In this document: positions 1 to 64,000 of the stretch, piece by piece
Position numbering within the stretch: the stretch's first letter is position 1
How the letters are laid out: each line of letters starts with the position of its first letter
DNA from: Roseibacillus sp.
Lineage (GTDB): Bacteria; Verrucomicrobiota; Verrucomicrobiia; Verrucomicrobiales; Akkermansiaceae
Reading direction: 5' to 3'
NCBI GenBank assembly: GCA_051251855.1
Contig: JBPOGI010000002.1
Location: 64,001-128,000 of the forward strand
DNA: 64,000 nt
Made by a program: the position numbers and the translations under genes
Notes under the pieces: generated by a model
Database searches by the model: none
Told to the model about the DNA's origin: nothing
Seen by the model: only the letters and a program-made list of their open reading frames with translations

Positions 1-1688
1 GCTGAGCGGGTCTGGATCATGACCGCCCAGTCGAGGGTGAAGGTGACAGCCTCGGCTTTGTCCGGCCTGGTCTCGGAGAACGTGGTGCTGCTGTCGATCT
101 GGCCAGCATCGACCGTCAGAATTTTACGGAGCCGGTCAGTGTCGAATGGGGTCAGGTTTCCTTGCTCTGACTCTGGTGCGAGTTGGGCGCGGATATTCTT
201 TTCGAACACCGCCGCTCCCTCAGGGAATTCTTCCAGAAAGGCGTGGATGTTGCAGAGAGGAGTTCGGTCGAGGCCTGTAATCTTCAGAGTGAGGCTATCA
301 GCGCTGCCAACAAATTCGACCGGAATAGCAAGGAGAGGAAAGCGCAGCCGCTCGGGACCAGAGCGATAAGTCATGCCCACCCCCCACACCATTTCCTGTG
401 GATTGGCTGCCGTTCCGGTTTGGAGCTGCTGACGATAGGAAAAGAGGTCTTGGTAGAGCTTAATGGTCTTGCGCCTTTTCGCTTCCTCTACCGACCAACG
501 TTCCCAATCGGGAAAGTAACTCTCCCACTCGTGTTGGACCTCAAGGTAGTCCTCCAGTTTGTGCACCACAAAGACGCTTTCTGGAGGAGTGAGCGGCAAT
601 TCTTTGGCGGGATCATCTTCAGATAGTTCGGCAATCTCCTTCTTCCGCTGCTCAAATTCTTCCCAGAGTAACGCGGTGGCCTCCTCATCCAAGACGCTGA
701 TTTCCGCTGCCAGTTCCGGAGTCCTGTCAGGATCATCTACCACCATCGTCCAAGCATCCAAGATTTCGGGTAAGGCTGGCGGCTCGATGGGCTTCAGGCG
801 CTCAATAGACAGCCAGCATGAGGAGTCTGGGTTTTCGTCTCCGAGCAAGATTCCCGGCAGTCCCTCAATGGCCTCGTTAGTTAGGTCGCACCAACGGATG
901 CGAGAGTCTGCTCGAATGTCGCAGAGAGGAGTCAGGTCCATCTTGTACCACTCTTCGAGAAAGCCGAACATCTTGGAGAGGTTTGGGGCGAGGCCAGGAT
1001 TTTGTTCAGCAGTGGGGGGCATCAGGTCAGTGGAATTTGTGGACTGAGAGGGCTCAGGAGAGACTTCTTTATCGTTTTGGGATGATGAATTGTGCTCTGG
1101 GAGATGCAACGAACCTTTGTCGGTAAGTGTCCACGAATAGTCGGTTTCGTCGATTTTGACGAAACCGCGTGCTTGTAAGTCATAAAGTTCCCGATTGATC
1201 GACTTTTTCTCGTCCTCAAAGAAAGAAGCCATCTCTTTGGCCTTTGTATGTGGGTTCAGGTGGAGAAAGGCAATGATCGCGGTCAGTCGCTCAGCAGTCC
1301 TCTGCTGGTCCGGCGTTGTAGAGGAGCTCTTTTCTGACCTCCATGGGAGGAGGTGCTCGTTCTCTTTGCCGAGCTGAATCCAGTGCGGAGTTGTCTGTCC
1401 AGCTAGAATGGTGGGGAGGTGCTTGCGGAGATTCCAAGCCAAATAGGCCGCCCCCTCTTCCCGAGAGGATACCTCGTCGGGCACTTCAAATCGAATCTCG
1501 GCGAGCGTACGGGAGGTTTGCAGGATTCCCGTAAAGAGAACAGAAGGCTGAAAGTTTCGACCTTGTACTCGAAGGGCTCCCAAGGAGAGGTTCCCAAAGT
1601 CATAGCTCAGTTCAGAGAGATCGTATTCGTCCTGCTCAGTCACCGGCTCGAAGCCAAACTCAGGAAGGAAGGTCCACAAATCACACAT
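1..1688 (-). CDS. Large protein, N-terminal 562 aa only (runs off window); resembles the N-terminal region of SF1 helicase / AAA-domain nuclease fusions; contains a Z-alpha-like winged helix
   Basis: My translation from ATG 1688 (MCDLWTFLPEFG...) is open to the window edge; absent from the ORF track because no stop is in view. The motif LYQDLFSYRQQL..EMVWGVGM..LRFPLLAIPVEF recalls that family; helicase motifs are not visible here. Confidence 0.65.
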   Translation of the reverse strand, partial: MCDLWTFLPEFGFEPVTEQDEYDLSELSYDFGNLSLGALRVQGRNFQPSVLFTGILQTSRTLAEIRFEVPDEVSSREEGAAYLAWNLRKHLPTILAGQTTPHWIQLGKENEHLLPWRSEKSSSTTPDQQRTAERLTAIIAFLHLNPHTKAKEMASFFEDEKKSINRELYDLQARGFVKIDETDYSWTLTDKGSLHLPEHNSSSQNDKEVSPEPSQSTNSTDLMPPTAEQNPGLAPNLSKMFGFLEEWYKMDLTPLCDIRADSRIRWCDLTNEAIEGLPGILLGDENPDSSCWLSIERLKPIEPPALPEILDAWTMVVDDPDRTPELAAEISVLDEEATALLWEEFEQRKKEIAELSEDDPAKELPLTPPESVFVVHKLEDYLEVQHEWESYFPDWERWSVEEAKRRKTIKLYQDLFSYRQQLQTGTAANPQEMVWGVGMTYRSGPERLRFPLLAIPVEFVGSADSLTLKITGLDRTPLCNIHAFLEEFPEGAAVFEKNIRAQLAPESEQGNLTPFDTDRLRKILTVDAGQIDSSTTFSETRPDKAEAVTFTLDWAVMIQTRS

Positions 1689-1690
1689 GG

Positions 1691-2947
1691 TTAGAGAACG
1701 GGATTTGTTTCGGCTTGCTCATGAAGCTGCTCAAGAAGTTTGACGTAAATCATCGCCCGCGAGATTAGTTCTTTGGCAAATTCAGTTCTTTTCTTTAAAT
1801 CAAAAAAATCAGCGATGACGTTGTCGGTCATGACCCAAGGATGTTCTAAGTTGTGGTAGCCTACGGGCCACATTTCGCCGTGCCAAGGAGCTAGCGGATC
1901 GGCCTTGTGGACTTCGTTTTCTTCACTCTCAACGCATAGGAGCTCATCAAGTACAGCCAGAGTAGAAGCCTCTTTTTTGGTTGATTCGCCAATGTTCCAT
2001 TTGGACTCTATCCCGATGACCAGAGCGCTTCTCTTGGCAAAATGAAGAATTACAATTTGATAGCGAGTGGCGGCAAAAGGACCTGAGGCTGGCGATAGTC
2101 TAATTGATCCCAAAGGATCTTTTCCGAACCGATTGTCAATAAAGTTGGCGCGTAGTTTGCCCGGATAGTCAGGTGGAAGTTCTGCAATTAAACTTTCAGC
2201 AAGGAGATCGAGGGCTCTTGCTTTGACTTCCTCAACGCCAGCGTTGAAGTCCGCTCGCATACGAATGAGGTTGGGATTGGCGACGAGGTGATCGGCGATG
2301 TCTTTCATAGCTTGGTGTTCGAGTGTTCGACCGGTAAGGGTCCGGACCAAGTGGCGGTATTGGAGGAGGACTTGGTTTACAGGGATGATTGAGAAGGTTG
2401 CGGATAGACAGCTATCGAGCCAAGGGAGGATATGGTCTCGATAGGAAATACGAAGATAATCAGCTCCCTCGTGGGTGTAAGATTCTTTTCCGTCCAAAGT
2501 GAGATAAATGAGGAGATTGTTTTCTGGATAGTTGTCCTCAAGGTATTTCGCGTAGCGGGCGAGTTGTCTCGGTTGTTCGACTGCATCGATCTTATTTTCA
2601 ATCGCAATGCCCATTTCGGACGATTCGAGGAGGAGATCAATCTGGCCTTGTGCTGTGATAGCTTCTTTGCGGACCTCAAAAGAATCACTCTGAAAGTCTT
2701 TGGGTGCTTCTTTAAGAGAATCGAAGAAGAGGCTGAGAAAGAGTTCTCCGCAATCGTGAGTCCCCAACGGGTTGAGAAGATTATGTATGAAGCGGGTGTG
2801 GAGCCTCACTTCGTCATTCGCCTTTAGGACAGTGGTGAAGACGTTAAAATTAGAATGAGTCGCGCGAGCGCGCTCCTCATTGCGAACTCGCCACTCCTGC
2901 ACCAAGTCAGAGAGTGATGAAAGTTGATTAAAGTCGGCGGTGGTCAT
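1691..2947 (-). CDS. PD-(D/E)XK nuclease family protein (PDDEXK_4-like)
   Basis: FNVF..DEVRLHTRFIHNLLNP.GTH, IDLLLES..IAIENKIDA.EQPRQLARY. Confidence 0.85.
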   Translation of the reverse strand: MTTADFNQLSSLSDLVQEWRVRNEERARATHSNFNVFTTVLKANDEVRLHTRFIHNLLNPLGTHDCGELFLSLFFDSLKEAPKDFQSDSFEVRKEAITAQGQIDLLLESSEMGIAIENKIDAVEQPRQLARYAKYLEDNYPENNLLIYLTLDGKESYTHEGADYLRISYRDHILPWLDSCLSATFSIIPVNQVLLQYRHLVRTLTGRTLEHQAMKDIADHLVANPNLIRMRADFNAGVEEVKARALDLLAESLIAELPPDYPGKLRANFIDNRFGKDPLGSIRLSPASGPFAATRYQIVILHFAKRSALVIGIESKWNIGESTKKEASTLAVLDELLCVESEENEVHKADPLAPWHGEMWPVGYHNLEHPWVMTDNVIADFFDLKKRTEFAKELISRAMIYVKLLEQLHEQAETNPVL

Positions 2948-3009
2948 GATGGGATTGGCTGAGGTCGTAGAGCCTATCGTTTTAAGACGAAGTTTAAGAG
3001 CAAGAGCTG

Positions 3010-3696
3010 TTACAAATGCCCTCCCGGTCGAGGGAGGTCATCCCAATTTCCATCAAAGCAATTTGCCGCTGTGCCTACAAACGCTTCGAAAAATCGTCGC
3101 CGCATATCGGAGTCTTCTTTGAATACTGACATCCAAACGCCAAAAAAACCGTAGCCCTTTGCTACATCCGTGATGGTTTCTCGCATTTCATCAGTGTCGT
3201 TTCTTGTAAGCGCGGCAAATTTTCTGATGGCAAGTTCCCACACTAATTCTCGGTTTGCGAATCGCGCGTCTCGCTCGGCAGGTTGTTTTTCGGGTGGTTG
3301 TCCCGGATGCCGATCTAAACCTACGAGATCGATGAGTTCTACGGCTTTGTCTTTAAGCTCGGAGGATAGGCCATCTGCGGTTCCAATAAGACCGCCTGGT
3401 TGATAGCCGATGGCTCTAAGAGTATTGTCTTTGTCCGGCCAGACAAAGTCGTTGTCGTTTGTGGGTTTTGCTTTCTTTACAGAATTACAACTCTTGCAAG
3501 CCAAGAGGAAGTTGGTCCAATCTTTTTCTCTCTCCTCGTCTAGGCTTTTCGGAGAGACGTGTTCGACAGCAAGCTCGCTTGGGAAATGACGCTCGCAATA
3601 GGAGCAATAACATCCTAGGCGTTCTTCGAGATCTCCAATGGCGTCACCGTAGTGACTGTATTCTCTGGGAGCGCTGCCTCTTTCTACCGGTCTCAT
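3010..3696 (-). CDS. HNH endonuclease, Septu PtuB-like
   Basis: YCSYCE...VEHVSPKS...WTNFLLACKSCNSVK; overlaps the upstream ATPase by 4 bp. Confidence 0.85.
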   Translation of the reverse strand: MRPVERGSAPREYSHYGDAIGDLEERLGCYCSYCERHFPSELAVEHVSPKSLDEEREKDWTNFLLACKSCNSVKKAKPTNDNDFVWPDKDNTLRAIGYQPGGLIGTADGLSSELKDKAVELIDLVGLDRHPGQPPEKQPAERDARFANRELVWELAIRKFAALTRNDTDEMRETITDVAKGYGFFGVWMSVFKEDSDMRRRFFEAFVGTAANCFDGNWDDLPRPGGHL

Positions 3697-5168
3697 TGGT
3701 CTTCGTGTTGTAGCTCTTCGGACTTGAGCAATGCATGGAGAGCAGGGTGCGAAGTGAAGGGCTCGGACGCTTCTCGATACGCCAATTTGGCCTCCTTGAT
3801 GCTTTCGTGGTTTTGGGGTTCTTCACGCAGTAGGGAAAAATATCTTGTTGCGGCTTTACTTAGTTCTTCAGCCCGTCTTCCTCGCTGTGGTAAATCGATT
3901 CCTTGAATGTCTTCGACAATGTCTTCGATACTTCTGCTTTCGGCTTCGAAGGAATGAGGTCCAGCCTTGGTTACCTTCATAATTTTTTCGACTGGGACGC
4001 TTTGAATGACGAAGGGGGAATGGGTCGTGGCGATGAACTGGCAGGATGGAAAAAGCTCTTCCAGATAGGGGACGATCATTCGTTGCCATCTCGGGTGAAG
4101 GTGAACGTCGATCTCGTCGATAAGAATGATTGCTGATGATTCTGTGATTGGGGAGGATGGATCAAGAGACAGGTTCCACGCGATGTCAATGAACAGGGAG
4201 AGCAACCGCTGTTCCCCATCCGAGAGTTGACCAATCGGCAAGCTGCCATCGGGTGTGTCGATGACAATCCTTGGCACGAGTTTGACTTCCGCCACATATG
4301 AATCGATGAACGACGGTTCCCTTAGATCTGTAACCTCAAGTGCGACTTGGGCAAGTTGTCTAAAGGGTGTTGATACGATGCCTAGTTTTTCATTGCCCTT
4401 TATAAAACCATCGGCATTTATAGTGATACTCCTTTCTTCAATGCCGTTGAAAACATCGGGATTGAGCTGGAAGATTCTCATCAAGAGTTCCGGCATGTCT
4501 TTGACAAAATGAGCCTCTTCTTTGTCTCCAAGATGTTTTTCATCTACTCTGTTGAGCGAGCAAGAGTAAGCTTCAAACCGCCAATGAAATTTAGTAATTC
4601 GATCAGAAATTCTAGAGAGAGCATCTTCTAGAAAAGCTCGAATTTCAAGGCCACGGACTGAACTCTCGCTAGTAGGGTTGGCAGGCTGACTAACGCGTTG
4701 TGGGCGTTGCTTGGATTCGTGCTCTAGTTGGTAAATTCTTTCCTGAAAATCAATGTTACGGGTCGAGCTTTTATTTTTTGGCGTCCATGGGGGTCTTCCT
4801 CTCAAGTTGTTTACAAGAGCTTCATTCGACCCATAGAAGAGGATCTTTATATCAGATTTGTCTCCTCCACGATAAAGTCGATCACCGAATCGACGCTGGT
4901 ATTGAAAGTCTCGTTTTTGATGATTATCGCCGACCAGAGAAGTTAAAATTTGAAGGCTGTCTTCTCCAAGTCGTATGTCTAAGTTGTTCAACGCATGTCT
5001 TTTTAAAGAGATTTTCCTCGGTGAACCCAAGCACATGAAGATTGAGCGAAGCACGGTAGTTTTTCCAAATCCGTTTTCGCCGACCAAAAGATTGAAGCCT
5101 TTATTAAAACTGTATTTAGCTTCCGCGAACTGTCTCACGTTATTCAATCGAAGTTTTTCAATGTGCAT
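3693..5168 (-). CDS. ABC/AAA ATPase, Septu PtuA-like
   Basis: Walker A GENGFGKT, signature LSDGEQR, Walker B ILIDEIDVHLHPRWQR, TTHSP. Confidence 0.85.
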   Translation of the reverse strand: MHIEKLRLNNVRQFAEAKYSFNKGFNLLVGENGFGKTTVLRSIFMCLGSPRKISLKRHALNNLDIRLGEDSLQILTSLVGDNHQKRDFQYQRRFGDRLYRGGDKSDIKILFYGSNEALVNNLRGRPPWTPKNKSSTRNIDFQERIYQLEHESKQRPQRVSQPANPTSESSVRGLEIRAFLEDALSRISDRITKFHWRFEAYSCSLNRVDEKHLGDKEEAHFVKDMPELLMRIFQLNPDVFNGIEERSITINADGFIKGNEKLGIVSTPFRQLAQVALEVTDLREPSFIDSYVAEVKLVPRIVIDTPDGSLPIGQLSDGEQRLLSLFIDIAWNLSLDPSSPITESSAIILIDEIDVHLHPRWQRMIVPYLEELFPSCQFIATTHSPFVIQSVPVEKIMKVTKAGPHSFEAESRSIEDIVEDIQGIDLPQRGRRAEELSKAATRYFSLLREEPQNHESIKEAKLAYREASEPFTSHPALHALLKSEELQHEDQ

Positions 5169-5183
5169 ATTATTGGAGCTGGT

Positions 5184-6514
5184 TTAGATGTTACGGACGT
5201 CGATCTTGCCGGTGACGGCGGCGGAGATGAGGGCGGTCCGGCGTTCTTGAAGGAGGGCGATTTGGGTTTCTGCTTTTGCGTTTGAATCGTCAAACTTTTC
5301 GGTGAATTCATTCAAGTAAGCCAAGATTTCGGGCAGCTCGTCATTGCTAGGAATTGCGATGGGAATATTGCCTAAGTCTTCCATAGAAAGATTTGGCTGC
5401 GCAGCTTGGACAGAATTTAGGCTGATTGAGTTAAGAGCCACATCTGTTCCGAGCCATAAATCCATCCAATGAGAGAAGTGTTTTTTAAAGAGTCGTAGAT
5501 AGCAGACTGCCTGATTTGTGTTGGAAGGTAGTAACTCTCTTTGCAGAACTGCCGATTTTCCAGTGGTGGCTCCTGCTATTACTACAAGAACATCGTTTTC
5601 CTCGAGATTTCCGCGAGAAAGGATCTTATGAGAATTCTGAGAAATGAAAAATTCGGGAGTATTAGAGACACCAGTTGTGGTGATGTTTTCAGCTTTTAAG
5701 AATCTGACTCCTGAGTCAATGAACTCAGCGCCGACCGTCGACGGAGTAGTTCCCTTTGAAATGATTGAGCAAAGGTTCTTTATGCGTTTTACCGACCAAT
5801 GTTCAGGGACTTGGCCGAGCCATTCGATGCCGGAGTCTTTGAGGGGGGCCTGGGGATTGAGGCCTTTGGTGACGGCGTGGCTGATGACGGCTTGGCGTTT
5901 TTCTTTGAGCAGGGCAATCAGCTCTTGCTGCTTCTCGATCAAAAGGTCGATCTTCCCCGTCTCGTGGTCGAGGAATTTGGCGATTTGTATTTGTTCGGGG
6001 AGGGGTGGCTTGGGTGAGTCGAAATTTCCAAGCTCTTCATTAGAGATTTCAAGAAAAGTGCTACCTCGACCGAGAACGTTCAATTTTTCGGAACTCACCA
6101 GCAGGAAGTAGAATAGAAACTTAAAGTCTGTGTTCTTTTCAACAACTAGCGACTTACAGCCTTGGTTTGTGCAAAGGTTGGTTGAAGCGATTCCGAGGGT
6201 TCCGATTGGGGCTCTTGATGAGAGAATTAGAGAACTTTGTGGAACCAGAGATGTCCCACAGGATTCATAACCTTGTTTAGTAATGCTTCGCGCTCCTCTT
6301 GTGATGTAGGGAGTGGAGTCCTTGCCCAAATCAGCAGGTGTTACCCATGGTATGTCACCATCCCAAAACCGAGTAGTATCAGATTTGGGTGTAGAGCCGT
6401 TGTGAAGCAGGCATAGGCGCTTGATCGTTGATGTAATCCAGTGATTAGGAAGCTCCCCCAACCACTCAATCCCCGAATCCTGATACTCTGGATAGGCTTG
6501 ATACCTTCCGGTTT

Positions 6515-6518
<4 letters not shown>
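5184..6518 (-). CDS. hsdS: Type I restriction-modification specificity subunit
   Basis: Start moved to [12 protein letters not shown] (ATGA overlap with the hsdM stop); two [11 protein letters not shown] repeats, two TRDs, C-terminal [12 protein letters not shown]. Confidence 0.93.
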
Positions 6519-8836
<2,318 letters not shown>

Positions 8837-8945
8837 ACAGAGTGTGTCCCCCTAAGCTGACTAAGTCACCGCAAGGCGGCAATGATGAAGTCCTCGAAGC
8901 TTGTTCATGGGAAGGGAGCCTGCGGACCGGTTGAGGGCCTAGAAT

Positions 8946-10079
8946 TCAAGCGGAAGGGACGAGGGGCGGGCCCTCAGTGGTGTTTGTCCTTTTGTGGGGC
9001 TCCGAACGCACAAGAGAGCCGTCGTGAAAGGACGAAGGGAACTCTCGTTTCTGGAGGTCGAGGGGCCATTCTTCCCACCTGCCACCATGTGGATCCCGGA
9101 CTTTTAGGGGGAAGCCGTTGTCTAGAATATTCGCCCCGAGCTGCTTCATGAAGAAGGCGGTCTCGCTCTGCTGGCATTGTGATTGAATCGAGCGGGCCCA
9201 ATCGAGATCAAATGGTCGCGCGAGCTTGCCGCTTTCGCCACCCACGATGGCCCAGTCGATTCCTTGCAGATCGAGAGTGACGTCTTCCCGCAGGGGCTCG
9301 ATGCTGAGGCCACGAACTTTGGCAGGAACCTTTCTGAGGTCGGCGATTCGACTGGAGGTGGCTTGGCTGGTGATCGTGGTCATGGCCACAAGATTGTCGG
9401 GCCAGGTCTGACCTTGGGACTCAAGCCACTGAGCAAATTCGGCCATTCGCTTGGGACGCTTGGTCAACCATTGCCAGATGTGACGCTGGCCTTGAGGGCT
9501 GGTGACGCTGTCGATGACTTCGGTTTTCAGGTAGTCGAATCCAATGGACTTGGAAAGGGCGTCACCCATATCGGAGACGAAGATCAAGCGTGGTAGGTTG
9601 TCGAGCCAAGGTGAGCCTTTAGTCTTCTTTCCCCAGAGGTCGGGGAGCTTAGCAGCCTTCGCGATCCGCCCCGGGAACATCTCGGGGCGCTCGAAGATGG
9701 CGGCGTATCCTTTCACGGAAGGAATTGACCAATCGGAAGGTTTCCCTCCCCGATAGGCATGCAGAATGGCGGCATAACAGGTGAGGATTTGCTCGATTTT
9801 GTCGAGCCAGTAGTGGGCGGCGACGTCAGCAATCAGTCTTTCTAACTTGAGGGCGAGCTCGACTCGGTCGTGATAGATCTGGGTCGAGTATTGATAGGAA
9901 TTGATTGCCGTGCGAACGGCAGTCGTGATTGGCTCCTTCCCTTGTTTGGAGAGAGACAAAGCAAGGGCGATGAGTTCGGACTTTATCTTGGAAGGATTGG
10001 GCCACAGTTCACAACCATCACATCCCATGGAAGGATTGGCGGTGGTGTGAGTCCATTGAATTTTGGTGGTTAGGCTCAT
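8946..10079 (-). CDS. DUF5131 (phage Gp37/Gp68-like, radical-SAM-like) protein
   Basis: TKIQWT..TANPSMGC, CYA, IFVSDMGD, LTKRP, SIEPL, WAIVGGESG, FFMKQLG. Confidence 0.88.
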   Translation of the reverse strand: MSLTTKIQWTHTTANPSMGCDGCELWPNPSKIKSELIALALSLSKQGKEPITTAVRTAINSYQYSTQIYHDRVELALKLERLIADVAAHYWLDKIEQILTCYAAILHAYRGGKPSDWSIPSVKGYAAIFERPEMFPGRIAKAAKLPDLWGKKTKGSPWLDNLPRLIFVSDMGDALSKSIGFDYLKTEVIDSVTSPQGQRHIWQWLTKRPKRMAEFAQWLESQGQTWPDNLVAMTTITSQATSSRIADLRKVPAKVRGLSIEPLREDVTLDLQGIDWAIVGGESGKLARPFDLDWARSIQSQCQQSETAFFMKQLGANILDNGFPLKVRDPHGGRWEEWPLDLQKREFPSSFHDGSLVRSEPHKRTNTTEGPPLVPSA

Positions 10080-10085
10080 GGTGCT

Positions 10086-10853
10086 CTAGGTCTGGGGTCC
10101 AGGGGTGGGGAGGTCTTTGTTTTTGAGGAGGGTTTGCAGTTCGGCGATGGCCATATCGGCGACTTCGTAAGCTTCTTGGTCTCTCCGACTGCCTATCGAT
10201 TTGGAGAGTGCTGCCAAGAGAGAGGCGGTCACCCGTTGGACCTGCGCCTGGAGTTTGGGATCTCTTGTTGAGTCCTTGGCGGGATTGTCAGGAGAGAAAT
10301 GGTTGCTGATGGTCTCCACGTCAACGAGTGCGTCTTCGAGGGAGAGCTTGCGGGCGTCCGTTTTGCTTCCGTCGGCTAGAATTAGGGGAGAGGAGGCTGA
10401 TTCACGGGACTGACTTCTCCCTTGTTGAATCTGCTTGAGCCCATTCTCTTTCTTCTTGGCGTCCTTCTTTGCGAGGTGGGCCTGAATGCCTCCTATCGTC
10501 AAATCGGAAAGGTCTTCCGATTTGGCGTAGGCTTCCAAGCTGGGATAATTCTTGGTTTCCTCCCAGATGCGGATGTAGGTGCTCGCACTGCGGGGGTGGA
10601 TTTTCAGCTCCTCCCCAGTGTAATCCTCCCAAGTGCCATGAGGCTTAGACTCTTTGAGATCGGCAAGCAGTTCCCCCAACTCACGTGCGAGATGGAGGGT
10701 CTTGCTTCTCATAGAGCCGATGGTTTGGCTCAGTTCTCTGGCCTTGTTTTCTTTCTGAAGGGTTTTGGTGTTTTCTATTTCTGCATCCGTTGGCACCCGG
10801 TCTGGTGCGGGTGGGACGACCTGGGGGACAACTGGTGGGGTGTCGGGTTTCAT
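10086..10853 (-). CDS. DUF3102-like protein
   Basis: ELGELLADLKESKPHGTWEDY...RSASTYIRI; probable start MKPDTPP after a terminator-like hairpin. Confidence 0.65.
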   Translation of the reverse strand: MKPDTPPVVPQVVPPAPDRVPTDAEIENTKTLQKENKARELSQTIGSMRSKTLHLARELGELLADLKESKPHGTWEDYTGEELKIHPRSASTYIRIWEETKNYPSLEAYAKSEDLSDLTIGGIQAHLAKKDAKKKENGLKQIQQGRSQSRESASSPLILADGSKTDARKLSLEDALVDVETISNHFSPDNPAKDSTRDPKLQAQVQRVTASLLAALSKSIGSRRDQEAYEVADMAIAELQTLLKNKDLPTPGPQT

Positions 10854-10876
10854 TTCTTTAGTTTGTTGTAGTTGGT

Positions 10877-10912
10877 AAAAAAATGGGGCGCAGGAAATGA
10901 ATCCCACGCCCC
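10877..10912 (-). terminator. Intrinsic terminator-like hairpin
   Basis: GGGGCG..CGCCCC stem followed by a T7 tract on the minus strand. Confidence 0.6.
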
Positions 10913-10927
10913 GTTGTTCTTGTTTCG

Positions 10928-11452
10928 TTATGCCGCATCAATCAATCGACCTAACTCGTTTTTCAGGCGGACTTTGTCTTCCAGACGGAGCCGACGTGCT
11001 TGGTTTAATACCGTCGCAAGATTCAGCTTTTGAGGCTTCTTCGTTCTTCCGCGATGGTCGGCTTTAGAAGCCGTTCGTCGCGGTTGTGGTCGCGTCACGC
11101 GTTCCCGAATCGGTGATGCCGGGTCAGGTGCTGAATCAGGGGTGTCAGCCCTCGGTTCTGGTTGCGTCTCCACGACCTCATCTTCCGAGCCAGGGGGGAG
11201 CTGCGTTGGAGTGGTATTGTCCTTCGGATGAAAGACGCTGGCCACTTGGGGAGTGTTCTCTAACACTTGCCTGATTTCCTCTGGGTTCACCAGATAAGGC
11301 TGACGCTCGCCTTGCTGTTCTTTTCTTACCTTATTGCCTTTGGCCCATCTCTTAACCGTGGATTCTGCGCAGCCGTATTCGGCGGCTACTTCTTTACAGG
11401 TAGCCCACTTTGTCTCTTGTGAGGCCGAAGCCTCTTCGTTGGTTGTGTTCAT
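10928..11452 (-). CDS. Helix-turn-helix (MerR/excisionase-like) DNA-binding protein
   Basis: WATCKEVAAEYGCAESTVKRWAK followed by a Pro-rich linker. Confidence 0.65.
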   Translation of the reverse strand: MNTTNEEASASQETKWATCKEVAAEYGCAESTVKRWAKGNKVRKEQQGERQPYLVNPEEIRQVLENTPQVASVFHPKDNTTPTQLPPGSEDEVVETQPEPRADTPDSAPDPASPIRERVTRPQPRRTASKADHRGRTKKPQKLNLATVLNQARRLRLEDKVRLKNELGRLIDAA

Positions 11453-11613
11453 AATAAAATTCTAAAATAAAATTGAGGGCTCCTCAGATTCTGGGAGGAG
11501 CCCAGTTGGTTTTGAGAGCCCCCCAGCTGGGGCTCTTCGGACGGAATGTCCGATTGGAGGCGTTGCTCCATTGTTGGACGCTTCGGACACAACTTACGTC
11601 ATGTCCTCCGCAG

Positions 11614-11647
11614 AAACCCATCGGGCACCTCTCGATGCAATGGGCTT
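11614..11647 (-). ncRNA. Group II intron domain V
   Basis: AAGCCCATTGCATCGAGAGGTGCCCGATGGGTTT: 34 nt, AGC triad, 9-bp + 5-bp stems, GAGA tetraloop, 2-nt bulge. Confidence 0.88.
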
Positions 11648-11666
11648 ACTCCAGACGACACCACGC

Positions 11667-13412
11667 TTACGGATGACAATTCACATGAACGAGTTCTGGG
11701 ACGGAATTGCCGTCCCGAAGAGTGGAGACTTGCTGCATACCGTCGCCTGCTAAGAAGCGTCGTTTGCAGTGCGTGCATTTCCCGAGCTGACGCTTGAGAG
11801 ATGAGCGGTTAATCCCACTGGGTATATTTGGATAGGAAGAGGTTCGCCCCCCCCAGTAGTGCCAATCCCCATCAAAGTATGACCGGGAGATTTGCACCAT
11901 GGGAGGAGACCATGCGGTAGATACGTCAGCCACTTTAAAGAGTGTGACATGTTCACCTGCGGGCGACACGTAAGGGCTTTTAAAAACCCAACTGCGTTCC
12001 CGGTCTTCACCATCGCGTCTCTTCATCGGTTTGCCTTCCTTGTCGCGTTCAATCCCTCCGAAGAGGTTATCCCTGCGCCAAGCGGCGGTCTTATGTTTGA
12101 AGCTCCTACTTCCCCAATGGGAGAGGGCCACATAAATGCGATGATCGACCTTGCTGAATGTTCTCTTTGCATTGCAGTGGCGAAAGTAGTTCGCCCATCC
12201 AGCTTGCTTGGCATTTGTCCGACGGATCAAAGTAGAAACTTTGTCGTCTTGGCCTTTGGACATTTGGTGCCTATGTGCTCCTCTTTGCTTCTTGAGGATT
12301 TTAGTATTCTTGATGTAGCCCCTTATTTCGGTCAGATGGCGGGAGACGCTTTTATCTGAGGGAGTGACGATGAAATAGGGTGGTGTTCCTGGCTGTTTAG
12401 CCGGATCGTTGTATCTAGGCTTGCTGAAGTGTTGGAAGTGGAATCCGAGGAAGGTAAATCCAGCACGGTCTCCGTCCTCCGCTTTCTCAAGCGTGTGCCT
12501 AATTTTGGTTTTGCTAGGGTTCAGTGACAGACTGAATTTGCTGAGATATTCCACGAGGGCTATCTGCGCATCTTTGACGATGTCTTTGTCTTCGTGGAAG
12601 ACAAGGAGGTCGTCGGCATAAATAACCAACCCGGGTGTTGGACATCCTTTGGGGAGGATGAGCTTTTCGTTGATGAAATCGGGTAGCCCGGTCATCACGA
12701 TATTGGCGAGGAGAGGGCAAAGAGGGCCTCCTTGCGGAATGCCGTCTTCTTGTTCTCCATCAAGTGTCACCAGTATTCTGCTGACCGCCTTTCGGATCCC
12801 TCTGGTCGAGTCGATCTTTGCTATCAATGTCTCTCGGTCGATGGAGTCGAAAAATTTAGAAATGTCAGCGTCGAGGACCCACGAAGGGCGCTTCCTGAGC
12901 ATGTTCTCAATTTGTCGTCTGGCATCCTGCTGACTTCGCCCCTTTCTGAACCCGAACATGCGTTTGGGAAAGCGTGCTTCGCTCTGGGGTTCGAGCGCCA
13001 TCCGAATCAGTTCCTGGTGGGCTCTGTCGATCAGGTTAGGGATGCTCAGTTTGCGTTTTTCATTCGTGCCCGCCTTTGCGATCTCGGTGTATCGGGGCGG
13101 GGAAGGCTGGTGCTTTAGAGAGAGCGCGATTGCCATCTCGTAGCATGTTTCCTTGTTGGGATTTTTAAGTCTATCCGGTCCGGCCGTTTTGCGGCCGTTG
13201 TTTTGTAAGCAGACTTTGCGCACAGCCAGCGCGCGTGCGCTGAATGATCGCGTAAGTCGCTTTTGCAATCTTTGTGTTAAATGTGAATTTTCACCGTTTC
13301 GTGTGGCGTGATAAATGGCGCTTTGAATTGTGAAAGCTTCCTGTTGAAGCTCTTCCCAATCTAGCTTGTTCCAATTCTGTGCGGCCTGTTGCCGCGATGT
13401 TTTGTGGTTCAT
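11667..13412 (-). CDS. Group II intron reverse transcriptase/maturase (RVT_N + RT + X), degenerate C-terminal HNH
   Basis: WNKLDW, GRKTAGPD, KRKLSIP..DR, FGFRKGRS, DADISKFFD, PQGG, YADD, FLGF, GWANYF. Start moved to MNHKTS because the track start at 13481 falls in DIII. Confidence 0.93.
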   Translation of the reverse strand: MNHKTSRQQAAQNWNKLDWEELQQEAFTIQSAIYHATRNGENSHLTQRLQKRLTRSFSARALAVRKVCLQNNGRKTAGPDRLKNPNKETCYEMAIALSLKHQPSPPRYTEIAKAGTNEKRKLSIPNLIDRAHQELIRMALEPQSEARFPKRMFGFRKGRSQQDARRQIENMLRKRPSWVLDADISKFFDSIDRETLIAKIDSTRGIRKAVSRILVTLDGEQEDGIPQGGPLCPLLANIVMTGLPDFINEKLILPKGCPTPGLVIYADDLLVFHEDKDIVKDAQIALVEYLSKFSLSLNPSKTKIRHTLEKAEDGDRAGFTFLGFHFQHFSKPRYNDPAKQPGTPPYFIVTPSDKSVSRHLTEIRGYIKNTKILKKQRGAHRHQMSKGQDDKVSTLIRRTNAKQAGWANYFRHCNAKRTFSKVDHRIYVALSHWGSRSFKHKTAAWRRDNLFGGIERDKEGKPMKRRDGEDRERSWVFKSPYVSPAGEHVTLFKVADVSTAWSPPMVQISRSYFDGDWHYWGGRTSSYPNIPSGINRSSLKRQLGKCTHCKRRFLAGDGMQQVSTLRDGNSVPELVHVNCHP

Positions 13413-14064
13413 AGAATCGAAGACTGCCTTTTGGTCGTCTTTCCGCGAATTCAGCCTATCCCTTCGATTACCGAAGGGCATTCGCTTGGTCGCTTACCTA
13501 CCCGGGAAGGCATAAGGCTAGGTCCCATCCCTTGCGTCGCCGCGAGGGAAGCCAGTCCCGGTGTCCGAGTTTTCTTGAGGTCTGCGTATGCCGGAAGTCT
13601 TGCGTGCTCCACGCCGCGAAAAGCTCTAGCTGAAACTAGAAACCTGGCGGATAACTGAATCACACATCATCAGCTACAGGTAGGAAGGCATAAGGCCTTT
13701 CCTCTTTTCGGCATTGTTGTTACGACGCTCGATAACACGTTCGCTGTTCGCTCAACTCTTCCGGCGCAAGGTCTGCCCGCTACCCCCAGGATCGCTTCTA
13801 GTGCTAACCCGGAAGGGGCTTTCCTTCGCCTACCGCGCGGCGGCTATCGCGCTCCGTAAAAAGGGGCGTGATAGCTTACCTCAAGAACATCAAGTTCGGG
13901 ATTGGACCGGAACTTGTGGCTCTTTCCTCTTCCCCGACAGAATGCCGGCGAAGCTCCCAGAGCCAATCACGTCGCTTGAGTGAAAATTAAAAAATAGGAT
14001 ATGTTAAAGAACAGGGGACTGAAGAGCAGTGCTCTTTCAGCGGGCACTCGGGCCCTAGGTATTG

Positions 14065-14310
14065 TCACGCGTCGCCACCTTCGGCCTGACCATCGAGGTA
14101 AGACTTTAGGCTCTCAAAACACACCAGCCGTCGACCGGTTTTGTGCCCTTTCTTCTTCAGCAGCACCGACTTGATTTTTCGGTTGCCGATGAGCGCATAG
14201 AGGGTGGTTCGTCCGATTCCAAAAAGCTGAACAGCTTCCGGGATGCGGATGTAAACCGGGTCGCGATTGACCGTGGTGCTTTGTGTTGGTTCCGTCGGGG
14301 ACATGGCCAA
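14065..14310 (-). CDS. Excisionase/AlpA-like HTH protein
   Basis: YIRIPEAVQLFGIGRTTLYALI...IKS...GRRLV..ESL..YL. Confidence 0.8.
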   Translation of the reverse strand: MAMSPTEPTQSTTVNRDPVYIRIPEAVQLFGIGRTTLYALIGNRKIKSVLLKKKGHKTGRRLVCFESLKSYLDGQAEGGDA

Positions 14311-14611
14311 AGCTGTCGTCGAATCGGAGGTGAATTCAATGGAGAAATGAGCGTGGAGTCCGGCTAACTACCGGATAAAACTGCTTTATCCTTTTTTATC
14401 TTTTCGGGTGGATGTGGCTAATTTTTAGTGGTTTGTGGCTCGGCCAGATTGGGGTTTTCTGATCGAACTCAAAAAGTGTGCCTGCCGGCTCTGAGTTCGC
14501 CGGAGATTGCCCTGTTAGAAACATTTTCCGCCACGCTTTGAGCAGATTGGGAGGGAGAGGAGGCTCGTGAAGCGGCTTACAAGGGGCGGTTGCACCGAGC
14601 TTCGTGGAGCT

Positions 14612-14660
14612 AAAAAAGTCTGCCGCAGGGGCACCATGTGGCACCCCGGCAGCAGACTTT
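14612..14660 (-). terminator. Intrinsic terminator after DUF932 gene
   Basis: Long GC-rich stem (GTCTGC..GGGGTGCC/GGTGCCCC..GCAGAC) plus T6. Confidence 0.7.
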
Positions 14661-14667
14661 GCTAGCT

Positions 14668-15474
14668 CTAATTTGCGATACCAACAAAGCCGTCGCAAAG
14701 GCCATGGAGAGCCTCGCTACGGCGCATTGTGGTTGCTGGATTTTGCTTCTTGTATGCCTCGGTAAAGGCGTTGAAGAGGCTCCACAGATTCCGTGGTCGG
14801 AATTCACCGTGCGATGGTTCACGCCATTCCTTGAGGACTTCAGGGAGCTGGCTTGGAGTGATTGCGTTGCAATCCACAGCTCGGACAACCATGTCGTGTG
14901 CCGCCCAATCGGCGACCAAGGCATTCTTGTATGAGTCGATGCGTTTGTCCAACTTCTCGAATCGGTCTCCGAGTTGCCCGATAGCGCCAGCAGTAAGCTC
15001 TCGTAGATCCCTGTAGGCGTGCCGGGTGTGTTTCCGGCTGATTTTCACCTCACCGCAAAAGGCGAGGTTGTCACAGGTGAAGACCGAGGTGCCAGCGACA
15101 ACGCCAGCAGGAAAGGTCTTATCATGACTATTTCGCAGGCCAACGACCCATGCATAGTCACGCTCATCTTGGCCGAATTGCTTAACTTCCATCACGCCGA
15201 AGTAGCGAGCGCCTTCGTGAGAGAGAGCATGGCTTTCTCGACCGATAGAAAAGCCACAACCTTCGAGCCTGCTTTGCACTTCCTCCAAAAGAGCACGGTG
15301 AGACAAGGGAAACCATGTGTCGGTTCCGCGAGGCGTCTTTACTCCGTAGAGGGTATTTCGGTCGACAAGGTCAGCACCGCAATGCAGCAGCATTCCTTTG
15401 ACTGGTTGTTCTGGGACAGGAGCGACGATGCTGAATGGAGTCGGCTCGCCGGTGGGTAGTGGTAATATGTTCAT
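14668..15474 (-). CDS. DUF932-family protein
   Basis: MLLHCGA, TWFPLSH, RYFG, GLRNSHDK, VFTCDNLAF, RKHTR; probable start MNILPLP. Confidence 0.8.
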   Translation of the reverse strand: MNILPLPTGEPTPFSIVAPVPEQPVKGMLLHCGADLVDRNTLYGVKTPRGTDTWFPLSHRALLEEVQSRLEGCGFSIGRESHALSHEGARYFGVMEVKQFGQDERDYAWVVGLRNSHDKTFPAGVVAGTSVFTCDNLAFCGEVKISRKHTRHAYRDLRELTAGAIGQLGDRFEKLDKRIDSYKNALVADWAAHDMVVRAVDCNAITPSQLPEVLKEWREPSHGEFRPRNLWSLFNAFTEAYKKQNPATTMRRSEALHGLCDGFVGIAN

Positions 15475-15499
15475 AATTTTTGTTTTGTAGTTTTTAGAG

Positions 15500-15540
15500 A
15501 AAAGAAAAAGGGCGGCTTCGAAGTGAATCGAAACCGCCCT
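15500..15540 (-). terminator. Intrinsic terminator-like hairpin
   Basis: AGGGCGGTTTCGA..TCGAAGCCGCCCT plus T-rich tail. Confidence 0.65.
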
Positions 15541-15564
15541 CATTTGTGTCGTGGTGCTAAGTGC

Positions 15565-16353
15565 CTAACAGGTGCTTTCAGCTCCCTGCCATTTCAGGCA
15601 CTCTTCGCGGTATGCGCACCACGAGCAGTGCATCCCGGGTTGTGGATGGAAGACCCCGTCCGCGATGCCTTGGACCGCAGTCTCAAGCATGGTGATCACG
15701 CGATGCTTCCGCGCTTCGTCGGCGGGCGGTGTGCTAATACGGATCACCGACGGTGTCTTCGTCTTCACAAGAAATACAAGATCGAGCGATGGCGGTTTTT
15801 CACCATTGGCCTCAAGCATGAGCTGGTAGCTCACGAGTTGAAGTTCATGATCGAAAACTGCCTGTGCTGGGTTCGGCTTAGAGGCAGCGGACTTAAAATC
15901 GACAGGCGTAAAGTCGCCCTCAACCAAATCCATCGCCCCCGTTAAAGGCACCGAGAGCCCAGGAATATCTTCCTTGAGAAAGACCTCCACCGCCTTTGGC
16001 TTTTTCTTCAACACTTCGGGGGAAGCGAGATAGGCAGAGATAACACGCTGACCATCAGCCATCGCTTTTTCACGCTTGGTCGAGTCGCCGAAGTTCATAG
16101 GGCCCTCGTCTTGCTCCAGTTGCAGAAAGGCCTCGTCGAAGGCCGTCGCTACGAATTCTGAAGAATCATCCTCGCCTCGCCATCTTGCTAGGTGGAAGGC
16201 TTGCAGAGCTGCATGAATCGCCTTCCCCAGATGGAGCGCAACCGAAGTCGGCTTCTTGATGTTCGCCACGCGCTCAAAGTAGAAGCGCAACGAGCAGCCT
16301 AAATACGATTTGGCTGCCGAGGGGCTAATGTATTCGGGAAGAGTTTGCATCAC
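15565..16353 (-). CDS. Cas4/RecB-like PD-(D/E)XK exonuclease with four-Cys motif
   Basis: ISPS...YLGC, GKAIH, GAMDLV..VDFKS, QLVSY, HCSWCAYREEC. Confidence 0.85.
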   Translation of the reverse strand: MMQTLPEYISPSAAKSYLGCSLRFYFERVANIKKPTSVALHLGKAIHAALQAFHLARWRGEDDSSEFVATAFDEAFLQLEQDEGPMNFGDSTKREKAMADGQRVISAYLASPEVLKKKPKAVEVFLKEDIPGLSVPLTGAMDLVEGDFTPVDFKSAASKPNPAQAVFDHELQLVSYQLMLEANGEKPPSLDLVFLVKTKTPSVIRISTPPADEARKHRVITMLETAVQGIADGVFHPQPGMHCSWCAYREECLKWQGAESTC

Positions 16354-16883
16354 GCTGCCCTTCTACGATTGCCCCCGGAATAAGCTGATTTGCTCCGGGG
16401 ATTTCCGCCGCCTTTTGGCTTTCCGCCATAGAGGTCCAGCAACTCGTCAATGAGTCCCGACGCCTCAAGCTTGTTCAGACGTTTTACTCCCGTGCCGAAG
16501 CGTTCGACCGCGAGGGCCTCGATGTCCTTTTTGTTCAGCTGGTTCTCGTCCACGATCTTGAGGATTAAGTCGCGCTGTTTTTCGGAACAGCTCCAGCCCG
16601 ATCTGCTTTGCCATTGGGTGATGTTTGTAGGCTCCAGATCAGAAGTCGCTTCCGATGCTGAAGAGGAATCCGGTTGGTCCATTCCATAAGTGGAATTCGG
16701 GACGAATCCTGTCTCCAGAATCTGCCGATCCACATTTTCCTGAAGCAAATGGTAGAGACTTTCAGACTCCTGTTCGAAGTCATCAGTTGTCATCAACTCC
16801 GTCTCGACTGAGACTGAGTATTGGTGTGAGGAGTAGCCCGGAAGTCCCAAGCGTTTTGAATAGTTTGCAATAAGTTTGATCAT
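16350..16883 (-). CDS. Hypothetical protein of integrative-element module
   Basis: 177 aa, ANYSKRLGLPGYSSHQYSVSVE; 4-bp overlap with the nuclease gene. Confidence 0.75.
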   Translation of the reverse strand: MIKLIANYSKRLGLPGYSSHQYSVSVETELMTTDDFEQESESLYHLLQENVDRQILETGFVPNSTYGMDQPDSSSASEATSDLEPTNITQWQSRSGWSCSEKQRDLILKIVDENQLNKKDIEALAVERFGTGVKRLNKLEASGLIDELLDLYGGKPKGGGNPRSKSAYSGGNRRRAA

Positions 16884-16916
16884 AATTTTAATTGGTTGAG
16901 GTTAAATTGAATGGAC

Positions 16917-17060
16917 TTAGCGCACCTGAGCTAGTCGGAACAGCAGTGTCACCACAACCGCTCCGGCTAACATTGGGAGCCAAAAGTCCGAAAAGACCGA
17001 GCAAGCCAACGCCACAAGCGAAAGCCATGCGAAGCCTTTGAGATAAGAAATCGGGTTCAT
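16917..17060 (-). CDS. Small hydrophobic membrane protein (47 aa; not in ORF track)
   Basis: MNPISYLKGFAWLSLVALACSVFSDFWLPMLAGAVVVTLLFRLAQVR; fills the gap between co-oriented genes. Confidence 0.55.
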   Translation of the reverse strand: MNPISYLKGFAWLSLVALACSVFSDFWLPMLAGAVVVTLLFRLAQVR

Positions 17061-17078
17061 GCGAAACGACGTTGAGGG

Positions 17079-17327
17079 TTAGTCCAACATGCGTCCCAAG
17101 ACACAAACTACCGAGGCTCCTAGCATCGCGAACCCAATCACTTTCAACCCGGAACCAACTGGCTCGGTATCAGTGACAGGGCGTGGTGGGGGAGGGGGCT
17201 CTTCTTCTTTACAAGAAGCACAAGCCAACACCGCCCCAGCAAGAGGAAGCAATAAAAGCCGACGTCGAAGCCGGCCTGAAAAAGAGCCCGCTGGACCCTT
17301 CCGAAGAAGAATAGAATGAGTAGTCAT
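17079..17327 (-). CDS. Small lipoprotein-like membrane protein
   Basis: RRRLLLLPLAGAVLACASC signal/lipobox-like segment, poly-Pro, C-terminal hydrophobic helix. Confidence 0.55.
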   Translation of the reverse strand: MTTHSILLRKGPAGSFSGRLRRRLLLLPLAGAVLACASCKEEEPPPPPRPVTDTEPVGSGLKVIGFAMLGASVVCVLGRMLD

Positions 17328-17351
17328 AAGAATTTCAATGAGGTTAAAGCA

Positions 17352-17383
17352 CAAAGAGCCCAGCATTATTGCTGGGCTCTTTG
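17352..17383. repeat. Perfect 14-bp inverted repeat
   Basis: CAAAGAGCCCAGCA-ttat-TGCTGGGCTCTTTG. Confidence 0.85.
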
Positions 17384-17542
17384 CAGAAGTGATTAAGGCT
17401 AAAACGCCTCTCTCAATTTCTTATGACACGTGAGAGGAGGGAATTGCACCGATCAGAGTCAGAACAGGAGTTTAAAGCCACGGAGTTAAGCTCCTCTGTC
17501 CAGAATTGACTAGTTTCCTGCTTCCGCTTTTACTCACTTGCA

Positions 17543-19021
17543 GTGAAATGGTTTTATTTAGATAATGAGGATTCTGTAGTCGGCCCAGCTACCGAATCGG
17601 CCATCCGGGAGCTTTACGCAGAAAATATTCTGAAAAGAGGAGCGCTAATTGCTGCCGAGGGAACTGAAGAATGGGTCCCAGTCGAAGAAACGATCACAGG
17701 TCTCAGCTCTGAGGCTTCCTCAATTCCTTCTCCTCCCGCAGTAGATACTCAGCAAAGCAGTGCTCCCAAGAATCGGCTGGAGTCCAAGAAGCCAGGAGTT
17801 CCAACGATCGACAAAAAGCGTATGCGCGAAGTCGGGCTAAAAGCCGGCGAAGCGGGTATCAAAGCCAGCGCTGCTGCAGGAAGCGCGGCCGGAACTTTTG
17901 CCAGCACCGGAAAATTATTCACTGAGCGCTTCTTGAGAAGTGACCTTCTCAACCAAACTTTAACTAAGGATGAATTTGAAAAGCTTGAGACCGCCAATTC
18001 CCCGATCGATAGCACCGCAGTGAGAAATCTGCTTGCGTGGCGAAGATCGCTTCTTTGGATCGCAGGATTGGCTTTAATTTTGAGTAGTGTTCTGTCACTC
18101 GATCATTTTGTGGGTAGTACTGGAGATAACTTTCCGTGGATTTGGTGGGTAACCGAGGGCACTCAGGCTCTCTCGGTCTTTTTAGCTGGAGTTTTAGCTC
18201 TTCGAGGAGCTGTGATTTGGACCAATATTAAAAATACGAGAAGGTTTGCACGTTATAGCTGGATTTGCATGTTTGTAGTCCCATTCGTAATAGCTTTAAT
18301 ACCGATTACTCCTTTCTTAGATGACCGAATATATGATTCGTTTCTAAAAGGAGAAATTCGGGTACAGCTTGTAATTGAGTCCTTTAGGACGCTCACTCCT
18401 CTGGTTTTCGGACTTTTTTCAGGAGTCATCCGATCCTCTTTGACTCTTAAAACGATGCTCCCAGAGTCTCCCATGCCAGGTTGGGTTGCTGCGATTTTGT
18501 CTCCTATATTTAGTTTGGTGTATCTTATCTTTCTGGTCGCATCAGTGCAGTCTGAGCAGCTTTTGCTGTCGGTAGCGTTTGGGGGTTTGTTGATGGGACC
18601 GCTGATTCTGACACTAAATGTTAGAAATCTCACACGGCCGGTTTCTCATTCGGGCCTTGAAAAAGGTCTAAACAAGGCCCGCCGAGCTAGTCGGCTCGCG
18701 ACAACTTTAGGTTTTGTTGCCTTGCTTCTTTTTCTAGTCGTCAATTTTGAGTTTGTCTCCGATCTTCAGATCGGACTCCTAGGTGTCATTAACTTTCTCT
18801 TAGGGCTGATTGCATCGGTCTTAGTGATTACGGTAGCTAGCTCTGATTTCCTCCTTAGCCTTTTTAAGTCCTCATTTGATCGGGAGGCAGAACTTAAAAG
18901 CACTCCTCTTTATGATGACCTAAATTTGCGCTTCATTGAACTCGATCAGCTCGGGCTTACGGAATTGCAAGCAGGCGAGGAGGAGTTACTGAAAAAAGTG
19001 AGAGGGAAAAGAGATGAGTAA
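17543..19021 (+). CDS. GYF_2 (DUF4339) domain multi-pass membrane protein
   Basis: KWFY.....VGP....IREL.......LI..EG.EEW.P, then several hydrophobic segments. Confidence 0.75.
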   Translation: MKWFYLDNEDSVVGPATESAIRELYAENILKRGALIAAEGTEEWVPVEETITGLSSEASSIPSPPAVDTQQSSAPKNRLESKKPGVPTIDKKRMREVGLKAGEAGIKASAAAGSAAGTFASTGKLFTERFLRSDLLNQTLTKDEFEKLETANSPIDSTAVRNLLAWRRSLLWIAGLALILSSVLSLDHFVGSTGDNFPWIWWVTEGTQALSVFLAGVLALRGAVIWTNIKNTRRFARYSWICMFVVPFVIALIPITPFLDDRIYDSFLKGEIRVQLVIESFRTLTPLVFGLFSGVIRSSLTLKTMLPESPMPGWVAAILSPIFSLVYLIFLVASVQSEQLLLSVAFGGLLMGPLILTLNVRNLTRPVSHSGLEKGLNKARRASRLATTLGFVALLLFLVVNFEFVSDLQIGLLGVINFLLGLIASVLVITVASSDFLLSLFKSSFDREAELKSTPLYDDLNLRFIELDQLGLTELQAGEEELLKKVRGKRDE

Positions 19022-19058
19022 AATCTCAGTCTTCCAAAAACGTTGATTCACCTCTGAT

Positions 19059-20216
19059 TCAGTTGGAGAACCGAGGTAGGGCCGCAGAAGCTTTCTCCAT
19101 CGCTTCGTCGCCGAGGCGGACGTAGACTCGGTGAACGTCGACAGAGTCGTGGCCAACCCACTCTTGAACGACTGCTGCCGGGATGCCTTGAGCATGCAGG
19201 AATGAGACAGCTGTGACCCGGAGGCTGTGAAATGAGAGCTTAGACGCTTGTCTGACGCGATCGCGTCCGTTCTTGGTTGCGCGATGGCTGACCTTCTCTC
19301 GAAGCCCGCAATCGGCAAGAAGGGAGCTAAATTGGTTTGAGAGCGTTGAGGATCCGTTTTCTTCGTAGAGAGCCCCGAGCCTAGGGTGGACCAGCTCTGG
19401 ATGTGAATTCTGTTGCTTCTGGATATTGGCCATGAGGTCATCTGAGATTTTAATTTTCACTGACCGAGAGGTTTTTCGAGTACGGATGCTTAGGCTAGCG
19501 TTTGGGATATCAATGGTGGACCAACGCATAGTGGCAAGGTCACCTAGGCGCTGCCCGGTGTAGATGCCAAAAAGGACCATGCTCTTCCATTCACCGTCGA
19601 TGTGACGCAAGAGGAGTCTGACTTGCTCTTCAGTGAAGGCCTGTCTTTCATCTGCGTTCTTAGAGGGTGCCGCTTTGCGGGAGAGTTTCAGGTTGGCGGT
19701 TGGTTCCTCTAGGCAGAGACCTTCTTTTTGAGCTGCCTTGAAGAGCGCTCTCAAGGCCTTTGTTTTGTTGGTGACAGTGGACTCGGCTACCCGTTCTCTA
19801 AGGTGGTTTCGGTAGCGGGCGATATCGGAGCTGGTGATGTCGGCGAGATCTTGGTCGGCCTGGTCTGCGAGCCAGTCGACAAAGTCCGTGAGGGATTTTT
19901 TGTAGGCTTTGTAAGTGGACTTGCTCGTTTCCCCGGCCTTGCGTTCTAGGTAGAGGCTGAGGTAGCGGCGAACTGTCATCGTGGGAATCAGGTCGCCCGT
20001 GAGTCGTTGATGAAGATCGGAGATCACTTCTTTAACCTGTCGGGCTGAGCGTCGTATTTTGGAAGCGTCCTCAAACTCTTCGGCGAGGCGCTGAGCTTGG
20101 CGGCGGTTCTTATGTTTAGCCGGGAGCTTAGTGGATCGTTCGCAACGTTTTCCGTTCTCATCATACCAAGCGGCGATGAAATATTTTGAGTTCGGTTTGG
20201 TTCGTAGGTAGGCCAT
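19059..20216 (-). CDS. Tyrosine recombinase/integrase
   Basis: TGQRLGD, RKT, FHSLR, VGH, VHRVY; N-terminal arm-binding-like domain. Confidence 0.95.
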   Translation of the reverse strand: MAYLRTKPNSKYFIAAWYDENGKRCERSTKLPAKHKNRRQAQRLAEEFEDASKIRRSARQVKEVISDLHQRLTGDLIPTMTVRRYLSLYLERKAGETSKSTYKAYKKSLTDFVDWLADQADQDLADITSSDIARYRNHLRERVAESTVTNKTKALRALFKAAQKEGLCLEEPTANLKLSRKAAPSKNADERQAFTEEQVRLLLRHIDGEWKSMVLFGIYTGQRLGDLATMRWSTIDIPNASLSIRTRKTSRSVKIKISDDLMANIQKQQNSHPELVHPRLGALYEENGSSTLSNQFSSLLADCGLREKVSHRATKNGRDRVRQASKLSFHSLRVTAVSFLHAQGIPAAVVQEWVGHDSVDVHRVYVRLGDEAMEKASAALPRFSN

Positions 20217-20347
20217 TGAAGGGGGACGTTGGTGACACTAAAAGTGACACTGTAAGAACCCATTCGAGGGTGTTCGTGCAAGTCCAAAAAACGCAGCTGT
20301 AAGGGTTTGAACGGTAGTGAACTACGGCGAACGAAGGTTTCTCTTTC

Positions 20348-20375
20348 CAGGGTTCGAATCCCTGCTGGTCCGCCA
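20348..20375 (+). other. att site: tRNA 3' fragment (T-arm + acceptor strand + GCCA), probably tRNA-Ser
   Basis: CAGGG-TTCGAAT-CCCTG-CTGGTCC-G-CCA with no matching 5' half upstream; G discriminator and implied GGA start suggest Ser. Confidence 0.8.
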
Positions 20376-20685
20376 GACCCCAATCCAGCTCCGCTGGGTT
20401 GGGGTCTGGCTTTTTCAGGAGGGCCGAGAAACCCACCCGAGCCTCCGGCGAGACGGGTTCGAACGCCGTCTTTTCTTTAGAAAAGAATCATTACAAAAAG
20501 AACTCCGGAGGAGGAGTTCTGCACATCGCGTGACCCGAGCGGAGCGAAGATAATCCCTGCTGGTCCGCCAGACCCCAATCCAGCTCTGCTGGGTTGGGGT
20601 CTGGCTTTTTCAGGCAGGGCCGAGAACACATCCGGTCCCTCGGCGAGACGGGTTCGAACGCTGACTTTTCCTTAGAAAAGAAACC
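20357..20685 (+). repeat. Tandem duplication (195-bp period) of tRNA 3' end + terminator + flank
   Basis: AATCCCTGCTGGTCCGCCAGACCCCAATCCAGCTC.GCTGGGTTGGGGTCTGGCTTTTTCAGG at 20357 and 20552; similarity continues to TTAGAAAAGAA. Confidence 0.92.
20372..20416 (+). terminator. Intrinsic terminator of the tRNA locus (second copy ~20567-20611)
   Basis: GCCAGACCCCAATCCAGC/GCTGGGTTGGGGTCTGGC stem plus T5. Confidence 0.8.
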
Positions 20686-20766
20686 ATTGCGTTCTGCTTA
20701 GAGGACTTCTTTGTAGAGGGCTGCCCCGTAAGGTTCCAAATGCCGGCGAGGGTATTGTCGTTGTTA

Positions 20767-22332
20767 TCACTCTCCGATGCAGATGACTTCGGTGAGGGTG
20801 CGGGTGTAGAGGTGGTGGTTGGCGTAGGTGAGAGAGCTGAGGGTCCAGGTTTTTCCGGTGGGGCCGAGGTCGTTGATGGCGATGAGGGCTTTTTCGGAGA
20901 ATTCGGGGGCTTGGGTGTCGATGACGTAGACGGTGCCGCTCATGAGGGGGAAGTAGAGATATTGGCCAACGAGGATGGGGCTGGCTGCAGAGACGTGACC
21001 CCAACCGCTGCCTTCCGACCGTTTGTCGCTGCTCAGGTTCATCCCTTGTGTGTTTTTGGGTTTGTTCGGAGGGGCTTTGGTGGAATCCCAAATTTCGGTC
21101 CGATTTCCGTCTGGGGTGACTGCGAGTTGGTGGGGGACTTCGAGATACTCTACTTTCTGGGAACCTAGGCTGACGCGGCCAATGGCGTTGTGTTCATGAG
21201 CGAGAAAGTAGTGCCAGTCTCCCACCACGATATTGGTGTGGTAAGTGATGAGTCGCGGCTTTTTGCCCGGAAGGTCGATGCCTTGGAGCAGTTTGCGCGA
21301 TTCAGAATCTGGGTCGTGGCTCCAGAGGTCGACTTTTTTTCGCAGGTTCTGGCGGGAAAGCTCGCGGCCGGTCTTGGTGTCCAAGATGAGATGATACTCT
21401 CCGGCGAAGGCATAGAAGTGTTTGGCATTCCAATGGTTGTTGACCATGGGGTTGAGCTTGGGAACTTCTGATGACCACAGGACGGTGCCTTCTTTTCCGG
21501 GAGCCAAGCTGGTGAGGCTGAAGCCAGAGGGGGTTTCGAGCGGATTGTGGGGGCCGCCGCGAGCGTGGAGCACGGCCCAGTCTCCGTTTTCCTGTTGAGC
21601 TATCATGGGGGTGTTGTGCACGACGGTACCTGCGGCTTCGATCCAAAGAGTTTCGCCGGTTGAGGCATCTAAGCTATGGAGATAGGTCCAGACAGATTTG
21701 GCCTCGACTTCCTTGGGGATGGCTTTGTGACGTTCGAGTTTCTGAGCGGCTTCTTTGTCGCGAGCTTCTACTACAAGAAGTTGGTTGTTGATGAGGATGG
21801 GTTCACACTGTCTGTTGGTGTGGCGTTTGCGAGGGGTGTATTCGCGGAGCCAGATTTGATTTCCCTTCATATCGTAGCAACCGATGGAGCCGCTCCGGTT
21901 GAAGAACCAGACGTGCTTGCCGTCGGTAATGGGAGCGAAGACGGTGGCGTCGCTAAAGATTCCAGCGACTCCGACGGGTACCGAACCGGGGAGGTTTACG
22001 GTCCAGAGGATGGCTCCGTCGGTGAGGTCGAGGCTATAGCCGACGATCTCTTTTGCTGTTCCGATGTCGTCGGCTGACTGAAGGGGCTTGTAGGTGGTGA
22101 GGAAGCCGCGGTCTTTCCAGATGGTGACTGAGCTTTGCCCGTGTTCTGGCAGGGGCGTTCGCCACTTGATGTTTTTGTTTTGAGTGCCACTCCATTGGGT
22201 CGGCGCTTTTCCTTCCGCTTTCCAATCCGCGTTGGGTCCAGCGGCTTGGGGCCAGGTGTCAGCGTATCCGTTGAACGCAAGGAGGACGCTGAGCGCTGAG
22301 GTGAGGATTATGGCGGTGGGGAAGGTGGGCAT
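20767..22332 (-). CDS. PQQ-binding-like beta-propeller protein (BamB-like), secreted
   Basis: Signal peptide, WPQAAGP, IKWRTPLP..GQSS, PITDGKHV, LYTRT. Confidence 0.82.
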   Translation of the reverse strand: MPTFPTAIILTSALSVLLAFNGYADTWPQAAGPNADWKAEGKAPTQWSGTQNKNIKWRTPLPEHGQSSVTIWKDRGFLTTYKPLQSADDIGTAKEIVGYSLDLTDGAILWTVNLPGSVPVGVAGIFSDATVFAPITDGKHVWFFNRSGSIGCYDMKGNQIWLREYTPRKRHTNRQCEPILINNQLLVVEARDKEAAQKLERHKAIPKEVEAKSVWTYLHSLDASTGETLWIEAAGTVVHNTPMIAQQENGDWAVLHARGGPHNPLETPSGFSLTSLAPGKEGTVLWSSEVPKLNPMVNNHWNAKHFYAFAGEYHLILDTKTGRELSRQNLRKKVDLWSHDPDSESRKLLQGIDLPGKKPRLITYHTNIVVGDWHYFLAHEHNAIGRVSLGSQKVEYLEVPHQLAVTPDGNRTEIWDSTKAPPNKPKNTQGMNLSSDKRSEGSGWGHVSAASPILVGQYLYFPLMSGTVYVIDTQAPEFSEKALIAINDLGPTGKTWTLSSLTYANHHLYTRTLTEVICIGE

Positions 22333-22605
22333 TTTTTTAAGGGCAAAGAAAAGAACCGAAATCCTGCGAGAGCCTGGTAAGGGCCGTGACGGGATGGGAT
22401 GAGTTGAGTTTGAATGAGAGTTTCTTTATGAGAAGGTTGAGTTTTACGTGTGCTGTCAGTGGGTTTATTTCAAAAGAGACGATATACCTACCTTCTGAAA
22501 AATTCGTTTGAGAGTCCGTATCAGAACAACGATGCTATTCGAACCTGATGTTTTACTTTGCCTGATCCGAGTGGAGCGAGGTTAAATCTTCACAGTTCGC
22601 CATTT

Positions 22606-22636
22606 AAAAAAAGCACCCTATGCGGGTGCTTTTTTG
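22606..22636. terminator. Bidirectional terminator-like hairpin
   Basis: AAAAAAAGCACCC-tatgc-GGGTGCTTTTTT. Confidence 0.75.
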
Positions 22637-22664
22637 TTTTCAAAGAGGGAGGAGTCGAGAAGAT

Positions 22665-23591
22665 TTAAGCCTTCAAGGGGATGCAGATGTCGACGATCCA
22701 CTTTTTCTCGGGATGCTCTTCGGCGTTGTTGTAGTAGACCTCGTAGCAGGGGCTTTCGCCGGGCTCGCGGCCGCTTTGGGTGAGCCAGACATAGGCGTCT
22801 TCCCAGGCTTTCTTGAATTCTTGGGCTGTCACCTCCGCGCGACAAACGGCATGAGGGCCACCTGGGAGGGTTTGTACGGCGACTTGTCCGGTTGGCTCCA
22901 TCTCCTTCGGGATCTGCACGCAAGCATCGGTGCGGCATTTGTCGGGAGGAGTGATTTCGGGGTTGTCCCAGTAAACTCCGAGAAGGGTGCCAGGGCCTAC
23001 CAAGCCTTTCGGGGCGGCCCATTGCATCAATTCGCCAAAGGCGGCTCCGACGACTTCGGGGCCGTAAGGTCCGACTTTTCTGACGAAGGCGACGTGGTGT
23101 TCGGGCATTTCTTTTATTTCTGCATTCATAGTCTTTAGTGTTTCACTGTTTGCTGACTCTTTGAGTTCAGTGAATGCATCATAGTTGAGATGAAGGGGGG
23201 ATGCGTTTCCCTGCTTGCTAGGTGTGTTTCCAATCTTGCTTTCTCGAAACTCGGTAGGGGATTGGCCGAACTGGATGCGAAAGGCTTTGGCAAAGTTCTG
23301 TGAACTCGAGAATCCAAAGTCGATGGCGATGGAGGTGATGTCAGTCTGGGAGTGGAAGATGAGGTGGTTGGCGGCGGCCTCTAGGCGGATGCGTCTCGTG
23401 AACTCTGCGACGGTCTCACCGACGACGGCTTTGAAGATTCGGTGAAAGTGATAGGTGGAGAATGAGGCTTCGCGAGCGACTTCTTCCAACGGGATGTTTT
23501 CTTGCACATTGCGGCTGATAAAGTTCATCGCCTTGCAAACTCGTCGGCGATAGTCCTCTGCGGTCTGGGACGAGGTCTGTGTTTGCTTCAT
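22665..23591 (-). CDS. AraC-family regulator with GyrI-like effector domain
   Basis: FSTYHFHRIFK, FGFSSSQNFAKAF, VYWDNPEITPPDKCRTDAC. Confidence 0.92.
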   Translation of the reverse strand: MKQTQTSSQTAEDYRRRVCKAMNFISRNVQENIPLEEVAREASFSTYHFHRIFKAVVGETVAEFTRRIRLEAAANHLIFHSQTDITSIAIDFGFSSSQNFAKAFRIQFGQSPTEFRESKIGNTPSKQGNASPLHLNYDAFTELKESANSETLKTMNAEIKEMPEHHVAFVRKVGPYGPEVVGAAFGELMQWAAPKGLVGPGTLLGVYWDNPEITPPDKCRTDACVQIPKEMEPTGQVAVQTLPGGPHAVCRAEVTAQEFKKAWEDAYVWLTQSGREPGESPCYEVYYNNAEEHPEKKWIVDICIPLKA

Positions 23592-23663
23592 AGGGATATC
23601 TTGAACCGATTCTTTGTCGTTAGGCGAACAAAGAATGACGGCCGAAGAGGTTTGGAAAGCGGT

Positions 23664-26600
23664 CTATTTCTTCTCTTCCTTGAGAGTCGAGATGTAGGCG
23701 ACGAGGTCGGCGATGGTATCGTCGGGGAGTTGGCCGAAGAGGGCGGGCATGAAGGAGCGTCCTCCGACGAAGGCGGCTTTTTTGATTTCGGCTTGGGGGA
23801 CGAAGACGCGTCCGCCGCCCATGAGCGCGATGGTGGTTCCGAGGGCTTCTTCTTTGTCTAAGAGTCCTTCCACGACGGAGCCGTCGGTTTTGGTGATGCG
23901 GTAGAGTCCGTAGCCTCCTTCGACGGCGGCGTCGGGGTCGACGATGGCGGTGAGGAGGTGTTCCAAGTCGCGGTGGCCGGATCCGTCGAGGGGAGGGGCG
24001 ATGTCTTGGCCTTCGGTGCCGACTTGGTGACAGGTGAGGCAGCTGGCGAAGGTGAGTTTTCCTTTGGCGGGGTCGCCGGGGTTGGCGGTGATTTTGGCCA
24101 TGAGGTCATGAATGCGAGCCTGCGCTTGTTTGCGTTGCTGGGCGACTTGCTGTCGTGCGGCGGTGATGATTTTTTTGGCCTGTGGGTTGTTAGGATCGGC
24201 TTGAATCATGCGCTCTGCGGAGGAGAGGTCGAAGTCGGTGGGGGTGAGTTCGCCGCTTGCTGCGAGGCGAGCGAGGAGTTGGGCTCCGACAGGAGATTGC
24301 GAGAATTGGCTGGTGAGCTGGCTCTTTTGGGTGGCGTCGTCGGTGGTGGCGAGGGCTTGGGCGAGGCGGAGGCTCTCGGCTTCGTTCACGGGGGCGAGAG
24401 CGAGGGCGGCGTCGATGCGGAGGTCGAGAGGGTTGGCTTCGTCAGTGGCTAGGGCTTGGAAGTTACTCGCGTTTTTCTCGGGATTGACGGCTTGGGCGCT
24501 GAGGAGGAGTCGGAGGTTGTCGGAATTGGACTTAATGCCAGAGACTTGTTCGGAGAGGCTGGCGATTCTGAATTTGCCAACTGCGCTGAGTCCGAGGGCT
24601 TGCGTTTCGGGGGACTTGAGAAGATGGGCCACGGTGGGGGTGAGCATCTTGAAGAGTTGAGGGGACTGGACGCGGGACTGATTGGCGAGCGAGAGGCTGA
24701 CGAGGTTTTGCGCTTTGGTGAGGTCTTGGAAGGTGGGCTGGAGAGCGGCATCGACTTCCTTGTCTCCGAGCATGGAGGTGATGGCGACGAAGGTTTCGGA
24801 GTCTAGGGTTTCTCCGGAGGCTTGCTCCCAGATGCGGAGGAAGGCGGCGTTCTTGTCCTTGGCATCGAGAGCTTGGATGGCCCAGAGGATATTGGCGGCG
24901 GGGTGATTGCTCGCCGAGGTGTCGAGGTAGCTTTTGAGCTCGGCGGGGAATTTTTCGAGAGCCATGCGGGCGAGGAAGCGTTCGAAGTTTCGTTCGTAGG
25001 AACCGCCCAAAGCGTTTCCTTCGAGGGCGGGCTTACAGGCTTCGATGAGGAGGGCGAGGACGGCTGGGTCGCTGGTCTTGAGGTCGCTGAGGGTGCGGAT
25101 GGTCTGTGAGCGCACCATGACGTTGGGGTCTTCGAGGTGTCCGGTGAGGCGGCTGGCGACTTCGGCAGGGGAGAGCTCGAAGGAGGCGAGAGAGCGGACC
25201 GCTTCGCGTCGCAGGTCGTCATTGGTGGAGGACAGAAGAGAATCTAACAATTGGGAGTCGAACTGGCGGAGTTCTTCCAAGGACCAAAGAGCGTGGATGC
25301 GAGTGACGGTGTCGACTTTCTCATCGGCGACCATTTTTATGAGGGCCGGGGCAAGTTCTTGCAGAGCGCGGTCACCGATTTGCTGCCAAGCGGCACGTTT
25401 TTCCCAGAGGCTGGGAGCTTGTAGATGGGTGAGAAGTTGTTCGGGGGTGGCTTGGGTGACGTCTGGGATAGCGCGGGGCAGTTGGCTTTCGTGACGAATA
25501 CGCCAGATGCGGCCATGGGTGCGGTCGCGGTCGGGATGGCCGGTGCTGACCTCGTTATGCGAAATGATTTTGTTGTAGAAGTCGGCGACATAGAGGCAAC
25601 CGTCGGGGCCGAACTCGAGGTTGACGGGGCGGAACCAGTCGTCTTCGGAGGTTAGGAAATCGGGGAGGTGTTCTGCCTCGACGGTGCCATCGGGATTGCG
25701 ATGAACGCGGACGGCGTTGATGGTGGAGGTGATGCCGTTGCCAAGGAGGGCGACATCTTTCCACTCGTCCACCGGGAAGCTGCCCGCAGTGTCGTCGGAG
25801 AACTCGAGACCAGAGATACCGGTGCCACCGACTCGGAATTTGTGAAGGTTGGGTAATAGAGGCTGGTAAGATCGCATGGGATGGAAGGCCGCACCGGTGA
25901 CGGCGGTGCCGTGCTCCCAAGGGATGATGGAGTAGGCGCGGTCGTTGGCCTCGGTGCCATACCACTCGCCATTGGCACGAAGTTGCAGACCCCACATGTT
26001 GCTGGGTCCGGAGGAAAGGACTTCGAGGTCTTGGTGGTCGAGGGGGAAGCGCACTTGGCAGGAGGCGTTGACCTCGGCTTGCTTGCCAGAGGCGACGGCG
26101 GTGACGGTGCCTTTGTTGAGGGCGCCTTGGGTAAAGTGAATGTAGCTGCCGGGACCGCGCACGAGGAGGTGGGACATGGTGTGGGTATCGATGAAGCCAA
26201 AGCCGGTGAGGACGGGCTCCATCTTGTCGGACTTGTCATCGCCGTCGGTGTCGCGCAGGAGGAAAAGCTCGGAACCGTGGCAAACATAGGCGCCGTCTTT
26301 GTAGGGGAGGATGCTCTGAGGAATGGAGAGTCCGTCTGCCCAGACGTGAAGGGGCTCGGTGGCGGGTTGGGTGGGGTCGTCGAGGATGAGGATCTTGTCT
26401 TCGCCTTTGGTCTTGAGCTGATAGAGGGCTTTGACGCGCTGGAAATCGGGATGTTCTTGTTGCGTTTTCTGGTCATCCATCAAACGGAGGATTTCGTTCC
26501 ACTTGATGCCGCTGATGGGATCGAGGGGATACATCTGAGCGGTTTGAGTCCAGAGGCGGCCTTGGTCGTCAAAACTGAGGTCGATGGGATTGATGACGCC

Positions 26601-28097
26601 GTGTTCTTCGGAGGCGACGAGCTCGATGACGAAGCCGGGAGGGACGGTGAATCCAGCGAGTTGTTCGGCAGCGGATTGCGCCTTGGTGCGCGCAGATTGA
26701 GTTTTCTTTCTAGGCCGCGCTTTCTTGGCAATTGCTTGAGCTGATGGTTTTTGGGGCTTGGCGGTGGCCTTTCGTTTTTTTGTTTCGTCGGGGAGAAGCT
26801 TTCCTTGCGTGGAAAAGGCGTCGAGAACGATGTGGCCCCAGCCAGTTTCTCTTTGGTCGACGAGGCGGAGAAAGACGGACTTGCCGACGAGCTCGGGGGC
26901 TTGCCAGCTTTGAGGAGCAAAGACCTCGGAGTTCTGGGCGGAGGCTTTTTTGACTTCCTTGCCATCGAGGGTGCAGAGAGCGAGGTAGGTGTTGTCGTGA
27001 CTGCCTCCTGAGAGGGCGAACTGAATGTCGGGGCCGGTGAGTTGGAAGACGGGAGACTCGAGGATGCCTGTTTGTCTGTCGTTGGGAGGCCCGTCGGCGC
27101 GGTCTTCTAGTGTTCCGAGGTAGTATTCGCCTTCCTTATGAAGGGGCTGCTGACTATTGCGGGTGAGCTTGTTGTTGGCGATGGGATGCGCGAACCAGCC
27201 TTCTGCGATATACCAACCTTGCAGGTCTCCGCTCTCGAAGTTAAAATTGATACGGCCCTCTCCTTTGGGAAGAGGGGGGAGTGAGTTGGAGGCGTTTTTA
27301 GGCTCTTTGGTTGTTCTAGGGTTCTTGGGGCGGGGTTTTCTTTTGGCGGGTGGGGCGAGCTTGAGAGCTTCCTTCAATCCGCCAAGAGATTCCCATGTGG
27401 GGGCACCGGGAGTGGCGGGGAGTTCTCGAATGGTGATGTCTTTGACTTGCACAAGAGCCACGCCGCCGGAGTGAACTTGGGGGGCGATGATGCCATCTAG
27501 GGCGATATTGGGGTTGGTTTCGGTGTAATCAGTGGCGAGAACGTCGTTAATCCACACCCGAATCCGTGGTCCCTCGGCGAGAATGCGGTAGTCGTTCCAG
27601 CCGTAAATATCGACCGCCTTGTCGAGAGCCGCGGCATCGACTTGAATGGCGATGGGGGTGCGGCGGCGGAATTCATCATAGATTTTTCCGAACCAATCTT
27701 TGCCGCAATCAACTTGGTAACCGGCGACATGATCCCCGCCAGGAACGCGAGTACTTCGAATTTGAATCCCGCTATTGATAAGGCCAGTTTTGGGGTCTCC
27801 GCTGCATTTGATGGTCAACTTGAGCTCGAAGTTATGGAAGCTCTTCTGAGTGCTGATGAAGGTGTTGCGGGGAATTTTATCGGTGGTCGATCCGCCGGTG
27901 ATTAGGCCGTCTTTGACTCGCCACATTTGGGGATCAAAGTCCCAGCCTGCGAGGGTTTTTCCGTCGAAAAGGGAAAGGGCCTCGTTGTCCTGCGCGGAGA
28001 CGGGACAGAGAGAAAAGAGAGCGGCGATGAGGAGCATCGCGCGACGAATTCGACTGGGGTAAGGCATGATAGTGATGGCAACGGTTGGCAGCCTCAC
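23664..28097 (-). CDS. PVC-type heme-binding CxxCH protein with DUF1080 and dehydrogenase-like propeller
   Basis: LFDGKTLAGW/NSGIQIRS (DUF1080), FRPVNLEFGPDGCLYVADFY, HEAT-like repeats, CLTCH; true start may be slightly downstream. Confidence 0.88.
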   Translation of the reverse strand: MRLPTVAITIMPYPSRIRRAMLLIAALFSLCPVSAQDNEALSLFDGKTLAGWDFDPQMWRVKDGLITGGSTTDKIPRNTFISTQKSFHNFELKLTIKCSGDPKTGLINSGIQIRSTRVPGGDHVAGYQVDCGKDWFGKIYDEFRRRTPIAIQVDAAALDKAVDIYGWNDYRILAEGPRIRVWINDVLATDYTETNPNIALDGIIAPQVHSGGVALVQVKDITIRELPATPGAPTWESLGGLKEALKLAPPAKRKPRPKNPRTTKEPKNASNSLPPLPKGEGRINFNFESGDLQGWYIAEGWFAHPIANNKLTRNSQQPLHKEGEYYLGTLEDRADGPPNDRQTGILESPVFQLTGPDIQFALSGGSHDNTYLALCTLDGKEVKKASAQNSEVFAPQSWQAPELVGKSVFLRLVDQRETGWGHIVLDAFSTQGKLLPDETKKRKATAKPQKPSAQAIAKKARPRKKTQSARTKAQSAAEQLAGFTVPPGFVIELVASEEHGVINPIDLSFDDQGRLWTQTAQMYPLDPISGIKWNEILRLMDDQKTQQEHPDFQRVKALYQLKTKGEDKILILDDPTQPATEPLHVWADGLSIPQSILPYKDGAYVCHGSELFLLRDTDGDDKSDKMEPVLTGFGFIDTHTMSHLLVRGPGSYIHFTQGALNKGTVTAVASGKQAEVNASCQVRFPLDHQDLEVLSSGPSNMWGLQLRANGEWYGTEANDRAYSIIPWEHGTAVTGAAFHPMRSYQPLLPNLHKFRVGGTGISGLEFSDDTAGSFPVDEWKDVALLGNGITSTINAVRVHRNPDGTVEAEHLPDFLTSEDDWFRPVNLEFGPDGCLYVADFYNKIISHNEVSTGHPDRDRTHGRIWRIRHESQLPRAIPDVTQATPEQLLTHLQAPSLWEKRAAWQQIGDRALQELAPALIKMVADEKVDTVTRIHALWSLEELRQFDSQLLDSLLSSTNDDLRREAVRSLASFELSPAEVASRLTGHLEDPNVMVRSQTIRTLSDLKTSDPAVLALLIEACKPALEGNALGGSYERNFERFLARMALEKFPAELKSYLDTSASNHPAANILWAIQALDAKDKNAAFLRIWEQASGETLDSETFVAITSMLGDKEVDAALQPTFQDLTKAQNLVSLSLANQSRVQSPQLFKMLTPTVAHLLKSPETQALGLSAVGKFRIASLSEQVSGIKSNSDNLRLLLSAQAVNPEKNASNFQALATDEANPLDLRIDAALALAPVNEAESLRLAQALATTDDATQKSQLTSQFSQSPVGAQLLARLAASGELTPTDFDLSSAERMIQADPNNPQAKKIITAARQQVAQQRKQAQARIHDLMAKITANPGDPAKGKLTFASCLTCHQVGTEGQDIAPPLDGSGHRDLEHLLTAIVDPDAAVEGGYGLYRITKTDGSVVEGLLDKEEALGTTIALMGGGRVFVPQAEIKKAAFVGGRSFMPALFGQLPDDTIADLVAYISTLKEEKK

Positions 28098-28254
28098 TTT
28101 CTATCGTGTTATCCTATTTGAGTCCATGCCGTTGAAGCTCTCTGAAATATCGAAAACCCACATTTAGGTGGAAAAACCCCTTCGTCTCGGGGTCAGCAGT
28201 CGTTGAATCGGCAGGGCCGCCACGACCGATTGAGTGACTATTTCTTGCGAATTG

Positions 28255-28992
28255 TTAGGTGCGGCGGCGGCTGGAGAGGGAGAGGCCTGCGAGGAGCAAG
28301 AGGGCCAGGGAGCTGGGTTCGGGGATGGCCCCAACGGCAATGGGGTCAGCGGAGAAGGCCCAGTCATGGATGATGCCATCGCTGCCGTCGTCGAAGAGGG
28401 TGACGCCGATCCATCCGTATTGAGGGGTGCCAGTGGGGTCCATTACGAAGGCGAGGTAGCCTTTAGTGCCGCTTTCGAATTGGTCGCCAGCTGTGCCCAT
28501 GTGAGTGGGCGTCTGGTTGCCGTCGAGTCCTCCGCCCGTTGTGGTTCCCGAGCCACCGAAGGAGGGAGTGGAAAGGGGGCTGGAGCTGCCTGATGCGGGC
28601 ACGGGATCGATGGGCGAGCCGTCAATGATGGAACCAAGGCCCACGTTGTGAAGAGCGGACAGCTTTTCGCTGGCATCCTCGCGGTAGGGCTGGAACTCGT
28701 CGCTGTGGGCAACGAAGGCACCACCGAAGAAGAAGTTCAAGTCCCAGTCCGTGGGTTCACTGTAGCTGATGGTATAGGAACCCTCCGTGGTGGTTCCCGG
28801 GTCCACAGTTCCGGTGGGGGTGCTGCCACTTGTAGAGCCGGTATCGAGGTCGAGGTAGACCCCTCCGAAAGAGAAGGGAATAGCGATGTCGACAGGGTCA
28901 ATATAGGTGACAGCTCCATGGCTCGCTCCGACTCCCGCAAGGCCCAAGCCAAGAGGGAGTAGAGTGCGCATGAAGGTGGGTTTTTGTTTCAT
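28255..28992 (-). CDS. PEP-CTERM sorting-domain protein
   Basis: Signal peptide; IPEPSSLALLLLAGLSLSSRRR. Confidence 0.92.
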   Translation of the reverse strand: MKQKPTFMRTLLPLGLGLAGVGASHGAVTYIDPVDIAIPFSFGGVYLDLDTGSTSGSTPTGTVDPGTTTEGSYTISYSEPTDWDLNFFFGGAFVAHSDEFQPYREDASEKLSALHNVGLGSIIDGSPIDPVPASGSSSPLSTPSFGGSGTTTGGGLDGNQTPTHMGTAGDQFESGTKGYLAFVMDPTGTPQYGWIGVTLFDDGSDGIIHDWAFSADPIAVGAIPEPSSLALLLLAGLSLSSRRRT

Positions 28993-29039
28993 CAGTTTGT
29001 GCGTTCGTTGTTAGAGGTAATGGTGCAGTGGGCTCATCC

Positions 29040-31961
29040 TTAAGGAACCAATTCGACTTTGACGCGGAAGAAGCGAGGCTTCTGACCACTGCCGGGAAGG
29101 AGCCCTGGAAAAGGAACGCTGACGACATCGTAGTCTGAATCATCACTGGAGTCGGCGACTAGAGTGGGAGTGACCGTGCTATCCTCGAAGGTGACGAGGT
29201 CGGCGCTGAATTGTACCGTGTAGGTGAGGCTGCCCGAGGTGCTATGGTCGTCGCGACGAACGAAGAGAGCATCGAAGGTGACGCCTGCTCCACTGCCTGA
29301 GAACTCGAGAATGGGGAGTCCATTGACGGAACCATCATTAACGAGATCTGCGCTGTCGCTGACAAGTGGGTCGGTGCCGAAGCCAAACTCGAGGAGGTTG
29401 TTGAGGCCATCGCTATCAGGGTCGGCGGTGGTGGTGTTGTTGGCTGCGGTGAGGCCGTTGTCGCTGGCCCAAGTGCCGTAGATAGTGGCGACTACCGGAG
29501 TGACGGTGAGAGTTCCAGGGCCGGTGATAACACCGGGGGCGTTGGTGCTGTCGTAGACGCCGTCGGGTTGGGAGACGCCGTTGATCACAAGGGCAGCGAT
29601 GTTGTCGGTGCCTGAGTATTCCAAATTAATGCTTGCTCCCGATGCAATAGTCACCGTGGAATTATCAGCAAGGTTGGTGTTGTTGGTTCCGTCGCCGAGG
29701 TCCAAGACTCCGCCATTGACCGTGGTATCTCCGGTGTAGGTATTGGCTGCGGTGAGAATCAAGGTGCTGGTGTTGTCTTTCTCAAGCGCACCCGTTCCAC
29801 TGATGACTCCGGTCATTGTTTGGTTAGCGGTGCTGTTGTAACGGAAGATACTGTCGTTGACCATGGGGCCGTCCCAGTTTCCCGCATCAAGTCTTCCTGC
29901 GCCGGCGACTTCGAGCACGCCTTCGGTGATTGTGACTGTATTATCAACTCTCAGAGTATTGCCGACATTGGTGAGCGCTACGGTGCCGTCACCGGTTTTC
30001 CCGACAGAGCCACGTTCGATCCTCGCGGAAACTTCTAGGTCAACCGCGTCGCTGCCATCAGCAACGTCGAAGTTGATCGTGTGTGTGTTCTGCATGAGGA
30101 GTTGATTGCCGGTGACAAAATTCTTCGGTCCTCCCGTGGTAACGATGGTGCAGCCCCGAAAGATGGTGGTGCCTTGGACATCAAGAGTGCCTGCCCCAGT
30201 GGTGTCGAAGGTGATAGTTCTGTTGATGAACACCGTGGTGGCACCAGCCTGCACCAGCTCCAGGCGAGAGCCGTTGTTGATTTCAAAATTACCAGATCCC
30301 CAGACATTACCTGAGGCATCATCATTCAAAAATTGAAGGGTGCCTTCATTAACCACACTTAATCCCGTGTAATCACCGGAGGCGAATTCTGCGACGAGAG
30401 TGCCCGCTCCTTCCTTGATAAGACCGCCATTGTTGCTGTTGGCGAGATCGGTGGCGAGAGTGACGTCTTGCCCATTGGTGTCGAAGATCATCGGGCTTCC
30501 GCTGTTGACGATGCGAGCGCTGTAGTCGGTAGCTGCGCTGTTGGCGGTGTATTGGAGGGTGCCGCCTCCGAAGTCGATGTTACCAGTGGTAAGGAGGGGA
30601 TCATGGGCGCCGAGGGCACCTGAAAGAGTGATGGTGGGGTCAACTCCGTCGAGGACATCGGCAGCATCGGCGACCAAGACCCCATCGTTGATGATGGTGG
30701 TGCCAGTGTATAAGTTGTCGCCAGCGAGAGTGAGAGAGCCGGTACCATTTTTGATGAGGCCGCCAGTGTTGGTGCCGTCAATGACGGTAGCGTACGAAAC
30801 AGATTGGCCGTTGGTATCGATTCTCATCGGATTGTCACTATCGATAATGCGGCTGGCGTAGTCACTGCTAGCTCCGAGAGGACCGTACTGGAGGGTGCCA
30901 CCATTAAATTCGATGATGCCGTCAACGCCAAGGGCTCCTGAAGTGGCGGCCACGTCGGCTGCATTTGCCTGCAGGGTTCCAGCGCTTATGGTGGTTTTGC
31001 CAGTGTAGGTGTTGTCGCCCGACAAGATCCACTTGCCCGCATCAGCTTTGGTAATCGCAAGGGTGTTGGCTCCATTGTCCGCAGTCGTTCCTTGGATCTC
31101 GTTGTCCCCAGTGTTGCCTCCGCGAAGGGTGAGGATCTTGTTGTTACTAGAGGTGTTGGAGAAGGAGGCCGCCCCGGTCCAGACAATGGGGCCACTACCG
31201 ACGCTGTGGAAGGTTGCATTTCCTCCTCCCACGAGGCTTAAGGCTCGGTTCGTCGAGTGGCCGCTTCCATCATACCGGACTTGTCCGTTAGTCCCGATTC
31301 GCACTTCGCTACCGGCCCCTGCGGCACTGGGGACTCCGATGTCTGCGATGGAGTCGAAGCGGAGACCGCCGCCACCGTTTTGTTTACCAAAAGGGCCGGT
31401 AAAATCATTGAGAGGGTTGCGGAAAAGAATGGTGTTTGCTCCTACTGCGAAGAAGCGGCTGCCAGCAACGGATTCACTGACCTGAGCATTGATGGTCAAG
31501 GTGCCGGTCATTGAGTTGTTTGAATTCGTTCCGTTGAGGAAAAGTTTGCCTCCGCTGGAGGCATCGATGGTCGCAGTGGCGCCTCCGTTGACCCTGAGAT
31601 ATTGGTCAGTTGTCCCAAAAGTGAGGTCATGGGAAGCGAGGTCGAGGGTGTAATTCCCGCCGGCGGTGACATTAAAATCGAGTTTGGATGGAGCCACGTC
31701 GCCCGCAAGGGTCACGGTGGCTGCGGTGCCCATGTCGCCACCAAAAACAGCCGTGTTTCCATCGGCCCAAACTTGATCGGCGCCTCCGTCCCACCAATTG
31801 CCAACCCCAACAGCCCAAGTGCCGGTTCCTTCGGTCACCACGGCATCACCGGTAGTGGTATCCCATTGGAGTTGGGCTTGGATGGAAATAGGAAAAAGAC
31901 CCGCGAGAAGGGCGAGGCGAAACGATATGGGGAGGCTGAGTAGTGAAATGCTTTTTTTCAT
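29040..31961 (-). CDS. Autotransporter-associated beta-strand repeat protein
   Basis: Repeated K.G.G.L.L.G.NTYTG.T.I..GTL; C-terminal DPDSDGLNNLLEFGFGTDP...RFFRVKV. Confidence 0.9.
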   Translation of the reverse strand: MKKSISLLSLPISFRLALLAGLFPISIQAQLQWDTTTGDAVVTEGTGTWAVGVGNWWDGGADQVWADGNTAVFGGDMGTAATVTLAGDVAPSKLDFNVTAGGNYTLDLASHDLTFGTTDQYLRVNGGATATIDASSGGKLFLNGTNSNNSMTGTLTINAQVSESVAGSRFFAVGANTILFRNPLNDFTGPFGKQNGGGGLRFDSIADIGVPSAAGAGSEVRIGTNGQVRYDGSGHSTNRALSLVGGGNATFHSVGSGPIVWTGAASFSNTSSNNKILTLRGGNTGDNEIQGTTADNGANTLAITKADAGKWILSGDNTYTGKTTISAGTLQANAADVAATSGALGVDGIIEFNGGTLQYGPLGASSDYASRIIDSDNPMRIDTNGQSVSYATVIDGTNTGGLIKNGTGSLTLAGDNLYTGTTIINDGVLVADAADVLDGVDPTITLSGALGAHDPLLTTGNIDFGGGTLQYTANSAATDYSARIVNSGSPMIFDTNGQDVTLATDLANSNNGGLIKEGAGTLVAEFASGDYTGLSVVNEGTLQFLNDDASGNVWGSGNFEINNGSRLELVQAGATTVFINRTITFDTTGAGTLDVQGTTIFRGCTIVTTGGPKNFVTGNQLLMQNTHTINFDVADGSDAVDLEVSARIERGSVGKTGDGTVALTNVGNTLRVDNTVTITEGVLEVAGAGRLDAGNWDGPMVNDSIFRYNSTANQTMTGVISGTGALEKDNTSTLILTAANTYTGDTTVNGGVLDLGDGTNNTNLADNSTVTIASGASINLEYSGTDNIAALVINGVSQPDGVYDSTNAPGVITGPGTLTVTPVVATIYGTWASDNGLTAANNTTTADPDSDGLNNLLEFGFGTDPLVSDSADLVNDGSVNGLPILEFSGSGAGVTFDALFVRRDDHSTSGSLTYTVQFSADLVTFEDSTVTPTLVADSSDDSDYDVVSVPFPGLLPGSGQKPRFFRVKVELVP

Positions 31962-32255
31962 GGTTTTGGTTTTCTCGGAAATAATTGGTCACCGCTTGAT
32001 AAGAGGGTTTTGAGCGGGGCCCTTTCCTCGACTTTACGGTGTTAAGTTAGACACGAGAGCGAGAGGCTGGCTATCCTCATTTTATAGGACGTTCGCTCGT
32101 AAGTTGTTAAATCTTAATGGTTAATATTAATTTAATTTCCATGGAATTTCTTTAAAATAGTTTGCGTTTTTTTTGGCTCAGATGACCCCAACCCTCTTGT
32201 AATAGGCGCCTCCCATAGCCTTGAAGAAGGATGTGTTTTTCAATAAGAACAGCGC

Positions 32256-33554
32256 TTACTCCACTTTTCTGGCTTCTAGTCGTGATGGAGGCGAGGAGTT
32301 GGATTCGCGTTCATCTCGGAGCATTTTTCCTCCTTCTCCGGTGAGCCAGAGATAGTGATCAGAAGGGAGACCTTCGTAGGTAAGAAAGGGGGTGGGCCCG
32401 ACGGGCGGGTTGTTGCTGCATTTGAAGATGGCAGTGCCTTCGTCGACTTCGTCGAACATGGCGATGTATATCATCTGGGCTCCCGCTTCTTTGAGGCCGG
32501 CAAACTGGGACCAGAGGAACTTTCCTTTGAGCCGAGGGATACTGTTGAAAGGTGCATCGGGGTACATGTTTTGCCAACTGAAGCCGGGGAAACAGACAGG
32601 GAGAAAGTCGAGGCTGCGCTGCTCGCACCAAGCAATGTCTTTGGGATAGAGGTTTTGAGCGTGGCGGGTTGCCTCGTCGGGAGTGCGATAGCGACCCGGG
32701 GTCCATGGGCTGATAACGTCGGCGAGAGCGAGGATGTCGTGGAGGCTGGGGTCGTCTGTAGAGTCACGGGTTTGTTCGCGCCAATAGGTGGGAACGCCGA
32801 GCATGACGGAGCACCCTTGGGCTTTGAAGAATTCGATGAGGGTGCGGCATTCGGCGAGGGAGTATTTGCGGTCGTCGCTGAAGCCGATGCCCCAAATGGC
32901 GACGAGGGGTTTGCCTTCGTGGTGGAGATAGGCGGGGTCTTTTCCCATCTGCATTTTTTCTTGCAGCATGGTCCAGTCTTCGGAGACGGCGGTGGTTTCG
33001 CCGGACTTGAGGCCAGAGAGATCATACATGACAGCGTAGGTGCGGCCTTCGCGATTGGCTCCTTCGCGGCAGCTAGAGAGGACTTGGTCTTTGTGATTTC
33101 GGAGGGACTCGTTTCGTAAGCCGTTGGCGAATCGTTGCACGAAGGCTCCGTCAATTTCGTATTCACGCATCCACTGGAAGTGTCGCAGAACGGTAGTGCG
33201 GTTGTGGGAGCTGAAGACCATGGCGGGGTCTCCGTTGGCGAGCTTGAACCCGGTGGGCGCGAGTTCAGAGGGAGTGGCTTCGGAAACATCGGGCCAAAGT
33301 TCGACCCCGACGTTATCAGGTCCAAAGGGTTTGGAGGCTTTGCGCGCCCAGTGAGTCCAGCCTAGGCCAGCTCCGTCGTCGGGGGTGTTGAACCAACCTT
33401 GGTAGCCGGCCATCACTTTGCCCGTGAGGGTTGTGGTGTCGACGCCTTTGACGGAGGGGCCGGTGTAGGGTTGTAGGAGGCTTTCTGGGTTAGCGGAGAG
33501 GAGTGCTGTTTGAAGTATGAAGGATAGAAAGGTCAGGGATGGGAGCAGGTTCAT
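32256..33554 (-). CDS. Glycoside hydrolase, GH71/99-like
   Basis: VMAGYQGWF, HFQWMREYEIDG, MYDLSG, AMFDEVDEGTA. Confidence 0.8.
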   Translation of the reverse strand: MNLLPSLTFLSFILQTALLSANPESLLQPYTGPSVKGVDTTTLTGKVMAGYQGWFNTPDDGAGLGWTHWARKASKPFGPDNVGVELWPDVSEATPSELAPTGFKLANGDPAMVFSSHNRTTVLRHFQWMREYEIDGAFVQRFANGLRNESLRNHKDQVLSSCREGANREGRTYAVMYDLSGLKSGETTAVSEDWTMLQEKMQMGKDPAYLHHEGKPLVAIWGIGFSDDRKYSLAECRTLIEFFKAQGCSVMLGVPTYWREQTRDSTDDPSLHDILALADVISPWTPGRYRTPDEATRHAQNLYPKDIAWCEQRSLDFLPVCFPGFSWQNMYPDAPFNSIPRLKGKFLWSQFAGLKEAGAQMIYIAMFDEVDEGTAIFKCSNNPPVGPTPFLTYEGLPSDHYLWLTGEGGKMLRDERESNSSPPSRLEARKVE

Positions 33555-33811
33555 GAGAGAGTGAGAGAGTGGGTGAGTTTACGGGGGCTGAACCTTGGTT
33601 CTAACGTGAAGAGTGGTCTAAATGAGAGGAGGCCATGGCGTTTCTTCTTGTGGGAGTGAAGGCTGTCGTCATGTTCAAGATTGAGAAACGGTTTGGTAAC
33701 GATATGATGGGTGGGAAATTTGGTGGAAAAAGCGATGGGTTCATCAGCTGAATTTGAGGAGGCTAAAATGTTGATTGGCTGCGTTTACACCAGTTCAAGG
33801 AACCTACAATT

Positions 33812-36800
33812 ATGACCACTCATACTGATTGCCCCGCCTTTTCGATTGCGAAGAGAATTGGCCTGACACTTTTGCATAGCATTTGGCTAATGACCTTTGT
33901 GGTTGTCTCATTCGGGTTTGTGCTGATGAGCAGTGGTCAGGACTTGGGTGGGAATCGAGATAGCTCGGAGGAAATCAGTGAGACGAAATCGGAAGAAGAG
34001 CTCGGGGAGAAGATTTCTGCGGTATCTCCGGTTCGAAGTTACGATAGGCTCACCCAGATAGAAAGAGAGGTTAAAGAATTCCTGAAGTCAGACCTCATCG
34101 CAGAGGCGGAGAAACGAATTTTGGAAGAGCTTCCGGCCATGAGTCAATTATGGTTGAGTGAGAGCTATTTGTCACTGGATGGTGCGGCCGCAGATAGTTT
34201 GCAAAAGGCCATTGCTCAGGAGCCAAGGCTCTTGCCCATTTTGGTAGCGGCTATTCTGGATCTTGAAGAGTCAGAGGCGATTAAGGCGGGTATGTTAGAC
34301 GTTGTTGGTGCGGAAAAGGAGGCAAGTCTTCTGTATGGAAAGATTCTTGCCTCTGATCCTAAGGGTTCTTCAGTGATTCGATTGCATCAGATTCGTCTGT
34401 TAGGTGGAGCGGAACCAAACAAGTTGATTAGCCTTTTGAGTGGTAAGACGAATCCTCAGAAGATTCGGGATGCGATCGGTTCCGCATTTCGTGCGACGAA
34501 GAGTTTCGAGCAGAGTATCGCCTTCATGAATGCTCTATCGGAGTATTTGGAGACGGTGGCCATTGCTCCTGAGGTGCGCTTTGATTGGGTGTCTGGCATG
34601 AGCTATGCCTTTGGAAGCGATCACTACCGCAGAAATCGCCTTTTTGGTGGCTATCAATTGCCTTCTGTGTGGGAGCCACAGGCTCCACACGATCATCAAA
34701 TGAGAGGGAAGGAGAACAATGCGGAGCACGTCAAGGTTCGGCATCAGGCATATCGACGTTATTGTCGGGCGAGCCTTCGTCTCCCTGACCAAGCAGCTTG
34801 GGGGTTTTCTCACCTGGTGGCATTGGCTGACCTCGAAGGGAAGTTTGACACTCATCCAGTATTGGTGGAGCAGGCTCGAACGGCTCTCAAGGCAAGCGGT
34901 CAGCCGACGAGGCTGGGGCTCTTTGCAACCGCCAAGAAGTCACCTCGCTTTTTCTCGCCGGAGCTTTATTTGGCCTATTCTCGTTGGAAAGGGAAGAGGG
35001 TTGAGCTTTCTGAACTATCAGAACCGATTGTGGCGCAGATAGAGCGTCTCGAGAGTTTGTTGCAAGTGAAACCTGCTGACTTTGCGGCGCTGTCACAAGC
35101 GCTCATAGAAGATGCGACCCTGAAGGAAGTTCCTATCTACTACCCTTCTGGTGGAGTAGGGGTGACAGAGGGACTGACTGGGGCCGTCGCTACGCGCCGA
35201 TTACATGAGGTGCTGTTGATTTGGAATGCGAGACAGAACGATGCGGAGATAGAGAGCCTCATTCTGAGCTGTGCTCAAAAGGGAAAGGAAGATGCTTCCT
35301 CGAGTGATGTCGCCAAAGGTCTGGTCAATTACTTGCGGGTCGTCGAGTCTGCCAAAGGACCTGACCAGGTAAGAGACCTTCTCGAACAATTAACGACGAT
35401 TTATCTCGGCCCGCCTCCCGAGCGTGCTAAGGCACTCGAAACCTTGGCTCCTCTCAATGTCATCTGCCGATTGGGCGTTCGTGAGTACCCTGCGGAGAGA
35501 TATCTCGCTGTTCTCAAGCTCATGCTTAAGGAGCCTTCCCTCATCTTTCTCGCGCTGGAGAAGGCCGCTGAGTTAGACCTACTGGAGCGGATGGAGATTC
35601 GTGATTGGATTGAGGATGACGACTTCCGGTCGAAGCCTGAGGAGGTCATCGCTCGTCTGGGTTATTCTCCTTTGGTGGAGAATGTGGAGGGGTTTCATGC
35701 TATTTTTCGGAGTAGTGGGCTGAGTTTTGCGAGCAATTTTCCTAAAGAGCAGACGCTTCTTGAATGGGTGGTTGCGGAGATTGAAAAACTGGATGAGGTC
35801 AGTCAAAAGCCCATTCTCTCTTATTTAGAAGAAAAGAAGACCTTTGGGGCCGAGGTGATGGTGGCTCTTTTAAGTGAGCAGTCCCAATCGAAGGTGGCTG
35901 AGGTTCTAAGAAAAAGGGCAGACGTGATATCCGAACTTTCCGATGAAGGTAAGAGAAGAATCGCGACCTTTGTGATTCCTCAATTGTCGCAAGATGCCAA
36001 GGACGTCAGGAAGTTCTTTGAGGAGGTTCTGGTGGATGAAAATGAAGTTCAATTGAAGGTGTTTAAAGAGAGTTTGATGCCTAAGGATGACGACTCTAGG
36101 ACGAGGAGGGAAAATGCGCCGGGGGAAGTTTTTTTGAGATTTTATCAGCAGGGACCAGGCTTGGCGTTGTTGGCCTTGCGAGAGGTTCAGGGCGTGCAAG
36201 AGGAAGGGGCGGGAAAGGTGGCTTTGTTTTCGGGTGTCAGCGCGCGAGTTCATGAATCCATGGCTAGTGAGTTGTTAGAGAGAATTAACTACGGAGTGTA
36301 TCCTCCGTCAGAGGGGCGTAAGGAAACAGAGTTTTATCTTCGGGTCCTTGCTGATGAACAGTTAGGGCCTCATCTCATTCTTAATCCGCAGCTACTTACC
36401 CCGAGGTTTTCGGATGCGAAAACGGATGAGCAGCGACTCGATGGGATGAAAAATGCTTTGGCTTGGATTGCTGAAGTATACCCTGAGAACCTTGCGAAGG
36501 AGTATTTCTTCATTGCGACGATTGAGCGTGGGGGCTGGCTTTCTTATAGCGCTCAGCGGGCGGCGAAGAACGCGGAGTATCAGCAAGAAGTGTTGTCTGC
36601 TCTACCACCTTCTTTCCGCACTCTCGCAGATGCGGCGCTGGAGTTGGGATCGGTGAGTGACGGGTGGATTTATCAAGAGCCCGTGAAGCCCAAATGGAGT
36701 GAGCCGAAGGTGGCCGAGGCTTTCAAAGTGGTCGCTGAGTTGCTTGCTGATGAGGGTTTGCCGCTGAGTCTGCGCATAGCGGTGGCAACTTCGGTTTGTA

Positions 36801-38194
36801 AGAGTTGTCGGGTTCAGACTGCCCCGAAGGTAGCTCGCCAGTGTGCTGGATTGCTTGCGGATGCTTGGGAAGCCCGCATTCCTGTGGGGGACTTTCAAGC
36901 TGAGGAGATTCTGCGGGTATTTTCCTATCAGGAGATGAGTGAGCCTGACTTGCAGGTTGCGGATCGCTTGGTCAAGGCATGGGAGCGGCGCCTGACACAG
37001 AAGGAATTGGAGGCGGGTGAGGTGGTCCGGATTTCTCATACGGAAATTTGGCTCGCTGGCTTGTGGGCGGTCTTGGGGGACGATGCGTCTTTTACCAATG
37101 CGATGAACAAACGCTATCTAGATTTGTCGGGCTACCAAGCTTTACAGCTCTTACCTCTCTTGGTGCGAGCGGGGAAGGCTGAGGCGGCAGCTGGGATGGT
37201 GAAGAGCTGTGCCCTTGAGCTGGCAAGAAGAACAAGTTCTGATCAGCGAACCTATTATGATCAAGCGATTGAGAAGAATCTCCCTGCACTACTAGTCCAA
37301 CTGGGAGCTCCCGAGGAGCAAGTTCTGGTTGAAGCTCATTTGAAGGGGTTGAGGAACTGGCCCTTTGCGACGGAACTGTCAACGCGAGAGGAGCGTATGA
37401 TGGGGATTGCTGAGAGGGCTTGCAAAATGAGCTTTGAGCATAGCGATATTCGAAAAGGGGTTTATCGTCTTTGTTTTCAAGAGAGGGCTTCCGCGAAGTA
37501 TTTGGCGGAGGGATATATTGAGATGGTGGAGTTGGAGCGACTTGAGAGCACAATGGAAGCCTCGTCGCGCTCTGGGTGGGGGCGTTTGGCGGAAGAGATG
37601 ATTCATTGTGTGTTGAGCGCTGGGGAGGTCGAGAAGGCGATGGAGGTTTTGAAAGTGATGGAGGAGAAGTCGCGAGGAGGCGGGAAGAATTACAAGACGG
37701 TGTGGGAGGCGATGTCGAAGGGGATTTCGAGTGCGGTGAGCACGCATCAAAATCACCCTGAGTTGTTAGAGAAGATGTTGCCAGCGACGCGGTTTATGGC
37801 GGCGTCTTCGGCTGAATGGGGTCTGAGTGATCGTGACCGAGTGGGGGACTATGCGCGCAATATTTTTTGCCATGCGAAGCTGAATCGGATGGGTGCGTGG
37901 AGAGAGTGGCGAGAGGGCTTGGAATCGGAGCTTGGGGAGGAGTTGGATGCGCTTTGGTTTCCGAAGAATGGAAGGATGATTTGGTTGGTTGAAAGTCGGA
38001 TGCGGAAGGATGTTCCGTTGGCCGAGAGGCTTGCGGTGATGAAGAATATTCTGAGTGAACCTCAAGTGGTGGGGACTTCAGGCAAGCTTCATGATGATGC
38101 GATTGGGATGCTGCGGAAACAGGGGTGTTTTACCGCTGAAGAGCTTCTGGAGGTCGAGGAAGAGTTGGTGGAGGTGATGCGGTTGAAGAAATAG
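33812..38194 (+). CDS. Large hypothetical protein (1460 aa), N-terminal hydrophobic segment
   Basis: Uninterrupted 4.4-kb ORF; no motif recognised. Confidence 0.75.
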   Translation: MTTHTDCPAFSIAKRIGLTLLHSIWLMTFVVVSFGFVLMSSGQDLGGNRDSSEEISETKSEEELGEKISAVSPVRSYDRLTQIEREVKEFLKSDLIAEAEKRILEELPAMSQLWLSESYLSLDGAAADSLQKAIAQEPRLLPILVAAILDLEESEAIKAGMLDVVGAEKEASLLYGKILASDPKGSSVIRLHQIRLLGGAEPNKLISLLSGKTNPQKIRDAIGSAFRATKSFEQSIAFMNALSEYLETVAIAPEVRFDWVSGMSYAFGSDHYRRNRLFGGYQLPSVWEPQAPHDHQMRGKENNAEHVKVRHQAYRRYCRASLRLPDQAAWGFSHLVALADLEGKFDTHPVLVEQARTALKASGQPTRLGLFATAKKSPRFFSPELYLAYSRWKGKRVELSELSEPIVAQIERLESLLQVKPADFAALSQALIEDATLKEVPIYYPSGGVGVTEGLTGAVATRRLHEVLLIWNARQNDAEIESLILSCAQKGKEDASSSDVAKGLVNYLRVVESAKGPDQVRDLLEQLTTIYLGPPPERAKALETLAPLNVICRLGVREYPAERYLAVLKLMLKEPSLIFLALEKAAELDLLERMEIRDWIEDDDFRSKPEEVIARLGYSPLVENVEGFHAIFRSSGLSFASNFPKEQTLLEWVVAEIEKLDEVSQKPILSYLEEKKTFGAEVMVALLSEQSQSKVAEVLRKRADVISELSDEGKRRIATFVIPQLSQDAKDVRKFFEEVLVDENEVQLKVFKESLMPKDDDSRTRRENAPGEVFLRFYQQGPGLALLALREVQGVQEEGAGKVALFSGVSARVHESMASELLERINYGVYPPSEGRKETEFYLRVLADEQLGPHLILNPQLLTPRFSDAKTDEQRLDGMKNALAWIAEVYPENLAKEYFFIATIERGGWLSYSAQRAAKNAEYQQEVLSALPPSFRTLADAALELGSVSDGWIYQEPVKPKWSEPKVAEAFKVVAELLADEGLPLSLRIAVATSVCKSCRVQTAPKVARQCAGLLADAWEARIPVGDFQAEEILRVFSYQEMSEPDLQVADRLVKAWERRLTQKELEAGEVVRISHTEIWLAGLWAVLGDDASFTNAMNKRYLDLSGYQALQLLPLLVRAGKAEAAAGMVKSCALELARRTSSDQRTYYDQAIEKNLPALLVQLGAPEEQVLVEAHLKGLRNWPFATELSTREERMMGIAERACKMSFEHSDIRKGVYRLCFQERASAKYLAEGYIEMVELERLESTMEASSRSGWGRLAEEMIHCVLSAGEVEKAMEVLKVMEEKSRGGGKNYKTVWEAMSKGISSAVSTHQNHPELLEKMLPATRFMAASSAEWGLSDRDRVGDYARNIFCHAKLNRMGAWREWREGLESELGEELDALWFPKNGRMIWLVESRMRKDVPLAERLAVMKNILSEPQVVGTSGKLHDDAIGMLRKQGCFTAEELLEVEEELVEVMRLKK

Positions 38195-38340
38195 GAGCGT
38201 GGTCTTTTTAAGCCGCTCACTTGAGTTGTCGCGAGTTGGGGGGGTAGGCCTGTATACTTTCGAATTCCTGAAGTTGCGGTTTGCAATCTATCTATTCGAG
38301 AAGCGGTCAATCTCAGCGGCTTACAAAGCCACTCTCCTAT
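38191..38340. repeat. REPIN/MITE-like element, copy 1
   Basis: Terminal inverted repeats ATAGGAGCGTGGTCTTTTTAAGCCGC ... GCGGCTTACAAAGCCACTCTCCTAT. Confidence 0.8.
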
Positions 38341-38437
38341 GCCTGCGGTCTCTGCCACGATAGCTTCTTCCGTCAAAATTTTGAGAAGAGGTCTTTAGAC
38401 TCGTCCTGACGATTTGATTCCTTATGCTGACCGTAAT

Positions 38438-39022
38438 ATGGAACGTCGGGAATTGATGAAGATGATTGCGACTGTGGCCGGGGGGAGCATTGCTCTGCCG
38501 GAGGCGGTTTTTGCGCGGATGGGGGAATCGATTCAGTCGGAAGACTTGAACTTTTTTCGGCCGGCTCAGCGAGCGCAAGTGGCGATGATAGCGGAGGCGA
38601 TCATTCCGAAGACAGATACTCCGGGAGCGATTGAGGCGGGAGTTCCTGCTTGGATCGAAGTGATTGTGAAGGACTGCTTTGATGAAGTAGACCAGGGCAT
38701 CATTGTCGAAGGCCTCGCGGACTTGGCTTTGCGATGCCAGAAGGCACACGGGAAGAGCATTGACCAACTGAGTGGTGAAGAGCAGGTGGCCTTTCTAACT
38801 CAAATGCACAAAGAGACTTTGGCTGAAAAACGGGCTCGGGAGAAGGATGAGGAAAAGGAGAAGCAACGACGAACGTTTCTCGAACAGTTTAAAGACCTGA
38901 CCAAGCTCTGCTATTGCAGTTCGGAAGTGGGAGCGACGGAGGCTTTCGACTATCAGTTGGTGCCTGGAAAATGGGTGGCCTCGATGCCTCTTGAACCCGG
39001 GCAAAAAGCGTGGGCGATCTAA
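38438..39022 (+). CDS. Gluconate 2-dehydrogenase subunit 3 family protein (Tat-like leader)
   Basis: MERRELMK, IIPKTDTPGAIEAGVP, YCSSEVGA..VPG. Confidence 0.85.
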   Translation: MERRELMKMIATVAGGSIALPEAVFARMGESIQSEDLNFFRPAQRAQVAMIAEAIIPKTDTPGAIEAGVPAWIEVIVKDCFDEVDQGIIVEGLADLALRCQKAHGKSIDQLSGEEQVAFLTQMHKETLAEKRAREKDEEKEKQRRTFLEQFKDLTKLCYCSSEVGATEAFDYQLVPGKWVASMPLEPGQKAWAI

Positions 39023-39042
39023 TTCTTACACAAACGAATCTC

Positions 39043-40752
39043 ATGAATGTTTCAACCAAAGGAAAAGCTGCCCACACCTTCGACGCGATTGTCGTTGGTT
39101 CTGGAATTTCGGGTGGATGGGCTGCCAAGGAGCTGACGGAGAAGGGTCTCAAGACTCTTGTTCTGGAGCGTGGGCATGACATCAAGCACATCGTCGATTA
39201 TAAGACGACGCACGCTGCGCCCTGGGAGCTCAATTATCTCAACAAGACGTCACGCCAGATGCTGAAGCAGCAGGAGAAGCAAGCGCGCACGGGTTACACG
39301 GTGCGTCCTGATGCGAGCTACCTTTTTGTGGATGACGAGGACCATCCCTATGAGGAGAAGAAGCGCTTTGATTGGATGCGTGGTTATCATACCGGGGGGC
39401 GTTCCTTGATGTGGGGCAAGCAGAGTTATCGCTTGAGCCCTCTCGATATGGAAGCGAATGCGAAGGATGGAATTTCGATTCCGTGGCCGATTTCTTACGA
39501 GGAGCTGGCTCCTTGGTATTCTTATGTCGAGAGGTTTGCAGGGATTTCGGGTTCGTTGGAGGGGCTTTCTCAACTTCCGGATGGGGAGTTTCAGCCTGCG
39601 ATGGATCTGACTCCTGCCGAGTTGGATTTGAAGGCGGCGATTGAAGGAAAGTGGCAAGGGCGCAATCTGATTCCTGGGCGAGTGGCGCATTTGACCGCTC
39701 CCACGGAAGAGCAGATGGCGCTCGGTCGAGGGACTTGTCTTTATCGTAACATGTGTCGTCGTGGTTGCCCCTTTGGTGCTTACTTTTCGAGTCAAGCGGC
39801 GACTTTAAAGGCGGCAGAGCAGACGGGGAATATGACCCTTCGTTCTCACTCCATTGTGCATTCTGTGATTTATGATGATAAGGCGGAGAAAGCGATCGGG
39901 GTTCGTCTCATTGATGAGGTGACGATGGAGACGATTGAGTATTACGCTCGGGTGATTTTTCTGAATGCTTCCACGGTTGCGTCTACCGCTATTCTTCAGA
40001 ACTCTCAGTCGGAGCGGTTTCCGGAAGGGATGGATGAGAGTGGTTCTCTGGGTGGCTATTTGATGGACCATCATTTGGGAGTGGGTGCTGGGGGAGAGTT
40101 AGAGACTCACCAGGATAAGATTCACTATGGGCGTCGTCCCAATGGGTTTTATATCCCGCGCTATCGAAATCTTCATGAAGACGCGCAGAGTGATTATGTG
40201 CGTGGATTTGGTTATCAGGGTAAAGGAATGCGCCAGGGGTGGACGCGTGGGATTGATGGCTTCGGTGCCGATTTTAAGAAGGAACTCACCTCTTTTGGTC
40301 CTTGGAGGGTGAGTATGGGTGGTTTCGGGGAATGCCTTCCTTATGAAAATAATCGGATTTTCCTCAGTAAGGACAAGACTGACAAGTGGGGCCTGCCTCT
40401 CGTCGTGGCCGATGCTGAGTTTCAGGAGAACGAGGTGAACATGCGGGTGGACATGATGAATGATGCCGCCGAAATGCTTGAAGCAATGGGTGCCAAAAAC
40501 ATCAGGACGAATAATAAGGAGCCATCGATTGGGCTGGGGATTCATGAGATGGGGACGGCCCGGATGGGGAGTTCGCCTCAGGAGTCGGTGCTGAATGCGC
40601 ACAATCAGGTCTGGGGTGCCAAGAACGTCTTTTGCACTGATGGGGCTGCGATGGTGTCGGCGGGATGTACGAATCCGTCTTTGACTTACATGGCTTTGAC
40701 CGCTCGGGCTGCGGACTTTGCGGTGTCGGAGATGAAGAAGGGGAATTTGTAG
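39043..40752 (+). CDS. GMC family oxidoreductase (glycoside 3-dehydrogenase-like)
   Basis: VVGSGISGGWAAKEL, GGRSLMWG, IHEMGTARMG, NPSLTYMALTARA. Confidence 0.92.
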   Translation: MNVSTKGKAAHTFDAIVVGSGISGGWAAKELTEKGLKTLVLERGHDIKHIVDYKTTHAAPWELNYLNKTSRQMLKQQEKQARTGYTVRPDASYLFVDDEDHPYEEKKRFDWMRGYHTGGRSLMWGKQSYRLSPLDMEANAKDGISIPWPISYEELAPWYSYVERFAGISGSLEGLSQLPDGEFQPAMDLTPAELDLKAAIEGKWQGRNLIPGRVAHLTAPTEEQMALGRGTCLYRNMCRRGCPFGAYFSSQAATLKAAEQTGNMTLRSHSIVHSVIYDDKAEKAIGVRLIDEVTMETIEYYARVIFLNASTVASTAILQNSQSERFPEGMDESGSLGGYLMDHHLGVGAGGELETHQDKIHYGRRPNGFYIPRYRNLHEDAQSDYVRGFGYQGKGMRQGWTRGIDGFGADFKKELTSFGPWRVSMGGFGECLPYENNRIFLSKDKTDKWGLPLVVADAEFQENEVNMRVDMMNDAAEMLEAMGAKNIRTNNKEPSIGLGIHEMGTARMGSSPQESVLNAHNQVWGAKNVFCTDGAAMVSAGCTNPSLTYMALTARAADFAVSEMKKGNL

Positions 40753-40756
40753 GGGA

Positions 40757-40904
40757 GTGGGAGAGTGGTCTTTATAAGCCGCTACCTTGGATAGCCTATC
40801 GTGAGGGGTAGGCCTGCTCGCTTTCGAATCCTTGGAATCGGGGTGTGTGAACCCTCTCTCTGTGAAGCGCTCAATCTCCGTGGCTTACAAAGCCACGCTC
40901 CTAT
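40757..40904. repeat. REPIN/MITE-like element, copy 2
   Basis: GTGGGAGAGTGGTCTTTATAAGCCGC ... GTGGCTTACAAAGCCACGCTCCTAT; shares internal GGGGTAGGCCTG, CTTTCGAAT and TCAATCTC with copy 1. Confidence 0.8.
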
Positions 40905-40911
40905 TCCTTTG

Positions 40912-42386
<1,475 letters not shown>

Positions 42387-42390
<4 letters not shown>

Positions 42391-45300
42391 CGTTTCCAAA
42401 TGGTGGCGTCGAGGTTGAGAATGGTTTGGCAAATCACGGTAGTGGCGGCGAGTTGCGGGGCGGGAAGGTCTTTGTTGGCTGGGGTCTCACCAAGGGCGAT
42501 GAGCTTTTGGGCGGCATCGGGTTCGCTTTGGAAGCGGTCGAGTTGTTCTTGGTAAAGTTCTAACAGGACTTTTTCTTCTTCGGCGGAGGCGGGGCGACCG
42601 GCGAGGCGGATGAAGGCTTGGGCGATTTGTTCGGTAGGCTCTTGGTTGAGAATTTCCTCGGCGAGGTGGCGGGCCGCTTCGACGAATTGGACATCGTTGA
42701 GGAGGACGAGGGCTTGCAGGGGAGTGTTGGTGCGAGAGCGGGCGACGGCGCAGACTTCGCGGGTGCCGGCGTCGAAGGCGAGCATGTTCGGGAGGGGGGC
42801 GGTGCGCTTCCAGACGGAGTAGAGGGAGCGGCGGTGAAGGGATTGGCCAACGGATTGTTGGTAGGGAGGGGACATGCCGTTGGACTCGGTCCAGAGGTCT
42901 TCGCCGGGTTGGTAGGGGGAGACGGGCGGGCCACCGGCTTCGGGATTGAGGAGGCCGGAAGAGGCGAGGGCGAGGTCGCGGATTTGTTCGGCAGAAAGGC
43001 GGTGGGCGGGTCCGCGTGCGAGGAGACGGTTTTCAGGGTCGCGCTCGACGAGGTCGGGGCGGTGGCGGGAGTCTTGACCGTAGGTGGAGGAGAGGACGAT
43101 TTTTTTGCAGAGGGCCTTGATGTCCCATCCGCTGTTGACGAAGTCGCGTGAGAGCCAGTCGAGGAGTTCGGGATGACTGGGGAGGGCTCCTTGGAGACCG
43201 AAGTTCTCAGGAGTATCGATGAGTCCGACCCCAATGAAGCCTGCCCAAATACGGTTGACGAAGACGCGGGCGGTGAGGGGGTTGTCGGGGTGGACCGTCC
43301 ATTGCGCGAGTCCGGCACGGTCGCGGGGAGCGTCGGCGGGGAAGGGCATGAGTTCGGCAGGGGTGTTGCGGGTGACGAGTTTGTCGGGAGTCTTGGGAGC
43401 GCTGTATTCGCCGCGGTCGAGGATGTAGGCGGGGAGGGGTTTGGGGAGTTCTTCCATCACGGGGATTTCGGTGATGGGTTCTTCGGTTTGCACGAAGGCG
43501 TGGAGAGCTTTGTGAGCATGGGCGAGCGCGATGCGGGAGGGTTCGTGGAAGTGGTGGGTGAAGTATTCCTGGTAGTGGGCCTCGGTGGGAACGGGTGGAG
43601 GGGTTTCGGTGCAGAGTTCGGCAAGTTTGCTGATTTCGATCTGAGTGAGTGCGCGGTCGTAGTAGGCGAAGCTGTTGATGCGGCCTCCGGCGAGGCCGCG
43701 GTCGCGCCAGCGGGAACCGAGGCCGAATTTGCCGCCATGTTGGGTGGCGACGTTGGCGGACTTGACCTTGTTGTCGCGCAGGACTTTGGTGGCGAGTTCG
43801 ACGCCGTCGAGGTAGAGCTTGAGTCCGTTGGCTTGGTCGGAGGCGTCCCAAGTGGCGGTGAGGTGTTGGATGGTGCCGGTGGGCAAAGGTTCGAGGGTGC
43901 GCACACCCATGCCGTTGCCGGGCCAGACGCGGTAAAGGCGAGATTCGAGGTAGCCGTCTTCGAGGGTGAGGTCCCAACCATTGAAGCCGGCATCGGTGCC
44001 GCGGCTGTGGTGGGCGAGGACGGCTCGGGGGCCGGAAGTCTGGGTCTGATGGAGGGCGATTCCGATGGTGAAAGGGGTCCAGCGGTCGAAGGAGGGGATG
44101 CCGTGAAAGCTGAGGTAACGGTCGCCATCGAGGGCTACGGCGAGTTCGTCAGGTTTGGCAGGGTGGAAGTTTTCGAAGGGGAGAGGGGCGGCATTCCCGT
44201 GGTCTCCTTCGGAGAATTTTGCGACTTTGCTGTCGAGTTTTCCCTGGGTGAAGTCGAGGCCGACTTTGGGCATTTCCAATCCCACCTTTTGATAGATGGG
44301 AGTGTCGTTGTTGAGCCAGTTTTCAAATTCTTCGGCGCTGGCGGTGAGAGTGTCTTGATAGGTCTTTTGCGCTTGTTCGAAATTTTTCTTAGCTTGAGCG
44401 AGAGTGGATTCTTCTTCGCGAGTGGGCAGAAGGAGAGTAGGAGAGGGAACGCGGGCGGTGCGGTCATACATTCCGTTCTCGTCGATGGAATTGAAGAAGG
44501 CGAAGAGGGAGTAGTAATCCGTCATGGTGAGCGGATCGTATTTGTGGTCGTGGCAGCGGGTGCACTCGAAGGTGAGGCCGAGGACGGCGGTTCCGAAGGT
44601 GTGCACGCGGTCGGCGATGTTTTCAGTGCGCCACTCTTCGAAGATGGCGCCGCCTTCGTTGTTGAGGCGGTGGAGTCGGTTGAAGGCGGTGGCGAGTTTT
44701 TGCTCTCGAGTGGCTTCAGGCAGGAGGTCGCCGGCGATGTTCCAGGTGAGGAAATCGTTGTAGGGAAGGTTGTCGTTGAGAGCTTGCACGACCCAGTCGC
44801 GGTAAGGCCATTGGGTGTTGAGCTTGTCGGATTGAAGGCCGTAGGAGTCGGCATAGCGAGCGGCATCCAGCCAGCCGACGGCCATGTGTTCGCCATAGGC
44901 GGAAGAGTCTAACAGAAGGTCGACGGTGTCTTCTTTCGCTTTTTCGAAATCAGCGGAGGCGGCGTCGGAGAAGCGGGCGACCTCTTCTTCGGTGGGAGGA
45001 AGTCCGGTGAGGTCGAAGGTGACGCGGCGGAGCCAGCGGAGTGGGTCAGCGGTGGGAGAGGGGGTGACTTCCTCTTCCTCGAGGGTGGCGAGGATGAAGT
45101 TGTCGATGGAATTGTAGGGCCAGTCGTTGTCACTGACAGTTGGGACGTCGACTTTGGCGGGGAGGTTGTCGAAGGCCCAGTGCTTTTCGTAGGGAGCGCC
45201 TTGTTCGATCCATTGGCGGATGACTTCTTTCTCGTCGTCGGTCATGGCGAGGTGGGAGTCGGGTGGGGGCATCACTTCGTCGGGGTCGTCGGATTGGATG

Positions 45301-45539
45301 CGCTGCCAGGCGACGGATTGTTCAGCATCTCCAGCGACGATAGCGAAGCCGTCAGACTCGGTGAGGGCGGCGAAAGCGGAGGCAGCGTTGTCGAGCCGGA
45401 GACCGGCTCCATTTTCCTTTTCGTCAGGTCCGTGGCACAGGAAGCAATTGTCCGAGAGGATAGGACGGACGTCGTAGTTGTAGCTGACCTCGGCGGAGAG
45501 GAGTGGCAGGAACAGGAAGGGGAGAAGGGTGAGGCGCAT
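42387..45539 (-). CDS. DUF1549/DUF1553 planctomycete cytochrome c protein with LamG-like insert
   Basis: CFLCHGPD, WLDAARYADS, CTRCHDHKYDP, HPELLDWL, NTPLQAL. Confidence 0.92.
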
Positions 45540-45593
45540 GGTGGTGAAGTTGTCCGAGGGTTTTAGATACGGTCGTGTTTAGAGTGTTTTTTC

Positions 45594-45641
45594 GGACAGG
45601 ATGAACAGGATGAACAGGATTTTGCAGGATTTTGCAGGATT
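45594..45641 (+). repeat. Short tandem repeat (CAGGAT core x5, 9-10 bp period)
   Basis: GGACAGGATGAACAGGATGAACAGGATTTTGCAGGATTTTGCAGGATT. Confidence 0.85.
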
Positions 45642-45687
45642 ACGGTTCGGTGCTTTTTTGGGACGGAATTTACAGAATTAGGCAGAA

Positions 45688-47670
45688 CTATTTTTGGCTG
45701 AATGGGCGTTGAGCGCGGATGGTGGCGGTGCCGATTTTGCCTGGGGTGCCTTCGGCGAGGGAGACTTCGATGGTGTTGTCAGCTTTGAGGTATTTGGGGT
45801 CGAGGGGAAAGACGCGGGTGGTGGCGTAGCCCCCTTTGGGGTTGGAGTTGCGGGTGATGCTGTCTGGAAGGTGGTCGGGGAGGAGCTTGCCGTTGATTTT
45901 TACGAGGAGGGACTTGTCGGCTTCGTGGGGGGTGGTGAATCCGATGCGTAGGGTGGCGGTGAGGATTTGGTCGGTGTTGGGGGTGGGGATTTGGATGGGG
46001 GTTCCGGAGTCGACGATGACTTGGTCGCCGTAGTGGACGGTTTCGTTGTGATGAGATTTTTCTTGGATGGGAGAAGCGTAGTCGGCGATGAAGATGAGGG
46101 TTTCGAGGGGGGCGAGAGGGGTGCTAGTAGATTCGGAGGGTTGTTCGCTGTAGTTGAGGGTGAGGTCGGGGTTGCGCCCGAGGCGGCGGAGGGTGAGTTT
46201 TTCGGGTTGGGGGAGTTCGAGGGAGAGGGTTTCGCTTTTCTCGGAAAAGTTGTGGGCGATGATGAAGAGTTGGTCGTCTTTGACGAAGCTGCGGCAGGCG
46301 ATGTCGGGGTCGTCGGAATGGGATAGTACGCGACGGCCATCGACTCCGGCGAAGAGGCGGTAGAAGTTTTGAAGTTCGGTGGGGACGAGCTTGCCGTCTT
46401 TCTGAAAGTCTTGGGGGGCGCAGAGGACGGCATAGTAGTAGGGGTCCCAGGCGGCAGCGTTGTGGAGGAGGAAGGGGACGGCCTTGAGGACGGTGTGGGG
46501 GTGCTCCATGTAGGTGACGATGTTGCCGATGATGGAGTTGAGGTGAATGAAGTCGTGCATGGAGCGGGCACGGAGGGCGTAGTCAAAGTCGCTTTCGTTT
46601 TCGCGAGGAAGGACGCGGCCTTGGGCGGCTTTCATGATGAGTTTGTGATTGCTATCGCCGTTGCCTCCGTTGGCGTAACCGCCTTGTTCGCTGATGACGA
46701 TTTGGCAGGGTTGGTCTTGGGTGAGGTGGGCGTAGTTGGGGACGAGGTCGAGGACGCCGTCGAGGGGGGCTCCGCTGAGGTGGTTGCCTTTGAATTGGTC
46801 GTCTTCCCAGCGGTAGTAGTCGTAGGTGTGGAAGGAGTAAAAGTCGAGTTGGTTGGCGGTGGCGTCCATGAAGGATTGGAGGCCGTTGAAGCTTTGGTAA
46901 TTGTTGCGGTAGAAGTAGCCGACGGCATTGCAGGGGCCGCCGACGAGGACTTCGGGGGTGGCGGCTTTGATGGCGTCTCGAACGGCGAGATGCCATTGGG
47001 CGGTTTGGTTGGATTGGGTGAGGAAGGACCAGTGGGGTTCGTTGATGGGTTCGAAGAAGCGGGGGCGGGTGAGGTCGGTGTAATTGTATTGGAAGACGGC
47101 GGCGGCGAGTTCGGCGGAGGCGGCGTGGTTGGCGGGGATGACTTTGGGGTGTTTGTTGGACTTCTCTTTTTTGACGGTATCGGTCATCCATTGCCCCATG
47201 AATTTGGGGTAAGCACCCGGGGAGCCGTGGGCGGCGACGTTGAGGTTGGGGGCGAAGTCTTGGGCGAGAGTAGGGTCGTCAGGTTGGGCCTTTTTGGCTA
47301 TTTGTTGTTTGAAATAGTCGAGGTCGATGAAGCCGGGACGGTTGAGGTCTTGGCGGACGGCTCGGGAGTAGTTGACGACGCTGCGGATGGGGCCGATTTC
47401 GCGTCCGAAGGAGATGTCGAGTTCGTTGACGAGGTGGTGGTAGTGCTCTTCGTCGACGCGTTTTGCGAAGCCTTTTCCGCTTTCGGCGAGGGCGAAGTAG
47501 CGTTGGCGTTCAAGTTGGCTATGGCCCTCGATGCTACGGGTGATTTCGGGGTTGATGGTGAGGAGCACGGTGGCGGAGGCTTTTGTGGTGGGAGCGGCGG
47601 TGGCGTCTTCCTGGCAGGAGGAGAGGGCAGCGGTGAGCAGCAGGCAAGCGAGGAAGAAGAGTGGTTTCAT
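45688..47670 (-). CDS. Beta-porphyranase/agarase-like glycoside hydrolase (GH86-like), lipoprotein
   Basis: LSSC lipobox; FEPINEPHW, VGGP, LDFYSFHTYD, VISEQGG. Confidence 0.72.
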   Translation of the reverse strand: MKPLFFLACLLLTAALSSCQEDATAAPTTKASATVLLTINPEITRSIEGHSQLERQRYFALAESGKGFAKRVDEEHYHHLVNELDISFGREIGPIRSVVNYSRAVRQDLNRPGFIDLDYFKQQIAKKAQPDDPTLAQDFAPNLNVAAHGSPGAYPKFMGQWMTDTVKKEKSNKHPKVIPANHAASAELAAAVFQYNYTDLTRPRFFEPINEPHWSFLTQSNQTAQWHLAVRDAIKAATPEVLVGGPCNAVGYFYRNNYQSFNGLQSFMDATANQLDFYSFHTYDYYRWEDDQFKGNHLSGAPLDGVLDLVPNYAHLTQDQPCQIVISEQGGYANGGNGDSNHKLIMKAAQGRVLPRENESDFDYALRARSMHDFIHLNSIIGNIVTYMEHPHTVLKAVPFLLHNAAAWDPYYYAVLCAPQDFQKDGKLVPTELQNFYRLFAGVDGRRVLSHSDDPDIACRSFVKDDQLFIIAHNFSEKSETLSLELPQPEKLTLRRLGRNPDLTLNYSEQPSESTSTPLAPLETLIFIADYASPIQEKSHHNETVHYGDQVIVDSGTPIQIPTPNTDQILTATLRIGFTTPHEADKSLLVKINGKLLPDHLPDSITRNSNPKGGYATTRVFPLDPKYLKADNTIEVSLAEGTPGKIGTATIRAQRPFSQK

Positions 47671-47692
47671 GGTGGGTTGTTGGGGATGCCCA

Positions 47693-49303
47693 CTAGAGAC
47701 TGGATTCCCATTCGCCGAAGGTGCCGGGGAGGGTGTTGAGGGTCTCGCCGAGAAGGGTTTTCATTTCGGTGAGTTTCTCTGCGTGTTCGGTTTTGTTAGC
47801 GAGATTGGTGGTTTCGGTGGGGTCGTTAGTGAGGTGGTAGAGTTGGTCGGGGTCGAAGTAGTTGGGGAGGTAGGGAGGCTTGGCGGCCATGGTGAGGCGG
47901 ATGAGGAAGTTGCCGCCGGGAGGGCCTCCGACGTGGGAGGTTTTGGCAGAGGGATCGAACTTCCATTTGACCCAGGCGTGGTCGGCTTTGATTTTGGCGA
48001 GGGTTTCCTTTTGTTGGCGATGGCCTTCTTCGAGGGAGGGCACTTGGCTGGGAGGGAGGCGAAAGGCGAGGTATTTCCAGTCTTTGGTGACGATGGCACG
48101 GGTGAAGCCGATTTCGGCGTAGATAGCTTTACGCCATTCGATTTGTTCGCCGCGGAGGAGGGGGAGATAGCTTTGGCCGTCGAGGGGCATGTCGGGAAGG
48201 GGCTCGGCTTGGGCGGCGTCGAGGAAGGTGGGTGCGATGTCGACGTTGGAGATGAGTTCGTCGCAAACTTGGGGTTTGATGGTGCCGGGCCAGTAGGCGG
48301 AGGAGGGGGTGCGGAGAGCGCCTTGGTAGAGGGAGCTTTTGCTGGCGAGCTCCATGCCGTGGTCGTTGAAGTGGATGATGAGGGTGTCTTCGGCGAGGTC
48401 GAGGGATTCGATTTTTTGGATGATGGATCCGATGCCGGCGTCGAGCCAGCTGGCACCGGCGCTGTCGCGGGTGAGTCCGGCGGCTTCGGCTTGGGCGAAG
48501 AGGGTTTCGCGGGTGGGCATTTCGGCGTTGGGAGGTTCGGAGAGGAGGCCGAGGGGGGTGCTGCGGATGTCGGCTTCCATGCCTTCGACGGGGTCGGGGG
48601 AATGAGGGAGGGTGGTGGAAAAGTAGAGGAAGAAGGGGTTCTCTTGATTGGCTTCGATGAATTCAAGAGCGCCTTCGGTGACCCACTCCATGTTGTGATG
48701 GGCGAGGCCGGTGGCTTTGAGTTCTTTGGAGTCGAGGGGGTTGCCGGCGTAAGCGCGGGAGACGTGATCGAATCCGTGTTCGGCGAGTCCTTGGCAGAGG
48801 GCGGTTTGGTTGGCGGCGAGGATTTGGGCGATGGCGGGGTCGGTGGGATCGGAGCCTTTGGGGATGCTTTGCATTTTGCCATAGGAGCCGATGTGCCATT
48901 TGCCGATGAGGCCAGTGGTGTAGCCGGCGGCTTGGAGGGCTTTGGGGAGGTTGGGTCGCTCGGTTTCGAGGTGGGTATTGAAGTAGACGGGGCGGAGGCC
49001 TTCGGGGGTGATGTCGCGCAGGAGGGCGGGGGAGGTGCCGCGGCTGGGGTAGCGTCCGGTGATGCAGGCGTAGCGGCTGGGGGTGCAAACGGTGGTGCAG
49101 GTGTAGCTGTTGGCGAAGCGCGCGCCTTCGGTGGCCATGCGATCGAGGTGGGGAGTGAGCGCTTTTTGGCCGAGGTAGCCGAGGTCCTCGATGCGCTGAT
49201 CGTCGGTGATGATGAAGATCAGGTTGGGCTTGCGATCGACTGCAGAGAGGGGCAGCAGGGAGAGCAAGGTGAGGGCGAGAACTGTCAGGGTGGGGTGCGG
49301 CAT
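47693..49303 (-). CDS. Sulfatase (Cys-type)
   Basis: PNLIFIITDD, CTPSR...TGRY, GKWH; start moved to MPHPTL. Confidence 0.93.
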   Translation of the reverse strand: MPHPTLTVLALTLLSLLPLSAVDRKPNLIFIITDDQRIEDLGYLGQKALTPHLDRMATEGARFANSYTCTTVCTPSRYACITGRYPSRGTSPALLRDITPEGLRPVYFNTHLETERPNLPKALQAAGYTTGLIGKWHIGSYGKMQSIPKGSDPTDPAIAQILAANQTALCQGLAEHGFDHVSRAYAGNPLDSKELKATGLAHHNMEWVTEGALEFIEANQENPFFLYFSTTLPHSPDPVEGMEADIRSTPLGLLSEPPNAEMPTRETLFAQAEAAGLTRDSAGASWLDAGIGSIIQKIESLDLAEDTLIIHFNDHGMELASKSSLYQGALRTPSSAYWPGTIKPQVCDELISNVDIAPTFLDAAQAEPLPDMPLDGQSYLPLLRGEQIEWRKAIYAEIGFTRAIVTKDWKYLAFRLPPSQVPSLEEGHRQQKETLAKIKADHAWVKWKFDPSAKTSHVGGPPGGNFLIRLTMAAKPPYLPNYFDPDQLYHLTNDPTETTNLANKTEHAEKLTEMKTLLGETLNTLPGTFGEWESSL

Positions 49304-49434
49304 TCGTACTGGGAATGTATCGCGGGAGCGGGTTTTTCCCAGAAAAGGGGGAGAAAATCTTGTTGAGGTCCGTCCGTTGAGTGAGGAAGACAAGATTGTT
49401 GCGAGGAATGTTAAGTTTCGGCGTGGCGTCGGGG

Positions 49435-50493
49435 CTACTTGCGTTCGGTGGCCATCTTGAATTTGACGACGGCTTCGGCGACTGAGAAGGCGAGGCGGTC
49501 TTGGTAGTCGGGGCGCTTGATGAGGGCTCCCTCGGCTCGGTTGGAGAGGAAGCCGCCTTCGAGGAGGATGGCGGGGTGTTTGACGCCAGTGATGACGGAG
49601 TAGCGTGCGCGGCGAATACCTCGATCGCGTCTTCCAGTGTTCTTGATGACGGTGGAGTGGACGGCGGTGGCAAGGGCGATGTTGGCGCCGTCGTTGCTGT
49701 TGCCGGGTTTATCGAGAAGGTCGTCTAATTTGAGGCCGCGGCCATAATGGGCGACTCCTTTGGGAGAGAGGGTGAAGGTTTCGATGCCGTCGGCACGACC
49801 GCCGCCGCCGGAGTTGAAGTGGAGGGAGATGAAGATGGCGTTGGGGTATTGATTTGCGAAGTCGACGCGCTGTTGGAGGGTGAGATATTTGTCTTCGTCG
49901 CGAGTGAGGCCCACTTTGAAACCGCGTTTGCGGAGTTGGGTGGAGAGTTTGAGGGCGAGGCTGAGGGCGTGGTCTTTTTCGCGGCCGTTGCCGTGGGGGC
50001 TGGCGGCGCCGGGGTCGTGGCCGCCGTGACCAGCGTCGATGATGACGGTGTCGATGGGGGAGGGACTTTTGATGCGGTGAGGGCGGAGGACGGGGTCGAG
50101 GAGTTTAACGAGATCGATGCGGTGGACGAGGTAGCGGTCTCCGGAGCGTTTGATGGGAAAGGAGAAGACGAATTTGATTTCGTTCATCCAGACGTCTCGC
50201 TGGTCAATGAGGAACTCGAGGCGGACGTTGCTTTTTTCAAGAATGAGCTTGGTGCCCGAGGTTCGCATGGTGTCGAACTCGTAGAACTTTTTGATACTGC
50301 GGAGGGTGACGTAGTGTTCGCCGTCGATTTCTATGTTTTCCCAAGTGAACTGAGGCTCTTGAGTAGTCTCCTCTTTTTGAGTTGGCTTAACGGGCGTGTT
50401 GCGAGATTTTTGGTCTTGGCCATAGAAGAGGCCGAAGAGAAGTGAGCCGATTGCGAGGATTGCGAGAAGGGTGAGTTTGAGCGGCTTGTTCAT
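49435..50493 (-). CDS. N-acetylmuramoyl-L-alanine amidase (Amidase_3), paralog 2
   Basis: IDAGHGG, EKD, SLHFN, LLEGGF. Confidence 0.92.
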   Translation of the reverse strand: MNKPLKLTLLAILAIGSLLFGLFYGQDQKSRNTPVKPTQKEETTQEPQFTWENIEIDGEHYVTLRSIKKFYEFDTMRTSGTKLILEKSNVRLEFLIDQRDVWMNEIKFVFSFPIKRSGDRYLVHRIDLVKLLDPVLRPHRIKSPSPIDTVIIDAGHGGHDPGAASPHGNGREKDHALSLALKLSTQLRKRGFKVGLTRDEDKYLTLQQRVDFANQYPNAIFISLHFNSGGGGRADGIETFTLSPKGVAHYGRGLKLDDLLDKPGNSNDGANIALATAVHSTVIKNTGRRDRGIRRARYSVITGVKHPAILLEGGFLSNRAEGALIKRPDYQDRLAFSVAEAVVKFKMATERK

Positions 50494-50553
50494 GGTGATT
50501 CGGCCGGTTCGGTGGGGCCGGTCACAGACCAGCGCTCCCAGTGACGGTCCCCG

Positions 50554-51549
50554 TTATTTACGCGGTGCGCGTTCGGTGGCCATCTTGTATTTGACGACGG
50601 CTTCGGCAATGGAGAAGGCGAGACGATCTTGGTAGTCGGAGCGCTTGATGTAGGCCCCTTCTGTTCGGTGGGAAAGGAAGCCGCCTTCGAGAAGGATGGC
50701 AGGGTGCTTGACGTTGGTGATGACGGAGTAGCGGGCCCGGCGGACGCCTCGGTCGCGACGGGCGGTGTTTTTGATGACGGTGGAGTGGATGGCGGTGGCA
50801 AGGGCGATGTTGGCGGAGTCGTTATTGTTACCGGGCTTTTCGCGAAAGTCGGAGGCTTTGAGCCCGCGTCCGTAGTGGGCGACGCCTTTGGGGGAGAGGG
50901 TGAAGGTCTCGATACCGTCGGCACGACCGCCGCCACCGGAGTTAAAGTGGAGGGAGATGAAGACGGCGTTGGGGTATTGGTTGGCGAAGTCGACGCGCTG
51001 CTGAAGGGTGAGATATTTGTCGGTGCTGCGAGTGAGGCCGACTTTGAAGCCGCGCTTGCGGAGTTGGGTGGAGAGCTTTTTAGCGAGGCTGAGGGTGTGG
51101 TCCTTTTCGCGTCCGTTGCCGTGAGGGCTGGTGGTGCCGGGGTCGTGTCCGCCGTGACCGGGGTCGATGATGACGGTGTCGATGCGGGCGGGGGTGCGAC
51201 CGATGTTGTGGGGCCTCATCACGGGGTCGAGAAGCTTGACGAGGTCGACGCGGTGCACGAGGTAGCGGCCGCCGGAGCGCTTGATGGGGAAGGAGAAAAC
51301 GAATTTGATCTTATTCATCCAAACGTCTTGTTGTCCGACGAGGAATTCGACGCGGACGTTGCTCTTTTCGAGGATGAGCTTGGAGCCGGAGGTGCGCATG
51401 GTGGAGAAGCCATAGAACTTCTTGATGCTGCGAACGGTGACGTAGTTTTCCTTGCCGACGACAACATTTTCCCAAGCTTCGGTGCTCTGCGCGGGTGAGA
51501 GGGGCGCGAGGAGTAGAAGTAAGAAAAGGGGGAGGAAACGGCGAATCAT
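50554..51549 (-). CDS. N-acetylmuramoyl-L-alanine amidase (Amidase_3), paralog 1
   Basis: IDPGHGG, EKD, SLHFN, LLEGGF; start MIRRFL. Confidence 0.92.
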   Translation of the reverse strand: MIRRFLPLFLLLLLAPLSPAQSTEAWENVVVGKENYVTVRSIKKFYGFSTMRTSGSKLILEKSNVRVEFLVGQQDVWMNKIKFVFSFPIKRSGGRYLVHRVDLVKLLDPVMRPHNIGRTPARIDTVIIDPGHGGHDPGTTSPHGNGREKDHTLSLAKKLSTQLRKRGFKVGLTRSTDKYLTLQQRVDFANQYPNAVFISLHFNSGGGGRADGIETFTLSPKGVAHYGRGLKASDFREKPGNNNDSANIALATAIHSTVIKNTARRDRGVRRARYSVITNVKHPAILLEGGFLSHRTEGAYIKRSDYQDRLAFSIAEAVVKYKMATERAPRK

Positions 51550-51661
51550 GGTGATCAGGTGAGCGGAGCTTATCAATAAGCTGACAGAGTTCAATTTCAG
51601 AATCGGTCAGGAAGGGAGTTTTGGGATTTGTCGGCGGGAGCTGGAAGGGTTAGCAGAGGGG

Positions 51662-52513
51662 ATGGAAATTTCATTGGCTGGAGAGTATAAGGCAACATGG
51701 GGTGAAGGGCCGATTTGGTGGCAGGGTGTTCTCTATTATGTCGATATTGAGGGGCATTGCGTGATTCGGTTCGATCCGAAGTCGGGTGAGGAGACGATTT
51801 TGGCCGTGGGAGAGCGCGTGGGCACGGTGGTTCCGCGCTTGCGGGGTGGGTTGGTGATTGCGGGGGACACGGGTTTTCACCTCCTTGATGAAGATGGGAC
51901 GATGAAGCCGGTGGTGGATCCGGAGATGGAGAAGGGAGATAATCGTTTCAATGATGGCAAGTGTTCGCCAGATGGACGGTTTTTTGCGGGGACGATTTCT
52001 TTGGTCAAGAAAGAGGGGGACGCTTCGTTGTATGAGCTGAAGCCGGGACTGGGAGTGCGGGAGGTCTTTGGAGGGGTGACGAATTCGAATGGAATCGCGT
52101 GGAGCCCGGATGGGACGCGGGTTTACTATATCGATACGCCGAGGAAAGAGATTTGGGGCTTTGACTATGATGCGGAGACGGGGGATTGGAGCAATCGAGC
52201 GGTAGTGGTGAGCACGGCGCATATTGATTCGTCACCAGATGGAATGACGATGGATGCGGAGGGCAAGGTGTGGGTGGCGTTTTGCCATGGAGGTTGCGTG
52301 GCGCGCTTCGATGTCGAGACGGGTGAGGAGTTGCAACGCGTGGGGTTGCCATGTGTGGAGACGACGGCTTGCGCGTGGGGCGGGGAGAATTTGGATGAGC
52401 TGTATGTGACGACGGGGGTCCACAAGAGCATTGTTGAGGAAGATGCGGGGAGGCTGTTTGTGGTGAAGGGTTTGGGAGTGAAGGGGCTTCCTGCGAATGG
52501 GTTTGGGGGGTGA
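51662..52513 (+). CDS. SMP-30/gluconolactonase/LRE family protein
   Basis: GEGPIW, RFNDGK, NGIAWSPD, PDGMT.DAEG. Confidence 0.93.
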   Translation: MEISLAGEYKATWGEGPIWWQGVLYYVDIEGHCVIRFDPKSGEETILAVGERVGTVVPRLRGGLVIAGDTGFHLLDEDGTMKPVVDPEMEKGDNRFNDGKCSPDGRFFAGTISLVKKEGDASLYELKPGLGVREVFGGVTNSNGIAWSPDGTRVYYIDTPRKEIWGFDYDAETGDWSNRAVVVSTAHIDSSPDGMTMDAEGKVWVAFCHGGCVARFDVETGEELQRVGLPCVETTACAWGGENLDELYVTTGVHKSIVEEDAGRLFVVKGLGVKGLPANGFGG

Positions 52514-52545
52514 TTCGAGGGCTCTGGGGTCGAGGGAGGATCTGC

Positions 52546-52782
52546 GAGGCCTTGAAAAACTGAATGTTCAAAAACTGAAAAATCAAAGAAGAAACCTCGA
52601 TTTCAGAGTTTCAGCCTTGTTTCTCAGTCTTCGCTGACTCTGCGGCTTCACTTTTTTACAATTCGACGTTTCTTAGCTGAAGACGACGCGACTATTTTTT
52701 GCGGCCAACCAAGCAACCCCTCTTACTTCGAATGCTCAATTTTGGTTTTTGAGTTCTTGGATATTCAGTTTTTCAAGGTCTC
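52546..52782. repeat. ~237-bp element with ~40-bp imperfect terminal inverted repeats
   Basis: CCTTGAAAAACTGAATGTTCAAAAACTGAAAAATCAAA versus TTTGGTTTTTGAGTTCTTGGATATTCAGTTTTTCAAGG. Confidence 0.72.
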
Positions 52783-52832
52783 AGCGACTCACCCTTTGCT
52801 CGATGGCGTGGATTGTTGATGAGGGCTTTGGG

Positions 52833-54305
52833 TTAGGCTTTGCCGGGGAGGGTGTTGGCGGTGTAATAGAAGAGGCGATTCTGGATGGTTTCGCCGCTTT
52901 TGCTTTTAAGGGCGGGGAGGTTGAGTTGGTAGACTTTTCCAGGAACGAAATCTTGGAGCTGAAGGGAAATCGTCTGTGGGTCGAGTTGTTTGTGCTGGGT
53001 GACGGGGTGGATGAGTTTGTTTTCCTGAGGGGAGCCATAGGTCCACTTGGATTGGTAGGTGAAGGATTGGAACTGGAAGGTGGATGAATTGAGTGTTTCG
53101 GGTAGTTCTTGGGTAAAAGTGAGTTTGAAGCCATTGGGAGTGATTTCGAATTTTTCGATGTCGAAGGGTTGTTCGCTTTTCTTGGCGGTGAGGCGTTGGA
53201 TGCCTTCGGCGGGGGCTCCCCAACCGCGCACGGTTTGGCCAATATAGAGCTGCTGGCCGTCGGGTGAGAAGCGGACACGGTGGTTGCCGGAGCGGAGTCC
53301 ACCGCCATCGAGAAAGTGGGTGCAGGCACCTTGCCATTGTCCATTGACCTTCTCTAACATGATGCGGGTGATGCGGGTGCTGTTGTTGTCTGGCAGAAGC
53401 ATTTGTCCTGGGAAGTGGGGGAAGGTGTCGGGTATGATGAAAGGCTCGCCGGCTGAGCGGTTCATTTCTTTGTGAGGGATTTGGACGGCGGGGAGGGTGC
53501 GGTGTTGGTTGTAGGCTTCGAGGTCGTCGCGAAAAGTGGCGAGGGGGTCTTTGTCGGCAGGCCAGCTAGGGTCCCAGACGAGGCTGTTGGGGTGACCGTA
53601 AAATTTGTTTTTCTCGAGAAAATAGAGAGGGGTGGTAGCGCGCCAGTCGCCCTGGTTATCTCCGCACCAGAGGTTGCCTTCGGGGTCGCGGTGGATGCCA
53701 TTGTGCATGCGGAAGCCATAACAGAAGGGGGTGAGGTTTCCTTGGGCGTCGCAGTGGAGGGTGGTGCCTTTCCATTTCACGGCGGCGAAGTTGCGACCAC
53801 GGCGTCCGAATTCGGAGTATTCGCCGAGAGTGTGTTCGGCGGTGGGGCCGTTGTGGGACGCGGTGCCGATGGCGAGGTAGTAGCCGCCGTTGCCGTCGTC
53901 GGTGATGGCGTTGGTTTCATGGTAGTTGCCGGAGAGTCCCCAGCCGGAGGCGAAGGCGCGATATTGGTCGGCGGTTCCGTCTTGATTGGTGTCGGTAGCC
54001 TCGGTGAATTCAGCCATTTGGGTGACGCGTATTTTGTCACGAGAAAGGGCGTCGATGCCGCAGCCGTTGTGGAAGCCAGTGGCAAAGTGCTGCCAATCCC
54101 ACTTTGTGGAGTCGGGTTGTGGGGTGGCGCGGAAGACGTCGCCACGGCGAAGAACGACGAAGAAGGTGCCGTCGGGAGCGAAGTCGATGGCTCCCACTTC
54201 GGGAGGGCAGGACTCGGGGAGAGCGATGTTTTCGACGCGGTAGGGGGAGGCGAGGAGAGCTTGGATTTGGAAGGTGAAGAGAGCTAAGGCCGCAAAAGTT
54301 TTCAT
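52833..54305 (-). CDS. Secreted PVC beta-propeller (sorbosone-dehydrogenase-like) protein
   Basis: PEVGAIDF.PDG, WGLSGNYHE, DNQGDW. Confidence 0.7.
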   Translation of the reverse strand: MKTFAALALFTFQIQALLASPYRVENIALPESCPPEVGAIDFAPDGTFFVVLRRGDVFRATPQPDSTKWDWQHFATGFHNGCGIDALSRDKIRVTQMAEFTEATDTNQDGTADQYRAFASGWGLSGNYHETNAITDDGNGGYYLAIGTASHNGPTAEHTLGEYSEFGRRGRNFAAVKWKGTTLHCDAQGNLTPFCYGFRMHNGIHRDPEGNLWCGDNQGDWRATTPLYFLEKNKFYGHPNSLVWDPSWPADKDPLATFRDDLEAYNQHRTLPAVQIPHKEMNRSAGEPFIIPDTFPHFPGQMLLPDNNSTRITRIMLEKVNGQWQGACTHFLDGGGLRSGNHRVRFSPDGQQLYIGQTVRGWGAPAEGIQRLTAKKSEQPFDIEKFEITPNGFKLTFTQELPETLNSSTFQFQSFTYQSKWTYGSPQENKLIHPVTQHKQLDPQTISLQLQDFVPGKVYQLNLPALKSKSGETIQNRLFYYTANTLPGKA

Positions 54306-54314
54306 GATGTTGTT

Positions 54315-55280
54315 CTACTCGGCAGAGGGGTTGGGGAGGGACTTGATGTAAAGGATGAGGGACTGGAGTTCTTTGTCCTTGAGTTGGTAGGGAGGCATGT
54401 AATTGGGGGGGAAGCCTTTGGCTGTTTTGGCGTTGGGGCTGAGGATGGATTCTTTAAGATAGGATTCGTCGGCGAGGATGGGTTCGCCATTTTCAATTTC
54501 GCGGGTTTGGCCAAAGAGTCCAGCGAGAGAGGGACCGTGGCCAAGGCTACCGTCGACGGAATGGCAAGCGATGCATCCATAGGCGAGGAAGACTTTTTCA
54601 CCGGATTCGGCGTCGGCGGTTTCAATCTTGATGGTGCGGTCGAAGCCGGAATGGCGGGAGATGATTTTGCCGGTCACGACTTGGACGTCTTTGCTGCCAT
54701 CAGTGGTGATGGTGTTGTGAAAGCTCAGGGGTTCTTCGGAAGGGGAGAGGGTTTGGGAGAGTTTTTTTTCTCCAAGTTGATAGTGAAAGGTGGGAGAGCC
54801 AGAGGGGGAGAGGTCGTAGCCGATGAATTTTGGTGCTTCACGTTCTTCGGGTTGAGCGAGGTAGAAGAGGTTTCCAACGAGGCGAGGGACATAATCGAAA
54901 GAGCGGCGGCCGCCTTTCTCAATGTCGCCCCAGTAAGGATACATGTCGAGAAAGCCACCTTGCCAAGCGTAGAGGACGCGGCACTCGGTGGTGTCGAAGA
55001 CGTAGGAGAGCGCGGGGCCATGGTTGACTGCGATGGCGGCGGGGATGGTTTTGAGCATCTCATACTCGCCTTTGACATCGCGTCCTTTGCCAGGGTTGTA
55101 TTTGGGGGATTTGGAGGCTTCGTAATGGTGGCTGAGGACGGCGGGGTCGAGGCCGGGGTCGGGAAGGTATGTGCGAAGGATGAGGGGGCTATCGATAGAG
55201 CCCAGGGGAGTGGAGTCGTAGGTGAGGGGCTCGGCGGCGAGAGTACCGGCTAGAATGAAAGAAAGGAGGAGTCGCATCAC
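54315..55280 (-). CDS. c-type cytochrome domain protein
   Basis: CIACHSVDG, YLKESIL.P, distal Met in NYMP. Confidence 0.85.
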   Translation of the reverse strand: MMRLLLSFILAGTLAAEPLTYDSTPLGSIDSPLILRTYLPDPGLDPAVLSHHYEASKSPKYNPGKGRDVKGEYEMLKTIPAAIAVNHGPALSYVFDTTECRVLYAWQGGFLDMYPYWGDIEKGGRRSFDYVPRLVGNLFYLAQPEEREAPKFIGYDLSPSGSPTFHYQLGEKKLSQTLSPSEEPLSFHNTITTDGSKDVQVVTGKIISRHSGFDRTIKIETADAESGEKVFLAYGCIACHSVDGSLGHGPSLAGLFGQTREIENGEPILADESYLKESILSPNAKTAKGFPPNYMPPYQLKDKELQSLILYIKSLPNPSAE

Positions 55281-55390
55281 GTGTGAAGGTTACTTGGTTG
55301 AGAAGGGTGGTCCTGCATTTTTTTTGTCGCTAAACGAGGTGAAGGAGTTTTTTCGCTTTGGTCCTTCCGGTTTGGCCTTAGGTTGCGGCC

Positions 55391-56266
55391 TTGAACTGGA
55401 TATTGAGTGGGGCGGTGCTTTTGCCGTTGTTGGGCGCGCTCTTGCACCCTCCTTTGGGTTGGCTGATCCAGAAAGGGGAAGGGGAAGGCGTGCCGATGTC
55501 GGTCACGGTGGCGGTGGCCAATTTGGCGACGGTGCTCCTTTTTGCGCTTTATCTTAGGCCTGATTGGAGTTTGCCGTGGGGCGCAATGGATGCGTTTGCG
55601 CTTCTCAATGGGGTCTTCTTTTTTGGGGGCTTTTGGTTTTCGGTGCAAGCGGTCAAGGCTGGGGACTTGGTGGTCCATACTTCGGCCCTTGGGGTTAAGC
55701 TTCTCATTGTGGCGGTGCTGTCGATCGCGATTGGCTTGGAGCAAGGGAGTCTTGCTTTGGTGGGGGCCGTGGTGCTGGCGGCGGTGGCAATTTTCCTGCT
55801 CGCGGGGGGAAACCTCAAGGGATGGCAGAAGCACCGTGCGACGCTGGGTTGGACTTTGGTGGGAACCACTCTGTTTGGGCTGAGCGATATTTTTTCGGCT
55901 TGGAAGGCATCGGAAATCGGAGCCCCAAGGTGGCTAATGTTGATGATTTCGGGGAGCGGCCTTTGCTCGGTGTTGGCTTTGATTCCGAAGGCCAAGTTGG
56001 TGCGGCGAGCGGTTGAGCGACCAAAGGTGCGCTGGATTCTCTGCGGCTTGGGTCTCCTGATGGGGGTGCAGGCGATTCTGGTGAATACGGCCTTTACGGT
56101 CTATCGGGAGCCGATGGTGACGAATGTTGTCTTTGCGAGCAGAGGGTTGATGACGATTCCCTTCCTGATGCTAGTGCATCGGAGTTGGCGGGGAGTCGTT
56201 GATTTCAAGACACTCGGCGGAGCTGTCTTGATGCTGGTGGCGATTGGGATGGCCGTCTGGGAATAG
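55391..56266 (+). CDS. DMT/EamA-like membrane transporter
   Basis: 291 aa with about 10 hydrophobic segments. Confidence 0.65.
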   Translation: MNWILSGAVLLPLLGALLHPPLGWLIQKGEGEGVPMSVTVAVANLATVLLFALYLRPDWSLPWGAMDAFALLNGVFFFGGFWFSVQAVKAGDLVVHTSALGVKLLIVAVLSIAIGLEQGSLALVGAVVLAAVAIFLLAGGNLKGWQKHRATLGWTLVGTTLFGLSDIFSAWKASEIGAPRWLMLMISGSGLCSVLALIPKAKLVRRAVERPKVRWILCGLGLLMGVQAILVNTAFTVYREPMVTNVVFASRGLMTIPFLMLVHRSWRGVVDFKTLGGAVLMLVAIGMAVWE

Positions 56267-56282
56267 AGGCTGTCGCTGTGCT

Positions 56283-56975
56283 CTATTCGATTCCAATGCT
56301 CTGGTCGATTGGCTGCACGTTTCCGGTGGGTGCTGGGATGGCGCCGCCCGAATCAGGGGTGAGCATGGGAGTGGGCCGATCGACGGGAGTGGTAGGGATA
56401 AGAATCTCGGTGGGCTTTCTCTCGGGTGAGGCCGGGGTAATAGCGCTGGGCGCCGTAGTAGTGGTGTTTGATGGAGGAGGGATGAGAGATGAGCCACTCG
56501 ATTCGAGAGGGACTTCAGGGATGCTTGCGGGGGCGAAGTCGTCGGTGCTGCGCTGCAGAGGAGCGCTGGGTGGGGGTGGCAGGAAGGGGGTCGAATCCAT
56601 AGCGCTCGACTGCTCAGCGACCATGATGGTTGGGACGTAGCCGACGGTTCCGCCTTCAAGCTCGACTTTTAGGTAAGAGCCCTTTGTGGAGATGACTTTA
56701 AGGGGAGATCCTTTGCTGAGCACTTGGTCGGCAGAAGCGCTGCCACGTGGGATTTTGTAGAAAAAGGTGGAGTTAGGCATGGCTGTTTCCACCCATTCTC
56801 CGGGATTGTAGGTCGGCCCAGTGGGCTGAAACCCTTGGCTCCGCGAGGTCGAGACGCTTGGTCCATCAAGTGGATTGTAGTCACTCGTGATAGGCTCTTG
56901 GAGTGTGGAAGCAATCTGCGCGCAACTTGCGAGAGAGAAGGTTGCGGCGAGGGGAAGCAATCTGCTGCTTTTCAT
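56283..56975 (-). CDS. Lipoprotein with SH3-like domain and Pro-rich tail
   Basis: LASC lipobox; L.KG..LKVI..KGSYLKVEL..GTVGYV. Confidence 0.7.
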   Translation of the reverse strand: MKSSRLLPLAATFSLASCAQIASTLQEPITSDYNPLDGPSVSTSRSQGFQPTGPTYNPGEWVETAMPNSTFFYKIPRGSASADQVLSKGSPLKVISTKGSYLKVELEGGTVGYVPTIMVAEQSSAMDSTPFLPPPPSAPLQRSTDDFAPASIPEVPLESSGSSLIPPPSNTTTTAPSAITPASPERKPTEILIPTTPVDRPTPMLTPDSGGAIPAPTGNVQPIDQSIGIE

Positions 56976-57062
56976 GCCGCAAAGATGACTAGCGCAGTCG
57001 ATGTGGTCAATGTGATTTACTGGGGAGGAGGAACTCTTTTTTGTTCTCTGCTCGATTTGGTA

Positions 57063-57926
57063 TCAAGTCAACTCATCGACCCGTTCCCGCAAAGCAACTT
57101 GCCAGTCCTTCATGGGAAACCCCAGCGCTAGGAGGCGAGTGGGGGACATGGCGGTATGAATAGGGCGATTGGCTCGCAGGGCAGGAATGTCGTTCAGGCT
57201 GCGAGCGGTGACGGAGAGAGGCGCGGGAGTGAGGCCGGATTGGTGGGCTGCGTCTGCGACGGCGACGGCATAGCTATGCCAACTGACGGGTTCGTCGGCG
57301 GTATGGGTGATGTGGAAAAGCCCAGTCTCGGAGCGGGCGAGGAGGAAGTCGAGGGCGCGAGCCATTTCCCTTGCGGAGGTCGGCATGGAGTATTTGTCGG
57401 CCACTCCTTCGAGGGCGGTTCCTTCTTTGATTTGGCGAAGGACTTTCTCGAGAAAACTCTCTCCGTTGGAGCCAAAGACCCAAGAAACACGTGCGACCAG
57501 AGCGGCCGGGTGCCGATCGAGAACGGTTTGTTCACCCGAGAGCTTGGTCTTTCCATAAATATTGTTGGGATAGCAGTCGGCGGTCTCGTCCTTGAAGCCT
57601 GAGACCTGACCATCGAGGACGTAGTCGGTTGAGAAATGAATCAAGGGGCGTTCTTTATGAGCGCAGACTTCTGCCATTGTCGCGGGGGCATGGACGTTGA
57701 CTTGGTTCGCGAGGTCTGGGTTGTTCTCACAGCCTTCGGGGGTTGAAATGGCGGCGGGATTGACGAGAAGGTCGAAGTCGGTTTTCTGAAGAAAACTTTC
57801 TAATGCATTGGTGTCCGTCAGATCGACGACCTTTCGGGTGAGGGAGATGACCTCGTGGTTGTCTTGCCAATAGCGGGCGAGAAAGCCTCCCACCTTGCCT
57901 GTAGTTCCGGTCAAGAGAATGCGCAT
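57063..57926 (-). CDS. rfbD: dTDP-4-dehydrorhamnose reductase family
   Basis: GTTGKVG, STDYV.DG, YGKTK..GE. Confidence 0.85.
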   Translation of the reverse strand: MRILLTGTTGKVGGFLARYWQDNHEVISLTRKVVDLTDTNALESFLQKTDFDLLVNPAAISTPEGCENNPDLANQVNVHAPATMAEVCAHKERPLIHFSTDYVLDGQVSGFKDETADCYPNNIYGKTKLSGEQTVLDRHPAALVARVSWVFGSNGESFLEKVLRQIKEGTALEGVADKYSMPTSAREMARALDFLLARSETGLFHITHTADEPVSWHSYAVAVADAAHQSGLTPAPLSVTARSLNDIPALRANRPIHTAMSPTRLLALGFPMKDWQVALRERVDELT

Positions 57927-58001
57927 GGCTGAAGTCTAGCGCCCTATTGAAAAACTCAACCAAAACTCGTCTTTGGCTGCAATTCTGCTAGAGCTAGGGG
58001 T

Positions 58002-59318
58002 ATGTTACCTCAAGAAATTATTCGTAAAAAGAGAGATGGAGAAGTCCTCGCCAAGGAGGAGATTTTGCTCTTTGCGAGTGGAATCGGTGATGGAACGATT
58101 TCGGAAGGACAGATTGCGGCCTTTGCGATGGCGGTGTTTTTCAAAGGGATGACCCTCGATGAGCGAGTGGCGCTGACGGAGGGGATGCGGGATTCCGGAT
58201 CTGTGCTGCGATGGGAGGGGATGGATGGTCCGGTGATCGACAAGCATTCGACAGGCGGAGTGGGGGACAATGTGTCGTTGATGTTGGGGCCGCTGGTGGC
58301 TGCTTGTGGAGGGTTCGTGCCGATGATTTCAGGCAGAGGATTGGGGCATACGGGGGGGACGCTGGATAAGCTGGATAGCATCCCGGGTTACAACACTTCG
58401 CCTGACGAAGCGGTATTGCGCAAGGTGGTCGCGGACTGTGGAGTGGCGATCATCGGGCAGACTGGGGAGTTGGCTCCGGCAGACAAGAGGTTCTATGCCA
58501 CTCGCGATGTCACCGCGACTGTGGAGTCCATTGACCTGATCACAGCTTCGATTCTATCGAAAAAGTTGGCGGCTGGCTTAGAGGCTTTGGTGATGGACGT
58601 TAAGACGGGAAATGGGGCCTTCATGGCGACCTACGAAGAGTCCCGTCAGTTAGCGGAAAGCATTGTGGGGGTGGCGAATGGCGCTGGGGTTAAGACGAGT
58701 GCGCTCATCACCGACATGAATGAACCCCTTTGCAGCGCAGCAGGGAACGCGGTGGAGGTAAGGGATGCGATTTCGTATCTTACCGGAGCAAATCAAAGGC
58801 CGCGATTGCACGAGGTTGTGATGGATTTGTCCGCGGAGTTGTTAGTGCTCGGTGGTCTCCATGAGGATAACAAAGCGGCTCGGGAAGCTCTGGAAGAAGC
58901 GCTTTCTTCGGGGCGGGCAGCTGAGGTTTTTGCCAAGATGGTGAGCGGACTCGGGGGACCTTCTGATTTGCTGGACAAAGTGGATGAGTATTTGCCCAAA
59001 GCTCCCGTCGTTTGCGAAGTGCCGGCCCCCAAGGCTGGTTTTGTGGGAGCGATGGATACGCGTGGGCTCGGCTTGGTCGTTGTGGAATTGGGAGGAGGGC
59101 GTCGGCGTGCGGAAGACAGTATCGACTATGCGGTTGGTTTGAGCGATTTTGTGGAGCAGGGGCAGCAAGTGGAAGTAGGACAAGCTCTTTGCCGTGTTCA
59201 TGCGCAGGACGAAGCCATAGCAAACCAAGTGGTGTCGCAAGTGCAGCAAGCGATGAAGATTGGTGAGGCCGCTGTTGAATCACGATCTGTGGTAAACGAA
59301 GTGGTTCGAGAGGGATAG
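58002..59318 (+). CDS. deoA: Thymidine phosphorylase
   Basis: [39 protein letters not shown]. Confidence 0.93.
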
Positions 59319-59366
59319 GCGAGTTCTTTTTGTTGCCGTTGAATTTCTTTCGAGCCATCATACTGA

Positions 59367-59915
59367 ATGAATTCGTCGGCGGGAAGTCCACTGCCAGCTA
59401 CCGATCCTCTCTATCCTCGCGCCAGCGGTGAAAAGCGGTTGCTTAACTTCGTCATTGATTCCATCACCTGCTTTGCGATTACGGTAGGGCTGGAGCTGGT
59501 CACAAACATATACGCTGGCTCCTTCAGCACCGGTCGATTCTGGAGCGTCTTCGAAACTTGGAGTCCTTTTGCGCTCGTACTGGTTGCGACGGCCTACTAC
59601 CTCTTCATGGAATTGTTTACACAGAGGACTTTGGGCAAGATTCTCACGAATACTCTTGTTGAAACTATCGCGGGAGAGAAGCCAACCCTAGGCCAATTCG
59701 TCACGAGAACCTTTGCTCGCTTTCTTCCTTTCGAGCTCTTCACCTTTCTCGGTCCATCGGGCGAAGGCCTTCATGACTCTCTCTCAGAGACACGCGTTAT
59801 TGATACCTCGAAGCCTCCGGTTTTCTTCAAGAAGAACAATCCGAACGAACAAAGAATCCGACCCTCTGAGGGAAAGCCTATTCCGATTGACCGGAGCGAG
59901 ATGGCGTCGTGGTAG
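59367..59915 (+). CDS. RDD family protein
   Basis: KRLLNFVID, RTLGK, LHDSLSETRV. Confidence 0.88.
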   Translation: MNSSAGSPLPATDPLYPRASGEKRLLNFVIDSITCFAITVGLELVTNIYAGSFSTGRFWSVFETWSPFALVLVATAYYLFMELFTQRTLGKILTNTLVETIAGEKPTLGQFVTRTFARFLPFELFTFLGPSGEGLHDSLSETRVIDTSKPPVFFKKNNPNEQRIRPSEGKPIPIDRSEMASW

Positions 59916-60201
59916 GCTCTAATCGATTGGGGACGACAGAAGTCGAGCCTCCTATCTGGAAAGAACGTTTTTTCCATTTTATACCATTTGAGCAGTTAAA
60001 TTGGTGCAATGGTCGGAGTCAGGTTTTCCAAGACCAAGGCGCGCCGAGGGAGGAGTGCGAGCACTCTGACCGAGAAGCAACGCGGGTATTGGGAAACTTG
60101 GCCCGACTTTCTGAGTGCTCGCGCAGCGCTTTTCTTAGGACCAAAAATAAAACCATTACATCGATTTAACTGTGAGAATGGTATTAGCGGAGCGCAGTTG
60201 A

Positions 60202-60603
60202 CTAGGCTTCTCTATCGCCTTCCATTGCCTTGAGCATAATTTCCAGAGCGCCGCCGCTCATGACGATTTCTTTAGTCAAGCAGGCGAGGGAGCCGGCCAT
60301 GAGGGCCAGACCGATAGTGAACGAGGTGATCGCGATGGTCTGAAGTTCTGCCACGACTGTGAGCATGGCAATGACGCAGAGCAGCAGGCTGATGGCCCCG
60401 AGGAGTTGCATCCAGCGAATAAGGATGAGCCGGCGACGGAGGTTTTCGATTTGCGCAAGGAGAAGCTCGTCTTTGTTTTCTTTCCAGCTGGAGTGAAGGC
60501 TGCGCACGAGGGCCGAGAGGTGAAGAAAGCGATTGGTGAAGGAGAGAAACAGCAGGCTGATGGCGGGAAACAGGAGGGCAGGGGTGGAGACTTCGAGGGT
60601 CAT
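60202..60603 (-). CDS. DUF2721 membrane protein
   Basis: TPALLFPAISLL.L.FTNRF. Confidence 0.85.
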   Translation of the reverse strand: MTLEVSTPALLFPAISLLFLSFTNRFLHLSALVRSLHSSWKENKDELLLAQIENLRRRLILIRWMQLLGAISLLLCVIAMLTVVAELQTIAITSFTIGLALMAGSLACLTKEIVMSGGALEIMLKAMEGDREA

Positions 60604-60677
60604 AGGCAGAGGGAGAATAGCTGGGGTGACGCTAAATTTCGATTGCTGATTTTGAGAGAGCTGGCATTTTTCTGCCG

Positions 60678-61115
60678 ATGAAAATAATCACGATATTCAC
60701 TGTTGGCATTCTTACTTTCACTTTGAGCGCATGCCTCAAGGAGAGTTCTTCTGTTCAGTCGGCTGAGAAGGTTGAGGCTGAAAAGGAGTCGGTGACCGTT
60801 GTCACAGCTGAGGAGGCGAAGAAGCTGCTCGCGACAGAAGAGGCTCCTCAGGTGATTGATGTTCGGACGGCGGAGGAGTTTAAAGAGGGCCATATTGAAG
60901 GTGCGAAGCAGATCGACTTCAAGGGAGAGAATTTTCGAGAGGAGCTTGCGAAGCTGGACCCTAAGAAGAGCTACCTCTTTCATTGCCGAAGCGGTAGCCG
61001 GAGCACGAAGACTTTACCCGTTTGGAAGGAGCTTGGGTTTGAGAAGCTTTATCACTTGGATACCGGTATTCAGGGGTGGGAAAAGGCGAAGGGAGAGACG
61101 GTTCAAGGGGAGTGA
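60678..61115 (+). CDS. Rhodanese-like lipoprotein
   Basis: IDVRT.EEF..GHIEGA, HCRSGSRS. Confidence 0.9.
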   Translation: MKIITIFTVGILTFTLSACLKESSSVQSAEKVEAEKESVTVVTAEEAKKLLATEEAPQVIDVRTAEEFKEGHIEGAKQIDFKGENFREELAKLDPKKSYLFHCRSGSRSTKTLPVWKELGFEKLYHLDTGIQGWEKAKGETVQGE

Positions 61116-61178
61116 CTCAGCGGGGTCCTCGAAACTTCGGTTCTTGTGATTTGAGTCTAGCTGCGCTTTGAAGAGAGG

Positions 61179-62162
61179 GTGATTCTTCGTCTTTTGCTGT
61201 TTTCGCTTCTTACGGAAGTCTGCCTAGGGGCGGAAAAGCCCGTGGAGCGGTTGGTTTTTGTCTCCTGTTTCAAGGAGTCGAGGAAGTCGGTGGGAATGGA
61301 AACGATTGCGGGGCTGAAGCCCGATGTCTTTATCTGGATGGGGGATAATATCTATGGGGACAGTGAGGATATGGCTGTTCTTGGGAAAAAGTATCAGCAG
61401 GTTCTGGACAATGTAGAATACCTAAGAATTCGGGAGACAAGCCACATCCTCGCGACTTGGGATGACCACGATTTGGGAGGCAATGATGTGGGGAAGGAAT
61501 TTGGACCAAAGAAAGAGTCGCAGCAGGAGTTTCTCGATTTTTTGGGAGTCGAGAAAGACAGTCCCAGACGCAAAAGGGAAGGAGTCTACCATTTTGAAGA
61601 CTTGGGACCGAAGGGTCAGCAGGTGCGGGTGATTCTTCTAGATACTCGGTATCACCGGGATGAGTTAGGCAGTGACGGCACGATTTTGGGCGAAGAACAG
61701 TGGCGATGGTTGGAGAAGTCTCTGCAAGAGAGTGCGGCTGAGGTGAATCTTTTGGTATCGTCGATTCAGGTTCTTCCGACTCAGCATCGGTTCGAGAAGT
61801 GGAGTGATTTTCCCAAGGATCGAGCTCGGTTATTGGCTCTACTGGCAGAAGAGGGGGTGCCGCCCGTCATTCTTCTGAGCGGTGACCGCCATTTGGGCGA
61901 AATCTCGTTGGATGAGACGAGTTGTGGCTATCCGTTGTTCGAAATCACCTCCAGTAGTTTAAATAGTAGCTTCGGAGGAAAGCCGAAGGAGGTTAATCGC
62001 TTCAGACTGGGAAAGAATTACGGCAGAAATAATTTCGGAACCTTAACTTTCGACTGGAAAGGCGATTTTCCCCAGATCGAAGCGGCTGTTTGTGATGAAA
62101 ATGGCTTTATTCAGCTGAAGGCGGCTATTTCTGTGGCAAAGCGGGCTGAGAAAAGGGAGTGA
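61179..62162 (+). CDS. Alkaline phosphatase D family protein
   Basis: SC, GDNIYGD, TWDDHD, LDTRY, SGDRH. Confidence 0.9.
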   Translation: MILRLLLFSLLTEVCLGAEKPVERLVFVSCFKESRKSVGMETIAGLKPDVFIWMGDNIYGDSEDMAVLGKKYQQVLDNVEYLRIRETSHILATWDDHDLGGNDVGKEFGPKKESQQEFLDFLGVEKDSPRRKREGVYHFEDLGPKGQQVRVILLDTRYHRDELGSDGTILGEEQWRWLEKSLQESAAEVNLLVSSIQVLPTQHRFEKWSDFPKDRARLLALLAEEGVPPVILLSGDRHLGEISLDETSCGYPLFEITSSSLNSSFGGKPKEVNRFRLGKNYGRNNFGTLTFDWKGDFPQIEAAVCDENGFIQLKAAISVAKRAEKRE

Positions 62163-62310
62163 TCTTGAATTATCCTAAATTTTCAATAAAAAGAAGACTG
62201 AGTTGGAGCTGGTCTTTTGGAAACTTAGGCGTAAGTTTTCGCCGTAGTCGCACGTTGTGCACTGCAAGCGTGAGAGTCTTCTCTCACGCACCAAAACAAC
62301 CTCTATTAAT

Positions 62311-63423
62311 ATGGCACTGAATATACCGTTTCATCGGGTCAATTGGGTTAACACAGTCTTTCTTCTTGGGATTAGCTTTCTGGCAGTCGTCGGAGCACCC
62401 ATCTATCTTATCGTCAATGGCGGGACGGACTGGGTAACAGCGGGTCTCTTTCTCTTCTATCTCGTGGCGACAGGCTTGAGCATTACTTTGGGATATCATC
62501 GCTTGTTCTCTCACCTTTCCTTTAAGGCGAAGTGGCCTGTGCGTCTCTTCACGCTCGTTTTTGGTTCCTGTGCGTTTGAGAACTCAGCTCTCAACTGGTG
62601 TTCCGACCACCGCCGCCATCACAAGCATGTCGACGATGATGACGATCCCTATAACATCAATAATGGGTTCCTTTGGGCGCACATGGGTTGGATTCTTTTC
62701 AAGGTGAATCCCGAGCCACCGCTCGACAACGTTGCCGACCTCCGCAAGGACAAGTTGGTGATGTGGCAGCACAAACACGACAAGGCTATTGCTGGGATCG
62801 TGGGTCTTCTTCTTCCTGCTGTCATTGGTTACTTTACCGGTAATGGATGGATGGGCGCCTTGGGTGGCCTCTTGATCGTGGGAGCTCTTCGGGTCTTTTT
62901 GGTTCAGCAAAGCACCTTCTTTATTAACAGTCTTTGTCACTGTGTGGGTAATCGTCCTTACTCAAGTCGTTGTAGTGCGCGGGACAGCTTCGTAATGTCT
63001 CTCTTCACTTATGGAGAAGGTTATCACAACTATCACCACGAGTTTCAGCATGACTATCGCAATGGAGTGAAGCCTTGGAATTATGACCCAACTAAGTGGG
63101 CGATTTGGGCTTTGACCAAGGTGGGCTTGGCCTCGAATCTTCGTCGTGTCTCTCAGACTCGAATTCTTTTGGCTGAGATGGCCGAGGCTCGTCGTCACAC
63201 CGAAAATAAACTGGCTTCTTTGGAGGCTTCCGGTGCTAAGATTTGCCAAACCACTTTGAAGGCAGTGAAGGAGATGCAAGAAAAGCTCACCACCGCTTAC
63301 CACGAAATCGAAGGACAGGCCTCTCAGCGTGCGGAAGCTTCCCGCGAAACAATCGCCCGCTGGCGTAGCGAGACTCAGAACCTGATGGATCGTCTGGCAC
63401 AGCTCCGTCCACTGCCCGCATAG
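62311..63423 (+). CDS. Delta-9-type fatty acid desaturase
   Basis: His boxes HRLFSH, HRRHH, HNYHH; start MALNIP. Confidence 0.92.
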   Translation: MALNIPFHRVNWVNTVFLLGISFLAVVGAPIYLIVNGGTDWVTAGLFLFYLVATGLSITLGYHRLFSHLSFKAKWPVRLFTLVFGSCAFENSALNWCSDHRRHHKHVDDDDDPYNINNGFLWAHMGWILFKVNPEPPLDNVADLRKDKLVMWQHKHDKAIAGIVGLLLPAVIGYFTGNGWMGALGGLLIVGALRVFLVQQSTFFINSLCHCVGNRPYSSRCSARDSFVMSLFTYGEGYHNYHHEFQHDYRNGVKPWNYDPTKWAIWALTKVGLASNLRRVSQTRILLAEMAEARRHTENKLASLEASGAKICQTTLKAVKEMQEKLTTAYHEIEGQASQRAEASRETIARWRSETQNLMDRLAQLRPLPA

Positions 63424-63452
63424 GGTAAGGGACTAATACCGTTCACTTTCCA

Positions 63453-63487
63453 GAAACCCGAGAGGCTTCCTCTCGGGTTTTTTCTTT
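63453..63487 (+). terminator. Intrinsic terminator
   Basis: AAACCCGAGAGG-ctt-CCTCTCGGGTTTTTT. Confidence 0.85.
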
Positions 63488-63639
63488 GGGAGGGGAGGGC
63501 TGATTGAAGGACGGCGGGCGCTGAATAGAAAACGAAGGGGCTTTTCGCTTGTTTTTAGGTCTGGATCTGTCACCACTGGCCTGTCGCCTCTGACTTTGGG
63601 GTCCCTTCGGACTCATGAAAGGAGGCGAGCACTGATATT

Positions 63640-63984
63640 ATGAAAATGTATGTGGGGAATATCCCCTTCTCGACCTCGGACGACGAATTGAAAGAACTCT
63701 TCGGCGAATTTGGTGAAGTCACTGACGTTCACATCCCTGAAGACCGCGAATCCGGGCGTCCCCGTGGCTTCGCATTTGTGACCATGGACACCAAAGATGC
63801 TATGGTAAGCGCTATCAAGGACCTTGATGGTGCTGAATTCGGAGGCCGCAATCTCCGTGTCAACGAAGCTAAGCCACGTGAAGACCGCGGAGGCGGTGGT
63901 GGTGGCGGTAGCCGTGGTGGCGACCGTGGTGGCCGTGGCGGAGACCGTGGCAATCGTGGCGGTGGCGGCGGTGATCGCTGGTAA
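63640..63984 (+). CDS. RRM RNA-binding protein with Gly/Arg-rich tail
   Basis: MYVGNI (RNP2), RGFAFV (RNP1), RGG repeats. Confidence 0.95.
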
Positions 63985-64000
63985 GCTATTGCTCCAATAA

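Follow-up and report, generated by a model that had tools for sequence, protein, structure and literature searches.

A Z-alpha-related winged-helix domain on bacterial defence proteins, with a copy in a helicase-nuclease of Roseibacillus

In a 64,000-nucleotide stretch of Roseibacillus sp. DNA (hereafter, the window), we identified a winged-helix domain that represents a genuine and apparently undescribed Z-alpha-related accessory domain of bacterial defence proteins, the copy in the window being among the most complete. Binding to Z-form nucleic acids has been demonstrated for Z-alpha domains of animals and of eukaryotic viruses. The look-alikes from bacteria that have been tested to date, as described in PMC11298590, lack key residues and did not bind. 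The occurrence of a full recognition helix on bacterial defence enzymes raises the questions of whether Z-DNA is an immune cue in bacteria and where the Z-alpha domain originated, both open to test by CD spectroscopy of a 60-residue protein.

The domain, its protein and its operon

The domain comprises residues 129 to 194 (1107..1304, minus strand) of a 1,933-aa protein, the 5' part of whose gene occupies positions 1..1688 of the minus strand; the reading frame leaves the window and, at the genome level, ends at position 59,887 of its contig (C6). The Pfam matches AAA_11, AAA_12 and MTES_1575, together with PADLOC, define an SF1 helicase fused to a nuclease, as an earlier note on this DNA had proposed, and the GreA-C-like tail was assigned through its likeness to P0013 and P0025. 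The same note had regarded the frame as unannotated, but the identical 1,933-aa sequence is already present in the NCBI and Logan protein sets. Its translation proved correct: with the frame starting at 1688, positions 1292 to 1125 of the minus strand encode the 56 residues it quoted (residues 133 to 188), with counterparts of all six Z-alpha contact residues. In particular, translation and alignment to ZBP1 Z-alpha2 place K161 (1206-1208), K162 (1203-1205), N165 (1194-1196), R166 (1191-1193) and Y169 (1182-1184) in the recognition helix (helix 3; motif at 1182..1208, minus strand), which includes the NxxxY motif, and W186 (1131..1133, minus strand) in an acidic wing, 17 residues after Y169. 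Wing prolines (pPxW) are absent from the window domain and from all 13 copies of its family.

The AlphaFold2 model (mean pLDDT, 92.5) runs helix-strand-helix-helix-strand-strand, and AlphaFold2, Foldseek and VIA agree on a winged helix-turn-helix fold with three helices and a short two-strand wing. The window domain is slightly acidic, the median net charge of the helicase-family domains being -2. A Ser/Pro/Thr-rich linker that varies among orthologues (residues ~195 to 236; 981..1106, minus strand) connects it with the N-terminal region of the helicase, and a 117-aa N-terminal extension (1335..1688, minus strand), common to P0024 only and absent from the orthologues beginning at the winged helix, precedes it; neither a Pfam nor a plasmid match was found for this extension. 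The six-residue pattern occurs once, in the window copy, among the 7,514 reading frames of at least 150 aa of the genome, and a loose NxxxY...W pattern 185 times, both patterns having been composed after the hit was known. A contig of one sequencing run covers positions 1 to 3000 of the window with zero differences, and contigs of two other runs hold diverged copies spanning the domain.

The genes around the helicase-nuclease lie on the same (minus) strand in the order hsdM (6515..8836; Pfam and PADLOC), hsdS (5184..6518; Pfam and PADLOC; start taken at an internal ATG overlapping the hsdM stop), a Septu PtuA-like ABC/AAA ATPase (3693..5168; PADLOC PtuA, E=8e-60), a Septu PtuB-like HNH nuclease (3010..3696; PADLOC PtuB, E=4e-76), a PDC-S26-like PD-(D/E)XK nuclease (1691..2947; Pfam PDDEXK_4, E=2e-25; PADLOC PDC-S26, E=9e-65), the helicase-nuclease and, beyond the left end of the window, GmrSD and then hsdR. 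The helicase gene is thus located between hsdS and hsdR, an embedding in type I restriction-modification (RM), BREX or DISARM operons being what defines PDC candidates (10.1101/2024.01.29.577857). As judged from these genes, the set is defence cargo inside a type I RM operon, in agreement with the defence setting suggested by the earlier note. Upstream of the operon (8946-20216), we could notice DUF5131, DUF3102 and HTH_17 proteins, a group II intron-type reverse transcriptase (11667-13481) and an integrase-like reading frame assigned by eye (19059-20216), an arrangement suggesting that an integrative element carries the operon.

The best PADLOC model for the helicase-nuclease, judged without a curated cut-off, is PDC-S37 (E=5e-69; best stretch at model positions 763-1400 of 1550), followed by MkoA and Hhe, which match the helicase part; all PADLOC matches are confined to the helicase and nuclease part. 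We found no paper on PDC-S37, and the window protein is a candidate defence protein by its PADLOC model. It shares AAA_11/AAA_12 and the Vsr-like MTES_1575 with the PDC-S37, Hhe and Mokosh-type SF1 helicase-nucleases but shows no DUF4011 or kinase match. HheA is built of an N-terminal DUF4011, a helicase and a Vsr-like nuclease. An identification as Hhe was rejected, DUF4011 not being among the 19 Pfam families listed and the best stretch of the PADLOC Hhe match being 1329-1734.

Relationship with Z-alpha and with other winged helices

The kinship with Z-alpha proposed in the earlier note was upheld at the level of profiles, where Z-alpha is the nearest characterised family to the window domain, but ADAR1, on which that proposal was modelled, is not the closest parallel. 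With the single sequence, the comparison of HMMs came out divided: Pfam z-alpha (PF02295) is the best family (18.1 to 18.6 bits), but the score is below the gathering cut-off of 21, which some generic winged helices without the motif can pass, and the PDB search places MarR slightly above Z-alpha. For the single window sequence, the family assignment is ambiguous; its relative P0015 scores 21.0 bits against PF02295.

A profile of nine orthologues, compared with the PDB, put eight Z-alpha rows at the head of 44 hits (ORF112, 2.7e-8; best MarR, 1.7e-3), and after the addition of P0013 and P0015, the top 17 of 52 rows were Z-alpha (best, 1e-9; MarR, 7.9e-4). Even the profile of five members lacking the Asn, which keep Tyr in four cases and Trp in all five, ranked seven Z-alpha rows first of 26 (1.3e-6). 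Furthermore, Z-alpha was first (ORF112 and PKZ, 2-5e-7) for a profile of seven domains from outside the window's helicase family, which matched the orthologue profile at 98.9% and, in the window's genome, the window domain only; since these seven were found through the first profile, they are not a fully independent sample. A MarR-family regulator (a dimer of ~140 aa with flanking helices) was rejected, the window having a 66-residue module followed by a Ser/Pro-rich linker and MarR ranking below Z-alpha for all family profiles.

A two-sequence profile run over 1.84 billion representatives returned 14 proteins. Three of them were invertebrate ADARs, one was a tandem Z-alpha protein of a fish and four were small tandem proteins; the remainder comprised three bacterial relatives and three unrelated repeats. 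In this search, multi-copy proteins are favoured by summed scores, and single copies reach 2 to 29 bits. The four small tandem proteins exceed the Pfam z-alpha cut-off. P0009, P0012, P0014 and P0017 are small, unnamed or mis-named two-domain tandem Z-alpha proteins, with Asn, Tyr and Trp in 8/8 copies.

The structural check pointed in the same direction, the fold model being closest to ZBP1 Z-alpha2 and PKZ by Foldseek and VIA, with an rmsd of 0.9 to 1.0 Å over 58 columns between the AlphaFold2 domain model and ZBP1 Z-alpha2 (Foldseek). The VIA fold scores are tied between Z-alpha and MarR/IclR-type structures, the ESM Atlas neighbours of the domain are generic winged helices (0.89 to 0.91), and upon masking of the Asn, Tyr and Trp columns, the margin of Z-alpha over the best generic winged helices is gone. 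In the tree, the bacterial copies and animal Z-alpha come together to the exclusion of 14 of the 17 decoys, but only weakly (77/16). Common descent of the bacterial domains and the animal and viral Z-alpha is likely, as far as sequences can tell.

The comparison with the individual Z-alpha domains indicates that ZBP1 Z-alpha2, PKZ and ORF112 are better references for the window domain than ADAR1. ZBP1 Z-alpha2 (Z-beta of DAI; PDB 3eyi, 4ka4 and 2l4m) aligns without gaps over the recognition helix and wing, sharing Lys, Asn, Arg, Tyr and Trp in register, the Tyr-to-Trp spacing of 17 and the absence of wing prolines. Since structure 3eyi was solved with ZBP1 Z-alpha2 bound to Z-DNA, the missing prolines are no obstacle. 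Different from ZBP1 Z-alpha2, to which it is ~30% identical, the window domain is single rather than tandem, has no lysine before the Trp and is fused to a helicase-nuclease. The Z-alpha of Cyprinid herpesvirus 3 ORF112 and fish PKZ (4hob, 4wcg and 4kmf), which serve animal immunity or viral evasion, are the best profile hits (E, 1e-9 to 3e-7) and the best VIA match, although the ORF112 wing contains a proline that the window wing lacks. ADAR1 Z-alpha (1qbj) has in common with the window domain the NxxxY and Trp, named essential in Z-alpha (PMC11298590), but its match is weaker (E about 5e-3, which with the orthologue profile falls behind the best MarR), its P192 and P193 have no equivalents in the window, and its spacing is 18 instead of 17.

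Among bacterial proteins, the Z-alpha-like domains of sigma-54-interacting regulators carry Ser/Asn in place of Asn/Tyr and showed no Z-form binding (Romero 2024, PMC11298590), and arsR-type folds, with Arg for Asn, were proposed as relatives of Z-alpha (Herbert 2024, PMC11293857). Unlike these, the window family has NxxxY copies and sits on defence enzymes. The portion of Hu 2024 (PMC11946911) covered here contains no mention of Z-DNA, and in the covered portion of the Druantia preprint ZBP1 is cited only as a parallel. A full-text search whose coverage stops short of most subscription journals yielded no paper on NxxxY-type Z-alpha domains of bacterial defence proteins; database auto-annotations may already label some family members.

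Distribution over helicases and other defence proteins

With residues 120 to 620 as the query, we retrieved 17 homologues among 8,000 scored candidates: eight close (52 to 91% overall), one N-terminally short and eight distant (28 to 35%); a Roseibacillus persicicus protein is 79% identical to the window helicase-nuclease, which makes a marine verrucomicrobial host probable. The winged helix is present in 7/8 close homologues, in six as the very N terminus, and absent from P0025 as annotated and from all eight distant ones. Compared with six relatives, the domain is 27 to 35% identical, against 48 to 70% for residues 236 to 620, so among the parts compared the winged helix is the fastest-changing one by sequence. 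Within the 13 copies of the window family, Trp is invariant and Tyr is kept in 11, and the Asn is replaced in seven, spread over several branches (P0013, P0026 to P0029, P0041 and P0042); P0030 and P0040 carry it, from which it follows that the Asn is old in the helicase family. P0013 (Akkermansiaceae, QTN34165.1) is a protein of 176 aa with only the winged helix and the GreA-C-like domain, as if the middle had been deleted.

The domain was recognised in five contexts: on two types of SF1 helicase-nuclease, on a UvrD linked to DISARM, on a subfamily of ZorC and on the CapK kinase. Asn, Tyr and Trp occur together in only 6/13 copies of the window family, in 3/3 second-type helicases, 2/2 UvrD, 1/1 ZorC and 12/36 CapK, as well as in 7/11 ADAR domains and 0/22 generic decoys. 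A match at E<=0.01 was present in 62 of the 401 genomes searched from the class, and translation of the best 30 loci gave the three residues in three besides the window, namely, two AAA_11/MTES_1575 helicases of a different type (~1,120 aa) and one UvrD. As judged from three clear matches, window included, among 401 genomes of the phylum, the family is rare within the sampled genomes; no domain with the three residues was found in 301 genomes of another phylum. The second helicase type, with the domain at the N terminus, is found at L069:8379-11735, L070:7419-10781 and L093:1946-5275; one copy is in an IMG/VR contig and one beside SMC and JetD-like genes. The UvrD, also with an N-terminal domain (L071:9397-11655), leads an operon of helicase, MrfA-Zn-domain, PLD and cytosine-methylase genes that we take to be DISARM; P0015 is likewise a UvrD-type helicase with the domain N-terminal.

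A tblastn search with one such domain at E<=1 gave 39 plasmid records, including the N termini of CapK and the C terminus of a ZorC-like protein. The latter, an EH-signature protein of plasmid NZ_CP133095.1, has a C-terminal domain with Asn, Tyr and Trp (L081:7989-8168); it is 440 aa long, against 687 positions of the PADLOC model, and no zorAB is annotated directly upstream. In the PADLOC ZorC1 model PDLC00623, the domain occupies positions 620-670 of 687; the model matches 8/12 aligned members, this ZorC among them. Additional small proteins were observed: a stand-alone 78-aa frame with the domain, Asn being replaced by Lys, closes the cargo genes after the hsdM and hsdS-like genes of a type I locus (L184 near 7610-7850, G129:C10), and two very basic proteins (L072:5423-5830, near a DUF4041/T5orf172 gene, and L075:5254-5631) have a terminal winged helix with NxxxY and Phe for Trp.

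By tblastn and profile matches, the N-terminal HTH of CapK belongs to the same family, though on a kinase regulator rather than a nuclease. We located it on plasmid NZ_CP131999.1 (L077:5992-6165) and at L094-L173; the plasmid capK precedes CapS and has multiubiquitin, CBASS and type I RM genes as neighbours. An Enterobacter plasmid protein has N218, W68, K237 and K239 as numbered in PMC13373217 and adjoins the same CapS accession, so it corresponds to the CapK of that study. In Chambers 2026 (PMC13373217), the domain is called HTH and its role is left unexplained, and the main text, as far as covered here, mentions neither Z-DNA nor Z-alpha; our assignment gives a concrete hypothesis for it. 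For the CapK set, kinase-domain patterns yielded 206 confirmed metagenome loci, which were ranked by how closely they resemble a full-length query; the best 80 were then reduced at 80% identity to 36 representatives. Lys/Arg and Trp are kept in all 36 and Asn in 31, while the Tyr position holds His in 14, Tyr in 12, Ser in 6 and other residues in 4. Another capK copy (L080:5708-5833) follows hsdR on a Salmonella plasmid, with an insertion sequence just past the domain start.

Possible role of the domain

Our best reading, to which we assign a probability of roughly 45%, is that the domain, tethered to the helicase-nuclease, grips left-handed or underwound DNA in the manner of Z-alpha, as an accessory and not as an obligatory trigger. 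Z-alpha-related winged helices would make up a mobile family in bacteria, grafted through flexible linkers onto the ends of DNA-acting defence proteins. The window domain would grip DNA independently of sequence but favour DNA that is left-handed or strongly underwound. By analogy with ZBP1 Z-alpha2, the zig-zag backbone would be held by K161, K162, N165 and R166, with Y169 contacting a syn purine and W186 setting the position of Y169. Invading DNA would take on such a form in the wake of translocating motors or polymerases. By gripping it, the domain would concentrate the SF1 helicase locally, and the MTES_1575 nuclease would then cut; the domain would tune targeting, biasing the enzyme to torsionally stressed DNA, and the window gene may act against phages. 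In ADAR1 Z-alpha, K169, K170 and R174 take part in the contact with the Z-form. The proposed binding, source of Z-DNA and link to cutting are extrapolated from the roles of N173, Y177 and W195 in ADAR1 Z-alpha (PMC11298590), and we put the odds that the window domain binds the Z-form in vitro at about even.

The earlier note had gone further, to a sensor paralleling ZBP1 and ADAR1; that the domain is a sensor which triggers defence is so far not supported, the domain being absent from all the distant helicases, changing fastest and having often lost its Asn, and nothing speaks specifically for its suggestion of Z-RNA. It is possible to hypothesize, albeit with considerable doubt, that the bacterial family recognises left-handed DNA as a mark of infection or of DNA stress, with copies on no fewer than five unrelated immune proteins, and that it is the counterpart, possibly the source, of the Z-alpha of ZBP1, ADAR1, PKZ and large DNA viruses.

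A tentative but serious alternative is that the domain, while of Z-alpha ancestry, tethers its protein to B-form DNA, single-stranded DNA or forks regardless of conformation, Z-specificity having been acquired later in viruses and animals. The Tyr occupancy of CapK, much lower than that of Lys, Asn and Trp, implies that the common function of the family does not need a Tyr there; the lack of wing prolines and the B-DNA binding mode of ZBP1 Z-alpha2 itself (title of 2l4m) fit this alternative as well. Against it, Tyr is near-constant in the other four contexts (11/13, 3/3, 2/2 and 1/1), and the single-stranded DNA site of CapK was modelled between the STAS and GHKL domains, away from the N-terminal domain (PMC13373217). 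Should the window domain fail to bind, the natural Tyr/His/Ser series at this position would be of use for learning what makes winged helices Z-specific.

We consider it improbable that the domain is a mere passenger that was acquired recently, can be dispensed with, is decaying in the helicase lineage and has no current role. The low identity of the domain relative to residues 236 to 620, the seven losses of Asn, the P0013 fragment joining only the two terminal domains and the Asn-less 78-aa copy in another type I locus would suit a passenger, as would the deletion of the CapK domain in a copy with Asn, Tyr and Trp, which left mitomycin-induced expression unaltered, the stimulus not being phage infection (PMC13373217); we regard the latter result as neutral to negative for the function of the family. 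Yet the window copy and its two closest relatives retain all six residues despite 28% change in the domain, and Trp and the hydrophobic core are kept in every copy.

Still less probable is that the domain is an ordinary winged helix of the MarR/IclR type, its Asn, Tyr and Trp agreeing with Z-alpha by convergence or chance. This would account for MarR coming first in the single-sequence PDB search, the tied fold scores, the generic ESM Atlas neighbours and the loss of the Z-alpha signal without the motif columns, but four profiles place Z-alpha above all transcription-factor winged helices by 1 to 6 orders of magnitude in E-value, none of the generic decoys has the triad, and the domain is a lone terminal module without the MarR dimer helices. 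A protein-binding module for a phage factor or operon partner that retains a nucleic-acid-binding look, although consistent with the net negative charge and with the fast change and gain and loss that an arms race might bring, is the least credible, since the exposed positions under conservation correspond to the nucleic-acid-facing ones of Z-alpha (PMC11298590) and no partner gene is shared across the loci of CapK, ZorC, UvrD and the second helicase.

On the phage side, the second Foldseek hit of the domain (BFVD A0A8S5QI74; 28% identity) is a 72-aa siphovirus protein auto-named "Z DNA-binding protein," a copy that would fit a decoy role.

Follow-up and report, generated by a model that had tools for sequence, protein, structure and literature searches.

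RESULTS

A group II intron element between two genes of an integrative island

The window, that is, the whole 64,000-nucleotide stretch of Roseibacillus sp. DNA that was analyzed, carries on its minus strand a 2.4-kb group II intron element, for which a search of the source genome found one ribozyme-reverse transcriptase (RT) copy. The element is intergenic, with a xis-like HTH_17 gene upstream and another HTH gene downstream, both co-oriented with the RT open reading frame (ORF). The initial annotation had described just such a placement within an integrative element, and this was borne out, the host being a 31-kb island that lies at a tRNA-Ser gene and is bounded by a 30-bp direct repeat. 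The features of the locus are the following:

19059..20375, minus strand: tyrosine integrase gene, with the right attachment site of the 31-kb island at 20346-20375
G000:C6:53111-53140: second copy of the island's 30-bp repeat, which is the 3′ end of tRNA-Ser
14065..14310, minus strand: xis-like HTH_17 gene (Pfam HTH_17, E 6e-7; TIGR01764, weak)
14002..14042, minus strand: hairpin followed by a boxA-like motif, GUUCUUUAACA (14012-14002)
11667..13481, minus strand: RT/maturase ORF in domain IV, 604 aa without a stop, likely start ATG 13412
11477..11570, minus strand: structured 3′ trailer of four hairpins, with a U-rich run after the last one
10928..11452, minus strand: conserved partner HTH gene, encoding an N-terminal xis/MerR-like HTH, a disordered linker, a basic patch, and C-terminal helices
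10885..10912, minus strand: intrinsic terminator-like hairpin after the HTH gene (11-bp stem and U run)

The cargo of the island includes the integrase, type I restriction genes, and Septu. A link between the element and the Septu PtuAB genes was considered and dropped, as they are 6.5 kb apart and the neighborhoods scanned contained no named Septu pair. Across the related loci described below (116 of 163 ORFs scanned), the neighbors comprise integrases, DUF5131, restriction and other defense genes, and several different tRNAs. A second, RT-free island in the same genome shares DUF3102-DUF5131 genes and has a weakly recognized gene resembling a rolling-circle initiator; no such gene turned up in the searched surroundings of RT modules.

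The RT is intact and under purifying selection

The database protein begins at ATG 13412 and comprises 581 aa, with the YADD motif encoded at 12609-12620. Pfam domains RVT_N, RVT_1, and GIIM were recognized in the ORF, and regions RT0 to RT7, the thumb, and a zinc-binding C terminus could be made out, the latter having kept its zinc ligands and lost the HNH catalytic stretch with its residues. The TIGR04416 score was 219.6 bits (cut-off 300), retron and DRT models scored far below their cut-offs, and the RT belongs to neither the retron nor the UG clade. According to the predicted structure (pLDDT 87.3), the best fold match is the maturase of PDB 8FLI/6ME0, which is also the closest solved relative by sequence. 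A predicted complex of the RT with the HTH protein scored 0.00, which speaks neither for nor against it. All 17 pairs tested gave an RT dN/dS of 0.14-0.29, indicative of purifying selection, which also acts on domain X. The [YF]xDD motif is present in 63/63 proteins of the clade defined below, as YADD in 61 of them and with DD in all. These Pfam domains, together with RNA domains I to VI (DI to DVI) and the covariation of DV, bear out the earlier description of an intact YADD RT inside a CL/IIB RNA scaffold.

The element belongs to a lineage of CL/IIB introns in Verrucomicrobiales

The RT tree was made from the best 120 of 3260 homologs plus the RTs of fetched loci, giving 191 rows in which four genes occur twice. 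A single clade (SH-aLRT 100), apart from the HNH-bearing introns, holds 73 of these rows, and in a tree with 12 outgroup rows it was nested in CL introns, so that the phylogeny called for in the initial annotation places the RT within that class. The lineage thus delimited lies in Verrucomicrobiales, with RTs ~33-62% identical to the one studied here; named relatives come from Roseibacillus, Haloferula, Luteolibacter, Akkermansiaceae, and Prosthecobacter, and RT subclades track host families. The sister of the clade is a canonical intron, L280 (support 99/99, on a long branch), the members alone being supported at 84/91. Its locus reads integrase-ORF-xis-intron-HTH/ParB-DUF5131, a similar island slot; this arrangement is as would be expected of an ancestral insertion, though the downstream gene is of another type.

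DNA was available for 23 member loci, with the 5′ end placed in 22 and the 3′ end in 21; L276, an RT fragment without RNA, was excluded from the counts. Members were present in 7/401 genomes of a family sample and 15/391 of an order sample (here counting the L276 fragment), and a phylum-wide sample of 400 genomes added zero new members. A DV pattern search of viral contigs found none, the loci examined after RT alignments to viral contigs (L097-L099, L123-L125, L128, and L129) were canonical or outside the clade, and xis and HTH alignments to viral contigs gave no relatives. Plasmid and phage collections held only distant RTs (≤34% identity). No description of the lineage was found in the literature searched, to which most subscription journals did not belong, and within that scope this group II intron variant is unreported; published catalogues of RTs may list its RTs without a name.

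The ribozyme core is conserved

The RNA domains of the element were assigned as follows:

13565..13977, minus strand: domain I, beginning AAGCGAC at 13977, with G1 and U2 lost and C4 and G5 kept
13799-13789, minus strand: epsilon′-like loop in domain I
13445..13561, minus strand: domain II, J2/3 (GUAGGU at 13501-13496), and domain III
11614..11647, minus strand: domain V, with the AGC triad, a GNRA loop (GAGA), and a CC bulge at 11624-11623
11577..11612, minus strand: domain VI, with a 2-3 bp basal stem, a 3x3 GGA/GAA loop containing A11583, and a GNRA cap, and with GUC as its last bases, at 11577

No Rfam family matched the window at gathering score; below it, the search proposed earlier gave one 16-bit D1D4-6 match and no DV-DVI family. 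Comparison of relatives was more telling. Between this copy and L013, two sequences only, 35 of 149 predicted RNA pairs are changed at both positions; among relatives, the sequence of the DIII basal stem varies with its pairing maintained. In DV, 96.9% of cells are paired across 21 relatives, a percentage reached in 0/500 shuffles, and 7 of the 14 pairs changed on both sides, the kin not being independent. Taken together, the pairing, the two-sided changes, and the shuffle test indicate that DV is more than chance, and its AGC triad is present in 21/21 members. The CC bulge had been listed among the altered splicing determinants. It is present as described, but it is not diagnostic: CC occurs in 14 of 21 members (AC in 5, UC in 1, AU in 1) and also in the canonical sister L280, and hence is no sign of lost splicing. 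Element length ranges from 2352 to 2584 nt across members, and the 5′ RNA is 85-90% identical among close relatives that differ by 0.24-0.68 at synonymous sites. The 3′ trailer folds with z = -4.5 here and with z ≤ -2.2 in 10 of the 13 loci folded.

Branching signals are lost across the lineage

None of the 22 members starts with GUGYG; their 5′ pentamers are AAGCG (11), CUGCG (7), AAUCG (3), and UAUCG (1), in counts for which the member anchor demanded CGAC and the controls were selected by GUGCG. The reported replacement of GUGYG by AAGCG therefore holds as a loss, AAGCG itself being found in 11/22.

In members, DVI has a short basal stem and a loop that is either absent or symmetric. An asymmetrically bulged branch A was seen in 0/21 members versus 26/28 control introns having DV (18 scored by script and 8 read from folds, the remaining 2 ambiguous); of the 35 control loci, 7 yielded no DV, and for L273 and L274, whose ends the script misplaced, the folds were read instead. 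By comparison, the 3′ end is probably at 11577, between GC and GUC, and not at 11573 as first proposed, although the latter also folds in this copy. With the end at 11577, A11583 stands at -7 within a symmetric purine loop, so that the claim of no bulged A stood, and that of no A was too strong. An A at -7 is present in 8/9 members of the focal subclade, within a 2x2 or 3x3 purine loop. Loops of this kind can form sheared G-A pairs. Retention of the A in this subclade means that some branching may still occur there. In L265, L266, L267, L271, L017, and L038, positions -6 to -9 lack an A, and the DVI of L004 is a 5-bp hairpin only. G1 and the penultimate A are both missing in 20/20 members, where the penultimate base is U or C, and the terminal base is C in all members, like the gamma′ base.

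Exon recognition may be partly retained

The elements of exon recognition were placed at these positions:

13978..13983, minus strand: candidate IBS1, UCACUC, with 5/6 Watson-Crick pairs to EBS1 in the canonical register
13665-13660, minus strand: EBS1 loop, GUGUGA
13719-13714, minus strand: EBS2 position, unpaired to the flank

In this copy, no background window pairs with EBS1 as well as the candidate IBS1, and 5/6 pairs at the canonical register were also found in L013 and L004. Over 21 members, with hand-picked loops, the EBS1 cognate score was 7.7 versus 7.5 (p 0.086) with no common register, compared to 10.4 versus 6.6 in 10 controls, a value matched in 0/20000 permutations. Most other members show, by eye, ~4 bp of EBS1 pairing at registers -1 to -4, which only suggests a 5′ site shifted by 1-4 nt. 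Such partial pairing implies that recognition of the 5′ site may persist in a short form, and 5/6 pairs in three members together with the terminal C in all would fit an intron that still splices and possibly still homes. An alternative EBS1, in the loop directly after EBS2, was dropped, since the flank of the canonical introns used as controls pairs to the hairpin after that one.

EBS2-IBS2 pairing in 22 members scored 7.3 versus 6.7 for shuffled sequences (p 0.013), with one high score in a displaced register and no register shared, versus a clear peak (9.8 versus 6.9) in 11 controls. No unambiguous placement was found for EBS3-IBS3. Flanks joined by a closing helix were seen in L280 and L017 alone, each of which splits an inverted repeat (z -6.1 and -4.1, respectively), and not in 19 others.

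The downstream HTH gene is the fixed partner

A xis-like ORF ends just upstream of the element in 15/22 loci and is absent in 7/22, and these upstream genes look to be of several unrelated kinds. The HTH gene is found downstream in 19/20 assessable loci, two of which show only its start; L271 has none. The fixed partner is thus the HTH gene and not xis, and only the HTH part of the xis-RT-HTH synteny put forward initially was upheld. The HTH gene is under purifying selection (dN/dS 0.15-0.55 in 9 pairs). RT and HTH distances correlate (rho 0.40; 0/5000 permutations), a co-divergence equally expected from plain linkage.

Upstream of the element, a hairpin folds ahead of the boxA-like motif, in a fold made without shuffle control. 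The reference for the motif is the consensus of E. coli, given as UGCUCUUUAACA (PMC13753749). With at most 1 mismatch, the motif was detected 35-77 nt upstream of 14/22 members versus 0/12 canonical introns, using a degenerate pattern that, like the end patterns, was composed after the member sequences had been seen.

Signs of mobility are absent in the genomes sampled

HTH profiles, built from RT-linked genes and scoring 7-8 candidates per genome, matched in 7/401 and 13/391 genomes. Strong matches came from 16 distinct genomes, all carrying a clade RT, and an empty site, i.e., the HTH gene without the element, was found in 0 of these 16. Protein databases contain many more members of the HTH family, most of them without genomic context; of ten sampled, four lie on contigs equal in length to one with a clade RT, and others on contigs of 16-36 kb. 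Given this, the RT-linked profiles, and the few candidates, RT-free versions may exist. A weak match in G285 was rejected as an unrelated double-HTH gene, and the second island of the source genome was rejected as an empty site because RT and HTH are missing there together. Among public sequencing runs, no RNA run was listed as containing the element. Four DNA runs of one study, from which this genome probably derives, gave no joint skipping the element, a weak indication since it comes from contigs, which drop rare variants. The element was single copy per genome wherever checked. Empty sites, several copies, and varied sites are thus all absent in the genomes sampled. The homologs, for which canonical ends and varied insertion sites had been raised as a counter-indication, showed neither: the losses are common, and the context is one.

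DISCUSSION

A proposed branchless and fixed ribozyme-RT module

Sequence comparison indicates that the element is real and conserved and that decay is excluded, given purifying selection on the RT, covariation in the RNA, and losses common to 21-22 loci in three families. To judge from the same comparisons, selection has kept the ribozyme's catalytic core, the active site of the RT, and the HTH link across three host families, and the parts for branching and homing are lost together: the bulged A, G1 and the penultimate A in the RNA, the HNH residues, and EBS2 pairing. That a branchless, fixed element has also been repurposed is what we infer. The reading we favor, evenly balanced in our estimate between right and wrong, is that of a domesticated, hydrolytic, non-jumping ribozyme-RT module of integrative islands, which would descend from one CL/IIB intron inserted between xis and HTH and whose starting state is represented by the canonical sister in a similar slot. 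The pattern suggests a former parasite that has become a functional component of its island.

In such a module, the island promoter would transcribe the unit, and boxA would recruit Nus antitermination so that the polymerase could cross ~570 nt of untranslated RNA. The RT would bind the RNA and fold it, and a short EBS1 helix of 4-6 bp would guide the cut at the 5′ boundary, made by water instead of a branch A. Release of the RNA would be in linear form, with or without exon joining, and the bound RT may copy part of it into DNA. The cut RNA or the cDNA would then serve the island, most likely by setting how much of the HTH regulator is present or how active it is, with no new insertions. Hydrolysis by introns with matching RNA changes has precedents (PMC4024640, PMC4424553, and PMC4748821).

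More tentatively, and less probably than not, an active group II ribozyme might act as the ncRNA of a new kind of RT-ncRNA system, making a hydrolytic cut in its own transcript (or in island DNA). The RT would thereby receive a defined template or primer, and its cDNA product, via the HTH protein, might switch the island cycle or defense. The boldest form, in which the module would replace a replication initiator, draws on one example only, the RT-free island with its initiator-like gene, and seems quite improbable.

Alternative explanations

A rather unlikely alternative is a selfish linear retroelement that still homes: the 3′ end of the RNA would attack an empty xis-HTH spacer, the RT would copy with a replication-fork primer, and imprecise upstream joining would erode the first nucleotides, as the variable 5′ pentamer might indicate. 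The conserved polymerase site, thumb, and zinc-binding tail of the RT agree with this, as do 5/6 EBS1 pairs in three members with ~4 bp by eye in most others, and the inverted repeat split by L280 and L017; linear retrohoming is moreover known (PMC3280974). Such an element would nevertheless need empty targets and be predicted to occupy varied sites, and a single context is seen over ~35% RT identity, with 0 empty sites in the 16 genomes having the HTH gene, a single copy in each genome checked, and subclades that track host families. The cognate EBS1 signal over members is also not significant (p 0.086), and linear retrotransposition is reported to be ~1000-fold less efficient (PMC4748821).

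We consider it unlikely that the element is a trapped intron that only splices, with hydrolytic removal needed for HTH expression, the RT kept as a maturase, and the polymerase site incidental. Retention of DV and J2/3, of the C at the 3′ end, and of a portion of EBS1 would suit this, as would purifying selection on domain X, and branchless introns that splice by hydrolysis have been described (PMC4024640). However, an intergenic element has no reading frame to repair, and the known maturase-only proteins are reported to lose YADD (PMC4424553), whereas [YF]xDD stands in 63/63 proteins here.

A non-canonical intron whose lariats would form through the DVI internal-loop A at -7 is very unlikely: 8/9 focal-subclade members have that A, and some intron classes are described as using a 6-nt spacer (PMC4748821), but the purine loop around it is symmetric (2x2 or 3x3) above a 2-3 bp stem, L004 has only its 5-bp hairpin, six loci have no A at -6 to -9, and G1 is lost in all members. 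Early decay of an ordinary intron, the alternative first offered, is scarcely credible, for although the Rfam and TIGR04416 scores are under their cut-offs, it is contradicted by RT dN/dS, by RNA covariation, and by identical deviations in 21-22 loci of three families.

Relation to known systems

The best match in both sequence and fold is with CL-class IIB introns, among them T.el4h, which we take to be CL1/IIB1. With these introns (T.el4h, PDB 6ME0/8FLI; cyanobacterial ltrA introns), the lineage shares the six-domain RNA, an RT in DIV, and the DV triad, and it nests among them. Unlike them, it has no GUGYG, bulged A, or EBS2 pairing, its HNH is dead, the 3′ AY end is absent, and it occurs in one fixed context as a single copy with a boxA-like leader.

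Mitochondrial pre-rRNA contains branchless IIB1 introns that, like C.te.I1 of Clostridium tetani, are described as having lost the branch A and EBS2 and altered the 5′ boundary, as here, and as splicing by hydrolysis (PMC4424553, PMC4024640, and PMC13190283). The mitochondrial introns are reported to have lost the RT frame, 4/10 having gained LAGLIDADG nucleases, and C.te.I1 is described as having no ORF (PMC4024640), whereas the RT here is intact and selected; those introns also interrupt functional transcripts, while this element is intergenic. A 2016 paper states that branchpoint-less introns encode no RT. The present lineage breaks this stated rule, as it kept the ribozyme core and the polymerase and dropped the branching and homing parts.

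The domesticated G2L RTs (PMC8632793; G2L4, PMC12337344) are likewise non-mobile, of group II origin, and tied to neighbors, but they are defined by a missing intron RNA (PMC8632793), and here the whole ribozyme, DI to DVI, is kept. HYER ribozymes (10.1101/2024.08.31.610620) are group II RNAs reported to cut hydrolytically with a short recognition helix, as proposed here; they are described as ORF-less class IIC RNAs, whereas this lineage has an RT and its DNA cleavage is only putative. The lineage may be a source of a natural hydrolytic ribozyme that comes with an RT.

It would be either a linear-intron retroelement with an unknown integration route or a ribozyme and an RT recruited jointly for a non-jumping job, and both alternatives bear on the origin of retrons, DRTs, and the spliceosome from retroelements. 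Retrons and DRTs have a similarly fixed layout of RT, ncRNA, and partner on defense-rich islands; here, by contrast, a CL intron RT is combined with a ribozyme RNA and with a partner in which no toxic effector domain is evident.

The canonical sister intron and 3' ends of the branchless members

The sister of the branchless clade is L280, a canonical CL intron of another genome (G865):

L305:5886-12876, canonical CL intron L280

It starts with GUGCG, has the branch A and carries a CC bulge, and its HNH is partly degenerate. It lies between an xis gene and an HTH-ParB gene, where it interrupts a long inverted repeat at its loop. In some branchless members (L006/L012, L014 and L015), as well as in several proteins of alignment A1, the RT frame reads on across domains V and VI before reaching a stop.

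Ribozyme and trailer of the window copy

A 14-nt exact direct repeat lies within the ribozyme, in domain II (13505-13518) and in a domain I hairpin (13683-13696). Since it is lost or absent in the closest relative, it probably reflects chance or a local copying event. The hairpin trailer is spanned by a short ORF:

11449-11571, 40-codon ORF

Its stop overlaps the start codon of the HTH gene, and its own start codon is missing in the relative L013.

Chromosomal settings

In four genomes of genus g22 (L301, L302, L304 and L306), the module lacks the xis gene, and a convergent tRNA-Met/tRNA-Asn pair lies about 400 nt from its end; its chromosomal locus is identical in all four, and the upstream cargo differs. 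In the window, the attachment site is followed by a palindromic element in two 131-nt copies (91% identical; 20357-20682), relatives of which occur on contig C1 and after a different tRNA-Ser. A 1.5-kb stretch of the source genome (G000:C10:114076-115599) holds a cluster of ten tRNA genes.

That genome also holds a second integrative island (G000:C6:215273-220635, corresponding to L106:10274-15633). It encodes an integrase, a DUF5131 protein and a DUF3102 protein with long tandem peptide repeats, but has neither an RT nor an HTH gene. A further product, 463 aa long, resembles rolling-circle initiators of the Phage_CRI type (a weak recognition, with an atlas score of 0.95).

Defence genes in the window

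A Septu pair and a nuclease lie at these positions:

3010-5168, retron-free Septu pair (PtuA/PtuB)
1691-2947, PDC-S26-like nuclease

The Septu pair neighbours this nuclease and a type I restriction-modification system.
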